Origin: Faecalibaculum rodentium | GTDB lineage: Bacteria > Bacillota_I > Bacilli_A > Erysipelotrichales > Erysipelotrichaceae | Reading direction: 5' to 3' | Assembly: GCF_001564455.1 (NCBI RefSeq) | Contig: NZ_CP011391.1 | Span: 2,091,391-2,115,390, forward strand | Length of the DNA: 24,000 nucleotides | Shown: positions 1 through 24,000 of the stretch, piece after piece | Position numbering within the stretch: position 1 is the first letter of the stretch | How the letters are laid out: every line of letters starts with the position of its first letter | The notes under the pieces: generated by a model | Seen by the model: the letters and a program-made list of their open reading frames with translations, nothing else | Told to the model about the DNA's origin: nothing | Database searches by the model: none | Translations under genes and position numbers: made by a program

Positions 1-323
1 TTATAAGGCTCGAACTCCGCCAGCAGGATATCGTGATCTCCCAGCAGCTGTTCGATCTCCGCAGACCGCAGGATCCCCTCCCGGCCCTGGAAATACCGCC
101 GATAGTGGGAAATCGAAACCACATCGCTCTCGTGGTCGTTTTTCCAGATCCAGTACAGCCCCGTCAGCTCACACCAGTTGGGATTCTTCGCCGAAATCTC
201 ATCCCCGGTGTTATCCCGCAGCCAACCCAGGTCCGGTCCGTTTCCCACTTGCAATGGTGTGTAGTCCGGCAGCTTTGGCGGCGTAAAGGCCTTGTGTGTG
301 ATGATATAGTTCGTGACTTTCAT
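1..323 (-). CDS. DUF4422-type putative glycosyltransferase, N-terminal 107 aa only (3' end runs off the window)
   Basis: Hand translation from ATG at 323..321 gives MKVTNYIITHKAFTPPKLPDYTPLQVGNGPDLGWLRDNTGDEISAKNPNWCELTGLYWIWKNDHESDVVSISHYRRYFQGREGILRSAEIEQLLGDHDILLAEFEPY, with no stop to position 1. It is collinear with the paralog at 3615..4394 (CELTGLYWxWKN, HYRR[YH]F). The ATG overlaps the upstream TGA (320..322) as ATGA. It is absent from the ORF track because there is no in-window stop. Confidence 0.7.
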   Translation of the reverse strand, partial: MKVTNYIITHKAFTPPKLPDYTPLQVGNGPDLGWLRDNTGDEISAKNPNWCELTGLYWIWKNDHESDVVSISHYRRYFQGREGILRSAEIEQLLGDHDILLAEFEPY

Positions 324-1522
324 GCCTCTGTCCCCTTTTCATCAGATGCCGATGATGGCTGACCGGCTTCGCTGTTATCCGACCGTATACCGGCTTCAGC
401 CGCTCGGTCCAGATAGAACTGTTCAAAGGCTCTGGCCGCTGCCTTGATTTCATATCCTGCTTCTGCAATCTCCTGAGTCGTATTGCGACGATGCAGGCGG
501 CTTTCATCGACCGTCTTCAGAATGGCGTTCGCCCAGATCTCCGGGGAAGATTCCAGGGGTATATACTGCGTCAGTTCCTTGAGCGGCAGCTCCCGGGCCA
601 CCGCTGTGGATGTGATCACCGGCAGACCCGTTGCCTGGGCTTCCACCCCGACCACCGGCAGACCTTCGAAGAAGGAAGGCAGGACAAAGACATCCATGGC
701 ATTCATCAATGCCGGGATGTCTTTTCGCAAGCCCAGGAACATTACGGAATCCTCCAGGCCCAGAGTCTTCACTTTGTCCCGGATCTCCGGTTCCAATTCG
801 CCGGCCCCTGCCAGCAGCAGGATTGCCTCTGGACTCTTCCGGTGCACCGCTGCAAAGATATCGATGAGAAAGGAATGGTTTTTCTGCAGGCTGAACCGTC
901 CCACGTGCCCCAGAACCGGGGTATTTTCCGGGATCCCCAGCAACTCTCTGGTTTTCTTTCGCAGCGCCGGGTCCAGCCTAAACCGGTCAGTATCCACCGC
1001 GTTGCGAATCACCGTATACCGCTGGTCCTGGATCACGGACTTCGGGAATTTCCATTCAGCCGCCAGATCCGAACAGGCGAGATAATCCGTGGGGTACTTC
1101 AGCAGATACGGAATGGATAGAGTCTTGATGACGTGATATTTCAGGTTTTTGAATCCCCCGCAGTGGGAGTGCACCACCCGGATTGGTACCTCTGCCTCTG
1201 CCGCCAGCTTCGCGCCTTCCATCAGGGCATAGGTGCTCCCGGAATGAATGTGCACAATGGGATAGGGATGCCTGGACAGGAAGTCCTGCACGGATTCCCG
1301 GAAGACCTTGTTGTTGTTTTCTCCGAAGGGATGATCATACGTGAATACCTGTCCGCCCATGGATTCGATCTCCGCCTTCAGGTCCGGATTGTCGCAGTTG
1401 AAGGGTGTCAGAAAATCCAGCTGCACCTTCTTGCGGTCCATGTTCCGGTACATGTTCATCAGGAAGCTTTCCTGACCGCCGTTGGCCATGGGTTCCCGGA
1501 AGACCTCCAGCACCCGGATCAT
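320..1522 (-). CDS. Glycosyltransferase, GT-B fold (GT4/GT1 family)
   Basis: 400-aa ORF. N-terminal MIRVLEVF..ANGGQESFLMNMY and C-terminal motifs (VGRFSLQKN, FVLPSFFEGLPVVGVEAQATGLPVI) are typical of GT4 retaining glycosyltransferases. ATG at 1522..1520 overlaps the GT2 stop as ATGA. Confidence 0.85.
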   Translation of the reverse strand: MIRVLEVFREPMANGGQESFLMNMYRNMDRKKVQLDFLTPFNCDNPDLKAEIESMGGQVFTYDHPFGENNNKVFRESVQDFLSRHPYPIVHIHSGSTYALMEGAKLAAEAEVPIRVVHSHCGGFKNLKYHVIKTLSIPYLLKYPTDYLACSDLAAEWKFPKSVIQDQRYTVIRNAVDTDRFRLDPALRKKTRELLGIPENTPVLGHVGRFSLQKNHSFLIDIFAAVHRKSPEAILLLAGAGELEPEIRDKVKTLGLEDSVMFLGLRKDIPALMNAMDVFVLPSFFEGLPVVGVEAQATGLPVITSTAVARELPLKELTQYIPLESSPEIWANAILKTVDESRLHRRNTTQEIAEAGYEIKAAARAFEQFYLDRAAEAGIRSDNSEAGQPSSASDEKGTEA

Positions 1523-2400
1523 TGTGCTTTCTCCACCCGGGGGTCAAAGGTCAGCCCTTCCCGGGATCCGGACCAGATGATGCCCAGCCGCTCCAGTTTG
1601 TGGTCCGGCGCCTTGATCAGCACCCGCGCAGAATGATAGAGGATTTTCGCTCCCTGGTACAGGATCCGGCTCCCCTTCTCTTTCTTCGCGATATAGACCT
1701 CATTGCGGTAGGCAAAGCGGTATCTGGGCAGTCTTGCAGCGGCATCGGTGGCAATGTTGGACCCTTCGTTGTTGGCAGTCTTGTGAATGACCGTGCTGGC
1801 CGGTACATACCAGCAGGGAAGCATCTTCGAGAGCCGCCTGGTGTACTCCACGTCATCCCCCCAGATGAAGAACTCGGAAATGGGCAGACCCGCTTTACGG
1901 ACAGCCGCAGCCCGCAGCAGAAGGGACACGAAAGTCGCCTGGCGGCAGCGCTGTGGCTTGTCGGCATCCAGGGCGCCTTCCAGCAGTTTCTGTTCGTTCA
2001 TCCGGCAGCGGGTTCCGTCTGTCCACAGCACCCGGGAGGACAGGAACCCGAAATCGGGATGGGCTTTGGCCACCCGCATAAGCTGTGTCAGGGAATCCGG
2101 CTGCACGATGCAGTCGTCGTCCATGATCCAGAAGTATTCATACTTCTGTTTCAGAGCTGTCTTCAGGGCAAAGTTGAACCCCCCTGCCCCTCCGAGGTTC
2201 GCTCCTGTATTGTGATAAATGATCACTCCCTGATCCACAAAGTCCTGCAGAGTATCCTGCGTTCCATCTGTGCTTGCATTGTCAATCACGATGATGTCAC
2301 ATGGGGTCTGGCTGCAGATTAGAGCTTTGATGCACTCCTTGAGCAGGTCCTTACGATTGTATGTGACAATCAACGCCGCCGTTTCAGCTGTGGATATCAT
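1519..2400 (-). CDS. Glycosyltransferase family 2 (GT-A fold)
   Basis: 293-aa ORF. It has LIVTYNRKDLLKECIKAL..IIVIDNASTDGT and FWIMDDDC (DxD-type) motifs. AAAGGAG RBS lies about 10 nt upstream of the ATG at 2400. Confidence 0.85.
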   Translation of the reverse strand: MISTAETAALIVTYNRKDLLKECIKALICSQTPCDIIVIDNASTDGTQDTLQDFVDQGVIIYHNTGANLGGAGGFNFALKTALKQKYEYFWIMDDDCIVQPDSLTQLMRVAKAHPDFGFLSSRVLWTDGTRCRMNEQKLLEGALDADKPQRCRQATFVSLLLRAAAVRKAGLPISEFFIWGDDVEYTRRLSKMLPCWYVPASTVIHKTANNEGSNIATDAAARLPRYRFAYRNEVYIAKKEKGSRILYQGAKILYHSARVLIKAPDHKLERLGIIWSGSREGLTFDPRVEKAQ

Positions 2401-3613
2401 TGGGCAGCATCTCCTTTCTTCTCTCAGTTAACTTGATATAACTGCCTCCAGCCAGAATAAATGGGTTATATAGTGGATTGATAAGCCGGACTTCCACGAA
2501 TGAGAAGAGCAGAATCACCACAAAGAAGGCCAGATACAACATGTCGTGGCGCCGATACAGATCCAGTACCACCTGACGACACCAGCTGAATACCAGCAGC
2601 AGGAAAATCAGACCATAGTTTAGCAGAATGTTCAGATAGGAACAATCGACATAGAGATATTGCATACCAGGCTTGTAAGTGATACCCTGACCTGCCCAGA
2701 CAATGCTCTGACCAAAAAAGGACAGGCCATACTTCTGCCAGGCTTCCGCTGCATTGGCAAGCCGCCCGGAGAGGATGTCGTTGAGTTTTCCCATGAATCC
2801 TGCGCCCTGGTACAGGCCAGCCAGCAGCATCGCAACGATGGTCAGGATCACCGGCAGCCAGAGAACGACTAGCTTCACCCACCGGTTTTCCAGCCAGTCA
2901 AGCCAGCTCGGTTTCTGCCACCAGGTCAAGGTAATGACAAGCACGAATATAGTAGTGAAGAATGCCATTTTTGTGTCGGTGAGAATGAACAGAGCCGTGG
3001 CCAGCTGCAGGAGGAAGACGAAGATCCAGCCATTGAGACGCTTTCGTTCCAGGTGTAGAAAGAGCATGGATGCAAACACAAACAGGACTGGGGCGCTGGT
3101 GACCCAGGTGAAGCCCAGGCTGTAGCGGATGCGTTCTGTGTCCATGATCACATTGGGAAACAGGCCCAGGGCTGCAAAGAGCGGTATCATGGTCAGTGTA
3201 GCGGTCTGGATGATGAGCACCACCCGGAACAGTGTCTTCCGGGGCAGCACTGCCATGGAGCCAACAGCGAGCATCAGAATCATGAATTCCGTACTGCGGG
3301 AAAAGAAAAAGACCAGTCCCGTCACAGCCAGGTAAATCACAAACGGCCAGAGGCGGTACTGTCTAAGTCCCAGGGCACAGAGAATGCACAACGCCATTGC
3401 CGCATAGGATGCATAGCGCAGAACTAGAAAGACGGTGTCATAAATCTGGTTATAGTATTCGGAGGCAGATTCAATGAGCATTACATTGCCCAGCCAGGAA
3501 GACCCCAGGAAAAGTGCCAGGACAGTGCAAAGAATCAGTACCTGGTACTGTCGATAAAAACAGCCAAACCCGGAATCAGCGAAGCGTTCTGTCAATGTCT
3601 CGAAAACTGTCAT
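2384..3613 (-). CDS. Polytopic membrane protein, probable polysaccharide polymerase (Wzy/O-antigen ligase-like)
   Basis: Very hydrophobic multi-TM ORF located between GTs and the flippase. I prefer the ATG at 3613 (MTVFETL...), which is preceded by AAGGGAG at good spacing, over the track start at 3631. The function call rests on context and topology only. Confidence 0.55.
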   Translation of the reverse strand: MTVFETLTERFADSGFGCFYRQYQVLILCTVLALFLGSSWLGNVMLIESASEYYNQIYDTVFLVLRYASYAAMALCILCALGLRQYRLWPFVIYLAVTGLVFFFSRSTEFMILMLAVGSMAVLPRKTLFRVVLIIQTATLTMIPLFAALGLFPNVIMDTERIRYSLGFTWVTSAPVLFVFASMLFLHLERKRLNGWIFVFLLQLATALFILTDTKMAFFTTIFVLVITLTWWQKPSWLDWLENRWVKLVVLWLPVILTIVAMLLAGLYQGAGFMGKLNDILSGRLANAAEAWQKYGLSFFGQSIVWAGQGITYKPGMQYLYVDCSYLNILLNYGLIFLLLVFSWCRQVVLDLYRRHDMLYLAFFVVILLFSFVEVRLINPLYNPFILAGGSYIKLTERRKEMLPNDIHS

Positions 3614-3614
3614 A

Positions 3615-4394
3615 TCAGAAGCTCCCTTCATACTTTTTTCCGAAGAATTTCGCTTTCAGAAACGCTGTCCCCTTCTTCACCCAGGGAACCGGTTCCATGG
3701 AAATCACAGGGACTTCTCTGTAAGTCAGGTGATTGGTGCTGATCCAGACGTCTAGGAGCAGTTCAGAAATTCGTCCAAACAGCCTGGCCTGAAACGCATC
3801 ATACCGCCGGTAATCTACTTCCTTCTGTAGCTGTTTTAATACCCCGAATAGAAATGTGCAGTACTTGTCTGCAAGCTCCTTTTTCATGATGAACATATTG
3901 AACATATGACTGGATGTGGATTTCAAATGCCGGTCAAAAGCCGGTAGATACTCGGGATACTTTCTGGCGATAATATCTCGGGTTTTATCCAGATCTTCTT
4001 TGTAGTGGGTATGAGCGTAATGATCCCCGACAGATTCTATATAATAGTGCCTCTTTTTGGGCAGGATGATATCCGTGTTCTCCAGCAGCTTTTCCACCTC
4101 TTTGGTGGTCAGGACCGAGTCAAAAGGTGTTTCTCCCTTGTGCTTACCCTTGAAATGACGTCGGTAATGAGCCAGGCCGATGTAGTCGGTCACCAGGTTC
4201 TTCCAGCCCCAGTACAACCCTGTCAATTCGCAATAGTAGGGATTCAGACTCGATATATTGTCCCCATCGTCATCCCGCTGATAGCCAATAGAGGTTTTGC
4301 CGGCTGCACCAACCTGAACAGGTAGATACATAGAATCACTGGGGATGGTATAGGGCTTGTGTGCGGCAGTAATAATTTTGATCAAAAAAATCAC
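3615..4394 (-). CDS. DUF4422-type putative glycosyltransferase
   Basis: 259-aa ORF with IITAAHKPY, CELTGLYWGWKN and HYRRHF. It is a paralog of the partial gene at 1..323. The track start is GTG (4394..4392), overlapping the flippase TGA as GTGA. An alternative TTG at 4385 sits 6 nt after GAGGTGA. Confidence 0.8.
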   Translation of the reverse strand: MIFLIKIITAAHKPYTIPSDSMYLPVQVGAAGKTSIGYQRDDDGDNISSLNPYYCELTGLYWGWKNLVTDYIGLAHYRRHFKGKHKGETPFDSVLTTKEVEKLLENTDIILPKKRHYYIESVGDHYAHTHYKEDLDKTRDIIARKYPEYLPAFDRHLKSTSSHMFNMFIMKKELADKYCTFLFGVLKQLQKEVDYRRYDAFQARLFGRISELLLDVWISTNHLTYREVPVISMEPVPWVKKGTAFLKAKFFGKKYEGSF

Positions 4395-5845
4395 CTCGGT
4401 TTCTCACATGTTTTTAATAATTTATTCACAACGCTCATGACAATAGACTCTCGGCAGATCAGCAGTGTCAGCACGCAAGTTCCAAAAAACAACAAGGCGC
4501 TGACAGCCAGCTGCCAGAACAGGCTGGAAAGCTGCAATCCTCTCAATCCCCATAATACGAGACTGCCAGCGAAAATCATCAGGATGAGCTCTTTGAACTC
4601 GATGGTCTGAATGATGGATGTCAGCAGTTTACGTAGATACCAGAACTGAAGCAGTGTGACAGCAAACTCCGCACAAAGTGTACCGATGGCTGCGCCAGAA
4701 GCTCCGAGAGATGGTATGAGCAGCAGGTTAAGCAGAAAGTCTACTACTGCTCCGAATATTACAGAGCGAAGTACCAGTATTTCCTTCCCGGTGGGGACTA
4801 GAACCTGAATCCCGGTAATGTTGGAGAGACCGATAAAGACAATGGTGGGCATGAGAATGATCATCGGTGCCACTGCAGGCAGATAGCCCGGTCCTGATAA
4901 AAACTCCACCACCGGTCTGGCATAGACAGAAAAGTAAATGCAGCAAGGGATGGAAAACAGTAGTACAAAGGAGAAGGCCTTTGATACCAGTGACAGGAAT
5001 TCTTTCTCTTTTCCCTGCTCATAATAATAGGAGAGTCTGGGCAGTAGTACAGTCCCCAGCGAGGTCACCAGTGTGACCAGAATGGTCTTGATCTTGATGG
5101 CTGCGTTGTAGTATCCCACCACTTCGTTATCCTTTATGACTCCCAGCATCACCGTATCAAGGTTTGTATAGACGGTGGTTGCAACAGACATGAAAAAGAA
5201 GGTGAAGATGGGATACAAGTGCCGTCGAAAATTCCAGGGTCTGCAGGGATGTAGATTAACCAGTTTCCGCAAGCGAATGAAGTTGAACACAGCTGATCCA
5301 AAGGAAGATATAACTGTGACCAATCCGTACCAGAGTACATCCCCGGAATTACGGACAAGCAGAAACATGAGAGCCAGCCCCAGGGCCTTGAAGAGTACTG
5401 ATACAAATGTGATGTAGGAATACTCTTCCAAGGCCTGGTATACCCAGTTCACGCCGATAACATTCAATAAAATAGCCGCTGAACAGATGGTGTAGAGGGT
5501 GGATTCTTCCCTGAATGTCGGTACGAACCACAAGAGGAGAAAGAATGCTGTATAGGAAATGAGCGCCATGATCAGGTTAATAATCAGCAGTTCCTGAACC
5601 GTTTTAGATAATTTTTCTTTATTATCCCGGACCTGGGCACATGCCCGGATCCCGTATGATGGTACTCCTAACATTGCAACCATGGTAAAGTAGGAAATCA
5701 ATGAGGTGCCCATCGCTACTGCCCCCGTACCGTTGGGTCCTAAAATCCGCGAAACGTAAGGGAAAGTTATAAGTGGGAATAAGACCGAAGAAGCAGTTAA
5801 AAAAAAGTTCATAAAGAAGTTCAATGCTATTGATTTATTTTTCAT
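4391..5845 (-). CDS. Oligosaccharide flippase, MOP/Wzx family (polysaccharide biosynthesis protein)
   Basis: 484-aa polytopic ORF. The N-terminal FPYVSRILGPNGTGAV motif is typical of Wzx-like proteins. ATG at 5845..5843 has no obvious SD upstream and lies 13 nt after the acyltransferase stop. Confidence 0.85.
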   Translation of the reverse strand: MKNKSIALNFFMNFFLTASSVLFPLITFPYVSRILGPNGTGAVAMGTSLISYFTMVAMLGVPSYGIRACAQVRDNKEKLSKTVQELLIINLIMALISYTAFFLLLWFVPTFREESTLYTICSAAILLNVIGVNWVYQALEEYSYITFVSVLFKALGLALMFLLVRNSGDVLWYGLVTVISSFGSAVFNFIRLRKLVNLHPCRPWNFRRHLYPIFTFFFMSVATTVYTNLDTVMLGVIKDNEVVGYYNAAIKIKTILVTLVTSLGTVLLPRLSYYYEQGKEKEFLSLVSKAFSFVLLFSIPCCIYFSVYARPVVEFLSGPGYLPAVAPMIILMPTIVFIGLSNITGIQVLVPTGKEILVLRSVIFGAVVDFLLNLLLIPSLGASGAAIGTLCAEFAVTLLQFWYLRKLLTSIIQTIEFKELILMIFAGSLVLWGLRGLQLSSLFWQLAVSALLFFGTCVLTLLICRESIVMSVVNKLLKTCEKPR

Positions 5846-5858
5846 AATAATTTATATA

Positions 5859-6954
5859 CTAAGGCACTAAAGGCTTGAATATCCGGATTTTTCTTAGTAG
5901 ATTGATTAATAAGATAGAAATAAAAATAATTAACCAAGGACCAATGAGTCGCCACCAAATTGACGTTTGACTGATGTCCATGAAATGCAATAAACCTAGA
6001 AGAACTAGCTGATGAAGTAAATAGATACCAAAAGTATATGGCCTGAACCATTCAGAAAATCTAATAATTGCTAATTGAATTCTATTTTTTCTATTTTGGC
6101 ACTTGTTATAGATCTGTCGAATCAGTATAAAAACAGCAATAGACTGAAGATAGCAAGGGAGATTGTAATAGCCTTTGAAAGTCTCTACAATGTGATTCGC
6201 ATTTATTGATAAGTAGTAAGTTGGAATTAGTTGCATAATAAACCCTATTGTACCCAATATATAAAGTACAATTCTTGTTCTTTTTCTTATGCTGTAATTA
6301 CCAATTAAATATCCTATTATAAAATATAGATAATAGTTTGCAGATACAGGCATCAACTGAGATACAGAGATTTCAGAAAAAATGTATTACAAATAAATAC
6401 AGCTACAACATTCAGCAAGAATCCCAAAACTGCAAGATATTCAAAAACATGCTTCCTGGATGCATTGGATATATTGGAGAATAACGGAACTGTTATGCAG
6501 ATAGTAAAATAAGGAATGAAAAACCAATATACACTCACTAAGTTTCCATTAATTAGACCATCAATTATTACAGGGAAAGTAATTTCTAAGAGAGGAAACC
6601 ATTCTAATACTATACTTTGATAATAAACGCCTAATACACTCCAAAAAAAATAAGGAATTAATACTTTCATTGCCCGATTCCTCAAGAATCTCTTTGTTCC
6701 ATTCCTTTCTATACTTGGAATCAAAGTTATACCGGAAATCATAAAAAAATTGGAACAGCCCAATAGAGAACTGTTTCAATTATATTTGCTGTCATCCAAT
6801 ATCGAGCTTTCGGATCAAAATCCCAGAAGCATGTATTCACATGCAGATATACAACAGCTATAGCAGCTGCTACACTTAAAAAATCCACAGTCTTATCAAA
6901 ATTTGTGAGGTGTTGGTTCAGCATCTTATCCTTATAATATTCCATAAAAATCAC
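5859..6954 (-). pseudogene. Acyltransferase family 3 (O-acyl/acetyltransferase) gene split into three frames
   Basis: Fragments 6954..6739, 6763..6353 and 6356..5859 (71+136+165 aa) together make one typical 10-TM acyltransferase_3 protein of about 370 aa. Adding one T at the A7/T7 run (6743..6749) restores the conserved AVPIFFMISGITL. Adding one T at the A6/T6 run (6377..6382) joins the last two pieces as ..NTFFSEISVSQLMPVSANYY... Confidence 0.7.
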
Positions 6955-6983
6955 TCTTATCTTTTGACAATTGCGGTATCAAG

Positions 6984-8441
6984 TCACCGCAAGAAATTAT
7001 CTATGTAGTAATTGCTAGGAGAATACAACATGGTGTCCAGTTTTTCCAAACCATACTGTTCAACTAGGGAGTCCTCGGTTTTAAATAGATCCGTTCCCAA
7101 TCCTAATCTCTCCGAATCATACTGAACTCCCAAGGCACTCAAAGTCGTTGGAAACATATCCAAAGCGATAAACTCTCTTGAATCGCTTCTCTGAGGTATG
7201 GTCGCCGAATTAAGAATAGTATAATAAATCGATCTTTTAAAGTCTGAGTCAATTTTTTTTGACCATTCGTCATCCATTGTCAAATGATCACCAACGAGAA
7301 TAATTGTTGTATTAGGATACCACTCTTGAGTCTCACACCATTTCACAAACGAATAGACTCGTTTATCAGAACAGCGGATTACATTGGAATATTGGCTGTC
7401 TTCAGTCTGCTCGCAATCCGGACACAAATATCCATCATAAAAATGAGTATCTGCGGTCAAAATTGTCAGGTTGAATGGTTGCTTATTTTTTAAATCAGAC
7501 AAGATGTTTTTGGCATAATCAAACAGCTTTTTATCCTCAAAGCCCCAGTTTTCCCAATACTCTTGTGAAATCAGGCCGTGATTCTTTGCCCAATACACAT
7601 CTTTGATATCGTAGTCCCCATGACTTTTGAAGTAGGTGCTTCGGCTGGAATAATTTGCATCGGATCCAAGCAGGAACATATTAGTATATCCGTTGTCTTC
7701 CAGAATATTCCCTAACGCATAGGCGCCAGGAATCACAGTAGCATTTGGATCAAAGTCATCCTGTGCTCTGAAACTCTTGATATTGATCCCTGCAGTCTGT
7801 GCTACAAGAGATCCCATTGTCCATCCCATGGCTCCCGAAGCCATGAACGAGGATCCTGCTCCAAAGTTTATCCCTTCTTTTCTCAGACGAGATAGATTAG
7901 GTATCAAACTTTTTTCAAAATCCCCTCCATTATTGATGTCATCATAAGTCTGCTCCATCGATTCCATATATATATAGATCAAATTCCGCTTCTGCTCTGG
8001 AAATGAAAAATGAACAGTTTTAGGATCAACATAATAATCCTGGTAAATTGTACCTGACCCCTGTTGTGCAGTCAGATAAGGACCTATTTTTGAAGCTTTG
8101 AATAAGTAGAATGAAGATAACGAGAAACAAAGCACAACGATAATCGTTGAGATTAATATTTTCTTATTATTCTGAGTTGTGAATACTGTTTTATACAAAC
8201 CCCAAAATAATAGAACTGTACTTATTATCGGTAAAACCACACACCAGAAAATGCCCTTCATCACTATTTTTTTGTCAGCATTCCCTAATGGCTGAGCAAG
8301 ATTAAATAGTATTTGTTCAAACGATACGTTGGCAAAATTAGATTGCAGATAAAACCCACTAAAGAAAAAAAGGCAAGTCAATAGAATTAAAATAACAGAA
8401 ATTATAATAACGACATATCTTTTCCATTTGTTTTGTCTCAT
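6984..8441 (-). CDS. LTA synthase / sulfatase-family (alkaline phosphatase superfamily) membrane protein, probable phosphoglycerol or similar transferase
   Basis: N-terminal TM helices are followed by an extracytoplasmic sulfatase-like domain (NLIYIYMESMEQTY, GWTMGSLVAQTAG, TADTHF, ILVGDHL). The track start at 8480 is TTG. The first ATG is at 8441 (MRQNKWKRY...). Confidence 0.8.
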   Translation of the reverse strand: MRQNKWKRYVVIIISVILILLTCLFFFSGFYLQSNFANVSFEQILFNLAQPLGNADKKIVMKGIFWCVVLPIISTVLLFWGLYKTVFTTQNNKKILISTIIVVLCFSLSSFYLFKASKIGPYLTAQQGSGTIYQDYYVDPKTVHFSFPEQKRNLIYIYMESMEQTYDDINNGGDFEKSLIPNLSRLRKEGINFGAGSSFMASGAMGWTMGSLVAQTAGINIKSFRAQDDFDPNATVIPGAYALGNILEDNGYTNMFLLGSDANYSSRSTYFKSHGDYDIKDVYWAKNHGLISQEYWENWGFEDKKLFDYAKNILSDLKNKQPFNLTILTADTHFYDGYLCPDCEQTEDSQYSNVIRCSDKRVYSFVKWCETQEWYPNTTIILVGDHLTMDDEWSKKIDSDFKRSIYYTILNSATIPQRSDSREFIALDMFPTTLSALGVQYDSERLGLGTDLFKTEDSLVEQYGLEKLDTMLYSPSNYYIDNFLR

Positions 8442-8797
8442 AATTTCCACTATACAACCTGATTTCCAGAATATATCCAAAAAGTGACTTCTTATTTTTT
8501 ACTGTTTCTTTTAACTCGTAGAATATCATTGTTTTTATAATTTCATTTATTAAAATCGTTATATGTTAGATATAGTTACAAAGTTATATCAGTCAGGTCT
8601 AAGAGAAGGAAAAAGAGAATCGAAACAAGTGAAGGAAATATCTTAAATAGAACTGACTATTCCGATAACCTTTAGAATATTTATATTTAACAATATTATC
8701 ATTAATGCACTGATTAAAGTGTTATTTTATACTGTCAGACCGCTTATTTGATATAGAGCGAAATTTGCAATTTTTCAGTCTTTCACACTATCTCAGT

Positions 8798-11692
8798 TCA
8801 CCAACTCTCCACCACCATCTCCAGCAGCTCCGCAGCTGCCACTTTATCCTTCACCCGAATCAGATGGTTCCAGGCATCCTCCGGACCTAACAGGTTGATG
8901 CCGCCATCCCACACCAGTTCCCTGTCGATCACCGCAAACGGATCAACCGGATCATCCAGCTCCCGGACGGAAAAACCTGCTTCTTTCAACCGGCGGATCG
9001 CTGCATCCTTGGTCCCTTCCCAGCCATCATCGGCAGTAGTGAAAATGACAACGTCCACTTCATTCCTGCCTTCCATAGCCTGAAGCACTTTCTCTGCCCT
9101 GGAAAGAGTGATGGCAGGACTGGAAATTACGACTTCCTTTCTGGACTCCCGGAGATCCTGGAGGAAGGCATCCAGATAGTTGTCCAGGTCGAATATCGCA
9201 TTGACGGTCTGGGATACCGCAGGATCTGTTGTCTGCAGCTGCCAGGCCGCCTTTTTGTATGTCTTCAGACGCTTTCGATACATCCCCTGGAATACCGGAA
9301 TCCGCCGGTCAATGTAGTCATATACCTGCACTGTCTTCTTTCCGGGGTAGTCCCTGTTCAGCCGGCCGAGGAACTGCAGAAGCAGCCCTTCAAAGGCAAT
9401 GGGTGATACAAGAAACAGGGTATCGAGCCGGGGATAGCTGAATCCTTCTCCGATTTTCTGGCCTGTGGCAATGATGAGAACTGATTCGTTGTCCGGAACT
9501 CTCTTCAGCTGACTCAGCTGTTCCCTGTTCTCTTTCTCAGAGTTGTCTCCATAAACCAGGAACAGATGATCTGCACTTCCTTCCAGGTGTCTGGCCAGCG
9601 TGGCTGCATGTGATTTCAGCCTTACGAATATGGCACAGGTATGACCTTCTGCAAGGGCCTGACGGACATCACCTGCAATCAGTTCGTTTCTCACAGGATC
9701 CTGTGCAATGTATTCATACAGCTCGTAGATGGCTGGCTTTTCTTCCCGCAGGCAGAGGCTGCGGGTAAACCGCGGGATAAGGAGCCTCTGCAGGTTCTGG
9801 CTCTTCGCCTTATCCATGGCACTGTAGGTGTGCCGAATATCGCCAATGAACATGGTGATAAGAGGATCCAGCTTGTCCGCCCGTTTCGGTGTGGCTGTCA
9901 TGCCGTAGAGATACGCAGGAGAAATCCGGTCCAGGATCTTTCGAAAGGTCGGAGATGCTGCATGGTGGCATTCATCCACGATGACCATTCCATAGCGGTC
10001 AGGAATGGAATCCATGTTTCCCAGTGTCTGTGCCATGGCGATATCCACAAGGCCTGTCATGGTGTTTTTGGATCCCTTCAGGACACCGATGTGGCTTTTT
10101 CGCCTTCTGGTTTTCCCAGCCTTTGTCCGATACTCCGGAAGGGGTTCATCAAATTTCAAAAACTCCTCCAGCTCTTGCTGCCACTGTTCCAGAAGTGCGG
10201 TCTTTTCAATGAGAATCAGCGTATTGACCTTCCTGTGCGCTATCAGGCTGGCTGCCACAACGGTTTTTCCGAAGGAAGTGGCGGCAGAGAGAATTCCATA
10301 GTCGTATTTCAGCAGTTCTTCCTGCGCTGCCTGCTGTTCCTGTCGGAGCGAACCCTGGAATTCAACGCGAAGCCATGCTCCCTTTTGCCGTTTGTCTCTG
10401 ATCCGATAGTCGATGCGGCTGCTTTCCAGCCGGTGTTTCAGCGTATCCCGTATTCCACGGGGCAGCCGGATATAGCCGTCCACATCGCTGCCGATATACA
10501 GGATGCGGGGTGTGTTCCAGTTGGAATATCCAAAGCGTGTGTTCTCATACCAGGCGGGATTTGCCATGGCTGCCAGATTCCGAATCTGATTCTGCAGTCT
10601 GGGATGGAGTGTGAGGGCATCTACATAGATGCCATCGGCGAGGATGATGGTCAGAGTTCCATAGACATCTTCGGGATGGAATTCACTGTTCTGCTTCCAG
10701 GGATCCGGGCGATACTGGCTAGTCATAGCCAGTCTTCCCGTCTCAACCGCAAGTTCCTGGCCCCAGGTTTGGATATACTGCTCCATTTGTTCTCTGGTGA
10801 GCTTCTGACACTCTTTCATGGCCTGCCACTGGTCGGGGATGGCATTCCAGTGTTCATCCACAAACGCTGTGTTGCCTTCTGTCAGCGAAGCACCGTGGAG
10901 GGGCAGTGCGATGAGACTGCCGAGATCCTCTGTCTGGTCCTGTGCGGGAAACATCCGGTCGTAACACTGGTAGGACCTGAGAGGAACCAGCTGGCTGCCT
11001 TTGTTCAGCAGCAGCATACCAAACTGCCTGGCTGTGGAAGCTTTGACAGGTTCCTTGAAAAAGATCCAGACATGAGATCCCTTTCCGGAACGGGATCTTT
11101 CCACAAGGCAGTTGATTCCCAGCTGGGTGCAGATCATCCGCAGGGTTTCAGCTTCCTTCCTCGTCTGGGCTGGATCAGAGGCTTCGCTGTGAGCGTCAAA
11201 GTCAAAAACCAGAAACCGGCAGGTCCCATCAGGATGCAGTGGATAGATTCCAACAGGATTTGAGGACCCCAGCAGATGCCGGAGCAGGATTTTAGGGTTG
11301 ATTGCCTCCCAGCCCCTGTGCAGACACTTGCTGCAGGGAGATTTTGGATTCGTGTGTTTAGGACAGACGCCGGCATTCCAGCGATACAGACACTGGGGAT
11401 ACCATCCTCCGTTTTTGCCTCGTTTGGCGTACACATCCATGCGGCCCCAGAACATAGAAAAGAAGAATCGGACCATGTATTCGGTGATCCATGGAAACTG
11501 GATCCGGGCTCCCTGATCCGGATCTGTATCAGGGGCTGATGGCATGGGCACTGGCAAGGATATATCATGAGACTCAAGCTGTTTTCTTAATTGTCTGTTT
11601 TCCTGTTCGAGACTTCGATATTTCTTTGCGAGTTCAATCAATGCCTGTTGAAGATATTCCATGGCTTTATGATAACAAGTTTGTGTCGTCAT
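8798..11692 (-). CDS. AEP (archaeo-eukaryotic primase)-like domain fused to an SF2 DExH helicase, with a C-terminal PLD-like-looking domain; conflict/defence-type protein
   Basis: N-terminal coiled coil (LEQENRQLRKQLE). Cys/His cluster CLYRWNAGVCPKHTNPKSPCSKCLH. AEP motifs FLVFDFDAH (DxD), SGKGSHVWIFF (sGxGxH) and LIALPLHG. Helicase motifs TSFGKTV (I), VIVDECHH (II), GMTATPKR (III) and QFLGRLNR (VI). C-terminal ISSPAIT..VVIFTT..FAVIDRELVWDGGINLLG. The start is ambiguous: track 11731 is TTG, and the ATGs at 11692 and 11662 both lack an SD. Confidence 0.85.
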   Translation of the reverse strand: MTTQTCYHKAMEYLQQALIELAKKYRSLEQENRQLRKQLESHDISLPVPMPSAPDTDPDQGARIQFPWITEYMVRFFFSMFWGRMDVYAKRGKNGGWYPQCLYRWNAGVCPKHTNPKSPCSKCLHRGWEAINPKILLRHLLGSSNPVGIYPLHPDGTCRFLVFDFDAHSEASDPAQTRKEAETLRMICTQLGINCLVERSRSGKGSHVWIFFKEPVKASTARQFGMLLLNKGSQLVPLRSYQCYDRMFPAQDQTEDLGSLIALPLHGASLTEGNTAFVDEHWNAIPDQWQAMKECQKLTREQMEQYIQTWGQELAVETGRLAMTSQYRPDPWKQNSEFHPEDVYGTLTIILADGIYVDALTLHPRLQNQIRNLAAMANPAWYENTRFGYSNWNTPRILYIGSDVDGYIRLPRGIRDTLKHRLESSRIDYRIRDKRQKGAWLRVEFQGSLRQEQQAAQEELLKYDYGILSAATSFGKTVVAASLIAHRKVNTLILIEKTALLEQWQQELEEFLKFDEPLPEYRTKAGKTRRRKSHIGVLKGSKNTMTGLVDIAMAQTLGNMDSIPDRYGMVIVDECHHAASPTFRKILDRISPAYLYGMTATPKRADKLDPLITMFIGDIRHTYSAMDKAKSQNLQRLLIPRFTRSLCLREEKPAIYELYEYIAQDPVRNELIAGDVRQALAEGHTCAIFVRLKSHAATLARHLEGSADHLFLVYGDNSEKENREQLSQLKRVPDNESVLIIATGQKIGEGFSYPRLDTLFLVSPIAFEGLLLQFLGRLNRDYPGKKTVQVYDYIDRRIPVFQGMYRKRLKTYKKAAWQLQTTDPAVSQTVNAIFDLDNYLDAFLQDLRESRKEVVISSPAITLSRAEKVLQAMEGRNEVDVVIFTTADDGWEGTKDAAIRRLKEAGFSVRELDDPVDPFAVIDRELVWDGGINLLGPEDAWNHLIRVKDKVAAAELLEMVVESW

Positions 11693-11762
11693 AATGCAAG
11701 AAAGCCAAACCCTATGCCCTGTCCGGAGCAAAATGCCGGTTCTTTCTCAGGTGTCTGAATCT

Positions 11763-11771
11763 CTGCTATAC
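11763..11771 (+). promoter_or_regulatory. Candidate extended -10 element (TGcTATACT) for the small acidic ORF
   Basis: TGCTATACT occurs at 11763..11771 with a weak -35 (TTTCTC, 11743..11748). It overlaps the start of a tandem ACTCAGGAAG/ACTCAGGAAA pair (11769..11788). Motif match only. Confidence 0.3.
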
Positions 11772-11892
11772 TCAGGAAGACTCAGGAAAAATTGCTGCAA
11801 CAGTAACGTGTGGATGCCTGTCGCCTGCTTTGGATAAAGCGGGTGAATCATGGCGTATCCCTGCTTCTGTGCAGAGCAGGAAAGAACAGTCC

Positions 11893-12123
11893 ATGATTTT
11901 AGATGATTTGAACTTTGACGATATTGATCTGGATGTTTTGTTTGGGCGTGATTATGATGGCAAGGAATTTGACATGACGGAATATGTCGGTGTATGGAAT
12001 GGATATGATGTGTATCTCGGGTATGCAGATGGAGAAGATCATGTCCTGCTGGTCAAGGGGAAACGGGCGTGGTATCCCAACAGTATGGACCTCGATGAGA
12101 TCAAATACATCTTTGATCTCTGA
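11893..12123 (+). CDS. Small highly acidic hypothetical protein (76 aa)
   Basis: ATG at 11893 is preceded by AGGAAAG. MILDDLNFDDIDLDVLFGRDYDGKEFDMTEYVGVWNGYDVYLGYADGEDHVLLVKGKRAWYPNSMDLDEIKYIFDL has 19 D/E against 6 K/R. It is followed by the hairpin terminator at 12210..12253. The track start at 11830 is TTG. No family was recognised. Confidence 0.45.
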   Translation: MILDDLNFDDIDLDVLFGRDYDGKEFDMTEYVGVWNGYDVYLGYADGEDHVLLVKGKRAWYPNSMDLDEIKYIFDL

Positions 12124-12209
12124 GACTGACTGATTGACTGTCACAAGACGGGCGAGGTCGGTCGTGTCTTTCCCAGGACTGGTTTTGCTATTTTTCCTAC
12201 AGCGATTTT

Positions 12210-12253
12210 AAAAAGCCTGGCGCTTTCACCACCGAAGCACCAGGCTTGTTTTT
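12210..12253. terminator. Bidirectional rho-independent terminator-like hairpin (repeat copy R1)
   Basis: AAAAAGCCTGGCGCTT-TCACCACCG-AAGCACCAGGCTTGTTTTT forms a 12-bp stem (one C-A mismatch). An A-run precedes it and a T-run follows, so it can terminate the + strand small ORF and the - strand TAC operon. Confidence 0.6.
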
Positions 12254-12506
12254 ATGAATCATTCAATTCACCTGCTTAAGGAAGTTCAAAATGAGATTCT
12301 GGCGGCAACAGAGATAGCTGTTTCAATCACAGTCATCAAAGTGTCAGGTTACCAAGCCTTCCATTTCATGATAAGAAGCTGCTATAAGAAATCCAAAAGC
12401 TGGAAACTGCTCGATTTATTGTTGGCAAACGACCAGTAGTTCGGCATATGGCCGGAGTCCACCCCATTGCGAATGAGCAGATTTCATTTCAATCGTTTCA
12501 GAAGTG

Positions 12507-12923
12507 TCAGGAATCCGATTTTCGTTCGAGCACAATATCATGATCCAGATCCAGACGACTGCAGTCAATGATTGGGAGCTTCACTTCCGATATTGTGTAG
12601 GATGTAATAGTCTGGACTGCCTCACGTACGTAAGGGAATGCAACAGCCATGAATCTTTTAATATGAGAGTTGATAGCATCAATATCATCTTCTTCAAAAT
12701 CCCGAATCAGTCCCTCATCCTGCAGGGAAAAAATACTGGTAAATTCCATTGGAACTTCCTTGTCATGCTTTCCGCACAGCAAAATCTGGATCCCAACCGA
12801 GAGAAGGCGGTTTTTCCTTCTGTAATCATAACCGGTCACCCCTATTACAATTTCTTCGTAAGGATGTACTTCAGAGAGTTCATATTCAAGCTTTTCAAGC
12901 TTAAAATCCAAATAAGTAAACAT
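12507..12923 (-). CDS. SecB-like chaperone (third gene of a toxin-antitoxin-chaperone cassette)
   Basis: 138 aa. AFPYVREAVQTITSYTISEVKLPIID matches the conserved SecB C-terminal core as I recall it (E. coli SecB [28 protein letters not shown]; M. tuberculosis Rv1957 LYPYIREYV). The N-terminal beta-strand-like LDFKLEKLEYEL and LLSVGIQILLCG resemble the SecB fold pattern. AGGGGGG RBS; the ATG lies 9 nt after the antitoxin TAG. Confidence 0.65.
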   Translation of the reverse strand: MFTYLDFKLEKLEYELSEVHPYEEIVIGVTGYDYRRKNRLLSVGIQILLCGKHDKEVPMEFTSIFSLQDEGLIRDFEEDDIDAINSHIKRFMAVAFPYVREAVQTITSYTISEVKLPIIDCSRLDLDHDIVLERKSDS

Positions 12924-12932
12924 ATTCCCCCC

Positions 12933-13403
12933 CTACGCCTGCAGAAACACAGCTTGATTCTTAGCTCTGTCCACTGTCTCGACAGGTACGTATACATCAA
13001 TCGCAGATGGTCTGCTTTGCCAGCTGTTTTCTTCAGATTCCCATTTCCCGATATCATAACAGTCAAGGGCATAGGCTCGAATCTTGTGACATTCTCTCGC
13101 TTCATCTTTTCGCTTAGGTTCAGTAACGGCGCTCTTCCTGAACTGGTACAACTCGCTCACCAGCTCGGGGTGTCGATCCAGCAGGTAAAGAGTCCTGCTG
13201 GCGGCTCCTTTGATTGGGTTGGCCCCCTGTTCCCATTTTTCAATGGTTTTTTCGCTTAGCCCCAGCATCTTTGCCATCATTCTCTGTGAAAGTCCCAGTT
13301 TCTGCCGAAGGGCTTTTGCAAAACTATTGGTCGTAATCTCTTCTGTGTTTGTAAACTCATTTTTACAAACAGGCATCTTTTTCAAAGCTTCTATATCAAA
13401 CAT
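12933..13403 (-). CDS. XRE/HigA-type helix-turn-helix antitoxin with a roughly 70-aa C-terminal extension
   Basis: 156 aa. HTH core FAKALRQKLGLSQRMMAKMLGLSEKTIEKWEQGANPIKGAASRTLYLLDRHPELV. This is followed by an aromatic/charged tail (..YALDCYDIGKWESEENSWQSRPSAIDVYVPVE..). Strong RBS AGAGGAGAG upstream of the ATG at 13403. Confidence 0.8.
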   Translation of the reverse strand: MFDIEALKKMPVCKNEFTNTEEITTNSFAKALRQKLGLSQRMMAKMLGLSEKTIEKWEQGANPIKGAASRTLYLLDRHPELVSELYQFRKSAVTEPKRKDEARECHKIRAYALDCYDIGKWESEENSWQSRPSAIDVYVPVETVDRAKNQAVFLQA

Positions 13404-13421
13404 ATTCTCTCCTCTAAATAT

Positions 13422-13442
13422 CTTCAGGTCTTTGACCTGAAG
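13422..13442. promoter_or_regulatory. Perfect 9-bp inverted repeat between toxin and antitoxin genes
   Basis: CTTCAGGTC-TTT-GACCTGAAG, read directly. It ends 18 nt upstream of the antitoxin ATG, just 5' of its SD on the mRNA. Confidence 0.4.
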
Positions 13443-13495
13443 CAGTCAATCCACATCTTTCACGCCAGGGTTCCACTATTTTTTTCCGAAATCGG

Positions 13496-13921
13496 TCATT
13501 CTTTTTCACTGGCTTCCCGGACTTTCTCCAGGTTGCTGACCAATTTACGAAGCTGATTCTTCTCGTTGGATGTCAAATCAGTCTTCGGCTTCTTTCCTGC
13601 ATGTTTATGATAAATATGACAGATAAATGAAGTCTCGCAAAGAGCTGCAACCAGAATGATCCTGTATCCTCCACGTTTGCCACTATTGCGCTTTGGATCT
13701 TTGCAGCGCATTTTATAAACAGCCAGATCCGAATATTTCTCTGACTGAATCAATCTGCTTCCAGAACGATCATTCTCGAGATCATCCGCTACATCCTGAA
13801 GTATCTGATTGTATCCTGACTGCCCAAGTCCCGTTCTCTTCAGATCTTTCTCCAGGTCAAACCCATAATCCTTCAGTTCCCGCAGGAGATCAGGACTGTC
13901 AAAAGTATCAGTCAGATTCAT
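13496..13921 (-). CDS. RelE/ParE-superfamily toxin, HigB-2-like
   Basis: 141 aa. The core AVYKMRCKDPKRNSGKRGGYRIILVA...ICHIYHKHAGKKPKTDLTSNEKNQLRKLV resembles the ..KGKGKRGGSRIIYY...IYGKNEMSDL..QRKQL pattern I recall for Vibrio HigB-2-type toxins. It is the first gene of the cassette. GGGGATGG RBS. Confidence 0.7.
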   Translation of the reverse strand: MNLTDTFDSPDLLRELKDYGFDLEKDLKRTGLGQSGYNQILQDVADDLENDRSGSRLIQSEKYSDLAVYKMRCKDPKRNSGKRGGYRIILVAALCETSFICHIYHKHAGKKPKTDLTSNEKNQLRKLVSNLEKVREASEKE

Positions 13922-13937
13922 AATCCATCCCCAATCG

Positions 13938-13968
13938 CCCTATTTAGTAGGGTATTCAAATCATACCA
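13938..13968 (-). promoter_or_regulatory. Candidate TAC promoter (extended -10 TGGTATGAT) with adjacent small inverted repeat
   Basis: On the minus strand, TGGTATGAT (13968..13960) is followed immediately by CCCTA-N5-TAGGG (13952..13938), about 17 nt upstream of the toxin ATG. Motif-level evidence only, and the -35 is weak. Confidence 0.35.
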
Positions 13969-14010
13969 TATTCTGCCTTTGAAAAAGATATATATTACCG
14001 TTATGGATTC

Positions 14011-14055
14011 AAAAAGCCTAGCGCTTTACTCCTGAAGCACCAGGCTCATTTTCTG
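14011..14055 (-). terminator. Rho-independent terminator-like hairpin downstream of the FMN reductase (repeat copy R2)
   Basis: AAAAAGCCTAGCGCTT-TACTCCTG-AAGCACCAGGCT; on the minus strand the stem is followed by TTTTTG. It shares the blocks AAAAAGCCT, GCGCTTT and GAAGCACCAGGCT with R1 at 12210..12253. Confidence 0.55.
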
Positions 14056-14060
14056 TTCAT

Positions 14061-14612
14061 TTATCCCAGTAGTGTATCGATCTGCCCTTCGAGCATTTCC
14101 TTCACACCCGGTGTCTTCATGACATCATCGCTGCCCCAGCTTTCCGGAGACAGGGCAATGCCTTCAGAACTGATCACCGTCATGCCCATGAACTTGCAAA
14201 GCAGAGACAGGTTTTTCCTTACGCCAAAGCCTGCAGCCCTGCCACCGGCGGTTGTCAGCAGCACTTTTCGGCCATAGACCGCTGTATCCGATTTATCCGC
14301 CCCGGGCTTCAGCCCCCGGGACAGCCAGTCCAGCAGGTTCTTTTCTCCGCCGGGAATCTGCCCGTTATATTCCGGGGAAAAGATCCAGATCACATTGCAG
14401 CCCATGACCTCATCCCGGACTTTCTGCACAGCTTCCGGTGTCGGGAACTCGTCATCCTGACTGAAAAACGGCACATCGAGCCACTCGATCATTTCCACCT
14501 TCTGCCCCTTTTCCTCCAGCATGGTTCTCGCAAGACTGGCCAGCTGTCTGTTGAAGCTGTTCTTTCTCCTGCTGCCCACCAGCAGCCCGATTGTATCGGT
14601 TTCATTGTTCAT
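14061..14612 (-). CDS. NAD(P)H-dependent FMN reductase family oxidoreductase
   Basis: The ATG at 14612 is preceded by AGGAGGAA; the track start at 14741 adds 43 unlikely residues. IGLLVGSRRKNSFNRQLA and IWIFSPEYNGQIPGGEKNLLDWLSR are typical of the FMN_red family. Confidence 0.8.
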   Translation of the reverse strand: MNNETDTIGLLVGSRRKNSFNRQLASLARTMLEEKGQKVEMIEWLDVPFFSQDDEFPTPEAVQKVRDEVMGCNVIWIFSPEYNGQIPGGEKNLLDWLSRGLKPGADKSDTAVYGRKVLLTTAGGRAAGFGVRKNLSLLCKFMGMTVISSEGIALSPESWGSDDVMKTPGVKEMLEGQIDTLLG

Positions 14613-14831
14613 TGATTGTTCCTCCTGAATGATATGGGATAAACCAGTGATTCCCGGCTTTCTCCCTCTCTCTTCAGTATAAAGGGTCAAGTGGAACGGG
14701 CTCTGTCTGGTGCCCCTGCGGTATATAGAAAAGTGTTCCACTGATTCCGGTTGTATTTGCGGTCATGACAACGGTCCTGACAACATCGTCACTCTTCCAC
14801 CATCGGCACTCCCCGTCTCCACCATCCCCAT

Positions 14832-14880
14832 CACAAAAAGCAGCGGCTGCCCCCTGCCCGGGAGAAACCACTGCTTTTGT
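14832..14880 (-). terminator. Rho-independent terminator after the aldolase gene
   Basis: On the minus strand, AAAAGCAGTGGTTTCTCCCGGGCAGGGGGCAGCCGCTGCTTTTTGTG. The AGCAGTGG/CCGCTGCT stem (one G-U) has a GC-rich interior and a T-run, and lies 25 nt after the stop at 14905. Confidence 0.6.
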
Positions 14881-14904
14881 TCGTCATTCTGTTTGAAATC
14901 TGCT

Positions 14905-15609
14905 TTATTCCTCTGTCAGCTTGTCTTCGATGTCTTCACTTTCATCGAACAGAGTATCCCGCATATAGGCGCGGTTCCAGTTCACACAGAACTCACCTAC
15001 GGCAATGCGCGTGGCCGGGTGGTTGATCATTTCATAGACCACATCCGCAGGCACTGTCACGGCTCCAATGCCGTTTTCAATCAGCTCGCTGACCTGGCCC
15101 ACGTTTTTGAAGCTCGCCGCAATCACCTTGGAATCCAGACCGTTTTCCTTGATCATCCGGTTCAGCTTCAGGACCTCGGCAACGCCGTCACCATAGTTGC
15201 ACATCCGGTTGGTATAGGGAGCCAGGTAGTTGGCACCGTTCTGCGCTGCCAGGAATCCCTGTGCAGGGGTGTAAATGGCTGTGGCCAGAGTCTTGATGCC
15301 TTCCTTGCGGCACTGTTTCAGAGCCTTGAGACCGTCACGAGAAACCGGGATCTTCACATACATGTTTTCCGGGCGCATGGCGCTGATCTTCCGGGCTTCG
15401 TCCATGATGCCTTCATAGTCTGTCTTGACGACCTGCACGAAGAGCTTCTGCTCCGGGGACAGGATGGAAATGATTTCCGGCAGCACATCCTCGGGCATCC
15501 GCCCGCTTTTTGTCAGGATCGTGGGGTTGGTGGTGACACCGGCGACTGTGATCAGTTCATTGAGATCGCGAATGCGTGCAACATCGGCTGTATCCAGCAT
15601 GAATTCCAT
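14905..15609 (-). CDS. fsa: Fructose-6-phosphate aldolase-type member of the transaldolase family (class I aldolase)
   Basis: 234 aa, collinear with E. coli FsaA as I recall it (MEFMLDTADV.., AGVTTNPT, VKIPV, ASFKN). It carries Gln in LFVQV and Tyr in APYTNR. These residues distinguish FSA-type aldolases (Q59/Y131) from true transaldolases (Glu/Phe). AAGGAGGAA RBS. Confidence 0.8.
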   Translation of the reverse strand: MEFMLDTADVARIRDLNELITVAGVTTNPTILTKSGRMPEDVLPEIISILSPEQKLFVQVVKTDYEGIMDEARKISAMRPENMYVKIPVSRDGLKALKQCRKEGIKTLATAIYTPAQGFLAAQNGANYLAPYTNRMCNYGDGVAEVLKLNRMIKENGLDSKVIAASFKNVGQVSELIENGIGAVTVPADVVYEMINHPATRIAVGEFCVNWNRAYMRDTLFDESEDIEDKLTEE

Positions 15610-15670
15610 AAGAAGTTCCTCCTTGTACCTTGTCTGTTCTATGTGATTTATCGTATCTGCCAGATCCGGG

Positions 15671-16657
15671 TCACTCCTCGATGAGGTTCATGACACCGTT
15701 GTCACTGGCAGTTTGTCTGAATGCGTTCATTTCATCCCCAGTGAACATGGGATGAGGCGGCAGGCTGTAGTCCTGTCCCGTCATTTCGTATTTCGCCGAC
15801 GCAAGCGGGTTGTAGTTGAGCAGCTCATACTTGACGCCGGGGTAATGGCCCGAGATCCACCGGGCGATGCCGCCGATGTTTTCCTTCGTGGCAGTATATC
15901 CCGGAATCAGCGGGGTGCGGATGATGACCTTGTCCCTGTGCTCCGGGGAATCCAGGAGCCAGGCAATGTTTTCCAGGATCTGGGTGTTGTCCCGCCCTGT
16001 GGCGTGTCTGTGCCCTGCCGGATCCAGGATCTTGATGTCGGCGAAGATCCGGTCAAGGTAGGGGGCACAGGCCTTCACCAGGGTCGGGTCGGCGAAGAAA
16101 CTCGATTCAATCGCGGTGTGAAATCCCTCGGCTTTGCATCGCTTCAGGATATCCTCCAGGAAGTGTCCTTGGAGAAAAGGCTCGCCACCGGAGAACGTCA
16201 CGCCGCCGCCGCTCTTAAAGAATACCGCATCTTCCCGGATCTTTTCCATCAGGGTGTCCAGGTCATAGGGCGTGCTGTCGTAGCGGATCGCCGCCGCAGG
16301 ACAGGCATAGACGACTTCATCGAAATGCCCGGGGTACTGATGGTTCAGCACCGGTGCCCCGTCTTTCCATTCCAGCTGACCTGGTCTGGCAGCGGCTTTG
16401 CAGCGGCCGCAGTGAATGCACTGGTTTTTCAGATACACCGGCTGTCTGGCAGCCCTGAGCCCTTCGGGGTTCTGGCACCATTTGCAGCGAAGGGGACAGC
16501 CTTTGAAGAACACCGTCGTGCGGATCCCGTCTCCGTCATGCACGGCAAACCGCTTGATGTCAAACACCAGAGCCTTCCAGTGAGGCTGCAGGTGATGCCT
16601 TTCAGCTTCTCCCTGAATCTCGCAGGTGTCTGTCATCTGCCTTTCAGTTGTATTCAT
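15671..16657 (-). CDS. Glycyl-radical enzyme activating enzyme (radical SAM) with ferredoxin-like insert
   Basis: CPLRCKWCQNPE (CX3CX2C), extra Cys clusters CIHCGRCKAA / CPAAAI, and GGVTFSGGEP. The ATG at 16657 (MNTTERQ..) is preceded by GAGGAGGGAA; the track start at 16690 is less likely. Confidence 0.9.
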   Translation of the reverse strand: MNTTERQMTDTCEIQGEAERHHLQPHWKALVFDIKRFAVHDGDGIRTTVFFKGCPLRCKWCQNPEGLRAARQPVYLKNQCIHCGRCKAAARPGQLEWKDGAPVLNHQYPGHFDEVVYACPAAAIRYDSTPYDLDTLMEKIREDAVFFKSGGGVTFSGGEPFLQGHFLEDILKRCKAEGFHTAIESSFFADPTLVKACAPYLDRIFADIKILDPAGHRHATGRDNTQILENIAWLLDSPEHRDKVIIRTPLIPGYTATKENIGGIARWISGHYPGVKYELLNYNPLASAKYEMTGQDYSLPPHPMFTGDEMNAFRQTASDNGVMNLIEE

Positions 16658-16706
16658 GAAAGGTTCCCTCCTCTCTGCCTCCGGCCTCACCCCATCTGAC
16701 AGCGGT

Positions 16707-16734
16707 CCGGCTGCCCGGACTTCCGGCCAGCCGG
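16707..16734. other. GC-rich palindromic stem-loop between GRE and activase genes
   Basis: CCGGCTG-C-CCGGA-CT-TCCGG-C-CAGCCGG: 12 paired positions with one C-C mismatch and no following U-run. Confidence 0.5.
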
Positions 16735-16744
16735 TAAGGCCATA

Positions 16745-19093
16745 CTAGATATCCGCGTAGCTGGTCCGCTCGATGATTTCGTCCTGGAGCTTGCCGGCCA
16801 GTTCCGTAAAGTACGCAGTATAACCTGCAACCCGCACCGTCAGGGACTGGTGCCGCTCCGGATGGATCTGGGCATCGATCAGGTCCTCCCGGTTCACAAC
16901 ATTGAACTGAATATGGGGAATCTCCAGGTCCACGAACGCCCGCAGGAAGTGCTCGAACTTGTCCCGCCCTGTCTGAGTCCGGAAGAACTCCGGCAGGAAT
17001 TTCATGTTCAGCAGTCCGCCATTGGTTGTGAAGGAATCATCCATCCGGGAAACGGATTTCAGCACCGCCGTCGGTCCGGTCATGTCCCGGCCATATACCG
17101 GCGACATCCCGCCATCCGCCAGAGGCTCTTTCGCTTTCCGCCCATCGGCAGAGGCGCCGACATTTTCCCCCATCGGAACGTGAGCGCTGACGGTGTACAT
17201 TCCCGTGTGGTACGGGCCGCCGCGGTAGTTGGTGTAGTCCTTCATCCGCTCCCGGAAGTAGCCAGCCCACTTGGCCCCCAGGTCATCCACCCATTGGATG
17301 TCGTTGCCGTACTTCGGTGCCCGCTTCAGCAGCATCGTCTGCGTAATTTCATGACCCTCGAAGTTCTCCGCCAGAGCCTGCTTCAGCTCCTCGCGGGAAA
17401 TCCGCTTCTCATCGTAAACCAGTTCCTTGATCGCCGCCAGGGAATCCGCCAGGTTGGCCACCTGAATCATCTGGATCCCCGAGAGGTTGTACTTTGCGCC
17501 GCCCGCCGTGACATCCAGGCCCTTGTCCAGGCAGTCGTCAATGACCGCCGACAGGAAAGCCGTCGGCAGACAGTCCTGATGCGCCTTTTCCACCACCACT
17601 TCGGCTTTCATCATTTCATCAATGAAATGGTCGATGGTCTTCCGGAAGGCCTCCTCGAGTTCTTCAAAGGTTTCGAATTCCTCGATCCCCCCGAAATCCG
17701 GGCCAATCTGTTCGCCCGTCAGCAGGCACTTGCCGTGGTTCATCGCCAGCTCCAGGGCTTTGTTCAGATTGAACATCGCCGCATCGCTCCACCCCAGGTT
17801 GTTGCCGTGGGTTGTGAGCTCCACGCAGCCCACAATGGCGTAGTCCCGCGCATCTTTTTCCTCGATGCCCAGGTCCTGGACCATGGTGTGAATGATTGCC
17901 TCGTCATTGAAGAACTGCGGCATGCCGGAGCCCTTCGCCACGACCTGGATCGCATCCTGCAACAGTTCCCGGCTCGTGTTGCGGTTCAGCCGCACAGAGA
18001 GATTGGGCTGCGGCAGCCCCAGGTCGTACTGCGCCTTGAGGAGCAGCAGCGACAGGTCATTGTAGGTGTCGTTGCCCTCTTCGTCCACGCCGCCAATCGC
18101 GATATTGAACCCGATGGGGAACCCCGCGAAGTACTTCGCCGAGTGCTGGTTGCGCAGATAGACGATCTGGTTGAATTTCAGCCACAGCGCCTCGAGGATC
18201 TCCAGAGCTTTCTGTTCCGTGAGCCTGCCCTCCCGGATGTCTTTTTCATAATACGGCCAGAGGTACTGGTCCATGCGCCCGGGCGAGAAAGAAGAAGCGT
18301 TGGATTCCATGTGGAGGATCGTGAACAGGAACCAAAGAGACTGCACCGCTTCGTGGAAGGTCTGTGCCCCGCGGTCCGCAAGTGCCTCGCAGATATCCGC
18401 CAGATCCAGCAGATCATCCCGATAAGCTTCGTTCTCCGCCGCTGTTTTCTCCAGCAGCCGGGCATATCGCCGCATGAAGGTCCGGGCGCCTTCCATCACG
18501 AGAATCACCGCATCGTAGAACTCCGGGTTATCCGGGTGCTGTTCCTTCGCCTGCCGCGCTTTTTCCGCCAGCCCTGCTGGTCCAAGTTCCAGCCACAGCT
18601 TCGTATCCGGACAGATGTGTCCCTGTGCATGGTCCTTCTGGTTGATCTTCACGACCTTCGCCATAGCCGAAATTTCCGGACCATAGTTCTGTGAAATCAC
18701 ATCTTCCATGGACCGCCCGTGCCAATATGGATAGATTTCTTCCCGGAACTCCCGGATGTCTTCCTCACGCACCTGGAACTTGTCCTGGGGCCTGGTGGGC
18801 AGTGTCTCGAATTCCTCGTTGATCCATTTCAGACCCGATTCCGGGAACACCACACCCGCGCGGACGCCTTTGGTCCGGTTGCCGACGATGAGTTCCTCGG
18901 GCTGCACTGCAATTTCGAGTTCCTCCAGCGCGGCTTTCAGGGAAAGGGCACGCTTGAGTACCGTGGACTTGTCTTCGTTTTCCTTATAGACCCGGGTGAT
19001 GATTCGTGCCTGTTCAATGGAGGCATACCGGGGCTCCGCGAGCATTTTGTCTTTCAGAATGTCAATGCGTTCTGTTTTCTTCAAATCTTTCAT
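16745..19093 (-). CDS. Glycyl radical enzyme, 1,2-eliminase (dehydratase/lyase) class, PflD/YbiW-like
   Basis: 782 aa. The C-terminal glycyl radical motif is LTVRVAGYTAYF. The Cys loop AIVGCVELT (Cys-x-Glu) resembles diol/glycerol dehydratase-, CutC-, HypD- and YbiW-type enzymes rather than the PFL Cys-Cys. ESNASSFSPGRMDQYLWPYY and QPNLSVR resemble E. coli YbiW as I recall it. AAGGAG RBS. Confidence 0.9.
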   Translation of the reverse strand: MKDLKKTERIDILKDKMLAEPRYASIEQARIITRVYKENEDKSTVLKRALSLKAALEELEIAVQPEELIVGNRTKGVRAGVVFPESGLKWINEEFETLPTRPQDKFQVREEDIREFREEIYPYWHGRSMEDVISQNYGPEISAMAKVVKINQKDHAQGHICPDTKLWLELGPAGLAEKARQAKEQHPDNPEFYDAVILVMEGARTFMRRYARLLEKTAAENEAYRDDLLDLADICEALADRGAQTFHEAVQSLWFLFTILHMESNASSFSPGRMDQYLWPYYEKDIREGRLTEQKALEILEALWLKFNQIVYLRNQHSAKYFAGFPIGFNIAIGGVDEEGNDTYNDLSLLLLKAQYDLGLPQPNLSVRLNRNTSRELLQDAIQVVAKGSGMPQFFNDEAIIHTMVQDLGIEEKDARDYAIVGCVELTTHGNNLGWSDAAMFNLNKALELAMNHGKCLLTGEQIGPDFGGIEEFETFEELEEAFRKTIDHFIDEMMKAEVVVEKAHQDCLPTAFLSAVIDDCLDKGLDVTAGGAKYNLSGIQMIQVANLADSLAAIKELVYDEKRISREELKQALAENFEGHEITQTMLLKRAPKYGNDIQWVDDLGAKWAGYFRERMKDYTNYRGGPYHTGMYTVSAHVPMGENVGASADGRKAKEPLADGGMSPVYGRDMTGPTAVLKSVSRMDDSFTTNGGLLNMKFLPEFFRTQTGRDKFEHFLRAFVDLEIPHIQFNVVNREDLIDAQIHPERHQSLTVRVAGYTAYFTELAGKLQDEIIERTSYADI

Positions 19094-19123
19094 TGCGTGC
19101 TCCTTGTCTTGTTTACACTTACC

Positions 19124-19151
19124 AGTATACCGAAATAACTCTTGTTTTCAA
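19124..19151 (-). promoter_or_regulatory. Candidate sigma-A promoter for the GRE operon
   Basis: On the minus strand, TTGAAA (19151..19146), a 16-nt spacer, then TATACT (19129..19124). It lies about 30 nt upstream of the GRE ATG. Motif match only. Confidence 0.45.
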
Positions 19152-19345
19152 TTGTTTTATATTGTTTTTGCGAATAAACGAGACAGAACAGTCTTTCCTG
19201 CCGATGATGACAGGCAGCTGAAGGCGCGGCTGCAGCCGGGCATTCAGCACGCCGCCCTGGATGTGTGTTCCTGTTAATCTGGAAAATCCTGGGGATAGCG
19301 GTGCTCTGAAGATCGGTTGAAATAAAAAGGCAGCCAATAATCTGG

Positions 19346-19456
19346 ATTTGCGTGAGAAACGGTCTGTTATGGAGAGAGTTCAGGCTTTTCGTGAGAAAAT
19401 TGCGTGTTTTCGTGAGATTTATCGTGAGAAATCTCACGAAAATCTCAGGATTCACA
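19346..19456. repeat. Repeat module A: array of CGTGAGA half-sites ending in a 16-bp palindrome
   Basis: CGTGAGA occurs at 19351, 19390, 19411 and 19423. The palindrome CGTGAGA-AA-TCTCACG is at 19423..19438, followed by AAAATCTCAGGATTCACA. It aligns with module B apart from an internal insertion of about 20 bp. Confidence 0.75.
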
Positions 19457-19562
19457 GGAAAACCGGCTGTTTTGGGAAGAAAAAGAGGAGGATTCTCTGC
19501 TCAGAAGGTAATCATTAGTTGATATAGCAGAGAATAATATAAAATGAGTAATCCAGCAGTGA

Positions 19563-19654
19563 ATTTGCGTGAGATTTTTTCCTTTTCATGAGAAAAATGT
19601 CCGTTTTCGTGAGAATTATCGTGAGAAATCTCACGAAACTCTCAGGATTTCACA
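19563..19654. repeat. Repeat module B: second copy of the CGTGAGA half-site array plus 16-bp palindrome
   Basis: CGTGAGA occurs at 19568, 19608 and 19620, with the variant CATGAGA at 19587. An identical palindrome CGTGAGA-AA-TCTCACG is at 19620..19635, followed by AAACTCTCAGGATTTCACA. Confidence 0.75.
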
Positions 19655-19748
19655 CGATTTCCGGATTTCTCCATAGCCTCCTATCCAAAAAACTGCCGGT
19701 GAAGCCCTGTGTATTCCACAGCCTTCATCGGCAGTTTTATCATGGTTC

Positions 19749-20501
19749 TTACAATACCTCGGTGAGCTCCGCTGCAGCCTGCCGCTGGGTGGAACTGTCG
19801 CCGGTGATCAGGACATCGAAGTCCGAGACATGAGCGAAAATGAATGCACCGTCCTGGTTGAACTTGCTGCTTTCCGCAAACAGCACCGTCCGGCGGCTGG
19901 ACTCCATGACGGCTTTTTTCGTGAGTCCATCCTCGACGTTGTAGGTCATGACCGCATCCTTGTCGAGATTCACCCCCACGGCCCCCATGAAGGAGACCGC
20001 AAAATTGAATTCCCGGATCTGGCGCTGGGCGAGTCCCCCGACAAATCCGTCCCGTCCTTTGTTCAGCTGGCCGCCAATGAACAGCACCTGCCGGTTTTCA
20101 TCTGCGGCGAAAAGATCCAGGATCTGTGTCATATTCGTGACCACCGTGACATCGATGTTTTCCTGGATCATGAGCCGCGCCAGCTGCAGCGTGGTGCTCG
20201 ATATCCCCAGAAACACCAGGGATCCCGGCTCCATGAGCGACAGCGCTTTGCGGGCCATGGCAGTTTTTTCCTCCACGTTCTCAATCACCCGGTCCCGGGC
20301 CTTCATGATGTGGAAATTGCTGCGGACGCTCACAGCTCCGCCGTGGATGCGCCTGAGCTGTCCCTGTTTCTCCAGCGCTGTCAGGTCCTTGCGGATGCAG
20401 TCTTCTGTCACTTCGAATTCCCGTGCCAGGTCCTTCACCAGCACCTGCCGGGTGATGGCCAGCCGCCGCAGGATCTGCTCGTGGCGTTCGTTCTGCGTCA
20501 T
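19749..20501 (-). CDS. DeoR/GlpR-family transcriptional regulator
   Basis: 250 aa. The N-terminal winged HTH is ERHEQILRRLAITRQVLVKDLAREFEVTEDCIRKDLTALEKQGQLRRIHGGA, and the C-terminal domain is a DeoR-type sugar-phosphate-binding domain. The ATG overlaps the proC TGA as ATGA (20498..20501). Confidence 0.9.
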   Translation of the reverse strand: MTQNERHEQILRRLAITRQVLVKDLAREFEVTEDCIRKDLTALEKQGQLRRIHGGAVSVRSNFHIMKARDRVIENVEEKTAMARKALSLMEPGSLVFLGISSTTLQLARLMIQENIDVTVVTNMTQILDLFAADENRQVLFIGGQLNKGRDGFVGGLAQRQIREFNFAVSFMGAVGVNLDKDAVMTYNVEDGLTKKAVMESSRRTVLFAESSKFNQDGAFIFAHVSDFDVLITGDSSTQRQAAAELTEVL

Positions 20502-21280
20502 TGCCGGTTCATCACCGCATCCACCGCATCAATGATGTCACCCCGGAATCCGTCTTTTTCCAGCTGCGACACCCCGCGGATCGTGGTGCCCCCGGGACTG
20601 CAGACAGAATCTTTCATCACTCCGGGGTGATTGTGGTCAGCCATGAACAGCGCACCGGTGCCTTCCAGGACCCGGGCCGCCATTTCCAGTGCCTGCGCCC
20701 GCTGCAGGCCATATTTTACGCCTGCATCCGAGAGAGCCTCGATGAACATCGCCGCAAATGCCGGGGAGCATCCGGCTATGGTCCCTGCGATGCCCATGTG
20801 CTCGCTGTCCACCGGTGCAATCAGCGCGATGGGCCCGAACAGCTCCGCCAGTTTTGCCTCCATATCTGCACTGAGAGTGGACCCGGTTTCCCACACCAGG
20901 ATCCCCTGCCCCACGCGGATGGGTGTATTGGGCATCACACAGAGGCTTTCGCAGTCATCCGGCAGCAGCGGCCGGAGTTTCCTGTCGGTAAATCCCGCCG
21001 CAATGCAGACGACGGTTTTGTTCACCAGTGCACTGCGGATCTCCTGTGTCACGGTCTCCATCATATAGGGTTTGACAGCCAGGATCACCACATCTCCGGC
21101 TGCCGCAGCCTCCAGATTTGTCTGACAGGCATGAATGCCGAGCGTGGCGGCTTTTTTCTCCAGTTTGTCGAAATGCGCTGCACTGGCGTAGATGTTCTGC
21201 GCCGGCAGGCAGTCAAATTCGATCAGTCCCTGAGCCATGGCCCCTGCCATGTTCCCGAATCCAATAAATGAAAGCTTCAT
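20498..21280 (-). CDS. proC: Pyrroline-5-carboxylate reductase
   Basis: 260 aa. It has a Rossmann motif FIGFGNMAGAMAQGL, then AVKPY, MPNTP and the C-terminal SPGGTT signature. AAGGAGA RBS. Confidence 0.9.
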   Translation of the reverse strand: MKLSFIGFGNMAGAMAQGLIEFDCLPAQNIYASAAHFDKLEKKAATLGIHACQTNLEAAAAGDVVILAVKPYMMETVTQEIRSALVNKTVVCIAAGFTDRKLRPLLPDDCESLCVMPNTPIRVGQGILVWETGSTLSADMEAKLAELFGPIALIAPVDSEHMGIAGTIAGCSPAFAAMFIEALSDAGVKYGLQRAQALEMAARVLEGTGALFMADHNHPGVMKDSVCSPGGTTIRGVSQLEKDGFRGDIIDAVDAVMNRQ

Positions 21281-21288
21281 GGTGTCTC

Positions 21289-21354
21289 CTTCTGTTCCTT
21301 CTGTACCTTATTATTTGTATCTTCTGTTTTCTATTACTTGTATCCTCTGTTTTC
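21289..21354. repeat. Nested tandem repeats in the proC 5' leader
   Basis: 23-mers at 21309..21331 and 21332..21354 are identical at 21/23 positions (TATTA[T/C]TTGTATC[T/C]TCTGTTTTC). Tandem 9-mers CCTTCTGTT/CCTTCTGTA are at 21289..21306. On the mRNA strand these are purine-rich ACAGARG units running into the SD. Confidence 0.6.
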
Positions 21355-21453
21355 TGCTGTCAGGCAGCATCCCCCCAAGCCTCTGGACCGGGCAGCCATC
21401 TTCCGATGTCCCTGTCTGCCGGCATTGGCAGGCGGTCCCTGCGTACAGGCTGA

Positions 21454-22365
21454 CTACTGCTTCCGGAAAATCTTCCAGTTGCGGATTACCAGGATCTCCG
21501 CCAGTGTCAGGATCACGCAGAACACGATCACCGACGTATAGCCCCAGGGCTCCTTGAGCAGGTGCATGTTCACGAAATTCATTCCGAACCAGCCGGTGAT
21601 CAGCGTCAGAGGGGTAAAAATCGATGTCACGATCGTCAACAGATTCACCAGGTCATTCTGACGCTCCGAGAGCTTTGCCTGCTTCATGTCCAGCACCTGT
21701 GTCAGGGATTCCTTCAGCGTGTGTGTCATCTGCGCGAGGTGCTGCACACGCTGGATGTACAGGGACAGCAGCGTCTGGGCGGTTTCATCCCCGGACTGCA
21801 CCACGACCTGTTCCATGGTCTGGGCCATGTTCGAGAGCTGCTCGTAGTAGGTGTACAGGGCATTGAGCTGACTGCGCATGTACATGAAATCCTTGCCGGT
21901 GTCCGCAACTGTGCCGGCATTCATGCGCTCGGCGAGCTGGGAGAGCGTCTTTTCGTATCCCTGCAGGACGTAGAGATCCTCCCGGATCAGGTATTCCATG
22001 AAGTCCAAAAGAAACACCAGCGGTGTCCGGATCTCATCGTCGTATTCTTCCTCCATGGCCCTGACTTTCTTGCGCACCTTGGAGCCTTCGTCAATGAAAT
22101 ACAGCTTGTCGGGAGTCAGGCAGAAGGCAAAGATGTTGTGCGAAATCTGGAGGTTTTTCTTGGACGGGATCACAAAGGTCCCGTACACCAGTCCCCGGAA
22201 GTTCGAGGCCTTGCAGAATTCCGGCTTGCTGATGACTTTGTCAATGTGCCTGATGCTGCAGATCCCCGGCTCTTTCTTGCGGAATTCCTCCAGCCCCAGG
22301 ATCTCCACCTGGTCGGCGTCTGACTGCACCGTCGTGTTTTCGGTTTCCACGGTTTCCATGTTCAT
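21454..22365 (-). CDS. corA: CorA-family magnesium/cobalt transporter
   Basis: 303 aa with the signature GWFGMNF (GMN motif) between two C-terminal TM helices. The start is either ATG 22365 (ATGA overlap with rsmD) or ATG 22359, which has better spacing from AGGAGG. Confidence 0.85.
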   Translation of the reverse strand: MNMETVETENTTVQSDADQVEILGLEEFRKKEPGICSIRHIDKVISKPEFCKASNFRGLVYGTFVIPSKKNLQISHNIFAFCLTPDKLYFIDEGSKVRKKVRAMEEEYDDEIRTPLVFLLDFMEYLIREDLYVLQGYEKTLSQLAERMNAGTVADTGKDFMYMRSQLNALYTYYEQLSNMAQTMEQVVVQSGDETAQTLLSLYIQRVQHLAQMTHTLKESLTQVLDMKQAKLSERQNDLVNLLTIVTSIFTPLTLITGWFGMNFVNMHLLKEPWGYTSVIVFCVILTLAEILVIRNWKIFRKQ

Positions 22366-23039
22366 GCCTCCTGGTGTCCTGTTACGGCTGATGCCGGTTC
22401 TGCTGCGGATGCCCGACTGGCTGCCGGATTGCTCCGTCCGCCTTCGGTTTTTCCATCATCGGCCTCCGGGTCTGCAGAAGCGCTGTCCTTCAGGCGGTAG
22501 AAATGGGCGCGGGAAATGCCATAGACTTTCTCCCGGAACTTTTCCAGGTTCCCGTACTCCGAAGCCATGTCCTTTTCCTTCCGGGTGCGGATCACGAGCA
22601 CGCCATCGTCCTCCAGCAGACGGGTCTGGCCCATGCGCTGCATAACAGGTTCGAAGATCTCGTCCACGGTGTAGGGAGGATCGAGATAAATGATGTCAAA
22701 GGTCTCCCCTTTTTTGTCGAGACGGCTGACGGCGTCGAACACATCTTCCTGGAGCACCACGGCGTGTTTCATGAGTCCCAGATTCTGCAGGTTGCGGCGG
22801 ATGACATCGGCGGCATCTTTCCGTTTTTCCACCATGACGGCGCGCTCTGCCCCGCGGGAGAGGGCTTCGATGCCCATGGATCCCGATCCGGAGAAGAGAT
22901 CGAGAAAGCGGCAGCCCGGAATGTCGAACTGCCAGATATTGAAAAGAGACTGCCGGATTTTGTCCGTCACGGGGCGGGTATCCAGCCCGGCGGGTGCTTC
23001 GATGGCACGGCCTCTTGCGGTTCCTGAAATCACTCGCAT
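22362..23039 (-). CDS. rsmD: 16S rRNA (guanine-N2)-methyltransferase RsmD family
   Basis: It starts MRVISGTARGR, has the SAM-binding FLDLFSGSGSMGIEALSRGA and the DPPY motif. A low-complexity Ala/Ser/Asp C-terminal tail of about 40 aa is atypical for the family. GAGGTGA RBS. Confidence 0.85.
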   Translation of the reverse strand: MRVISGTARGRAIEAPAGLDTRPVTDKIRQSLFNIWQFDIPGCRFLDLFSGSGSMGIEALSRGAERAVMVEKRKDAADVIRRNLQNLGLMKHAVVLQEDVFDAVSRLDKKGETFDIIYLDPPYTVDEIFEPVMQRMGQTRLLEDDGVLVIRTRKEKDMASEYGNLEKFREKVYGISRAHFYRLKDSASADPEADDGKTEGGRSNPAASRASAAEPASAVTGHQEA

Positions 23040-23130
23040 GCGATCACCTCGTTACAAGGATAGCACGGCAGCTGCCGCGACGGGCAACAGGAAGCAGAAG
23101 CGGGGTCCAGGGAGCTGATATACTGGGGCC

Positions 23131-23844
23131 ATGAAACGGAAAGAAATCAGAGAGAGCCTGTGTCGCGGACAGCCGGGTTCAGTGGCAGCCGGGCTGCAGG
23201 ATCTGGCGGATCCCGTATATCAGGCGTTTTTTGCCCGTCTGGTCCCGGAGGGCGAAGTGCTGGGGGTGAAGATGCCGGCGCTGCGGACCTGGGCGAAGGG
23301 GCTGTCCGAAGAGGAAAGGCAGTCTTTTATGACACACCTTCCCCATCGGTATGTGGAGGAGAACCAGGCGCATGTGCTCATGATCAACGAGATACGGGAG
23401 TTTGGGGCAGCGGCAGATGCCCTGCGAAGATTTGCACCCTTTGCGGACAACTGGGCTGTGACGGATGCCCTCAATCCCCGGGCGTTCCGGTGCGATCCGG
23501 ATACGGAGTCCCTGGCCTGTGAGCTGCTGAGGGATGACAATCCCTATGCGGTGCGGATGGGCATGCTGATCCTGATGCGGCGGTTTCTGAAGACCGATCC
23601 ACACCTGCCGCAGATCCTGGCCGTCAGGCGCAGCCATGACACGCTGGCGATGATGACCGCCTGGTTTCTGGCAGAGCTGGCCATCCACGATCCGGAAGCG
23701 GTTCTGGATGTCATCGATACGCTGGACTGGGCAACAGCAAAGCGCCTCGGTCAGAAAGTGCGGGATTCCAGGCGGATCGGGCAGAATGTCAAGGACCGGA
23801 TTTCCGAAGCTTGCCGAAGACGCAGACCGATGCCGGTGCACTGA
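23131..23844 (+). CDS. DNA alkylation repair protein (AlkD-like HEAT-repeat family)
   Basis: 237 aa. LADPVYQAFFARLVP..LGVKMPALRTWAK, LPHRYVEENQAHVLMI, FADNWAVTDAL and YAVRMGMLILMRRFL match the pattern of the DNA_alkylation family. The antisense ORF 23179..23841 is Arg/Pro/Gly-rich and unrecognisable. Confidence 0.8.
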   Translation: MKRKEIRESLCRGQPGSVAAGLQDLADPVYQAFFARLVPEGEVLGVKMPALRTWAKGLSEEERQSFMTHLPHRYVEENQAHVLMINEIREFGAAADALRRFAPFADNWAVTDALNPRAFRCDPDTESLACELLRDDNPYAVRMGMLILMRRFLKTDPHLPQILAVRRSHDTLAMMTAWFLAELAIHDPEAVLDVIDTLDWATAKRLGQKVRDSRRIGQNVKDRISEACRRRRPMPVH

Positions 23845-23879
23845 GGCAGAAGCCGGAGCGCATAGGATCGTCCCGGGTG

Positions 23880-24000
23880 TCAGGCAGCAGCCATTTTCTG
23901 CAGGATGTTCCCGACCAGTTCCCTGCTGCAGCCTGAGGCCTGCGCAATGGTTTCCGGATCGCGGATGCCCTGACGCAGCATGGCCAGGACCTGGTCCAGG
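23880..24000 (-). CDS. C-terminal fragment (39 aa) of an unidentified protein; 5' part lies outside the window
   Basis: Hand translation gives ..LDQVLAMLRQGIRDPETIAQASGCSRELVGNILQKMAAA, ending at TGA (23882..23880). It is open to the window edge and looks like a helix-turn-helix. No family assignment is possible. Confidence 0.35.
   Translation of the reverse strand, partial: LDQVLAMLRQGIRDPETIAQASGCSRELVGNILQKMAAA

Follow-up and report, generated by a model that had tools for sequence, protein, structure and literature searches.

A solitary gene of Faecalibaculum rodentium joining an AEP primase-polymerase, an SF2 helicase and a PLD-fold tail: a candidate conflict enzyme

The window analysed here, a stretch of 24,000 nucleotides from the F. 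rodentium contig NZ_CP011391.1, carries a gene in which an archaeo-eukaryotic primase (AEP) domain, an SF2 helicase and a PLD-like tail are joined in a single polypeptide (Table 1). This architecture had been proposed in a sequence-only reading of the locus and was upheld by the open reading frame list, Pfam and Foldseek. Counted from the ATG at 11692 the protein has 964 aa, with its stop codon at 8798-8800, and the reading frame stays open as far as a TTG at 11731. Since the N-termini of all homologs, including that of the 93%-identical P0001, align to M11 of the window protein, translation probably begins at the ATG at 11662, which would give a protein of 954 aa. Neither ATG is preceded by a Shine–Dalgarno-like purine run when the sequence is read directly, as had been claimed. 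An ORF of 540 aa on the opposite strand (9641-11263) was rejected as a gene and is taken as a by-product of the gene's composition because it lies wholly antisense to this strongly supported gene.

The gene lies between a polysaccharide locus and a RelE-like/MqsA-like HTH cassette. The window ORFs scanned included no integrase and no replication gene, and the earlier description of a stand-alone gene between polysaccharide genes and a toxin-antitoxin cassette holds within the window. The sole structured repeat near the gene brackets the adjacent toxin-antitoxin cassette, and no origin-like iterons or terminal inverted repeats were found around the gene itself. A recombinase or a remnant of one was absent from the window, from L010 and from L001; searches next to the window gene with 'c1' serine recombinases (tblastn) gave nothing better than E=0.07, and a recombinase remnant was rejected. 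L010, which carries the gene at the same chromosomal position, has the complete terminator hairpin (AAACGGTCTGACAGT...ACTGTCAGACCGTTT). The homology between the window and L010 stops within this hairpin, at the start of low-GC DNA (blastn), and the terminator arm is present in a single copy in the window. The comparison with L010 yields a dN/dS of 0.108 and a dS of 0.31, close to the dS of the flanking core genes PFL (0.22) and TAL (0.30). By these rates the solitary window copy is functional, old and under purifying selection, co-diverging with the flanking core genes, and its protein evolves faster than those of its core neighbours (ω 0.02-0.03).

Table 1. Features of the primase-helicase gene in the window.
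Feature	Residues	Position in window	Strand	Evidence
Whole gene: AEP primase-polymerase, middle domain, SF2 helicase, pseudo-PLD tail		8798..11692	minus	ORF list, Pfam, homolog N-termini, dN/dS
Coiled-coil/leucine-zipper-like N-terminal segment	about 11-45	11558..11662	minus	weak Pfam matches, heptad-like pattern
AEP (PrimPol-clade) primase-polymerase domain	73-305	10778..11476	minus	PF22548 match, PADLOC, PDB, invariant residues
Cys4 + His cluster in N-terminal part of AEP domain	C101, C110, C120, C123, H139	11276..11392	minus	invariance
Conserved middle domain, fold without assignment	about 325-445	10358..10720	minus	conservation
SF2 helicase/translocase core	about 448-800	9293..10351	minus	ResIII, phrog_16 and PDB matches, motifs
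PLD-fold C-terminal domain	about 830-964	8801..9205	minus	PLDc_2, MitoPLD alignment, Foldseek, residue census
Hairpin terminator of the gene, surviving 5′ half		8731..8745	minus	blastn of window against L010, sequence comparison

The N-terminal segment gave weak Pfam matches of coiled-coil type only (TSC22, YabA, RIMB1_N). Its heptad-like pattern is conserved, with R26, L28, E31, N32, L35 and L39 invariant in a 16-sequence alignment, and it is likely a dimerisation element. The assignment of the following primase domain is firm: the AEP-TOTE profile (PF22548) matches with E=7.7e-75 and 251.9 bits against a cut-off of 27, over positions 2-229 of 230, which settles the question of whether the N-terminus might lie outside the AEP fold. 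The PADLOC models of the CRISPR-associated PrimPol (E=7.9e-53) and of RT_UG10 (E=9.6e-5) match the same domain, as do PDB entries 7nqd and 7nqf (E=2e-15), both the Marinitoga CRISPR-associated Prim-Pol (CAPP). Invariant in the 16-sequence alignment, and among 220 sequences from three distant clades, are FDFD (D164/D166), SGxGxH (H207) and D245. The DxD and His motifs named earlier (DFD and GKGSH) are thus genuine, whereas ALPLHG (262-267), proposed as the third catalytic motif, is conserved yet contains no acidic residue; D245, in YDRM, is more likely the third catalytic acid. The Cys4/His cluster, noted before together with the coiled coil, proved invariant in the same two sets of sequences and is presumed to form a zinc-binding element.

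For the conserved middle domain no match was obtained in Pfam, none by sequence in the PDB and none in the PDB by Foldseek. Its predicted model has a pLDDT of 73, and the weak matches in BFVD (E of at least 0.037) were to phage SSL2/SF2 helicases and MutS-domain-I-like proteins. The helicase core is recognized by ResIII (residues 448-604, E=2.6e-22, 79.9 bits against a cut-off of 22.5), weakly by Helicase_C (residues 680-780) and by the phrog_16 DNA helicase (E=4.1e-50). In the PDB it matches XPBII (6p4f, 6.5e-21), SauUSI (7clg, 1.7e-20) and UvsW (2oca, 2e-17). The motifs GKT (475-477), DECHH (573-577), TAT (599-601) and QxxGRxxR (773-780) are invariant in the 16-sequence alignment and in the 220 sequences, and the complete XPB/Rad25-like SF2 motor read from the sequence is therefore real. 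The likeness to XPB/Rad25, UvsW and RadD resides in the motor domain with its identical motif set, whereas the scores fall far below the equivalog cut-offs for XPB (NF045503, 39 against 610 bits; TIGR00603, 22 against 329) and RadD (30 against 720 bits), the domains around the motor are different, and the family is no conserved housekeeping one. An XPB/Rad25 ortholog was rejected on these scores.

The same likeness could point to a host enzyme of DNA repair or damage tolerance, in which stalled chromosomal forks would be re-primed or restarted by a PrimPol combined with a fork-remodelling helicase. Re-priming after damage is known for PrimPol-type AEPs of other systems, the closest helicases (XPBII, UvsW, RadD) belong to repair and remodelling, and the window copy co-diverges with core genes. 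In addition, a PrimPol-RT defence protein is reported to contribute to an oxidative damage response as well (PMC12439943). Such a role appears improbable given the missed XPB and RadD cut-offs, an ω well above that of the core neighbours, gene surroundings that differ in nearly every species sampled, and the carriage of relatives by transposons, recombinase modules and plasmids; moreover, their neighbours are of the Abi, toxin-antitoxin and restriction kinds and not of the repair kind.

At the C-terminus, a PLDc_2 match was obtained for 12 of the 13 family members (best E=4.5e-7), and the predicted model of the tail (pLDDT 82) retrieves PLD3, NucT, Zucchini and Nuc in Foldseek with a probability of 1.00 and TM values of 0.64-0.73. 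Alignment to MitoPLD (4ggj) and a residue census showed that the tail retains D923-x6-G930-G931-x-N933 with V916 and P918 at the catalytic His and Lys positions, for which reason it is predicted to be non-catalytic. A PLD fold without the HxK dyad, as described from the sequence, is thus confirmed. The catalytic His is absent from all 196 close relatives in the census, an intact HQK occurs only in one distant relative (L110), and the tail is missing from the relatives in Proteobacteria. The window protein and P0001-P0003 form a subclade in which not even a substitute His occupies the PLD Lys position. We infer that the tail derives from a PLD nuclease that still exists in rare relatives, became a scaffold or DNA-binding module here and was lost altogether in Proteobacteria.

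The gene is an ordinary member of a family already named in Pfam and at NCBI ('TOTE conflict system archaeo-eukaryotic primase domain-containing protein' or 'DEAD/DEAH box helicase family protein'), with nothing essential setting it apart. Full-length collinear homologs of about 980 aa are 47-52% identical, with one at 93%, and share the AEP, ResIII/Helicase_C and PLDc_2 architecture. The family numbers more than 4,300 matches, mostly in Lachnospiraceae, Ruminococcus and Clostridium; it is abundant in gut Firmicutes and occurs in at least 483 species-representative genomes. Members also occur on plasmids of Proteobacteria and Bacillus and on mobile elements of the Bacteroides type, and 40 plasmid records contain near-full-length relatives. 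The literature searched yielded no experimental work on any family member and no mention of 'AEP-TOTE' or 'PF22548'. None of 50,697 phage records carries the full architecture at a coverage of at least 80%, and a prophage replication module was rejected on this ground. The 'viral' matches in IMG/VR proved to lie in Bacteroides-type mobilizable elements or in defence islands rather than in phage replication modules.

TOTE conflict systems were reportedly described by Aravind, Iyer and Burroughs in 2022. The AEP domain of the window protein falls in the Pfam family named after them, as had been suggested in the sequence-only reading, whereas the system proper is not there. The name stands for TPR, OB, TBP and Effector, with the TPR gene typically fused to an OB/cold-shock domain (PMC12458937). 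No TPR, OB or TBP partner was found among the window ORFs or in the top 25 Pfam families of 133 immediate neighbours of relatives; neither a TPR-OB/CSD gene nor a TBP gene was found in the window or beside the relatives (about 75 species), and a TOTE operon was rejected. A TBP-like domain could conceivably still be hidden in the fused middle domain.

Among other known systems, CAPP (PDB 7NQD/7NQF) is the closest solved relative of the AEP domain, and CAPP and the DRT7/UG10 primase are its closest models in the defence library. Their contexts (Cas1/Cas2, reverse transcriptase) are not found around the window gene, and its AEP domain, unlike theirs, shares a chain with an SF2 helicase and a PLD-like tail. 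DRT7 is a proven defence system in which primase (AEP) catalysis is required for phage defence. An SF2 motor combined with a PLD fold is also seen in the type IV restriction enzyme SauUSI (PDB 7CLG), which is dimeric through its PLD domains, and in NgoAVII/CglI-type enzymes. SauUSI has an active N-terminal PLD domain with HxK and a methyl-cytosine-reading domain and no primase, whereas the window protein has its PLD fold at the C-terminus, without HxK, and an AEP domain in addition. The search of PADLOC-DB v2 returned domain-level matches only (PrimPol, PbeA, mREase_IV, HamB) and no full-length system model, so that assignment to a known defence system was rejected.

A census of 133 immediate neighbours of relatives in about 75 species comprised 114 different Pfam families, which implies that there is no obligatory partner gene and answers the question of neighbourhood conservation in the negative. 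By raw counts, genes of the Abi, toxin-antitoxin, restriction and recombinase kinds are abundant in these neighbourhoods: Schlafen-AlbA_2/HATPase_c_4 7-9, AbiEii 6, Fic 3, Abi_2 2, RhuM 2 and zeta toxin 2, with SoFic, PDC-S01, PDC-S04 and PDC-S05 at 3 each. Distant relatives directly follow McrB-McrC and a BsaXI-like restriction-modification gene, and another follows a RecQ+UvrD fusion helicase. These associations could mean that the protein is the orphan subunit of a complex with a Schlafen-AlbA_2/HATPase_c_4/wHTH protein or with McrBC-like restriction components, inactive or only regulatory by itself. In 6 species a homologous AlbA_2/HATPase_c_4 gene of the same orientation lies 17-36 nt away, either upstream or downstream, and in 8, about 10% of species, it is adjacent; it is the co-oriented directly upstream gene in two distant clades (cross-clade E=2e-49) and on several metagenome contigs, and one relative overlaps McrC by 4 nt. 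We regard an orphan subunit as very improbable, since this partner is missing at about 90% of species loci and purifying selection acts on the window copy in its absence, with all catalytic residues intact.

The absence of a link to mobile DNA, correctly described for the window, does not extend to the family. In 13 species the gene lies directly upstream of a large serine recombinase, with a gap of ~15 nt, in a two-gene module of ~4.7 kb with variable flanks, a position similar to that of the SCCmec Cch operon. Elsewhere a relative is the sole passenger of an element with a tyrosine-recombinase trio: perfect inverted repeats of 171 nt enclose exactly the AEP-helicase gene and three tyrosine recombinases within a split strawberry-notch gene. 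Other relatives are adjacent to TniQ-TniB-TniA or lie in an apparent operon within Bacteroides-type mobilizable elements with relaxase and integrases. Because of this strong link a role in the replication of mobile elements stays alive as the main rival, in which the protein would open and prime the excised circular or the transposing form of small integrative elements and the window copy would be a stranded or domesticated survivor. The plasmid-borne relatives fit this role, and there is precedent in SCCmec, where an operon of primase and helicase genes that precedes the ccr serine recombinases is proposed to serve replication or maintenance of the excised element (PMC7581432). Bacterial AEPs are in general carried by mobile elements (PMC5862659).

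Several observations nevertheless make replication of mobile elements an unlikely function. Neither a recombinase nor a remnant of one lies within reach of the copies in the window, L010 and L001-L005, which are nonetheless intact and under purifying selection, a Resolvase domain occurs in only 15 of the 133 immediate-neighbour proteins, and the neighbourhood survey did not place the homologs consistently inside replication modules. To our knowledge all four linked element types exist widely without the AEP-helicase gene, which would make it an accessory and not a core function. Transposition by TniABQ has no circular intermediate to replicate. Terminal overlap indicative of a circular free form was seen in none of 15 short contigs carrying relatives, and such forms were rejected; contigs of ~5 kb carry the gene paired with AlbA_2 or AbiE and do not represent recombinase modules. 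In pRN1 ORF904-type AEP-SF3 fusions and in the SCCmec CCPol-MP/Cch2 operon primase and helicase are coupled as in the window family, but the window protein has an SF2 motor, not a hexameric SF3/MCM one, and a PLD-type tail, and neither origin-like repeats nor a recombinase were found around its gene. Replication initiators do not typically have an SF2 motor or a nuclease-type tail of the PLD kind, although the statement that replicative primase-helicases use SF3/SF4 and not SF2 motors describes a tendency and no rule, as Kazlauskas et al. reported AEPs fused to remote SF2-like, UL9-like helicases (PMC5862659). When the gene is compared with replicative primase-helicases, a location in a recombinase or replication module is found in other lineages and not in the window, L010 or L001; the motor is of SF2 and not of the hexameric SF3/SF4/MCM type, and no iteron origin or other repeat array was seen near the gene. 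The architecture is also absent from the phage genomes.

We favour the explanation that the window gene encodes a stand-alone, single-chain conflict or defence enzyme acting through helicase-coupled DNA priming from a variable chromosomal spot, and give it a probability of about one half. The stand-alone nature put forward from the sequence has been established above; the defence function is suggested by several lines of evidence. These are the invariance of the AEP and helicase catalytic residues across 220 sequences, purifying selection on a solitary copy, conflict-type neighbours with no obligatory partner, the SauUSI-like helicase and the precedent of DRT7, a non-hexameric SF2 motor together with the absence from phage records, and the filing of the AEP domain under conflict systems by the curators of Pfam and NCBI. 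Against it speak the missing whole-protein model in PADLOC, the lack of a catalytic nuclease or another obvious toxic effector in the window copy, and the tight linkage to mobility genes in several lineages, which would equally fit replication or maintenance of excised elements. If the protein is a defence enzyme, it might dimerise through the N-terminal coiled coil, the PLD-like tail or both, the latter because PLD nucleases including SauUSI dimerise through this domain. The ATP-driven motor, resembling XPB, UvsW and SauUSI, would engage the DNA of an invading or replicating element, whether duplex or branched, and expose single strands, on which the PrimPol domain with its presumed zinc cluster would then prime and extend DNA. 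Such unscheduled synthesis could derail replication or packaging of the invader, and the effector output would be synthesis and remodelling of nucleic acid, not cleavage.

The family is found in the company of mobile DNA and defence genes and most likely has its role in conflicts with foreign DNA. Within it the chemistry of primase and helicase does not vary, in contrast to a decaying nuclease-type tail. A bolder formulation, possible but doubtful at present, is that of a nuclease-free immune enzyme in one polypeptide. Its effector act would be the synthesis of DNA de novo, powered by an XPB-like motor, a mechanism unlike those of restriction, toxin-mediated abortive infection and reverse-transcriptase systems, and the enzyme would have been captured repeatedly by four unrelated recombinase or transposase machineries. 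If true, 'primase-helicase plus recombinase' would rank with the smallest self-mobilising defence cassettes known. A defensive family would protect cells through synthesis or remodelling of DNA and not through its cleavage, a new effector logic beside the reverse-transcriptase (DRT) systems. If it replicates excised elements instead, very small recombinase-borne modules would be autonomous replicons, with a bearing on how genes spread in the gut microbiome.

The AEP-helicase gene of the window is a single long ORF, whose reading frame stays open upstream as far as a TTG at 11731 in the ORF list. Since the N-termini of all homologs, including one of 93% identity, correspond to Met11 of the window protein, alignment makes ATG 11662 the likely start, which would give a protein of 954 aa. 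Direct reading revealed no Shine–Dalgarno-like sequence upstream of either ATG 11692 or ATG 11662. A long ORF antisense to the gene in all likelihood arises from the composition of the AEP-helicase gene and is not itself a gene. The family to which the window gene belongs already has a name in Pfam and NCBI, and the gene is an ordinary representative of it.

Features of the window and its AEP-helicase, loci of two recurrent gene pairings, and divergence from L010, the locus with the 93%-identical copy
Feature	Position or loci	Strand	Evidence or remark
Polysaccharide locus	320-8480		window ORF annotation
Low-GC segment	about 5500-8731		GC 0.31-0.40 vs 0.52-0.59 in flanks
Adjacent ORFs matching Acyl_transf_3	5859-6356; 6353-6763	-	profile positions 188-324; 51-175
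Sulfatase/LTA-synthase-like gene	6984-8480		in the low-GC segment
AEP-helicase gene	8798-11692	-	single long ORF, 964 aa from ATG 11692
AEP primase-polymerase domain	residues 73-305		Pfam AEP-TOTE PF22548, E=7.7e-75
Middle domain	residues about 325-445		36 invariant columns across 21 sequences; strongly conserved
SF2 helicase	residues about 448-800		ResIII 448-604, E=2.6e-22; weak Helicase_C match 680-780
C-terminal tail	last roughly 135 residues		sub-threshold PLDc_2 match, E=4.5e-4
Antisense ORF	9641-11263	+	540 aa
Small ORF without family match	11830-12123	+	97 aa; between AEP-helicase and HTH/RelE pair
Small ORF without family match	12507-12923	-	138 aa; between AEP-helicase and HTH/RelE pair
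RelE-like/MqsA-like HTH/138-aa cassette	12507-13921	-	
Imperfect direct repeat, ~46 nt	12207-12252; 14008-14052		flanks the cassette
MqsA-like HTH gene and RelE-like gene	beyond the two small ORFs		window ORF annotation
FMN reductase, transaldolase, glycyl-radical enzyme and activase	beyond HTH/RelE pair		window ORF annotation
AlbA_2-partnered loci	L013, L017, L045, L049, L059, L064, L106, L115, L179, L181-L183		
Serine-recombinase module loci	L020-L022, L025, L030, L035, L037, L038, L043, L046, L050, L052, L073		
AEP-helicase, window vs L010			dN/dS 0.108, dS 0.31
PFL (flanking), window vs L010			dN/dS 0.022, dS 0.22
Transaldolase (flanking), window vs L010			dN/dS 0.034, dS 0.30

The catalytic residues D164, D166, H207 and D245 of the AEP domain are intact in the window protein, and in a 220-sequence census the primase acids, the Cys4/His cluster, Walker A/B and motif VI proved invariant in all clades. 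Compared with the PDB, the family profile matched 7NQD/7NQF (2e-15) over the primase, 7NQF being the CRISPR-associated Prim-Pol of Marinitoga, and XPBII (6p4f, 6.5e-21), the type IV restriction enzyme SauUSI (7CLG, 1.7e-20) and UvsW (2e-17) over the motor, which PHROGs assigns to phrog_16 'DNA helicase' (E=4.1e-50). The top PADLOC match of the window protein is a CRISPR-associated PrimPol model (E=7.9e-53), and no PADLOC defence-system model was found to span the whole protein. The middle domain has neither a Pfam nor a PDB sequence match; its model (pLDDT 73) found no Foldseek match in the PDB, and a comparison with BFVD gave only weak matches, to phage SSL2-type helicases and MutS-domain-I-like proteins.

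The tail behaves differently. A PLDc_2 match is present in 12/13 family members (best E=4.5e-7), and the tail model (pLDDT 82) matched PLD3, NucT, Zucchini/MitoPLD and Nuc with a Foldseek probability of 1.00 and TM values of 0.64-0.73, as well as TrmBL2 and FAM83, which we take to be PLD-like domains without catalysis. At the catalytic H-x-K positions, located by family alignment to MitoPLD, the window protein carries V916 and P918, and D923-x6-G930-G931-x-N933 is retained. In the census the catalytic His is missing in 196/196 Lachnospiraceae-type members and a canonical HQKFAIID...GG.N occurs in one distant relative (L110), while the proteobacterial clade, with proteins of about 813 aa, lacks the tail altogether. 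The invariance of the primase and motor residues, set beside the loss of the PLD His or of the whole tail, shows primase plus motor to be the conserved core and the nuclease-type tail a decaying accessory. At two loci (L084, 7608-11602, and L087, 10001-13997) tblastn matches the query over about 4.0 kb versus 2.9 kb, which suggests that the gene's 5′ end contains a ~1 kb insertion or has been partly duplicated.

The sequence-only reading had linked the gene to TOTE conflict systems, a name that stands for TPR, OB, TBP, Effector (PMC12458937). When flanking ORFs were called and clustered in 80 species-representative loci of relatives, the commonest neighbour cluster occurred in at most 19/91 loci; the 133 immediate neighbours represent 114 distinct Pfam families, and neither TPR nor cold-shock/OB nor TBP is among the 25 commonest of these. 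Membership of a TOTE operon was rejected: the AEP domain of the TOTE-named family is present, but, by the window ORFs and the neighbours of its relatives, the gene lies outside any TOTE operon. The immediate neighbours are rich in conflict and mobility genes, with raw counts (n=133) of 15 for Resolvase (large serine recombinase), 9 for HATPase_c_4 and 7 for Schlafen-AlbA_2 (both in the same fusion proteins), 6 for AbiEii, 3 each for AAA_14 and Fic, and 2 each for RhuM, Abi_2 and zeta toxin. PADLOC recognized SoFic and the candidate systems PDC-S01, PDC-S04 and PDC-S05 among them, 3 each.

An AlbA_2/HATPase_c_4/wHTH gene adjoins the AEP-helicase in 8 species, upstream in some and downstream in others, and is co-oriented with a gap of 17-36 nt in 6/8. 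The pairing is seen again in two distant clades and in several metagenome contigs of roughly 5 kb, and partners from different clades are homologs of one another (E=2e-49). This gene is a recurrent optional partner, and the two may possibly form a two-gene system. The pairing spans clades whose AEP-helicases share only about 35% identity. Distant relatives are found in clear restriction settings; at L112 (2328-12361) a BsaXI-like R-M gene, McrB, McrC and the AEP-helicase form one tight array, the last overlapping McrC by 4 nt. At L110 (82-12700) the AEP-helicase, the one family member in which an intact PLD HxK was observed, is the last of five co-oriented genes, preceded by those for a 997-aa protein, a 236-aa protein, a 1647-aa RecQ+UvrD/PcrA fusion helicase and a 355-aa protein.

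Several relatives are tied to mobile DNA. In 13 Lachnospiraceae species the AEP-helicase-PLD gene is joined with a large serine recombinase in a ~4.7 kb block with an intergenic gap of about 15 nt; its homology (75-98% nucleotide identity) runs from 15-130 bp 5′ of the AEP-helicase to the 3′ end of the recombinase, and the flanks differ. At one of these loci, L035, another paralog of the recombinase lies at a distance of about 9 kb. On the Yoonia vestfoldensis plasmid pSMR4r-1 (L097) a perfect 171-nt inverted repeat (7735-7905 and 13858-14028) bounds a 6.3 kb element (7735-14028) that contains exactly three tyrosine recombinases, with the AEP-helicase as only passenger, and interrupts a strawberry-notch gene; Gemmobacter has the same arrangement of AEP-helicase and tyrosine-recombinase trio. 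An inward-facing gene starts shortly after each 171-nt arm, so the two ends of the Yoonia element may share a promoter region. The Bradyrhizobium gene directly adjoins TniQ-TniB-TniA; its Sinorhizobium counterpart adjoins a TniQ gene. A full-length relative of 35% identity occurs in IMG/VR contigs that also carry Arm-DNA-bind_5 integrases, a MobA/VirD2 relaxase and an HTH_17 gene, the order being DUF3307 gene, AEP-helicase relative and two integrases. No virion genes were found among the genes examined in these contigs (L099-L109), which are catalogued as viral but, by their relaxase, integrases and HTH_17 gene, look like Bacteroides-type integrative mobilizable elements. Near-full-length relatives occur in 40 plasmid records and in none of the 50,697 phage records searched (at least 80% coverage).

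The recombinase-linked modules agree with a role in the replication of small integrative elements, whose excised forms the enzyme would open and prime, and the SCCmec primase-helicase operon adjoining ccr is a real precedent (PMC7581432). We consider such a role rather unlikely, however: it does not account for the fact that most copies, that of the window included, stand alone, intact and under constraint, nor for the SF2 motor, the attached PLD nuclease-type domain with its canonical form in one relative, the Abi, toxin-antitoxin and restriction neighbours, or the failure to find the architecture in phages. The four linked element types are moreover all widespread without the AEP-helicase gene, which we also count against it. 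It is still more improbable that the AEP-helicase is a host DNA-repair enzyme: this would agree with the helicase similarities but is at odds with both the variable neighbourhoods and the carriage on mobile DNA.

L010 has its gene in the same chromosomal place as the window, in the order PFL, activase, transaldolase, FMN reductase and gene; it is without the toxin-antitoxin cassette, and its downstream DNA differs from that of the window. The dN/dS and dS values of the gene and its flanking genes show divergence in step with the chromosome under purifying selection, so that the window gene is no recent acquisition and no remnant in decay. Neither a recombinase nor the remnant of one was found beside the window gene, nor were origin-like or element-end repeats found flanking it. 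The gene's terminator hairpin is whole in L010; in the window only half of it remains, with the break at 8731, at the start of low-GC DNA.

The low-GC segment, with its sulfatase/LTA-synthase-like gene and acyltransferase pieces, meets the AEP-helicase locus within this hairpin, and unrelated DNA lies there in L010, which suggests a recombination or insertion junction. The two ORFs matching consecutive parts of Acyl_transf_3 are probably a frameshifted or split acyltransferase gene. At the other end of the AEP-helicase gene, homology to L010 stops at 14006 and restarts at 11703, with only 487 bp between in L010, and because of this break the RelE-like/MqsA-like HTH cassette appears to be an indel module of its own. 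The inner copy of the direct repeat flanking it includes a terminator-like hairpin (12218-12231). The 138-aa ORF, which directly follows the HTH gene and shares its strand, may be the third gene of the toxin-antitoxin cassette.

Because the replication and repair explanations leave facts unexplained, we favour the reading of the window gene as a stand-alone conflict/defence enzyme, with a probability of about 0.5. The protein would act as a dimer whose motor would uncover single strands in foreign or replicating DNA, on which the PrimPol would then prime and extend DNA. DRT7 is a precedent for AEP catalysis in defence, and SauUSI, which dimerises via its PLD domains, is one for PLD and SF2 in a single chain.

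In the searchable literature we found no mention of invariant primase/motor chemistry beside a decaying PLD tail, of compact modules that include one of four kinds of recombinase or transposase, or of an optional AlbA_2 partner. These three family-level observations could steer experiments.

Follow-up and report, generated by a model that had tools for sequence, protein, structure and literature searches.

A toxin-antitoxin-chaperone cassette between two copies of one terminator hairpin in Faecalibaculum rodentium points to a probable insertion with long target duplication

Faecalibaculum rodentium, a bacterium of the mouse gut, has a ~1.8-kb cassette encoding a predicted toxin, antitoxin and SecB-like chaperone; the cassette lies between two directly repeated copies of the same terminator hairpin, here termed R1 and R2. 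The reading we favor, to which we assign a probability of roughly 0.65, is that the cassette was inserted at the hairpin and duplicated it, i.e. an insertion that makes a long duplication of its target. A sequence-only reading of this DNA had already proposed as much, and single-hairpin empty sites in related metagenome contigs (L129/L130 and L131–L134) lend the proposal support. The window, meaning the whole stretch of 24,000 nucleotides analyzed, contains the following features around the site (coordinates, strand, description).

8798..11731, minus strand: primase-helicase conflict gene of the AEP-TOTE type (Pfam AEP-TOTE, E = 7.5e-75; ResIII, E = 2.6e-22)
11893..12123, plus strand: acidic ORF of 76 aa, with a full-length, 75%-identical homolog in L129/L130
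12210..12253, no strand assigned: R1, the distal hairpin (stem 12214–12225 with 12235–12246, loop 12226–12234)
12254..12506, no strand assigned: 253 bp to which no gene is assigned, making up the 3′ part of the insert (fold z = −0.84)
12507..12923, minus strand: SecB-like chaperone gene as judged from a structural model, 138 aa (PADLOC PD-T4-9_C, E = 1.9e-4)
12933..13403, minus strand: antitoxin gene, 156 aa, with an HTH/MqsA-like DNA-binding domain at residues 19–85
13496..13921, minus strand: toxin gene, 141 aa, first of the operon, with a weak match to PF06296 RelE
13938..13965, minus strand: putative cassette control region, a palindrome plus −10 box read from the sequence
14011..14055, minus strand: R2, the proximal hairpin (stem 14015–14026 with 14035–14046, loop 14027–14034, then U5)
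14061..14612, minus strand: NADPH-dependent FMN reductase gene, 183 aa (Pfam FMN_red, E = 6.9e-27)

R1 and R2 are direct repeats on the same strand with a start-to-start spacing of 1800–1801 bp, and they have the blocks AAAAAGCCT, GCGCTTT and GAAGCACCAGGCT in common, all of which agrees with the sequence-only reading. Over a repeat length of ~45–49 bp, in excess of 30 bp, the two copies are ~78% identical, with 13 nt as the longest identical run. They differ mainly in the loop, as had been claimed: 4/9 loop positions are changed vs 1/24 in the stem, where the 5′ arm is without change and the single substitution in the 3′ arm converts a G-C into a G-U pair. A likeness reaching 20–25 nt past the hairpin is visible by eye and suggestive; flank tests for a duplication of that extent were not significant (p = 0.08 or worse).

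The motif common to R1 and R2 is matched exactly twice in the window and in none of 100 dinucleotide shuffles, and R1 and R2 are also its only two exact copies in the entire genome (2,542,486 bp). Neither blastn-short nor an nhmmer profile built from eight family members retrieved a third R1/R2-like copy from the 2.54-Mb genome, the profile scoring R1 and R2 at E values of about 1e-10 and the next best genome match at 0.14. Scanning 596 Gb of reference genomes yielded 102 single matches, which fell in unrelated phyla, and no related locus was among them. A metagenome scan returned at least 120 loci; among the matches listed, the reductase, cassette and small-ORF genes are missing throughout, and no profile score exceeds 33 bits, vs at least 40 bits for true family members. 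Whether the motif belongs to a REP-like family or is unique to this site had been posed as a question to be settled in the genome and its relatives, and the counts, two copies here and 0/300 in other genomes of the same family, rule out a dispersed repeat of the REP or BIME type.

The same counts bear on the possibility that no duplication ever took place and that R1 and R2 are independent terminators, alike by convergence or chance. Rho-independent terminators do share a general form, a GC-rich stem flanked by A- and T-tracts, but here the likeness extends to 23/24 stem positions together with shared A5 and T5 tracts, the common motif has no match in 100 shuffles, and no further terminator in the genome resembles the pair. 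In addition, the empty alleles described below hold exactly one copy between R1's left side and R2's right side, and convergence is effectively refuted.

Folding with RNAfold is consistent with a role of both hairpins in transcription termination. In the minus-strand orientation, R1 folds at −24.1 kcal/mol (z = −4.2) and R2 at −20.8 kcal/mol (z = −3.9), with UUUUU directly after each; in the plus-strand orientation, R1 folds at −22.3 kcal/mol and is followed by a T-run, R2 being weaker (−16.9 kcal/mol). Both stems are GC-rich, 12–13 bp long and arranged as in Rho-independent terminators (stem-loop plus U-tract); a simple terminator scan overlooked them because its loop and stem rules exclude them. 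Among ten members of the hairpin family, 96.7% of stem cells pair, vs 29–56% when the partners are slid; one pair is altered in both partners (U-A to A-U), seven pairs in one partner only. The covariation score of the stem was reached by 100 of 500 shuffles, a weak statistic given the very short helix. The minus-strand folds and the U5 tracts agree with the earlier assignment of R2 to the end of the reductase gene and of R1 to the end of the cassette operon. R2, whose stem begins 14 nt beyond the reductase stop codon (14061–14063), is predicted to terminate the FMN-reductase gene and would shield the cassette promoter. Going beyond the earlier reading, R1 may be a bidirectional terminator that serves the minus-strand cassette operon and also the 76-aa ORF convergent with it on the plus strand.

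The cassette itself consists of three ORFs on one strand, separated by gaps of 92 and 9 nt, and its previous labeling as a toxin-antitoxin-chaperone system is upheld by domain matches and a SecB-fold chaperone model. The toxin matches PF06296 RelE with E = 1.1e-4 and 22.8 bits, i.e. under the 27-bit curated cut-off, and has no sequence match in the PDB and none in NCBIfam. Its homologs at 87%, 71% and 59% identity (BLASTP) always reside inside a three-gene toxin-antitoxin-chaperone unit, and this gene order is kept in L013, L014 and L017. The antitoxin matches Pfam MqsA_antitoxin (E = 1.8e-8), HTH_3 (E = 2.1e-8) and, below cut-off, TIGR03830 (E = 4.6e-13); its C-terminal tail of ~70 aa (residues 86–156) is a candidate chaperone-addiction segment. 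The third gene, on the strength of its predicted structure, encodes a SecB-like chaperone: while searches of the PDB and Pfam with the sequence alone gave no match, an AlphaFold2 (AF2) model built from the family alignment reached a pLDDT of 93.2 (the single-sequence model was poor, pLDDT 50), and its top PDB matches in Foldseek were 5MTW (Rv1957) and 1QYN (E. coli SecB), at TM 0.57–0.60 and probability 1.0. Rv1957 (5MTW) is a SecB-like chaperone that belongs to a toxin-antitoxin-chaperone system (PMC5105189, PMC6377645). The chaperone family is narrow and diverged: 1.84 billion proteins include 40 representative clusters of it at E <= 0.001, and 4/42 sequences of its alignment match Pfam SecB.

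Upstream of the toxin gene, the palindrome CCCTATTTAGTAGGG at 13938–13952 is a likely operator for the antitoxin, and in L012, L013, L014 and L017 the corresponding position upstream of that gene is occupied by a palindrome of the form CCCTAT..ATAGGG. A putative −10 box, TATGAT, lies on the minus strand at 13960–13965, and the TGG before it would supply the TGn of an extended −10. Positions 13938–13965 may combine the operator and promoter of the cassette.

Consistent with the earlier remark that the intervening DNA is less GC-rich, GC content across 12200–14000 is 41–46%, compared with 53–57% in the reductase gene and 54% in the genome. The stretch between R1 and the chaperone gene has no Pfam, NCBIfam or Rfam match and no unusual fold. 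Gene finders predict in it a plus-strand ORF of 61 aa (12254–12439) that is without a family match, and part of the stretch is common to the 87%-identical cassette in L013. That it might be a decayed 3′ end of the reductase gene was ruled out, as blastn, tblastx and shuffled local alignment all gave results at chance level. Searches with Pfam, PADLOC and NCBIfam found no transposase or integrase in the ~1.8-kb insert, which holds only the three cassette genes, and comparison of the cassette with plasmid and phage collections gave no match. A cassette homolog at 71–80% amino acid identity sits in an unrelated context in L014, without the R1/R2 hairpin. The cargo looks foreign and mobile from its composition and distribution. 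Against our preferred reading, we found no target duplication flanking the related L013 and L014 cassettes.

Precise empty sites occur in the related metagenome contigs, where the small ORF, one hairpin and the FMN-reductase gene succeed one another; an empty site of just this kind, with one hairpin directly after the reductase gene, is what the sequence-only reading had anticipated. In L129/L130, the homolog of the 76-aa ORF stands directly before the single hairpin, which lies in the 133 bp that separate this ORF from the reductase gene. The left flank of the single-hairpin sites is homologous to the left flank of R1 and their right flank to the right flank of R2. On the reading we favor, the FMN-reductase gene would be the host gene that had its terminator copied. 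The 76-aa ORF, which is convergent with the reductase gene in the empty-site genomes and divergent from the AEP-TOTE gene on its other side, was probably the second owner of the original shared terminator; it is frameshifted in L131–L134 and truncated in L008. The reference set contains one further genome of the genus, which is without the reductase gene and offers no comparison at this site.

With respect to the direction of the event, we infer an insertion and not a deletion, with support from the cargo's foreign GC content, from its mobility and from the empty sites present in two lineages. The two-hairpin state could be the older one, with the empty sites derived from it. The empty-allele hairpins and their flanks belong to diverged haplotypes, and none of these alleles looks like a recent R1 x R2 product. 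The sequence-only reading had further suggested that the repeats permit precise excision by homologous recombination, and this part was not supported as worded: at 78% identity and with a longest run of 13 nt, R1 and R2 are a poor RecA-type substrate, which makes excision by R1 x R2 recombination unlikely today.

Insertion with target duplication would have started from a minus-strand FMN-reductase gene and, convergent with it, a small acidic plus-strand ORF, the two sharing one bidirectional Rho-independent terminator. A foreign toxin/antitoxin/SecB-like chaperone operon, equipped with its own promoter and operator and no recombinase, would then have entered at the hairpin, copying it, a stretch of ~45–50 bp, to both sides of the cassette. 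The molecular route may have been illegitimate or microhomology-mediated joining of the incoming DNA at a replication-stalling hairpin, at two offset points on sister copies. Once in place, R2 would stop reductase transcripts before they reach the autoregulated cassette promoter, and R1 would stop both the cassette operon and the convergent small ORF; we propose that the stems have stayed intact while the loops drifted because each hairpin is now needed. Later, ordinary recombination between homologous flanking genes may have carried the occupied allele from strain to strain, and the identity between strains is indeed mosaic.

The same hairpin is duplicated around other cargo in sister lineages, an observation that extends the earlier reading and the reason why we consider the hairpin a recurrent entry point. 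At the same site, a sister species has a distant cassette homolog (55–57% amino acid identity, vs 93–95% in core genes) bracketed by its own hairpin pair. In L017, two hairpins (86% identical over 42 nt) enclose that contig's own cassette homolog, and in L131, two hairpins (88% over 41 nt) enclose a Panacea-type module plus the small ORF. Homology between these two contigs ends and starts again exactly at the hairpins. Within one genome, the hairpin copies have stem and loop variants in common that are specific to the lineage, with 73–79% identity within vs a mean of 66% between genomes.

These data may also be read as one ancient duplication in a common Faecalibaculum ancestor followed by cargo swapping and gene conversion, with the cargo (two distant cassette versions or the Panacea-type module) exchanged through flanks or hairpins by homologous recombination and with single-hairpin alleles arising as losses via recombination between the copies. 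We regard this scenario as unlikely, although several observations speak for it. Homology between L017 and L131 breaks off and restarts exactly at the inner edges of flank-orthologous hairpins, the cargo between them being different; derived stem and loop states are common to both hairpins of a genome, a likeness that could stem from gene conversion instead of independent duplications; and all sister-species contigs read (24/24) are occupied. The region is also strongly mosaic, e.g. L012 is 96–100% identical to the window per 100-bp bin over 11600–14050, vs 83% in the reductase gene and 93% in the primase-helicase gene. However, 45-bp hairpins at 73–88% identity are poor substrates for conversion or crossover, and no empty allele displays a hybrid R1/R2 pattern. 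The proximal and distal copies are moreover equally far from the single copy of L129 (78–79%, all-column core identity), an equality no less compatible with duplication from that lineage's own hairpin. An ancient duplication would, besides, still require an initial duplicating insertion, and it differs from the reading we prefer only in the number of events.

A further alternative takes the hairpin to be a site used by a trans-acting recombinase, comparable to attC or to the dif sites of Xer-dependent modules, with cassettes being excised as circles and re-inserted at the hairpin by an enzyme whose gene lies elsewhere in the genome. The 12–13-bp arms around a 6–9-nt spacer do resemble the core sites of tyrosine recombinases, one hairpin family bounds different cargo modules in different genomes, and the hairpins of one genome are alike, as are the attC sites of one array. 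Yet the integron core motifs R′/R″ (GTTRRRY/RYYYAAC) are absent from R1 and R2, strand exchange by a tyrosine recombinase would be blocked since the spacers differ at 4/9 positions, and the ORFs scanned between 320 and 19093 included no recombinase. The presence of only two sites genome-wide, the lack of any in 300 other genomes of the family and an A-tract/T-tract layout that is the layout of a terminator likewise argue against such a site, and we hold this explanation to be very improbable.

A broader notion, which we consider a long shot, is that the terminator hairpin constitutes a structure-specific docking site, either independent of recombinases or served in trans, that repeatedly captures and exchanges addiction and defense modules, a "terminator slot". 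If true, such a slot would be a functional counterpart of integron attC arrays, stalling of replication or cleavage, induced by the palindrome, would steer foreign DNA to gene ends, and each new module would automatically receive terminators on both sides. As in integron cassettes and attC arrays, imperfect palindromes stand between the cargo units here and resemble one another within a genome; unlike integrons, the locus has no attC core motifs, no integron integrase was found among the scanned ORFs, the genome holds two sites, and the palindrome has a terminator layout.

The closest precedent for insertion with target duplication comes from restriction-modification units, for which insertion with long target duplication is described by Nobusato et al. 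2000, as related in the account of Furuta, Abe and Kobayashi 2010 (PMC2853133). The cases collected there are recognized by repeats of >30 bp, an insert of <20 kb without other mobile elements, and alignment of both repeats to one empty-site copy, often spanning a gene end (PMC2853133). The present locus has ~45–49-bp repeats around a 1.8-kb insert, no mobility gene and single-copy empty sites. As in the restriction-modification insertions, a small selfish or defense unit without a recombinase is flanked by genome-unique direct repeats, both of which align to one empty-site copy, and the repeat lies at the end of a neighboring gene. In contrast to those insertions, the cargo here is a toxin-antitoxin-chaperone operon, the target is a complete putative bidirectional terminator of which both copies seem to have been kept in use, and the same target is duplicated around other cargo in sister lineages. 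The repeats also differ in age: at 78% identity, as opposed to 94–100% in the published cases, they imply an old event whose junction details are blurred.

With regard to its cargo, the cassette resembles HigB1-HigA1-Rv1957 of M. tuberculosis (PMC5105189, PMC6377645) and CmdTAC/PD-T4-9 (PMC11618068, PMC9519451) in the order toxin, antitoxin, chaperone. It further resembles toxin-antitoxin-chaperone systems in that the chaperone model matches Rv1957 and SecB and in that an antitoxin HTH domain is joined to a long C-terminal tail. It departs from the known systems in the sub-threshold match of its toxin to the RelE family and in a chaperone without a direct Pfam SecB match that belongs to a narrow and diverged family.

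In the minimal mobile elements of Neisseria, variable cassettes lie between conserved flanking genes and are exchanged by homologous recombination; the concept is not known to involve duplication of the target. The locus shares with these elements alternative cargo in the same flanks, mosaic identity via flank homology and the lack of mobility genes.

Taken as a whole, the locus appears to be a clear case, though one with precedents, of an insertion that copied its target without a recombinase. The phenomenon as such is already published and the finding is incremental, the mechanism being the one we propose above. How toxin-antitoxin and small defense modules enter chromosomes without a mobility gene is poorly understood, and the site, in a commensal of the mouse gut that can be cultivated, is a clean example from nature in which occupied and empty alleles both occur. 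After the insertion, both neighbors and the incoming operon would still end at a proper terminator, a possible reason why such insertions are tolerated and retained. The recurrence of the bracket suggests that target-duplicating insertion at terminators could be a general route for addiction modules, beyond restriction-modification systems.

A search for a duplicated bracket around the neighboring AAA_21 plus 201-aa cassette of L129 and L131 gave only a weak hairpin-like match in L131, at 10234–10251 (nhmmer E = 4).

A three-gene toxin-antitoxin-chaperone cassette lies between two hairpins, R1 (distal) and R2 (proximal), with a small acidic ORF beyond the former and an FMN reductase gene beyond the latter (window coordinates):

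11893-12123, plus strand: small acidic ORF, 76 aa, converging on R1
12210-12253: R1 hairpin, direct copy of R2
12507-12923, minus strand: predicted SecB-like chaperone, 138 aa (PADLOC, family alignment, AF2 model)
12933-13403, minus strand: antitoxin, 156 aa, HTH / MqsA-like
13496-13921, minus strand: toxin candidate, 141 aa, sub-threshold RelE match
14011-14055: R2 hairpin, same orientation as R1
14061-14612, minus strand: FMN reductase (Pfam FMN_red, E = 7e-27)

The hairpins start 1800-1801 bp apart. The motif that a sequence-only reading had proposed for them matched twice in the window, in none of 100 shuffles, and only twice in the whole genome (one contig, 2,542,486 bp, GC 54.0%), confirming R1 and R2 as direct copies of one hairpin. 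Neither blastn-short nor an nhmmer profile drawn from eight members of the family found a third copy in the genome; the profile returned R1 and R2 with E about 1e-10, and its next best match, at C1:207568-207606 (E = 0.14), is the weakest candidate for a further relative. With two copies only in the genome, a dispersed family of REP elements is rejected. Between R1 and R2, one of 24 stem positions (G-C to G-U) and four of nine loop positions are changed.

Folding predictions are in line with terminators. On the minus strand, both form a 12-13-bp stem followed by UUUUU (R1, -24.1 kcal/mol; R2, -20.8 kcal/mol; z about -4 for each). On the plus strand, R1 again folds well (-22.3 kcal/mol) next to a T-run, and R2 more weakly (-16.9 kcal/mol), its minus-strand G-U pairs turning into C-A mismatches. 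R1 is thus a predicted bidirectional terminator that could serve the small ORF as well. Across ten members of the family, 96.7% of stem cells are paired, compared with 29-56% when partners are slid; one pair is changed on both sides and seven on one side only. The covariation shuffle control was unimpressive, 100 of 500 shuffles reaching the observed score, as can be expected when the helix is short and the sequences are related.

If the cassette had been inserted at a terminator and duplicated it, as the sequence-only reading suggested, alleles with a single hairpin directly after the reductase gene should exist. Exact-protein look-ups retrieved contigs from this lineage and its sisters, two of them (L129, L130) reached via a small-ORF homologue, with the following layouts:

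L006, L007, L009, L012: two hairpins as in the window
L129, L130: primase-helicase gene, full-length small ORF (75% identity), a 133-bp stretch containing one hairpin, reductase
L131-L134: frameshifted small ORF, one hairpin, reductase
L008: L129-type empty site in which an additional deletion has taken away the final 19 codons of the small ORF

On its left, the sequence next to the single hairpin aligns with the left flank of R1, i.e. the 3′ UTR of the small ORF, and on its right with the right flank of R2, the reductase stop region. The predicted empty site was thus found, and its flanks support the reading of an insertion that would have duplicated the terminator. Among 23 contigs read with the window's reductase protein, 20 are occupied and three are of the L008 type; the cassette is absent from all 24 contigs with the frameshifted small ORF and from all three with an L129-type small ORF. 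The small ORF itself, which adjoins the primase-helicase gene, keeps its 75% identity in a sister lineage; being frameshifted in L131-L134 (L131:7001-7174) and truncated in L008 (L008:8541-8840), where it reads through the hairpin, it is dispensable in some strains. The empty-site haplotypes also carry, between FMN-reductase and transaldolase-family genes, a two-gene cassette absent from the window (L129:4736-6662, L131:8196-10122), encoding a 448-aa AAA_21/SMC_N ATPase and a 201-aa protein; at its far end in L131 there is only a weak hairpin-like element (10234-10251).

Restriction-modification units have been described to insert with long target duplication and without any other mobile element, leaving direct repeats of >30 bp on either side; these repeats occur nowhere else in the genome, correspond to a single copy where the site is empty, and often cover the end of a gene (PMC2853133). 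Our locus resembles this class in every structural respect bar two: its cargo is a toxin-antitoxin-chaperone cassette rather than a restriction-modification unit, and R1 and R2 lack the high repeat identity of the published cases. The event thus belongs to a kind already described, here with this cargo and, as target, a whole predicted bidirectional terminator. Integron attC sites and Xer sites are rejected: R1 and R2 lack the attC core motifs, their spacers differ, the genome has only two copies, and a scan of ORFs between 320 and 19093 turned up no recombinase.

Precise excision by homologous recombination through the repeats, likewise proposed from the sequence, found no support. The longest uninterrupted run shared by R1 and R2 is 13 bases, and none of the empty alleles compared could plausibly have arisen recently from R1 x R2 recombination, which makes such excision unlikely at present.

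Of added interest, sister lineages carry the same hairpin in duplicate around other cargo. In the sister species represented by L017, core proteins are 93-95% identical to those of the window, and the cassette homologue in the same place is only 55-57% identical. It is flanked by two direct copies of its own hairpin variant (86% identical over 42 nt), both with a compensatory stem change (CCTGG/CCAGG to CCAGG/CCTGG). The L014 cassette sits in an unrelated context, yet is closer to the window's (71-80% aa) than that of L017, so the window and L017-type cassettes are not simple vertical orthologues. In the same-species haplotype L131-L134, two direct hairpins (L131:5554-5595 and L131:7277-7319, with 88% identity across 41 nt) enclose the frameshifted small ORF together with a 201-aa gene and a gene with a SocA/Panacea domain; between L017 and L131, homology stops at the proximal hairpin and picks up precisely at the distal one, with unrelated cargo in between. 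Hairpins are 73-79% identical within genomes and 59-74% (mean 66%) between them, and R1 and R2 are equally far from the single L129 hairpin (78% and 79%, all-column core identity). Each lineage may have duplicated its own hairpin independently; gene conversion keeping the hairpins of one genome alike would account for this pattern equally well. Contig L013 (1891-5948; cassette 87% identical) keeps an R2-type hairpin and lacks the distal copy; after ~200 nt of shared non-coding DNA follow DUF2513 and HTH_23/HTH_38 (transposase-like) genes, a layout that suggests a later rearrangement.

Occupied and empty alleles spread by homologous recombination in the flanks. In L012, a block of ~11600-14050 comprising small ORF, R1, cassette and R2 is 96-100% identical to the window per 100-bp bin; outside it, the reductase gene is 83% and the primase-helicase gene 93% identical, with FMN-reductase bins (14100-14400) up to 41% different next to a cassette that is 100% identical. 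The L008 reductase gene is 99.8% identical to the window's, and identity collapses at its stop codon. The region is hence a recombination mosaic, in which no fewer than four classes of reductase allele circulate, with nucleotide identities of 77-92%.

Within the cassette, the 138-aa protein gave a weak PADLOC match (PD-T4-9_C). An exhaustive profile search yielded 40 representative clusters, from which a 42-sequence alignment was built; four of the 42 match Pfam SecB. The AF2 model on this alignment (pLDDT 93.2) best matches M. tuberculosis Rv1957 (5MTW) and E. coli SecB (1QYN) in the PDB (TM 0.57-0.60). By predicted fold the protein is a SecB-like chaperone, so the original toxin-antitoxin-chaperone label holds, with the toxin family a candidate and dependence on the chaperone putative. 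The toxin start codon is separated from a TATGAT -10 box, extended by an upstream TGG that supplies the TGn, by the palindrome CCCTATTTAGTAGGG (13938-13952). A CCCTAT..ATAGGG counterpart occupies the equivalent position in all homologous cassettes inspected (L012, L013, L014, L017), and the element is likely an antitoxin operator. Elsewhere in the window, 5859-6763 carries two overlapping ORFs (136 and 165 aa) that together correspond to an acyltransferase-3 gene intact in L008 (361 aa); the window copy, in a stretch of the polysaccharide locus with only 31-35% GC, is probably a pseudogene created by a frameshift.

What the first reader, a model, noticed from the sequence alone, without database searches (positions are those of the whole stretch)
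12507..13921. Tripartite toxin - antitoxin - SecB-like chaperone (TAC) module in a probable Gram-positive anaerobe
The gene order matches the M. tuberculosis Rv1955-Rv1957 HigB1-HigA1-SecB-like TAC paradigm. It runs from a HigB-2/RelE-like toxin (GKRGGYRII core), to an XRE-HTH antitoxin with a roughly 70-aa aromatic/charged C-terminal extension (the place where chaperone-addiction segments lie in known TACs), to a 138-aa protein with the SecB FPY[AV]RE core. The antitoxin stop and the chaperone ATG are 9 nt apart. Monoderm Firmicutes do not normally encode SecB, so a SecB-fold protein here is most simply explained as a dedicated antitoxin chaperone. The toxin also has an N-terminal extension of about 30 aa relative to classic HigB-2.
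Basis: partly seen in the sequence, partly recalled or inferred. Interest (0 to 1): 0.8.

Follow-up and report, generated by a model that had tools for sequence, protein, structure and literature searches.

The report
Toxin-antitoxin-chaperone operon in Faecalibaculum rodentium
Three adjacent minus-strand genes in the mouse-gut Firmicute Faecalibaculum rodentium look like a toxin-antitoxin module whose antitoxin depends on its own SecB-like chaperone; this kind of system is already known, though this divergent Firmicute branch is not annotated as one.

Summary
Three minus-strand genes lie at 13921..13496 (141 aa), 13403..12933 (156 aa) and 12923..12507 (138 aa), with a 9-nt gap between the last two.

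- **Toxin.** It is a HigB-2/RelE relative: Pfam RelE E 1e-4, family profile against V. cholerae HigB-2 E 4e-4, and HigB2 is the top fold match.
- **Antitoxin.** It has a HigA-2/MqsA-type HTH (profile against HigA-2 E 1.7e-8). It continues about 70 residues past the point where HigA-2 ends. That tail is variable, carries aromatic residues and ends in a small residue.
- **Third protein.** It has no Pfam or NCBIfam hit. Its AlphaFold model (pLDDT 85) matches E. coli SecB and the M. tuberculosis TAC chaperone Rv1957 best. Nineteen of 24 family members hit the PADLOC model of CmdC (PD-T4-9_C), a validated TAC chaperone.

The toxin-antitoxin-chaperone order is kept in relatives with only 26-37% chaperone identity, all from Bacillota where the source is named.

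I therefore support the TAC reading, but as a new member of a known kind. TACs were already reported in seven phyla, including a Firmicute. Toxicity, chaperone dependence and any anti-phage role are untested.

The parts
14011..14047 (-). Terminator-like hairpin plus T-run ending the upstream FMN-reductase gene. It isolates the operon from read-through transcription.
   Evidence: GAGCCTGG...CTAGGCTTTTT read directly from the sequence. Conserved in L001 and L002. The consensus terminator scan did not flag it.
13960..13968 (-). Candidate extended -10 element (TGGTATGAT) of the operon promoter.
   Evidence: Read from the sequence. Conserved as TGnTAnGAT in L001 and L002. The consensus promoter scan did not call it, so this is inference only.
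13938..13952 (-). Palindrome CCCTA-N5-TAGGG between the -10 element and the ribosome-binding site. Candidate operator for the HTH antitoxin.
   Evidence: Both arms are invariant in the window, L001 and L002. Its function is inferred.
13496..13921 (-). Toxin gene, 141 aa. HigB-2/RelE-family putative ribosome-dependent mRNA endonuclease with a conserved helical N-terminal extension of about 25-30 aa.
   Evidence: Pfam RelE PF06296 E 1e-4, 22.8 bits, below the gathering score of 27. Family profile against PDB HigB-2 E 4e-4. AF2 model pLDDT 78, with top fold hit HigB2 8a0x_C at E 5e-3 and probability 0.99. Invariant residues include Y69, K70, R72, K74, D75, R78, Y86, R87, H102, Y104 and H105.
13422..13442 (.). 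Perfect 9-bp inverted repeat (CTTCAGGTC AAA GACCTGAAG) in the 92-nt toxin-antitoxin gap, 19 nt upstream of the antitoxin ATG. Role unknown; it could be an operator or an RNA hairpin.
   Evidence: Identical in L001 but not conserved in L002.
13140..13403 (-). Antitoxin residues 1-88: a conserved N-terminal segment followed by a HigA-2/MqsA-type XRE helix-turn-helix domain.
   Evidence: Pfam MqsA_antitoxin 35 bits (gathering score 30) and HTH_3 34.5 bits (gathering score 23), both. Profile against HigA-2 5jaa E 1.7e-8. dN/dS 0.02.
12933..13139 (-). Antitoxin residues 89-156 plus the stop codon: a variable C-terminal extension that is the candidate chaperone-addiction (ChAD) segment. It contains Y111, Y116, W121, W128, Y138 and F153 and ends in FLQA.
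   Evidence: It extends beyond the C-terminal end of HigA-2. It is 16-24% identical between loci where the HTH is 55-86% identical. The C-terminal residue is A, C or V in all 13 antitoxins compared, from 14 loci (L004 and L012 are one contig).
12924..12932 (-). 9-nt spacer GGGGGGAAT between the antitoxin stop and the chaperone ATG. It looks like a ribosome-binding site and implies coupled expression.
   Evidence: The corresponding gap is 8-24 nt in relatives.
12507..12923 (-). SecB-like chaperone gene, 138 aa. The FPYVRE motif lies at nt 12621-12638 and L116-P117 is nearly invariant in the family.
   Evidence: AF2 pLDDT 85, pTM 0.80, four strands plus a long helix. Foldseek top hits are SecB 1qyn (E 4e-4) and Rv1957 5mtw (E 7e-4). 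PADLOC PD-T4-9_C E 1.9e-4 for this protein; 19 of 24 family members hit it, best E 6.5e-10. No Pfam or NCBIfam hit.

Best explanation
This is a tripartite type II toxin-antitoxin-chaperone (TAC) operon on the chromosome of Faecalibaculum rodentium (Erysipelotrichaceae, Bacillota).

**Shown by computation**
- Gene 1 encodes a HigB-2/RelE-family protein.
- Gene 2 encodes a HigA-2-type HTH antitoxin carrying a variable C-terminal tail of about 70 aa with aromatic residues.
- Gene 3, 9 nt downstream of gene 2, encodes a protein with the SecB fold that is homologous to the CmdC chaperone.
- The three genes stay linked in distant Bacillota relatives.

**Inferred by analogy with M. tuberculosis HigBA1-SecB(TA), E. 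coli HigBAC and CmdTAC**
1. The tail acts as a chaperone-addiction segment that makes the free antitoxin unstable. A possible route is a C-terminal ClpX-type degron, here ...FLQA.
2. A tetramer of the chaperone binds the aromatic residues of the tail and protects the antitoxin.
3. The protected antitoxin can then neutralise the toxin and repress the operon through its HTH.
4. If the chaperone is titrated away by stress-unfolded proteins or a phage protein, the antitoxin is lost.
5. The freed toxin then cleaves ribosome-bound mRNA and arrests growth.
For: **Anatomy.**

**Organism.**

**Toxin.** Pfam RelE E 1e-4. PDB HigB-2 E 4e-4 with the family profile. The top fold hit is HigB2, followed by the ribosome-dependent RNases Cami1 and M. 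tuberculosis HigB1.

**Antitoxin.** Pfam HTH_3 and MqsA_antitoxin are above their gathering scores. HigA-2 matches at E 1.7e-8 and the alignment ends at HigA-2's C-terminus. The tail is variable, carries aromatic residues and ends in a small residue.

**Chaperone.** SecB fold, with 1qyn and 5mtw as top hits at probability 1.00. PADLOC PD-T4-9_C (CmdC) is hit by 19 of 24 family members, best E 6.5e-10. PD-T4-9's third gene is a validated SecB-like TAC chaperone (PMC9519451). The FPYVRE...LP region aligns to E. coli SecB FPYARE...AP.

**Conserved linkage.** The toxin-antitoxin-chaperone order is kept in L004/L005, L006, L008, L012, L016, L017, L018 and L019 at 26-37% chaperone identity.

**Selection.** All three genes are under purifying selection: dN/dS is 0.17 for the toxin, 0.02 for the HTH, 0.34 for the tail and 0.13-0.14 for the chaperone.

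**Literature precedent.** TAC antitoxins carry variable C-terminal ChAD extensions (PMC5105189). ChAD recognition depends on aromatic residues, and known degrons end in Val-Ala or Ala-Ala (bioRxiv 10.1101/2024.02.24.581848).
Against: - No experiment exists. Toxicity, neutralisation and chaperone dependence are all unshown.
- The chaperone has no Pfam SecB or NCBIfam hit. Neither it nor its family profile matches any PDB SecB sequence at E <= 10. hhalign against E. coli SecB gives only 43% probability over 31 residues.
- The toxin's matches are all modest (E 1e-4 to 5e-3), and the Pfam score is below the gathering threshold.
- The window's own antitoxin ends in Gln-Ala, which is not a classical hydrophobic-Ala ClpX motif.
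- The 92-nt toxin-antitoxin gap is longer than in relatives and in most TACs.
- The tail's aromatic fraction (0.088) is no higher than that of the HTH part (0.08) in this protein.
Confidence: 0.8

Rival explanations
1. This is an ordinary two-component HigB-2/HigA-2-type TA pair. The co-transcribed SecB-fold protein has another job, such as a general holdase or secretion helper, and the antitoxin does not need it.
For: SecB-like proteins do occur alone in Firmicutes with unknown function (PMC3581621). The fold search also returned the streptococcal orphan proteins 2o2a and 2hng. No binding or dependence has been demonstrated.
Against: The third gene stays immediately downstream of the antitoxin (8-24 nt) across loci down to 26% identity. 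The antitoxin has a long extension that two-component HigA-2 lacks. The family's closest sequence relatives are CmdC TAC chaperones. No solitary copy appeared among the loci examined.
Confidence: 0.08
2. The module is a decayed or domesticated remnant. The toxin is inactive, and the HTH protein now acts only as a transcriptional regulator.
For: The toxin's similarity to RelE/HigB-2 is weak. Catalytic residues could not be mapped with confidence. The toxin-antitoxin gap is unusually long at 92 nt. One relative, L013, has a truncated antitoxin.
Against: All three ORFs are intact, present on about 230-310 public contigs, and under purifying selection at dN/dS 0.02-0.34. Basic, His and Tyr residues are invariant across the toxin family.
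Confidence: 0.07
3. The third protein is not a chaperone. It is a second neutralising or sensing component that acts directly on the toxin, as the accessory factors of some three-gene TA-like defence systems do.
For: Three-gene TA-like defence systems with non-chaperone third components exist, for example PD-lambda-2 (PMC9519451). In the Absicoccus and Faecalicoccus loci the third slot is filled by an unrelated-looking protein.
Against: The SecB fold and the CmdC homology point specifically to the chaperone role. The antitoxin tail and the chaperone are the two fastest-diverging parts, and the antitoxin-chaperone pair appears to move by recombination as a unit. That pattern fits an interacting pair.
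Confidence: 0.05

Closest known systems
M. tuberculosis TAC: HigB1-HigA1-SecB(TA), Rv1955-Rv1956-Rv1957
   Same: The gene order is toxin, antitoxin, chaperone. The toxin belongs to the RelE superfamily. The HTH antitoxin has a C-terminal extension. The chaperone has the SecB fold, and 5mtw is among the top fold hits. The antitoxin ends in a small aliphatic residue, Val-Ala in HigA1.
   Different: The toxin and antitoxin are of the HigB-2/HigA-2 (PF06296 / MqsA-like HTH) branch, not HigB1/HigA1. M. tuberculosis HigB1 is only a weak fold hit at E 0.2. The chaperone is 15-18% identical to Rv1957 and undetectable with Pfam SecB. The tail is about 70 aa against about 45 aa, and the host is a monoderm Firmicute.
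V. cholerae HigB-2/HigA-2 two-component TA system (PDB 5ja8, 5jaa, 8a0x)
   Same: These are the closest solved relatives of both the toxin and the antitoxin HTH. The toxin gene also precedes the antitoxin gene.
   Different: HigA-2 ends right after the HTH and has no chaperone gene. Bordes et al. made HigBA2 chaperone-dependent only by grafting the M. tuberculosis ChAD onto HigA2 (PMC5105189). The locus here looks like a natural version of that construct. The toxin here also has about 25-30 extra N-terminal residues.
E. coli CmdTAC (PD-T4-9) and HigBAC/MqsRAC anti-phage TAC systems
   Same: The chaperone family here is sequence-homologous to CmdC: 19 of 24 members hit the PD-T4-9_C model, best E 6.5e-10. 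The tripartite logic is the same. The locus sits at the edge of a variable region next to a conflict-system gene.
   Different: The CmdT toxin is an mRNA ADP-ribosyltransferase and CmdA is unrelated to this antitoxin. The E. coli systems are prophage-borne, and no prophage genes are seen in this window. Anti-phage activity is untested here, and no relatives were found in viral contigs.
Canonical export chaperone SecB (E. coli, 1qyn)
   Same: The fold is the same, and the FPY[AV]RE...(L/A)P segment aligns.
   Different: There is no Pfam PF02556 match and only about 10% identity. The gene sits in a TA operon, and the host has no outer membrane. A role in Sec export is not expected and was not tested.

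Membership tests
TAC (toxin-antitoxin-chaperone) systems | Three adjacent co-oriented genes in the order toxin, antitoxin, chaperone, with the chaperone immediately after the antitoxin. | tested here: met
   13921..13496, 13403..12933 and 12923..12507, all on the minus strand, with a 9-nt antitoxin-chaperone gap. The same order is found in L001, L004/L005, L006, L008, L012 and L016-L019.
TAC (toxin-antitoxin-chaperone) systems | The third protein has the SecB fold. | tested here: met
   AF2 model pLDDT 85 and pTM 0.80. Foldseek PDB top hits are 1qyn SecB and 5mtw Rv1957, E 4e-4 to 2e-3, probability 1.00, TM about 0.55.
TAC (toxin-antitoxin-chaperone) systems | The third protein matches the Pfam SecB domain PF02556, the criterion used in early TAC surveys. 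| tested here: not met
   No hit at E <= 1 for this protein. Only 8 of 24 family members hit it weakly, best E 0.002. Homology to the SecB-like CmdC is nevertheless supported by PADLOC PD-T4-9_C, hit by 19 of 24 members, best E 6.5e-10.
TAC (toxin-antitoxin-chaperone) systems | The antitoxin is homologous to a two-component antitoxin but carries a variable C-terminal extension (ChAD). | tested here: met
   The HigA-2 alignment (E 1.7e-8) ends at HigA-2's C-terminus, which corresponds to residue about 85 here. Residues 86-156 are extra. The tail is 16-24% identical between loci where the HTH is 55-86% identical.
TAC (toxin-antitoxin-chaperone) systems | The chaperone binds the ChAD through aromatic residues, and the antitoxin needs the chaperone to neutralise the toxin. 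| not testable with these tools
   Aromatic residues are present in the tail: Y111, Y116, W121, W128, Y138 and F153. This needs co-expression or binding assays.
TAC (toxin-antitoxin-chaperone) systems | A C-terminal ClpX-type degron on the antitoxin. This is present in M. tuberculosis HigA1 and CmdA but not in all TACs. | tested here: inconclusive
   The last residue is A in 9, C in 3 and V in 1 of the 13 antitoxins compared, usually with a hydrophobic or aromatic residue 1-3 positions before it. The window's own antitoxin ends in FLQA. The precedent is described.
RelE/ParE superfamily, HigB-2 branch (Pfam PF06296) | A sequence match to PF06296 at the gathering score. | tested here: not met
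   22.8 bits against a gathering score of 27, E 1e-4. Five of 7 family members hit it, none better than E 1e-4.
RelE/ParE superfamily, HigB-2 branch (Pfam PF06296) | Homology or fold similarity to solved HigB-2. | tested here: met
   The family profile matches 5ja8, 8a0x and 9tv9 HigB-2 at E about 4e-4 over about 86 residues, including GKRGG(S/Y)RII. The top Foldseek hit is 8a0x_C, E 5e-3, probability 0.99.
RelE/ParE superfamily, HigB-2 branch (Pfam PF06296) | Ribosome-dependent mRNA endonuclease activity. | not testable with these tools
   There are only conserved K, R, H and Y residues and weak fold hits to the ribosome-bound RNases Cami1 and M. tuberculosis HigB1.
MqsA antitoxin family (the public annotation of WP_067559085.1) | An N-terminal zinc-binding domain with two CxxCG motifs, in addition to the C-terminal HTH. 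| tested here: not met
   Only profile positions 65-130 of 131 (Pfam) and 62-126 of 127 (TIGR03830, below its cut-off) match. No CxxC motif is present in the sequence. The HTH is closer to HigA-2.

The most novel reading that the evidence does not exclude
The antitoxin-tail-plus-chaperone pair may be a swappable sensing cassette of an anti-phage TAC in a Gram-positive gut commensal.

- Between near-identical strains the toxin gene is unchanged (dS 0.011), while the antitoxin and chaperone genes come from a diverged allele (dS 0.4-0.7).
- In Absicoccus and Faecalicoccus the same toxin-antitoxin scaffold is followed by a 137-140 aa protein with no detectable similarity to SecB-like chaperones.

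That third protein could be a second, non-SecB or hyper-divergent class of addiction chaperone.
Probability: 0.15. Interest if true: 0.6.

Novelty: new member of a known kind. Interest (0 to 1): 0.35.

Why it matters
TAC systems are a recognised and recently active topic, covering chaperone addiction and phage sensing by SecB-like chaperones. They have been characterised in Mycobacterium and Proteobacteria.

This locus shows that a HigB-2/HigA-2-type TA pair is naturally coupled to a SecB-like chaperone in Erysipelotrichaceae and other Bacilli. The chaperone family is divergent enough to escape Pfam and NCBIfam, and it is annotated only as "hypothetical" (39 clusters, none with a Pfam domain).

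The practical value is better annotation, and a small Gram-positive model for testing whether chaperone addiction and chaperone-based phage sensing work the same way in monoderm gut bacteria. It does not change the concept.

Tried and rejected
- **Direct sequence searches for the third protein.** Pfam, NCBIfam and direct PDB sequence searches found nothing. A 24-sequence family profile against PDB sequences also found nothing at E <= 10.
- **hhalign against E. coli SecB.** Only the FPYxRE...LP stretch aligned, at 43% probability, so I treat it as weak support only.
- **Modelling a complex.** I tried a chaperone tetramer linked to the antitoxin tail.
- **Genome and viral scans.** The chaperone was not found in GTDB representative genomes. 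Chaperone and toxin scans of viral contigs were negative, so there is no evidence of phage carriage.
- **Positive selection on the tail.** Tested and rejected: dN/dS is 0.34, which is relaxed or fast evolution but not above 1.
- **Consensus scans.** The promoter and terminator scan gave nothing above the shuffle expectation. The promoter and operator features I list are read by eye and by conservation only.
- **MqsA membership.** Considered and rejected, because there is no zinc-binding domain.
- **Canonical SecB export role.** Considered and rejected as the primary reading, given the operon context and the monoderm host.
Full report
**1. Observation**

The finding's coordinates hold three co-oriented minus-strand ORFs.
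- A 141-aa ORF at 13921..13496 contains GKRGGYRII.
- A 156-aa ORF at 13403..12933 follows.
- A 138-aa ORF at 12923..12507 contains FPYVRE (nt 12621-12638).

The antitoxin stop and the third ATG are 9 nt apart, with the spacer GGGGGGAAT at 12924-12932. The toxin-antitoxin gap is 92 nt. It contains a perfect 9-bp inverted repeat at 13422-13442.

All three proteins are exact matches to Faecalibaculum rodentium records. WP_067559086.1 is annotated as hypothetical or RelE. WP_067559085.1 is annotated as an HTH protein or "MqsA family antitoxin". WP_067559083.1 is annotated as hypothetical. The 12-14 kb stretch has about 44% G+C against 52-60% for the housekeeping side.

**2. The third protein**

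Pfam, NCBIfam and PDB sequence searches gave nothing. The family is rare. It has 6 close clusters among 5.8 billion proteins. It has 22 representatives at E <= 1e-3 among 1.84 billion. A profile search returned 39 clusters, none with a Pfam domain and the few that carry a name called "hypothetical".

An AlphaFold model built from 6 sequences has pLDDT 85 and pTM 0.80. It shows four antiparallel strands followed by a long helix. Foldseek against the PDB puts E. coli SecB (1qyn, E 4e-4) and the M. tuberculosis TAC chaperone Rv1957 bound to a ChAD peptide (5mtw, E 7e-4) on top. Both have probability 1.00, TM about 0.55 and 10-18% identity. H. influenzae SecB and the streptococcal SecB-fold orphans 2o2a and 2hng follow.

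At sequence level the protein hits the PADLOC model PD-T4-9_C at E 1.9e-4. Across the family, 19 of 24 members hit it, best E 6.5e-10. PD-T4-9's third gene is the SecB-like chaperone CmdC of the experimentally validated CmdTAC system (PMC9519451).

Eight of 24 members also touch Pfam SecB weakly. hhalign aligns FPYVRE...KLPIIDC with E. coli FPYARE...NLAPVNF, but only at 43% probability. R100 and P117 are invariant in the family, and P97 and L116 nearly so. In Rv1957 the residues just after helix alpha1 (L154, P155, P156, L157) form the pocket for ChAD Tyr114 (PMC6377645). That these positions correspond is my inference.

**3. The toxin**

- Pfam RelE PF06296 scores E 1e-4, 22.8 bits, below the gathering score of 27.
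- Five of 7 family members hit PF06296 and 4 hit Gp49.
- A 7-sequence family profile hits V. cholerae HigB-2 structures at E about 4e-4 over about 86 residues.
- The AF2 model (pLDDT 78) has HigB2 8a0x_C as its only good fold hit, at E 5e-3 and probability 0.99. The RelE-like ribosome-dependent RNase Cami1 and M. tuberculosis HigB1 follow.

The extra N-terminal helices are conserved across the family (FD..LL..LK.[YF]GFDL.KDLK), so the extension is real. Invariant K, R, H and Y residues (K70, R72, K74, R78, R87, H102, Y104, H105) are compatible with RelE-type chemistry. They were not mapped onto a catalytic site.

**4. The antitoxin**

HTH_3 and the HTH half of MqsA_antitoxin pass their Pfam gathering scores. 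There is no zinc-binding domain, so it is not a true MqsA. The best solved relative is V. cholerae HigA-2, at E 1.7e-8. The alignment stops at HigA-2's C-terminus, which corresponds to residue about 85 here. Residues about 86-156 are therefore an extension.

Across loci the HTH part is 55-86% identical to the window's, while the tail is 16-24% identical. The tail carries Y111, Y116, W121, W128, Y138 and F153. In the window's protein the aromatic fraction of the tail is no higher than in the HTH part.

In the 13 antitoxins compared, the last residue is Ala in 9, Cys in 3 and Val in 1. A hydrophobic or aromatic residue usually lies 1-3 positions before it: FLQA, YFA, YLA, MLA, FSA, IRA, LDA, FVC, LCC, YWC, WAV. 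Known TAC antitoxins end in Val-Ala (HigA1) or Ala-Ala (CmdA), and both act as ClpX degrons. A degron here is plausible but unproven.

**5. Conservation of the module**

The toxin-antitoxin-chaperone order recurs with chaperones only 26-37% identical to the window's. It is seen in Erysipelotrichaceae bacterium RD49 (L004/L012), several metagenome contigs (L006, L008, L010) and Bacilli, Bacillota and Staphylococcaceae MAGs (L016-L019). Every relative from a named source is from Bacillota.

Comparing the window with close relatives gives these dN/dS values:

| Segment | dN/dS |
|---|---|
| Toxin | 0.17 |
| Antitoxin HTH | 0.02 |
| Antitoxin tail | 0.34 |
| Chaperone | 0.13-0.14 |

All parts are therefore under purifying selection, and the tail is the least constrained. 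The alleles are mosaic. The window and L001 share an almost identical toxin gene (dS 0.011), but their antitoxin and chaperone genes are diverged (dS 0.4-0.7). L001's antitoxin-chaperone pair is essentially the allele found in L002. This implies recombination between the toxin gene and the antitoxin-chaperone pair.

**6. Context**

Upstream lie housekeeping genes: a PFL-like glycyl-radical enzyme, its activase, a transaldolase and an FMN reductase. The FMN-reductase gene ends in a hairpin plus T-run at 14011-14047. A conserved TGGTATGAT (13960-13968) and a conserved CCCTA-N5-TAGGG palindrome (13938-13952) precede the toxin gene. I read them as a candidate promoter and operator, which is inference.

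Synteny with a related strain ends 27 bp after the chaperone stop, at 12480. Beyond that point the window has a 977-aa AEP-TOTE PrimPol-helicase, whereas the relative has DUF2513, an HTH protein and a helicase. The module therefore sits on the edge of a variable region that may be defence-related. No prophage genes appear in the window, and no relatives were found in viral contigs.

**7. Mechanism**

What is shown is gene order, the three folds or homologies, the tail and the conserved linkage. The mechanism is inferred by analogy (PMC5105189, PMC6377645, PMC8165232, bioRxiv 10.1101/2024.02.24.581848).
1. The tail destabilises the free antitoxin.
2. A chaperone tetramer binds the tail's aromatic residues and shields it.
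3. The stabilised antitoxin neutralises the HigB-2-like toxin and represses the operon.
4. Loss or titration of the chaperone, by unfolded proteins or a phage protein, frees the toxin.
5. The toxin cleaves mRNA on the ribosome.

My confidence that this is a functional TAC is about 0.8. An anti-phage role is only suggested by the neighbourhood and by precedent.

**8. Comparison and novelty**

TACs were already catalogued in seven phyla, including the Firmicute Caldicellulosiruptor. They have HigA, MqsA, HicB, "MqsA-like" and "HTH-like" antitoxin classes (PMC3581621). V. cholerae HigBA2 is a classical two-component system that became chaperone-dependent only after a ChAD was grafted onto it artificially (PMC5105189). 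The present locus is a natural HigBA2-type TAC with a chaperone clade too divergent for Pfam.

That makes it a new member of a known kind. It is useful for annotation and as a Gram-positive model, but it is not conceptually new. No paper linking F. rodentium to a TAC was found.

**9. Limits**

Noticed in passing
window 8798-11731 (-): A 977-aa protein lies directly downstream of the TAC operon. It has an AEP-TOTE primase-polymerase domain (PF22548, E 7.5e-75) fused to a ResIII/DEAD helicase. It also hits the PADLOC PrimPol, PbeA and type IV restriction models. It is probably a conflict or defence gene.
   Followed up: partly
window 12480 (synteny break); L001:6444 onward: Synteny with a related Faecalibaculum contig runs from the housekeeping genes through the TAC and stops 27 bp after the chaperone stop. 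The relative then carries DUF2513, an HTH protein and an AAA_11/UvrD-type helicase instead of the AEP-TOTE gene. The TAC therefore borders a variable island.
   Followed up: partly
window 12507-13921 vs L001:5002-6417 and L002:479-1890: The alleles are mosaic. The toxin gene is nearly identical between the window and L001 (dS 0.011), while the antitoxin and chaperone genes are diverged (dS 0.4-0.7). L001's antitoxin-chaperone pair is essentially the allele found in L002. Recombination appears to exchange the antitoxin-chaperone pair separately from the toxin.
   Followed up: partly
L014:2946-3368 (Absicoccus intestinalis); L015:2984-3397 (Faecalicoccus MAG): In these loci, homologous toxin-antitoxin pairs with long aromatic antitoxin tails are followed by a 137-140 aa third ORF. 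The two ORFs are 35% identical to each other. They show no detectable similarity to the SecB-like family here, to Pfam or to PADLOC. They may be a second protein family in the chaperone slot.
   Followed up: partly
window 13422-13442: A perfect 9-bp inverted repeat with a 3-nt loop lies in the 92-nt toxin-antitoxin gap, 19 nt before the antitoxin ATG. It is identical in L001 but absent from L002, and relatives have gaps of only 9-12 nt. It could be an internal operator or an RNA hairpin.
   Followed up: partly
window 13346-13371: A perfect 10-bp inverted repeat (TGTTTGTAAA N6 TTTACAAACA) lies inside the 5' coding region of the antitoxin gene. Its significance is unknown.
   Followed up: no
window 5859-6763 (-): An Acyl_transf_3 acyltransferase is split into two adjacent ORFs of 136 aa and 165 aa, covering profile positions 51-175 and 188-324. 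This looks like a frameshifted or pseudogenised gene. It lies in a low-G+C (31-40%) polysaccharide biosynthesis cluster.
   Followed up: no
window 11830-12123 (+): A 97-aa acidic ORF with no Pfam hit lies in the 775-bp gap between the chaperone gene and the AEP-TOTE gene, on the opposite strand. It is unclear whether it is a real gene.
   Followed up: no

Follow-up and report, generated by a model that had tools for sequence, protein, structure and literature searches.

A PflD-related glycyl radical enzyme encoded with its activase and an FSA-type aldolase in Faecalibaculum rodentium: a probable operon for ring opening of anhydrohexitol phosphates

Main finding

On the minus strand of the F. 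rodentium DNA analysed here, a 24,000-nucleotide stretch referred to as the window, a glycyl radical enzyme (GRE), a radical-SAM activase and an FSA-type aldolase are encoded at positions 14905-19093, with the ORF coordinates confirmed. We consider it probable (about 0.7) that these genes represent, in this bacterium of the mouse gut, a version of the recently described oxygen-sensitive radical 'anhydroglycolysis', by which the ring of an anhydro-sugar phosphate is opened and the product subsequently split. What the sequences show directly is which genes are present, their catalytic motifs, the limits of the operon, the position of the GRE in the tree and the partners conserved with it. The three genes add a new subfamily member to a known pathway and represent neither new chemistry nor a new type of system.

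According to Ma et al. (JACS 2024, doi 10.1021/jacs.4c07718), as related in PMC13450708 and PMC12441222, PflD and YbiW are C-O lyases for 1,5-anhydromannitol-6-phosphate and 1,5-anhydroglucitol-6-phosphate respectively. An initial annotation of the window had pointed to work on 1,5-anhydrohexitol-6-phosphates; while this literature is real, the 'dehydratase' activity ascribed to the enzymes has to be corrected, as the reaction is described (PMC13450708) as a ring-opening C-O cleavage which isomerises the substrate with no net dehydration.

Organization and control of the operon

GRE, activase and aldolase genes form a single transcription unit, flanked by two strong predicted terminators and located downstream of a DeoR regulator gene. 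The features, in the direction of transcription, are:

19749-20501, minus strand: DeoR-family regulator (Pfam HTH_DeoR and DeoRC)
19690-19738, minus strand: intrinsic terminator 3' of the DeoR gene (hairpin of -28.9 kcal/mol, z = -6.4, then a U tract)
19346-19654, minus strand: control region with two repeat modules of ~100 bp each, one 18-bp palindrome per module
19124-19151, minus strand: promoter-like site TTGAAA-16-TATACT, ~30 nt 5' of the GRE start (10/12 consensus matches; a consensus match only)
16745-19093, minus strand: glycyl radical enzyme, 782 aa, PflD-sister clade (Cys423, Glu425, Gly757)
15671-16657, minus strand: GRE-activating radical-SAM enzyme, 328 aa from ATG 16657 (TIGR02494, CxxxCxxC, ribosome-binding site)
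14905-15609, minus strand: FSA-type class I aldolase, 234 aa (Pfam TAL_FSA, FSA catalytic residues invariant)
14839-14875, minus strand: intrinsic terminator closing the operon (hairpin of -29.4 kcal/mol, z = -4.7, then UUUUU)

The DeoR gene shares a 4-nt stop/start overlap with the upstream proC, and the terminator at 19690-19738, 3' of deoR, sets the proC-deoR pair apart from the GRE operon. The 18-bp palindrome TCGTGAGAAATCTCACGA occurs twice without mismatch, at 19422-19439 and 19619-19636, where chance would give 0.01 copies, and both are candidate operators to which the DeoR protein may bind. No further copy, sought as a sign of a co-regulated transporter, occurs in the 2.54-Mb genome with two mismatches allowed. 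A 121-aa ORF at 19090-19455 has no family match and sits in the repeat-rich leader, and is therefore probably not a gene. Next after the operon comes an FMN reductase gene with its own ribosome-binding site and an ATG at 14611, which is not kept in related loci.

The glycyl radical enzyme belongs to a sister clade of PflD

The GRE fold is not in doubt. With a barrel, a C-terminal RVxG[FWY] domain and a catalytic Cys loop, the protein is a PFL-like glycyl radical enzyme, which scores 706 bits on Pfam PFL-like PF02901, 96 bits on Gly_radical PF01228 and 790 bits on TIGR01774 (cut-off 678). The RVAGY motif of the glycyl radical and the GCVE loop, to which the initial annotation had drawn attention, are seen in the translation as Gly757 and as Cys423-x-Glu425. 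Although relatives are generically annotated as 'formate C-acetyltransferase', we regard a pyruvate formate-lyase as extremely improbable, as the protein reaches 163 bits on the PFL equivalog TIGR01255 (cut-off 994) and its Cys loop has a single Cys, then x-Glu, and not the Cys-Cys pair of PFL.

Among solved structures, PflD is matched best (8yjo, 654 bits; AM6P-bound 8id0, 626 bits), while lower scores are obtained for glycerol dehydratase (1r8w, 585 bits, third-best), propanediol dehydratase (5I2A, 564 bits), YbiW (460 bits) and HypD (437 bits). The location of proC upstream, overlapping the DeoR gene, might suggest a HypD-like hydroxyproline dehydratase acting together with the adjacent proC, but such a function is hardly credible given the distance of the HypD structure score from that of PflD, a score of 588 bits on the HypD equivalog NF043068 (cut-off 1100), the terminator that parts proC from the GRE operon and the lack of proC in the other related loci. 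As the genome encodes no other P5C reductase, this proC is the housekeeping copy.

Maximum-likelihood analysis with IQ-TREE placed the F. rodentium GRE in a tight clade (100/100), hereafter the window clade, which is sister to, and not nested in, the bona fide PflD clade (100/100). The joint clade received support of 100/100 in IQ-TREE and 1.0 in FastTree, and the FastTree phylogeny of 168 sequences agrees on the placement. YbiW, the glycerol/diol dehydratases, PFL2, HypD and CutC all stand apart. In the tree check set beforehand, the GRE thus grouped with PflD as its sister (100/100) and not with HypD, glycerol/propanediol dehydratase, CutC or PFL. Identity to the E. coli proteins is 43% for PflD and 35% for YbiW, so that of the earlier designation 'YbiW/PflD-like' the second half holds, with identity and sister clade in its favour, while the first does not, YbiW belonging to another clade and differing at four of nine active-site positions (see below). 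On the NCBI PflD equivalog NF007437, the GRE scores 771 bits, under the cut-off of 1109, in comparison with 1725 bits for E. coli PflD, 1117 bits for an Erysipelotrichaceae PflD-clade protein and 579 bits for YbiW.

With glycerol dehydratase (Clostridium butyricum, B12-independent, 1R8W/1R9D) and propanediol dehydratase (5I2A) the F. rodentium enzyme shares the GRE fold and the CxE loop; CxE, His159 and Asp437 are common to glycerol dehydratase and the GRE, and equivalents of His164 and Asp447 of the former are kept. These features, along with the third-best structure match, could be read as those of a glycerol or 1,2-diol dehydratase-type 1,2-eliminase, with the aldolase unrelated to the GRE product. 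We judge this very unlikely: the window clade is separate from the glycerol/propanediol dehydratase clade, the GRE has, like PflD, Ser267 and Gly328 in place of His281 and Tyr339 of glycerol dehydratase, and FSA is conserved nearby whereas diol-pathway partner genes are not, as no aldehyde dehydrogenase, 1,3-propanediol dehydrogenase or microcompartment gene was conserved near the GRE in related loci. A net 1,2-elimination would not be expected for the F. rodentium GRE.

Activase and aldolase

The frame of the activase ORF (15671-16690) extends to a GTG at 16690, while the probable start is the ATG at 16657, preceded by a GGAGGG ribosome-binding site. Its CxxxCxxC motif (C65/C69/C72 in ORF numbering), accompanied by a Cys-rich ferredoxin-like insert, and its score of 268 bits on TIGR02494 (cut-off 174) characterize the predicted product as a GRE-activating enzyme.

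The aldolase, the only TAL/FSA homologue in the F. rodentium genome, scores 149.5 bits on Pfam TAL_FSA and is 40-41% identical to E. coli FsaA and FsaB. A Gln59/Tyr131 pair marks FSA, while transaldolase has Glu/Phe at these positions. In the alignment with FsaA and FsaB, D6, Q59, K86, T110, Y132 and R135, equivalent to FsaA D6, Q59, K85 (the Schiff-base lysine), T109, Y131 and R134, are invariant, and the Gln/Tyr pair reported for the third gene at the outset (Q59/Y132) is therefore real. Unlike FsaA and FsaB, the protein carries a 14-residue acidic C-terminal extension and remains under all three NCBIfam FSA cut-offs (NF009296, 218 versus 306 bits; NF009299, 205 versus 214; TIGR00875, 196 versus 246).

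Conserved partners and the phosphotransferase system

In related loci, with genes picked by conservation-weighted ORF choice, the activase adjoins the GRE in 62/65 cases and a DeoR homologue flanks it in 47/65, while FSA lies within 6 kb in 41 of the 54 loci with enough downstream DNA. Five genomes without FSA beside the GRE encode it elsewhere (5/5). FSA and DeoR are partners kept in both PflD-clade and window-clade loci.

The system resembles E. coli PflD-PflC with FsaB (frwCB-pflDC-frwD, ptsA-fsaB-gldA; PDB 8ID0, 8YJO), the 1,5-anhydromannitol-6-phosphate C-O lyase pathway, in an activase of the same subfamily, an FSA-type aldolase partner and, in Clostridia members of the window clade, linkage to a Frw-type PTS. 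It differs in that GRE, activase and aldolase share one operon in F. rodentium, in a DeoR-type regulator instead of the AraC-type YijO, in the lack of an adjacent PTS in F. rodentium and other Erysipelotrichales, and in the lack of a GldA orthologue in F. rodentium, where the best match is 25% identical. With YbiW-YbiY/FsaA (PDB 8ID7), the 1,5-anhydroglucitol-6-phosphate C-O lyase of E. coli, it has in common the GRE and activase beside an FSA gene, the CxE loop and a neighbourhood with no PTS; the same product and aldolase step would be expected.

As the initial annotation stated, the window encodes no PTS, kinase or sugar transporter, CorA being the sole transporter. That this is 'unlike E. 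coli' is correct in part: no PTS is adjacent here, but since the ybiW-ybiY/fsaA neighbourhood also has none, there is no contrast with all of E. coli.

Clostridia relatives of the GRE do adjoin Frw-type PTS genes. Eight of the 65 clade loci, all from Clostridia, have the GRE flanked by PRD regulator-EIIA-EIIC-EIIB genes, the EIIC being 46-52% identical to E. coli FrwC and the EIIB 61-69% to FrwB. Neither in the F. rodentium genome nor adjoining its GRE operon was a Frw orthologue found; the only Frw-like PTS, the best match with an EIIC identity of 31-35%, is encoded beside a GH38 alpha-mannosidase, and the EIIC nearest to the operon (23 kb off) was rejected as uptake gene, being part of a MupG/GntR MurNAc-type cluster. 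A Gfo/Idh/MocA oxidoreductase present in seven clade loci has uncharacterised members and dihydrodiol dehydrogenase as best PDB matches and was left without assignment, because 1,5-anhydro-D-fructose reductase scores only ~68 bits.

Active site and substrate preference

Signature residues common only to PflD and the GRE are R73, INQxDxxQGH at 150-159, SNASS, G328, GCVEL, D437 and an LADGG insert. At nine first-shell positions, carried over from glycerol dehydratase through the alignment of PDB matches, the GRE has the same residues as PflD, and four of these positions set YbiW apart (H282, Y344, G456, S662). R314 and K320, considered as phosphate-binding markers, are shared by PflD, YbiW and the window clade; since glycerol dehydratase carries both as well, they are uninformative.

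On the other hand, around the Cys loop and on neighbouring strands, including that of Asp437, about ten residues are invariant in the clade and unlike PflD (F83, F329, N330, T427, T428, L433, W435, S436, T630, M632; A or S at 438), so that another substrate could be preferred. The same chemistry might act on 1,5-anhydroglucitol-6-phosphate, the YbiW substrate, or on another anhydro- or deoxy-hexitol phosphate epimer, with FSA still cleaving a 1-deoxy-ketose phosphate. F83 and N330, which are the YbiW residues, the score under the PflD equivalog cut-off and the persistence of the PflD and window clades as distinct lineages inside one bacterial family would fit such a divergence. Against it stand the identity with PflD at the nine mapped positions, the linkage of clade members to true orthologues of the pflD-linked FrwC/FrwB, and a separate YbiW-clade GRE which F. 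rodentium already possesses elsewhere, paired with a DeoC-type aldolase. Furthermore, the PflD and window clades never occur together in one genome (151 family genomes), as expected for equivalent enzymes. We therefore consider a different substrate possible, though clearly less likely than that of PflD. The candidate active-site positions are invariant across 63 clade members, PTS-linked or not, and provide defined targets for tests of substrate specificity.

Proposed pathway and ecological role

By homology to PflD, from which we infer chemistry and substrate, the GRE most likely acts as a C-O lyase that opens the ring of 1,5-anhydromannitol-6-phosphate, or of a near analogue, with aldol cleavage to follow. 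In this self-contained, DeoR-controlled operon of three genes, the activase would use S-adenosylmethionine to generate a radical on Gly757, which would move to Cys423. The substrate would be a 1,5-anhydrohexitol-6-phosphate, most probably that of PflD, 1,5-anhydro-D-mannitol-6-phosphate. The thiyl radical would then take a hydrogen from its C2; upon deprotonation of the C2 hydroxyl by Glu425, the ring C-O bond would break to give 1-deoxy-fructose-6-phosphate, which the aldolase could split into glyceraldehyde-3-phosphate and hydroxyacetone. Entry and phosphorylation of the substrate presumably proceed via one of the 13 non-dedicated PTS permeases of F. rodentium.

More speculatively, the PflD-sister clade might have acquired its own substrate preference through the ~10 invariant pocket-proximal substitutions and, having lost the dedicated PTS in Erysipelotrichales, might serve mainly in salvage or detoxification, clearing adventitious anhydrohexitol-6-phosphates, instead of supporting growth with an uptake system of its own. 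The general glucose/mannose PTS could form such dead-end phosphates from 1,5-anhydroglucitol or 1,5-anhydromannitol of host and dietary origin. We hold this combined scenario to be doubtful.

The consumption of anhydro-sugars by gut bacteria is of some medical interest, since 1,5-anhydroglucitol is a clinical marker of glycaemia whose 6-phosphate has toxic effects on neutrophils (PMC12441222). The window clade, whose present labels go no further than 'glycyl radical protein' or 'formate C-acetyltransferase', can be better annotated as a distinct, widespread PflD-sister subfamily which travels with an FSA aldolase. It is present in many gut Firmicutes of mouse and human, including Faecalibaculum, Dubosiella, Ileibacterium, Thomasclavelia, Catenibacterium, Anaerostipes hadrus and Enterocloster.

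Operon organization

The GRE of the window belongs to a distinct and widely distributed sister subfamily of PflD within the published anhydroglycolysis system, and the mechanism of its operon, judged from sequence, is likely the one already known. In the source genome, a single contig of 2.54 Mb (completeness 99.8%) in which the window occupies G000:C1:2091391-2115390, the GRE, activase and aldolase genes form a discrete unit:

16745-19093, minus strand: GRE, 782 aa, PFL-like and Gly_radical domains (TIGR01774, 790 bits, cut-off 678)
15671-16690, minus strand: GRE activase ORF (TIGR02494, 268 bits vs 174), CxxxCxxC at C65/C69/C72
14905-15609, minus strand: TAL_FSA protein (FSA-type aldolase), 234 aa

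Each gene is preceded by a good ribosome-binding site, the position of which places the activase start at ATG 16657 (328 aa). Strong hairpins with U tracts are located 3' of deoR and 3' of the aldolase gene, at -28.9 kcal/mol (z = -6.4) and -29.4 kcal/mol (z = -4.7), respectively, with a candidate sigma-70-like promoter (10/12 consensus matches) about 30 nt upstream of the GRE start. The FMN reductase gene that comes next starts at its own ATG (14611) behind its own ribosome-binding site and lacks conservation at other loci; a 121-aa ORF across the GRE start was rejected as a gene and probably represents non-coding leader.

In the 650-bp spacer between deoR and the GRE gene, a module of roughly 100 bp is repeated (two copies, 19346-19654). 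A perfect palindrome of 18 bp, TCGTGAGAAATCTCACGA, closes each module, and its two copies are 197 bp apart. These palindromes are likely a DeoR operator pair. A genome scan of F. rodentium found no further copy, so no co-regulated transporter is indicated.

The GRE carries the motifs ascribed to it in the initial annotation, GCVE (Cys423, Glu425) and RVAGY (Gly757), and public proteins labelled "glycyl radical protein [Faecalibaculum rodentium]" are 98-99% identical to it. Aligned with E. coli FsaA and FsaB, the aldolase, the sole TAL/FSA homologue in the genome, retains all FSA catalytic residues (D6, Q59, K86, T110, Y132, R135), and therefore also the Gln/Tyr pair claimed for it.

Known chemistry

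YbiW breaks the C-O bond in the ring of 1,5-anhydroglucitol-6-phosphate (Ma et al., JACS 2024, as related in section 5.7 of PMC13450708 and section 5.1 of PMC12441222), and PflD performs the same cleavage on 1,5-anhydromannitol-6-phosphate (Ma et al., JACS 2024, as related in PMC13450708 and PMC12441222). The product of both enzymes is 1-deoxy-fructose-6-phosphate, from which aldolases release hydroxyacetone and glyceraldehyde-3-phosphate, and the anhydrohexitol substrates enter via a PTS (PMC13450708, PMC12441222). The initial annotation gave the anhydrohexitol-6-phosphate substrates and the aldolase step in agreement with this work (Ma et al., JACS 2024), but not the enzyme class, as YbiW and PflD are now described as GRE isomerases rather than dehydratases.

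Phylogenetic placement

Searches of 1.84 billion cluster representatives and of 151 genomes from the bacterial family of F. rodentium supplied the homologues, and the topologies obtained with FastTree (168 sequences) and IQ-TREE (LG+G4, 1000 ultrafast bootstraps, 55 sequences) agree. The window GRE falls into a tight clade B (support 100/100), the sister of clade A, which unites PflD of E. coli with seven proteins from Erysipelotrichaceae (100/100); both are joined with 100/100 support, and YbiW, a GDH/PD-like clade and the PFL2 clade lie outside. The phylogeny suggested at the outset thus places the window GRE nearest to the PflD clade and bears out, in essence, the initial reading as an anhydrohexitol-phosphate radical enzyme with aldolase.

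Searches with phmmer against the PDB give the highest of the scores compared to PflD structures (8yjo, 654 bits; AM6P-bound 8id0, 626 bits), followed by glycerol dehydratase (585), propanediol dehydratase (564), CutC (530), YbiW (460) and HypD (437). By BLASTP, the window GRE is 43% identical to E. coli PflD and 35% to YbiW, with 37% between PflD and YbiW. The top named NCBIfam model is the PflD equivalog, reached at 771 bits, under its 1109 cut-off; on this model, a PflD-clade protein from the bacterial family of F. rodentium reaches 1117, YbiW 579.

A HypD function, to which the neighbouring proC draws attention, was rejected: the GRE reaches 588 of the 1100 bits that the HypD equivalog requires, and proC, the only copy in the genome, is split from the operon by a terminator and missing from related loci. 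Likewise rejected was a pyruvate formate-lyase, with 163 bits vs 994 and a single Cys in the Cys loop.

Pocket residues

Pocket positions of glycerol dehydratase (GDH) were transferred via the HMMER alignment of the PDB search, the chain numbering being verified against His164, Cys433, Glu435 and Asp447. Apart from His164 and Glu435, the positions mapped are those generally assigned to the GDH pocket. His164 and Glu435 are given as catalytic in PMC13450708.

Table. GDH pocket positions and their equivalents in the window GRE
GDH: window GRE
N156: N151
H164: H159
H281: S267
S282: S268
Y339: G328
C433: C423
E435: E425
D447: D437
Y640: Y633

PflD is identical to the window GRE at 9/9 of these positions, and YbiW differs at 4/9 (H282, Y344, G456, S662). 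A glycerol or diol dehydratase was rejected on the tree, the replaced equivalents of His281 and Tyr339 and the lack of partner genes. Features that clades A and B have in common, and that few of the remaining 135 sequences show, are R73, INQxDxxQGH (150-159), SNASS (264-268), G328, GCVEL, D437 and a LADGG insertion.

About ten positions near the pocket differ between clades A and B, each conserved inside its own clade.

Table. Clade-specific positions near the pocket
PflD (clade A): window GRE (clade B)
S78: F83
Y326: F329
T327: N330
S423: T427
I424: T428
Y429: L433
L431: W435
H432: S436
I434: A438
P614: T630
S616: M632

They are invariant in 63 clade-B proteins, with the exception of 438 (A or S); YbiW has the same residues as the window GRE at F83 and N330. 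These invariant, clade-B-specific substitutions keep alive the alternative that the same chemistry is performed on another epimer or analogue.

Gene context and spread of clade B

Among independent lines of evidence, linkage to a Frw-type PTS is the strongest in favour of a phosphorylated clade-B substrate of the PflD type that is delivered by a PTS. In a census of 65 clade-B loci, each of at least 11 kb, activase accompanies the GRE in 62/65, DeoR in 47/65 and FSA in 44/65 (41/54 with at least 3 kb of downstream DNA), and a PTS cluster is present in 8/65. This cluster encodes EIIC, EIIB, an EIIA2 protein and a PRD regulator carrying an EIIA2 domain, at some loci also HPr and EI. Identity to E. 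coli FrwC is 46-52% for the EIIC, and identity to FrwB is 61-69% for the EIIB; in E. coli, the genes of the Frw PTS surround pflD. As pocket positions are the same in PTS-linked and unlinked members, the prediction of a PflD-type substrate extends to F. rodentium.

Among the 21 Erysipelotrichaceae clade-B loci, GRE-activase is found in 21/21, FSA in 14/21 and DeoR in 11/21, with no conserved PTS, kinase or transporter beside them and unrelated housekeeping genes as other neighbours. In each of five genomes with no FSA adjoining the clade-B GRE, an FSA-type gene is present elsewhere. The seven clade-A loci of this family show the same DeoR/GRE/activase/FSA layout, Frw genes being absent at 7/7, and clades A and B co-occur in none of the 151 family genomes.

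A scan of named genomes showed that clade B reaches well past Erysipelotrichales (Allobaculum, Ileibacterium, Dubosiella, Stoquefichus, Thomasclavelia, Catenibacterium, Solobacterium), at 67-80% identity, into Clostridia and Negativicutes (Anaerostipes hadrus, A. hominis, Enterocloster lavalensis, [Clostridium] asparagiforme, C. beijerinckii, Peptacetobacter, Megamonas).

At 7/65 clade-B loci (L085, L092, L124, L146, L151, L154, L159), the gene after activase or FSA encodes a Gfo/Idh/MocA oxidoreductase with a length of about 325 aa (e.g. L154:12313-13293). The family includes 1,5-anhydro-D-fructose reductase, to which a weak PDB match exists (about 68 bits), and F. rodentium encodes a homologue with 42% identity (C1:1662038-1663033). 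On metagenome contig ERZ16299706 NODE_2954 (L069, 1-14103), a clade-B GRE (60% identity) adjoins a second, divergent GRE of 761 aa; the locus also encodes two activases, a sugar ABC transporter, an AraC regulator and a protein of 623 aa without Pfam family, and its uptake logic differs from that of the PTS-linked loci. Two Erysipelotrichaceae genomes (L056 1888-5065, L059 3796-6949) carry a bona fide PflD-activase-FSA module with a very divergent GRE of about 760 aa and its own activase less than 5 kb away.

Uptake and product fate in F. rodentium

A genome search recovered 11 EIIC-family and two mannose-type PTS permease genes in F. rodentium, none of them a Frw orthologue; the EIIC closest to the operon lies 23 kb off inside a MupG/GntR cluster. 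The initial contrast with E. coli, that no PTS is encoded in the window, does not apply to the E. coli ybiW-ybiY/fsaA neighbourhood, which is PTS-free as well. As to the fate of hydroxyacetone, a close GldA was not found in the genome (top match 25% identity).

The nearest Frw relative (EIIC 31-35%, EIIB 42-49% identity) stands beside a PRD regulator and a GH38 alpha-mannosidase. This fructose-family PTS locus (L164, G000:C1:2201763-2210857) comprises EIIA, EIIB, EIIC, the GH38 enzyme and the divergent PRD regulator, adjoined by a group II intron reverse transcriptase/maturase gene, and resembles the E. coli MngA/MngB mannoside system.

Other GREs and a side locus

A second GRE operon of F. 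rodentium (G000:C1:1245240-1249455; L065 8223-12456) encodes an 835-aa GRE of the YbiW clade (100/99 support) with its own activase and, upstream, a 299-aa deoxyribose-phosphate aldolase (DeoC; TIGR00126, 172 bits vs 117) with an N-terminal extension of about 76 residues. That a YbiW-type GRE is combined with a DeoC-type instead of an FSA-type aldolase suggests that the pathway is a variant, whose product may be another deoxy-sugar phosphate. The third GRE (L003, G000:C1:1999483-2003683; 756 aa) is very divergent (top NCBIfam match 282 bits; PFL equivalog 91 bits) and is accompanied by an activase of its own and a further DeoR regulator. A canonical pyruvate formate-lyase is absent from the genome.

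Elsewhere in the window, two adjacent ORFs in the polysaccharide locus resemble an acyltransferase that has been split or frameshifted:

5859-6763, minus strand: ORFs of 165 and 136 aa with a 4-nt overlap, matching Acyl_transf_3 positions 51-175 and 188-324
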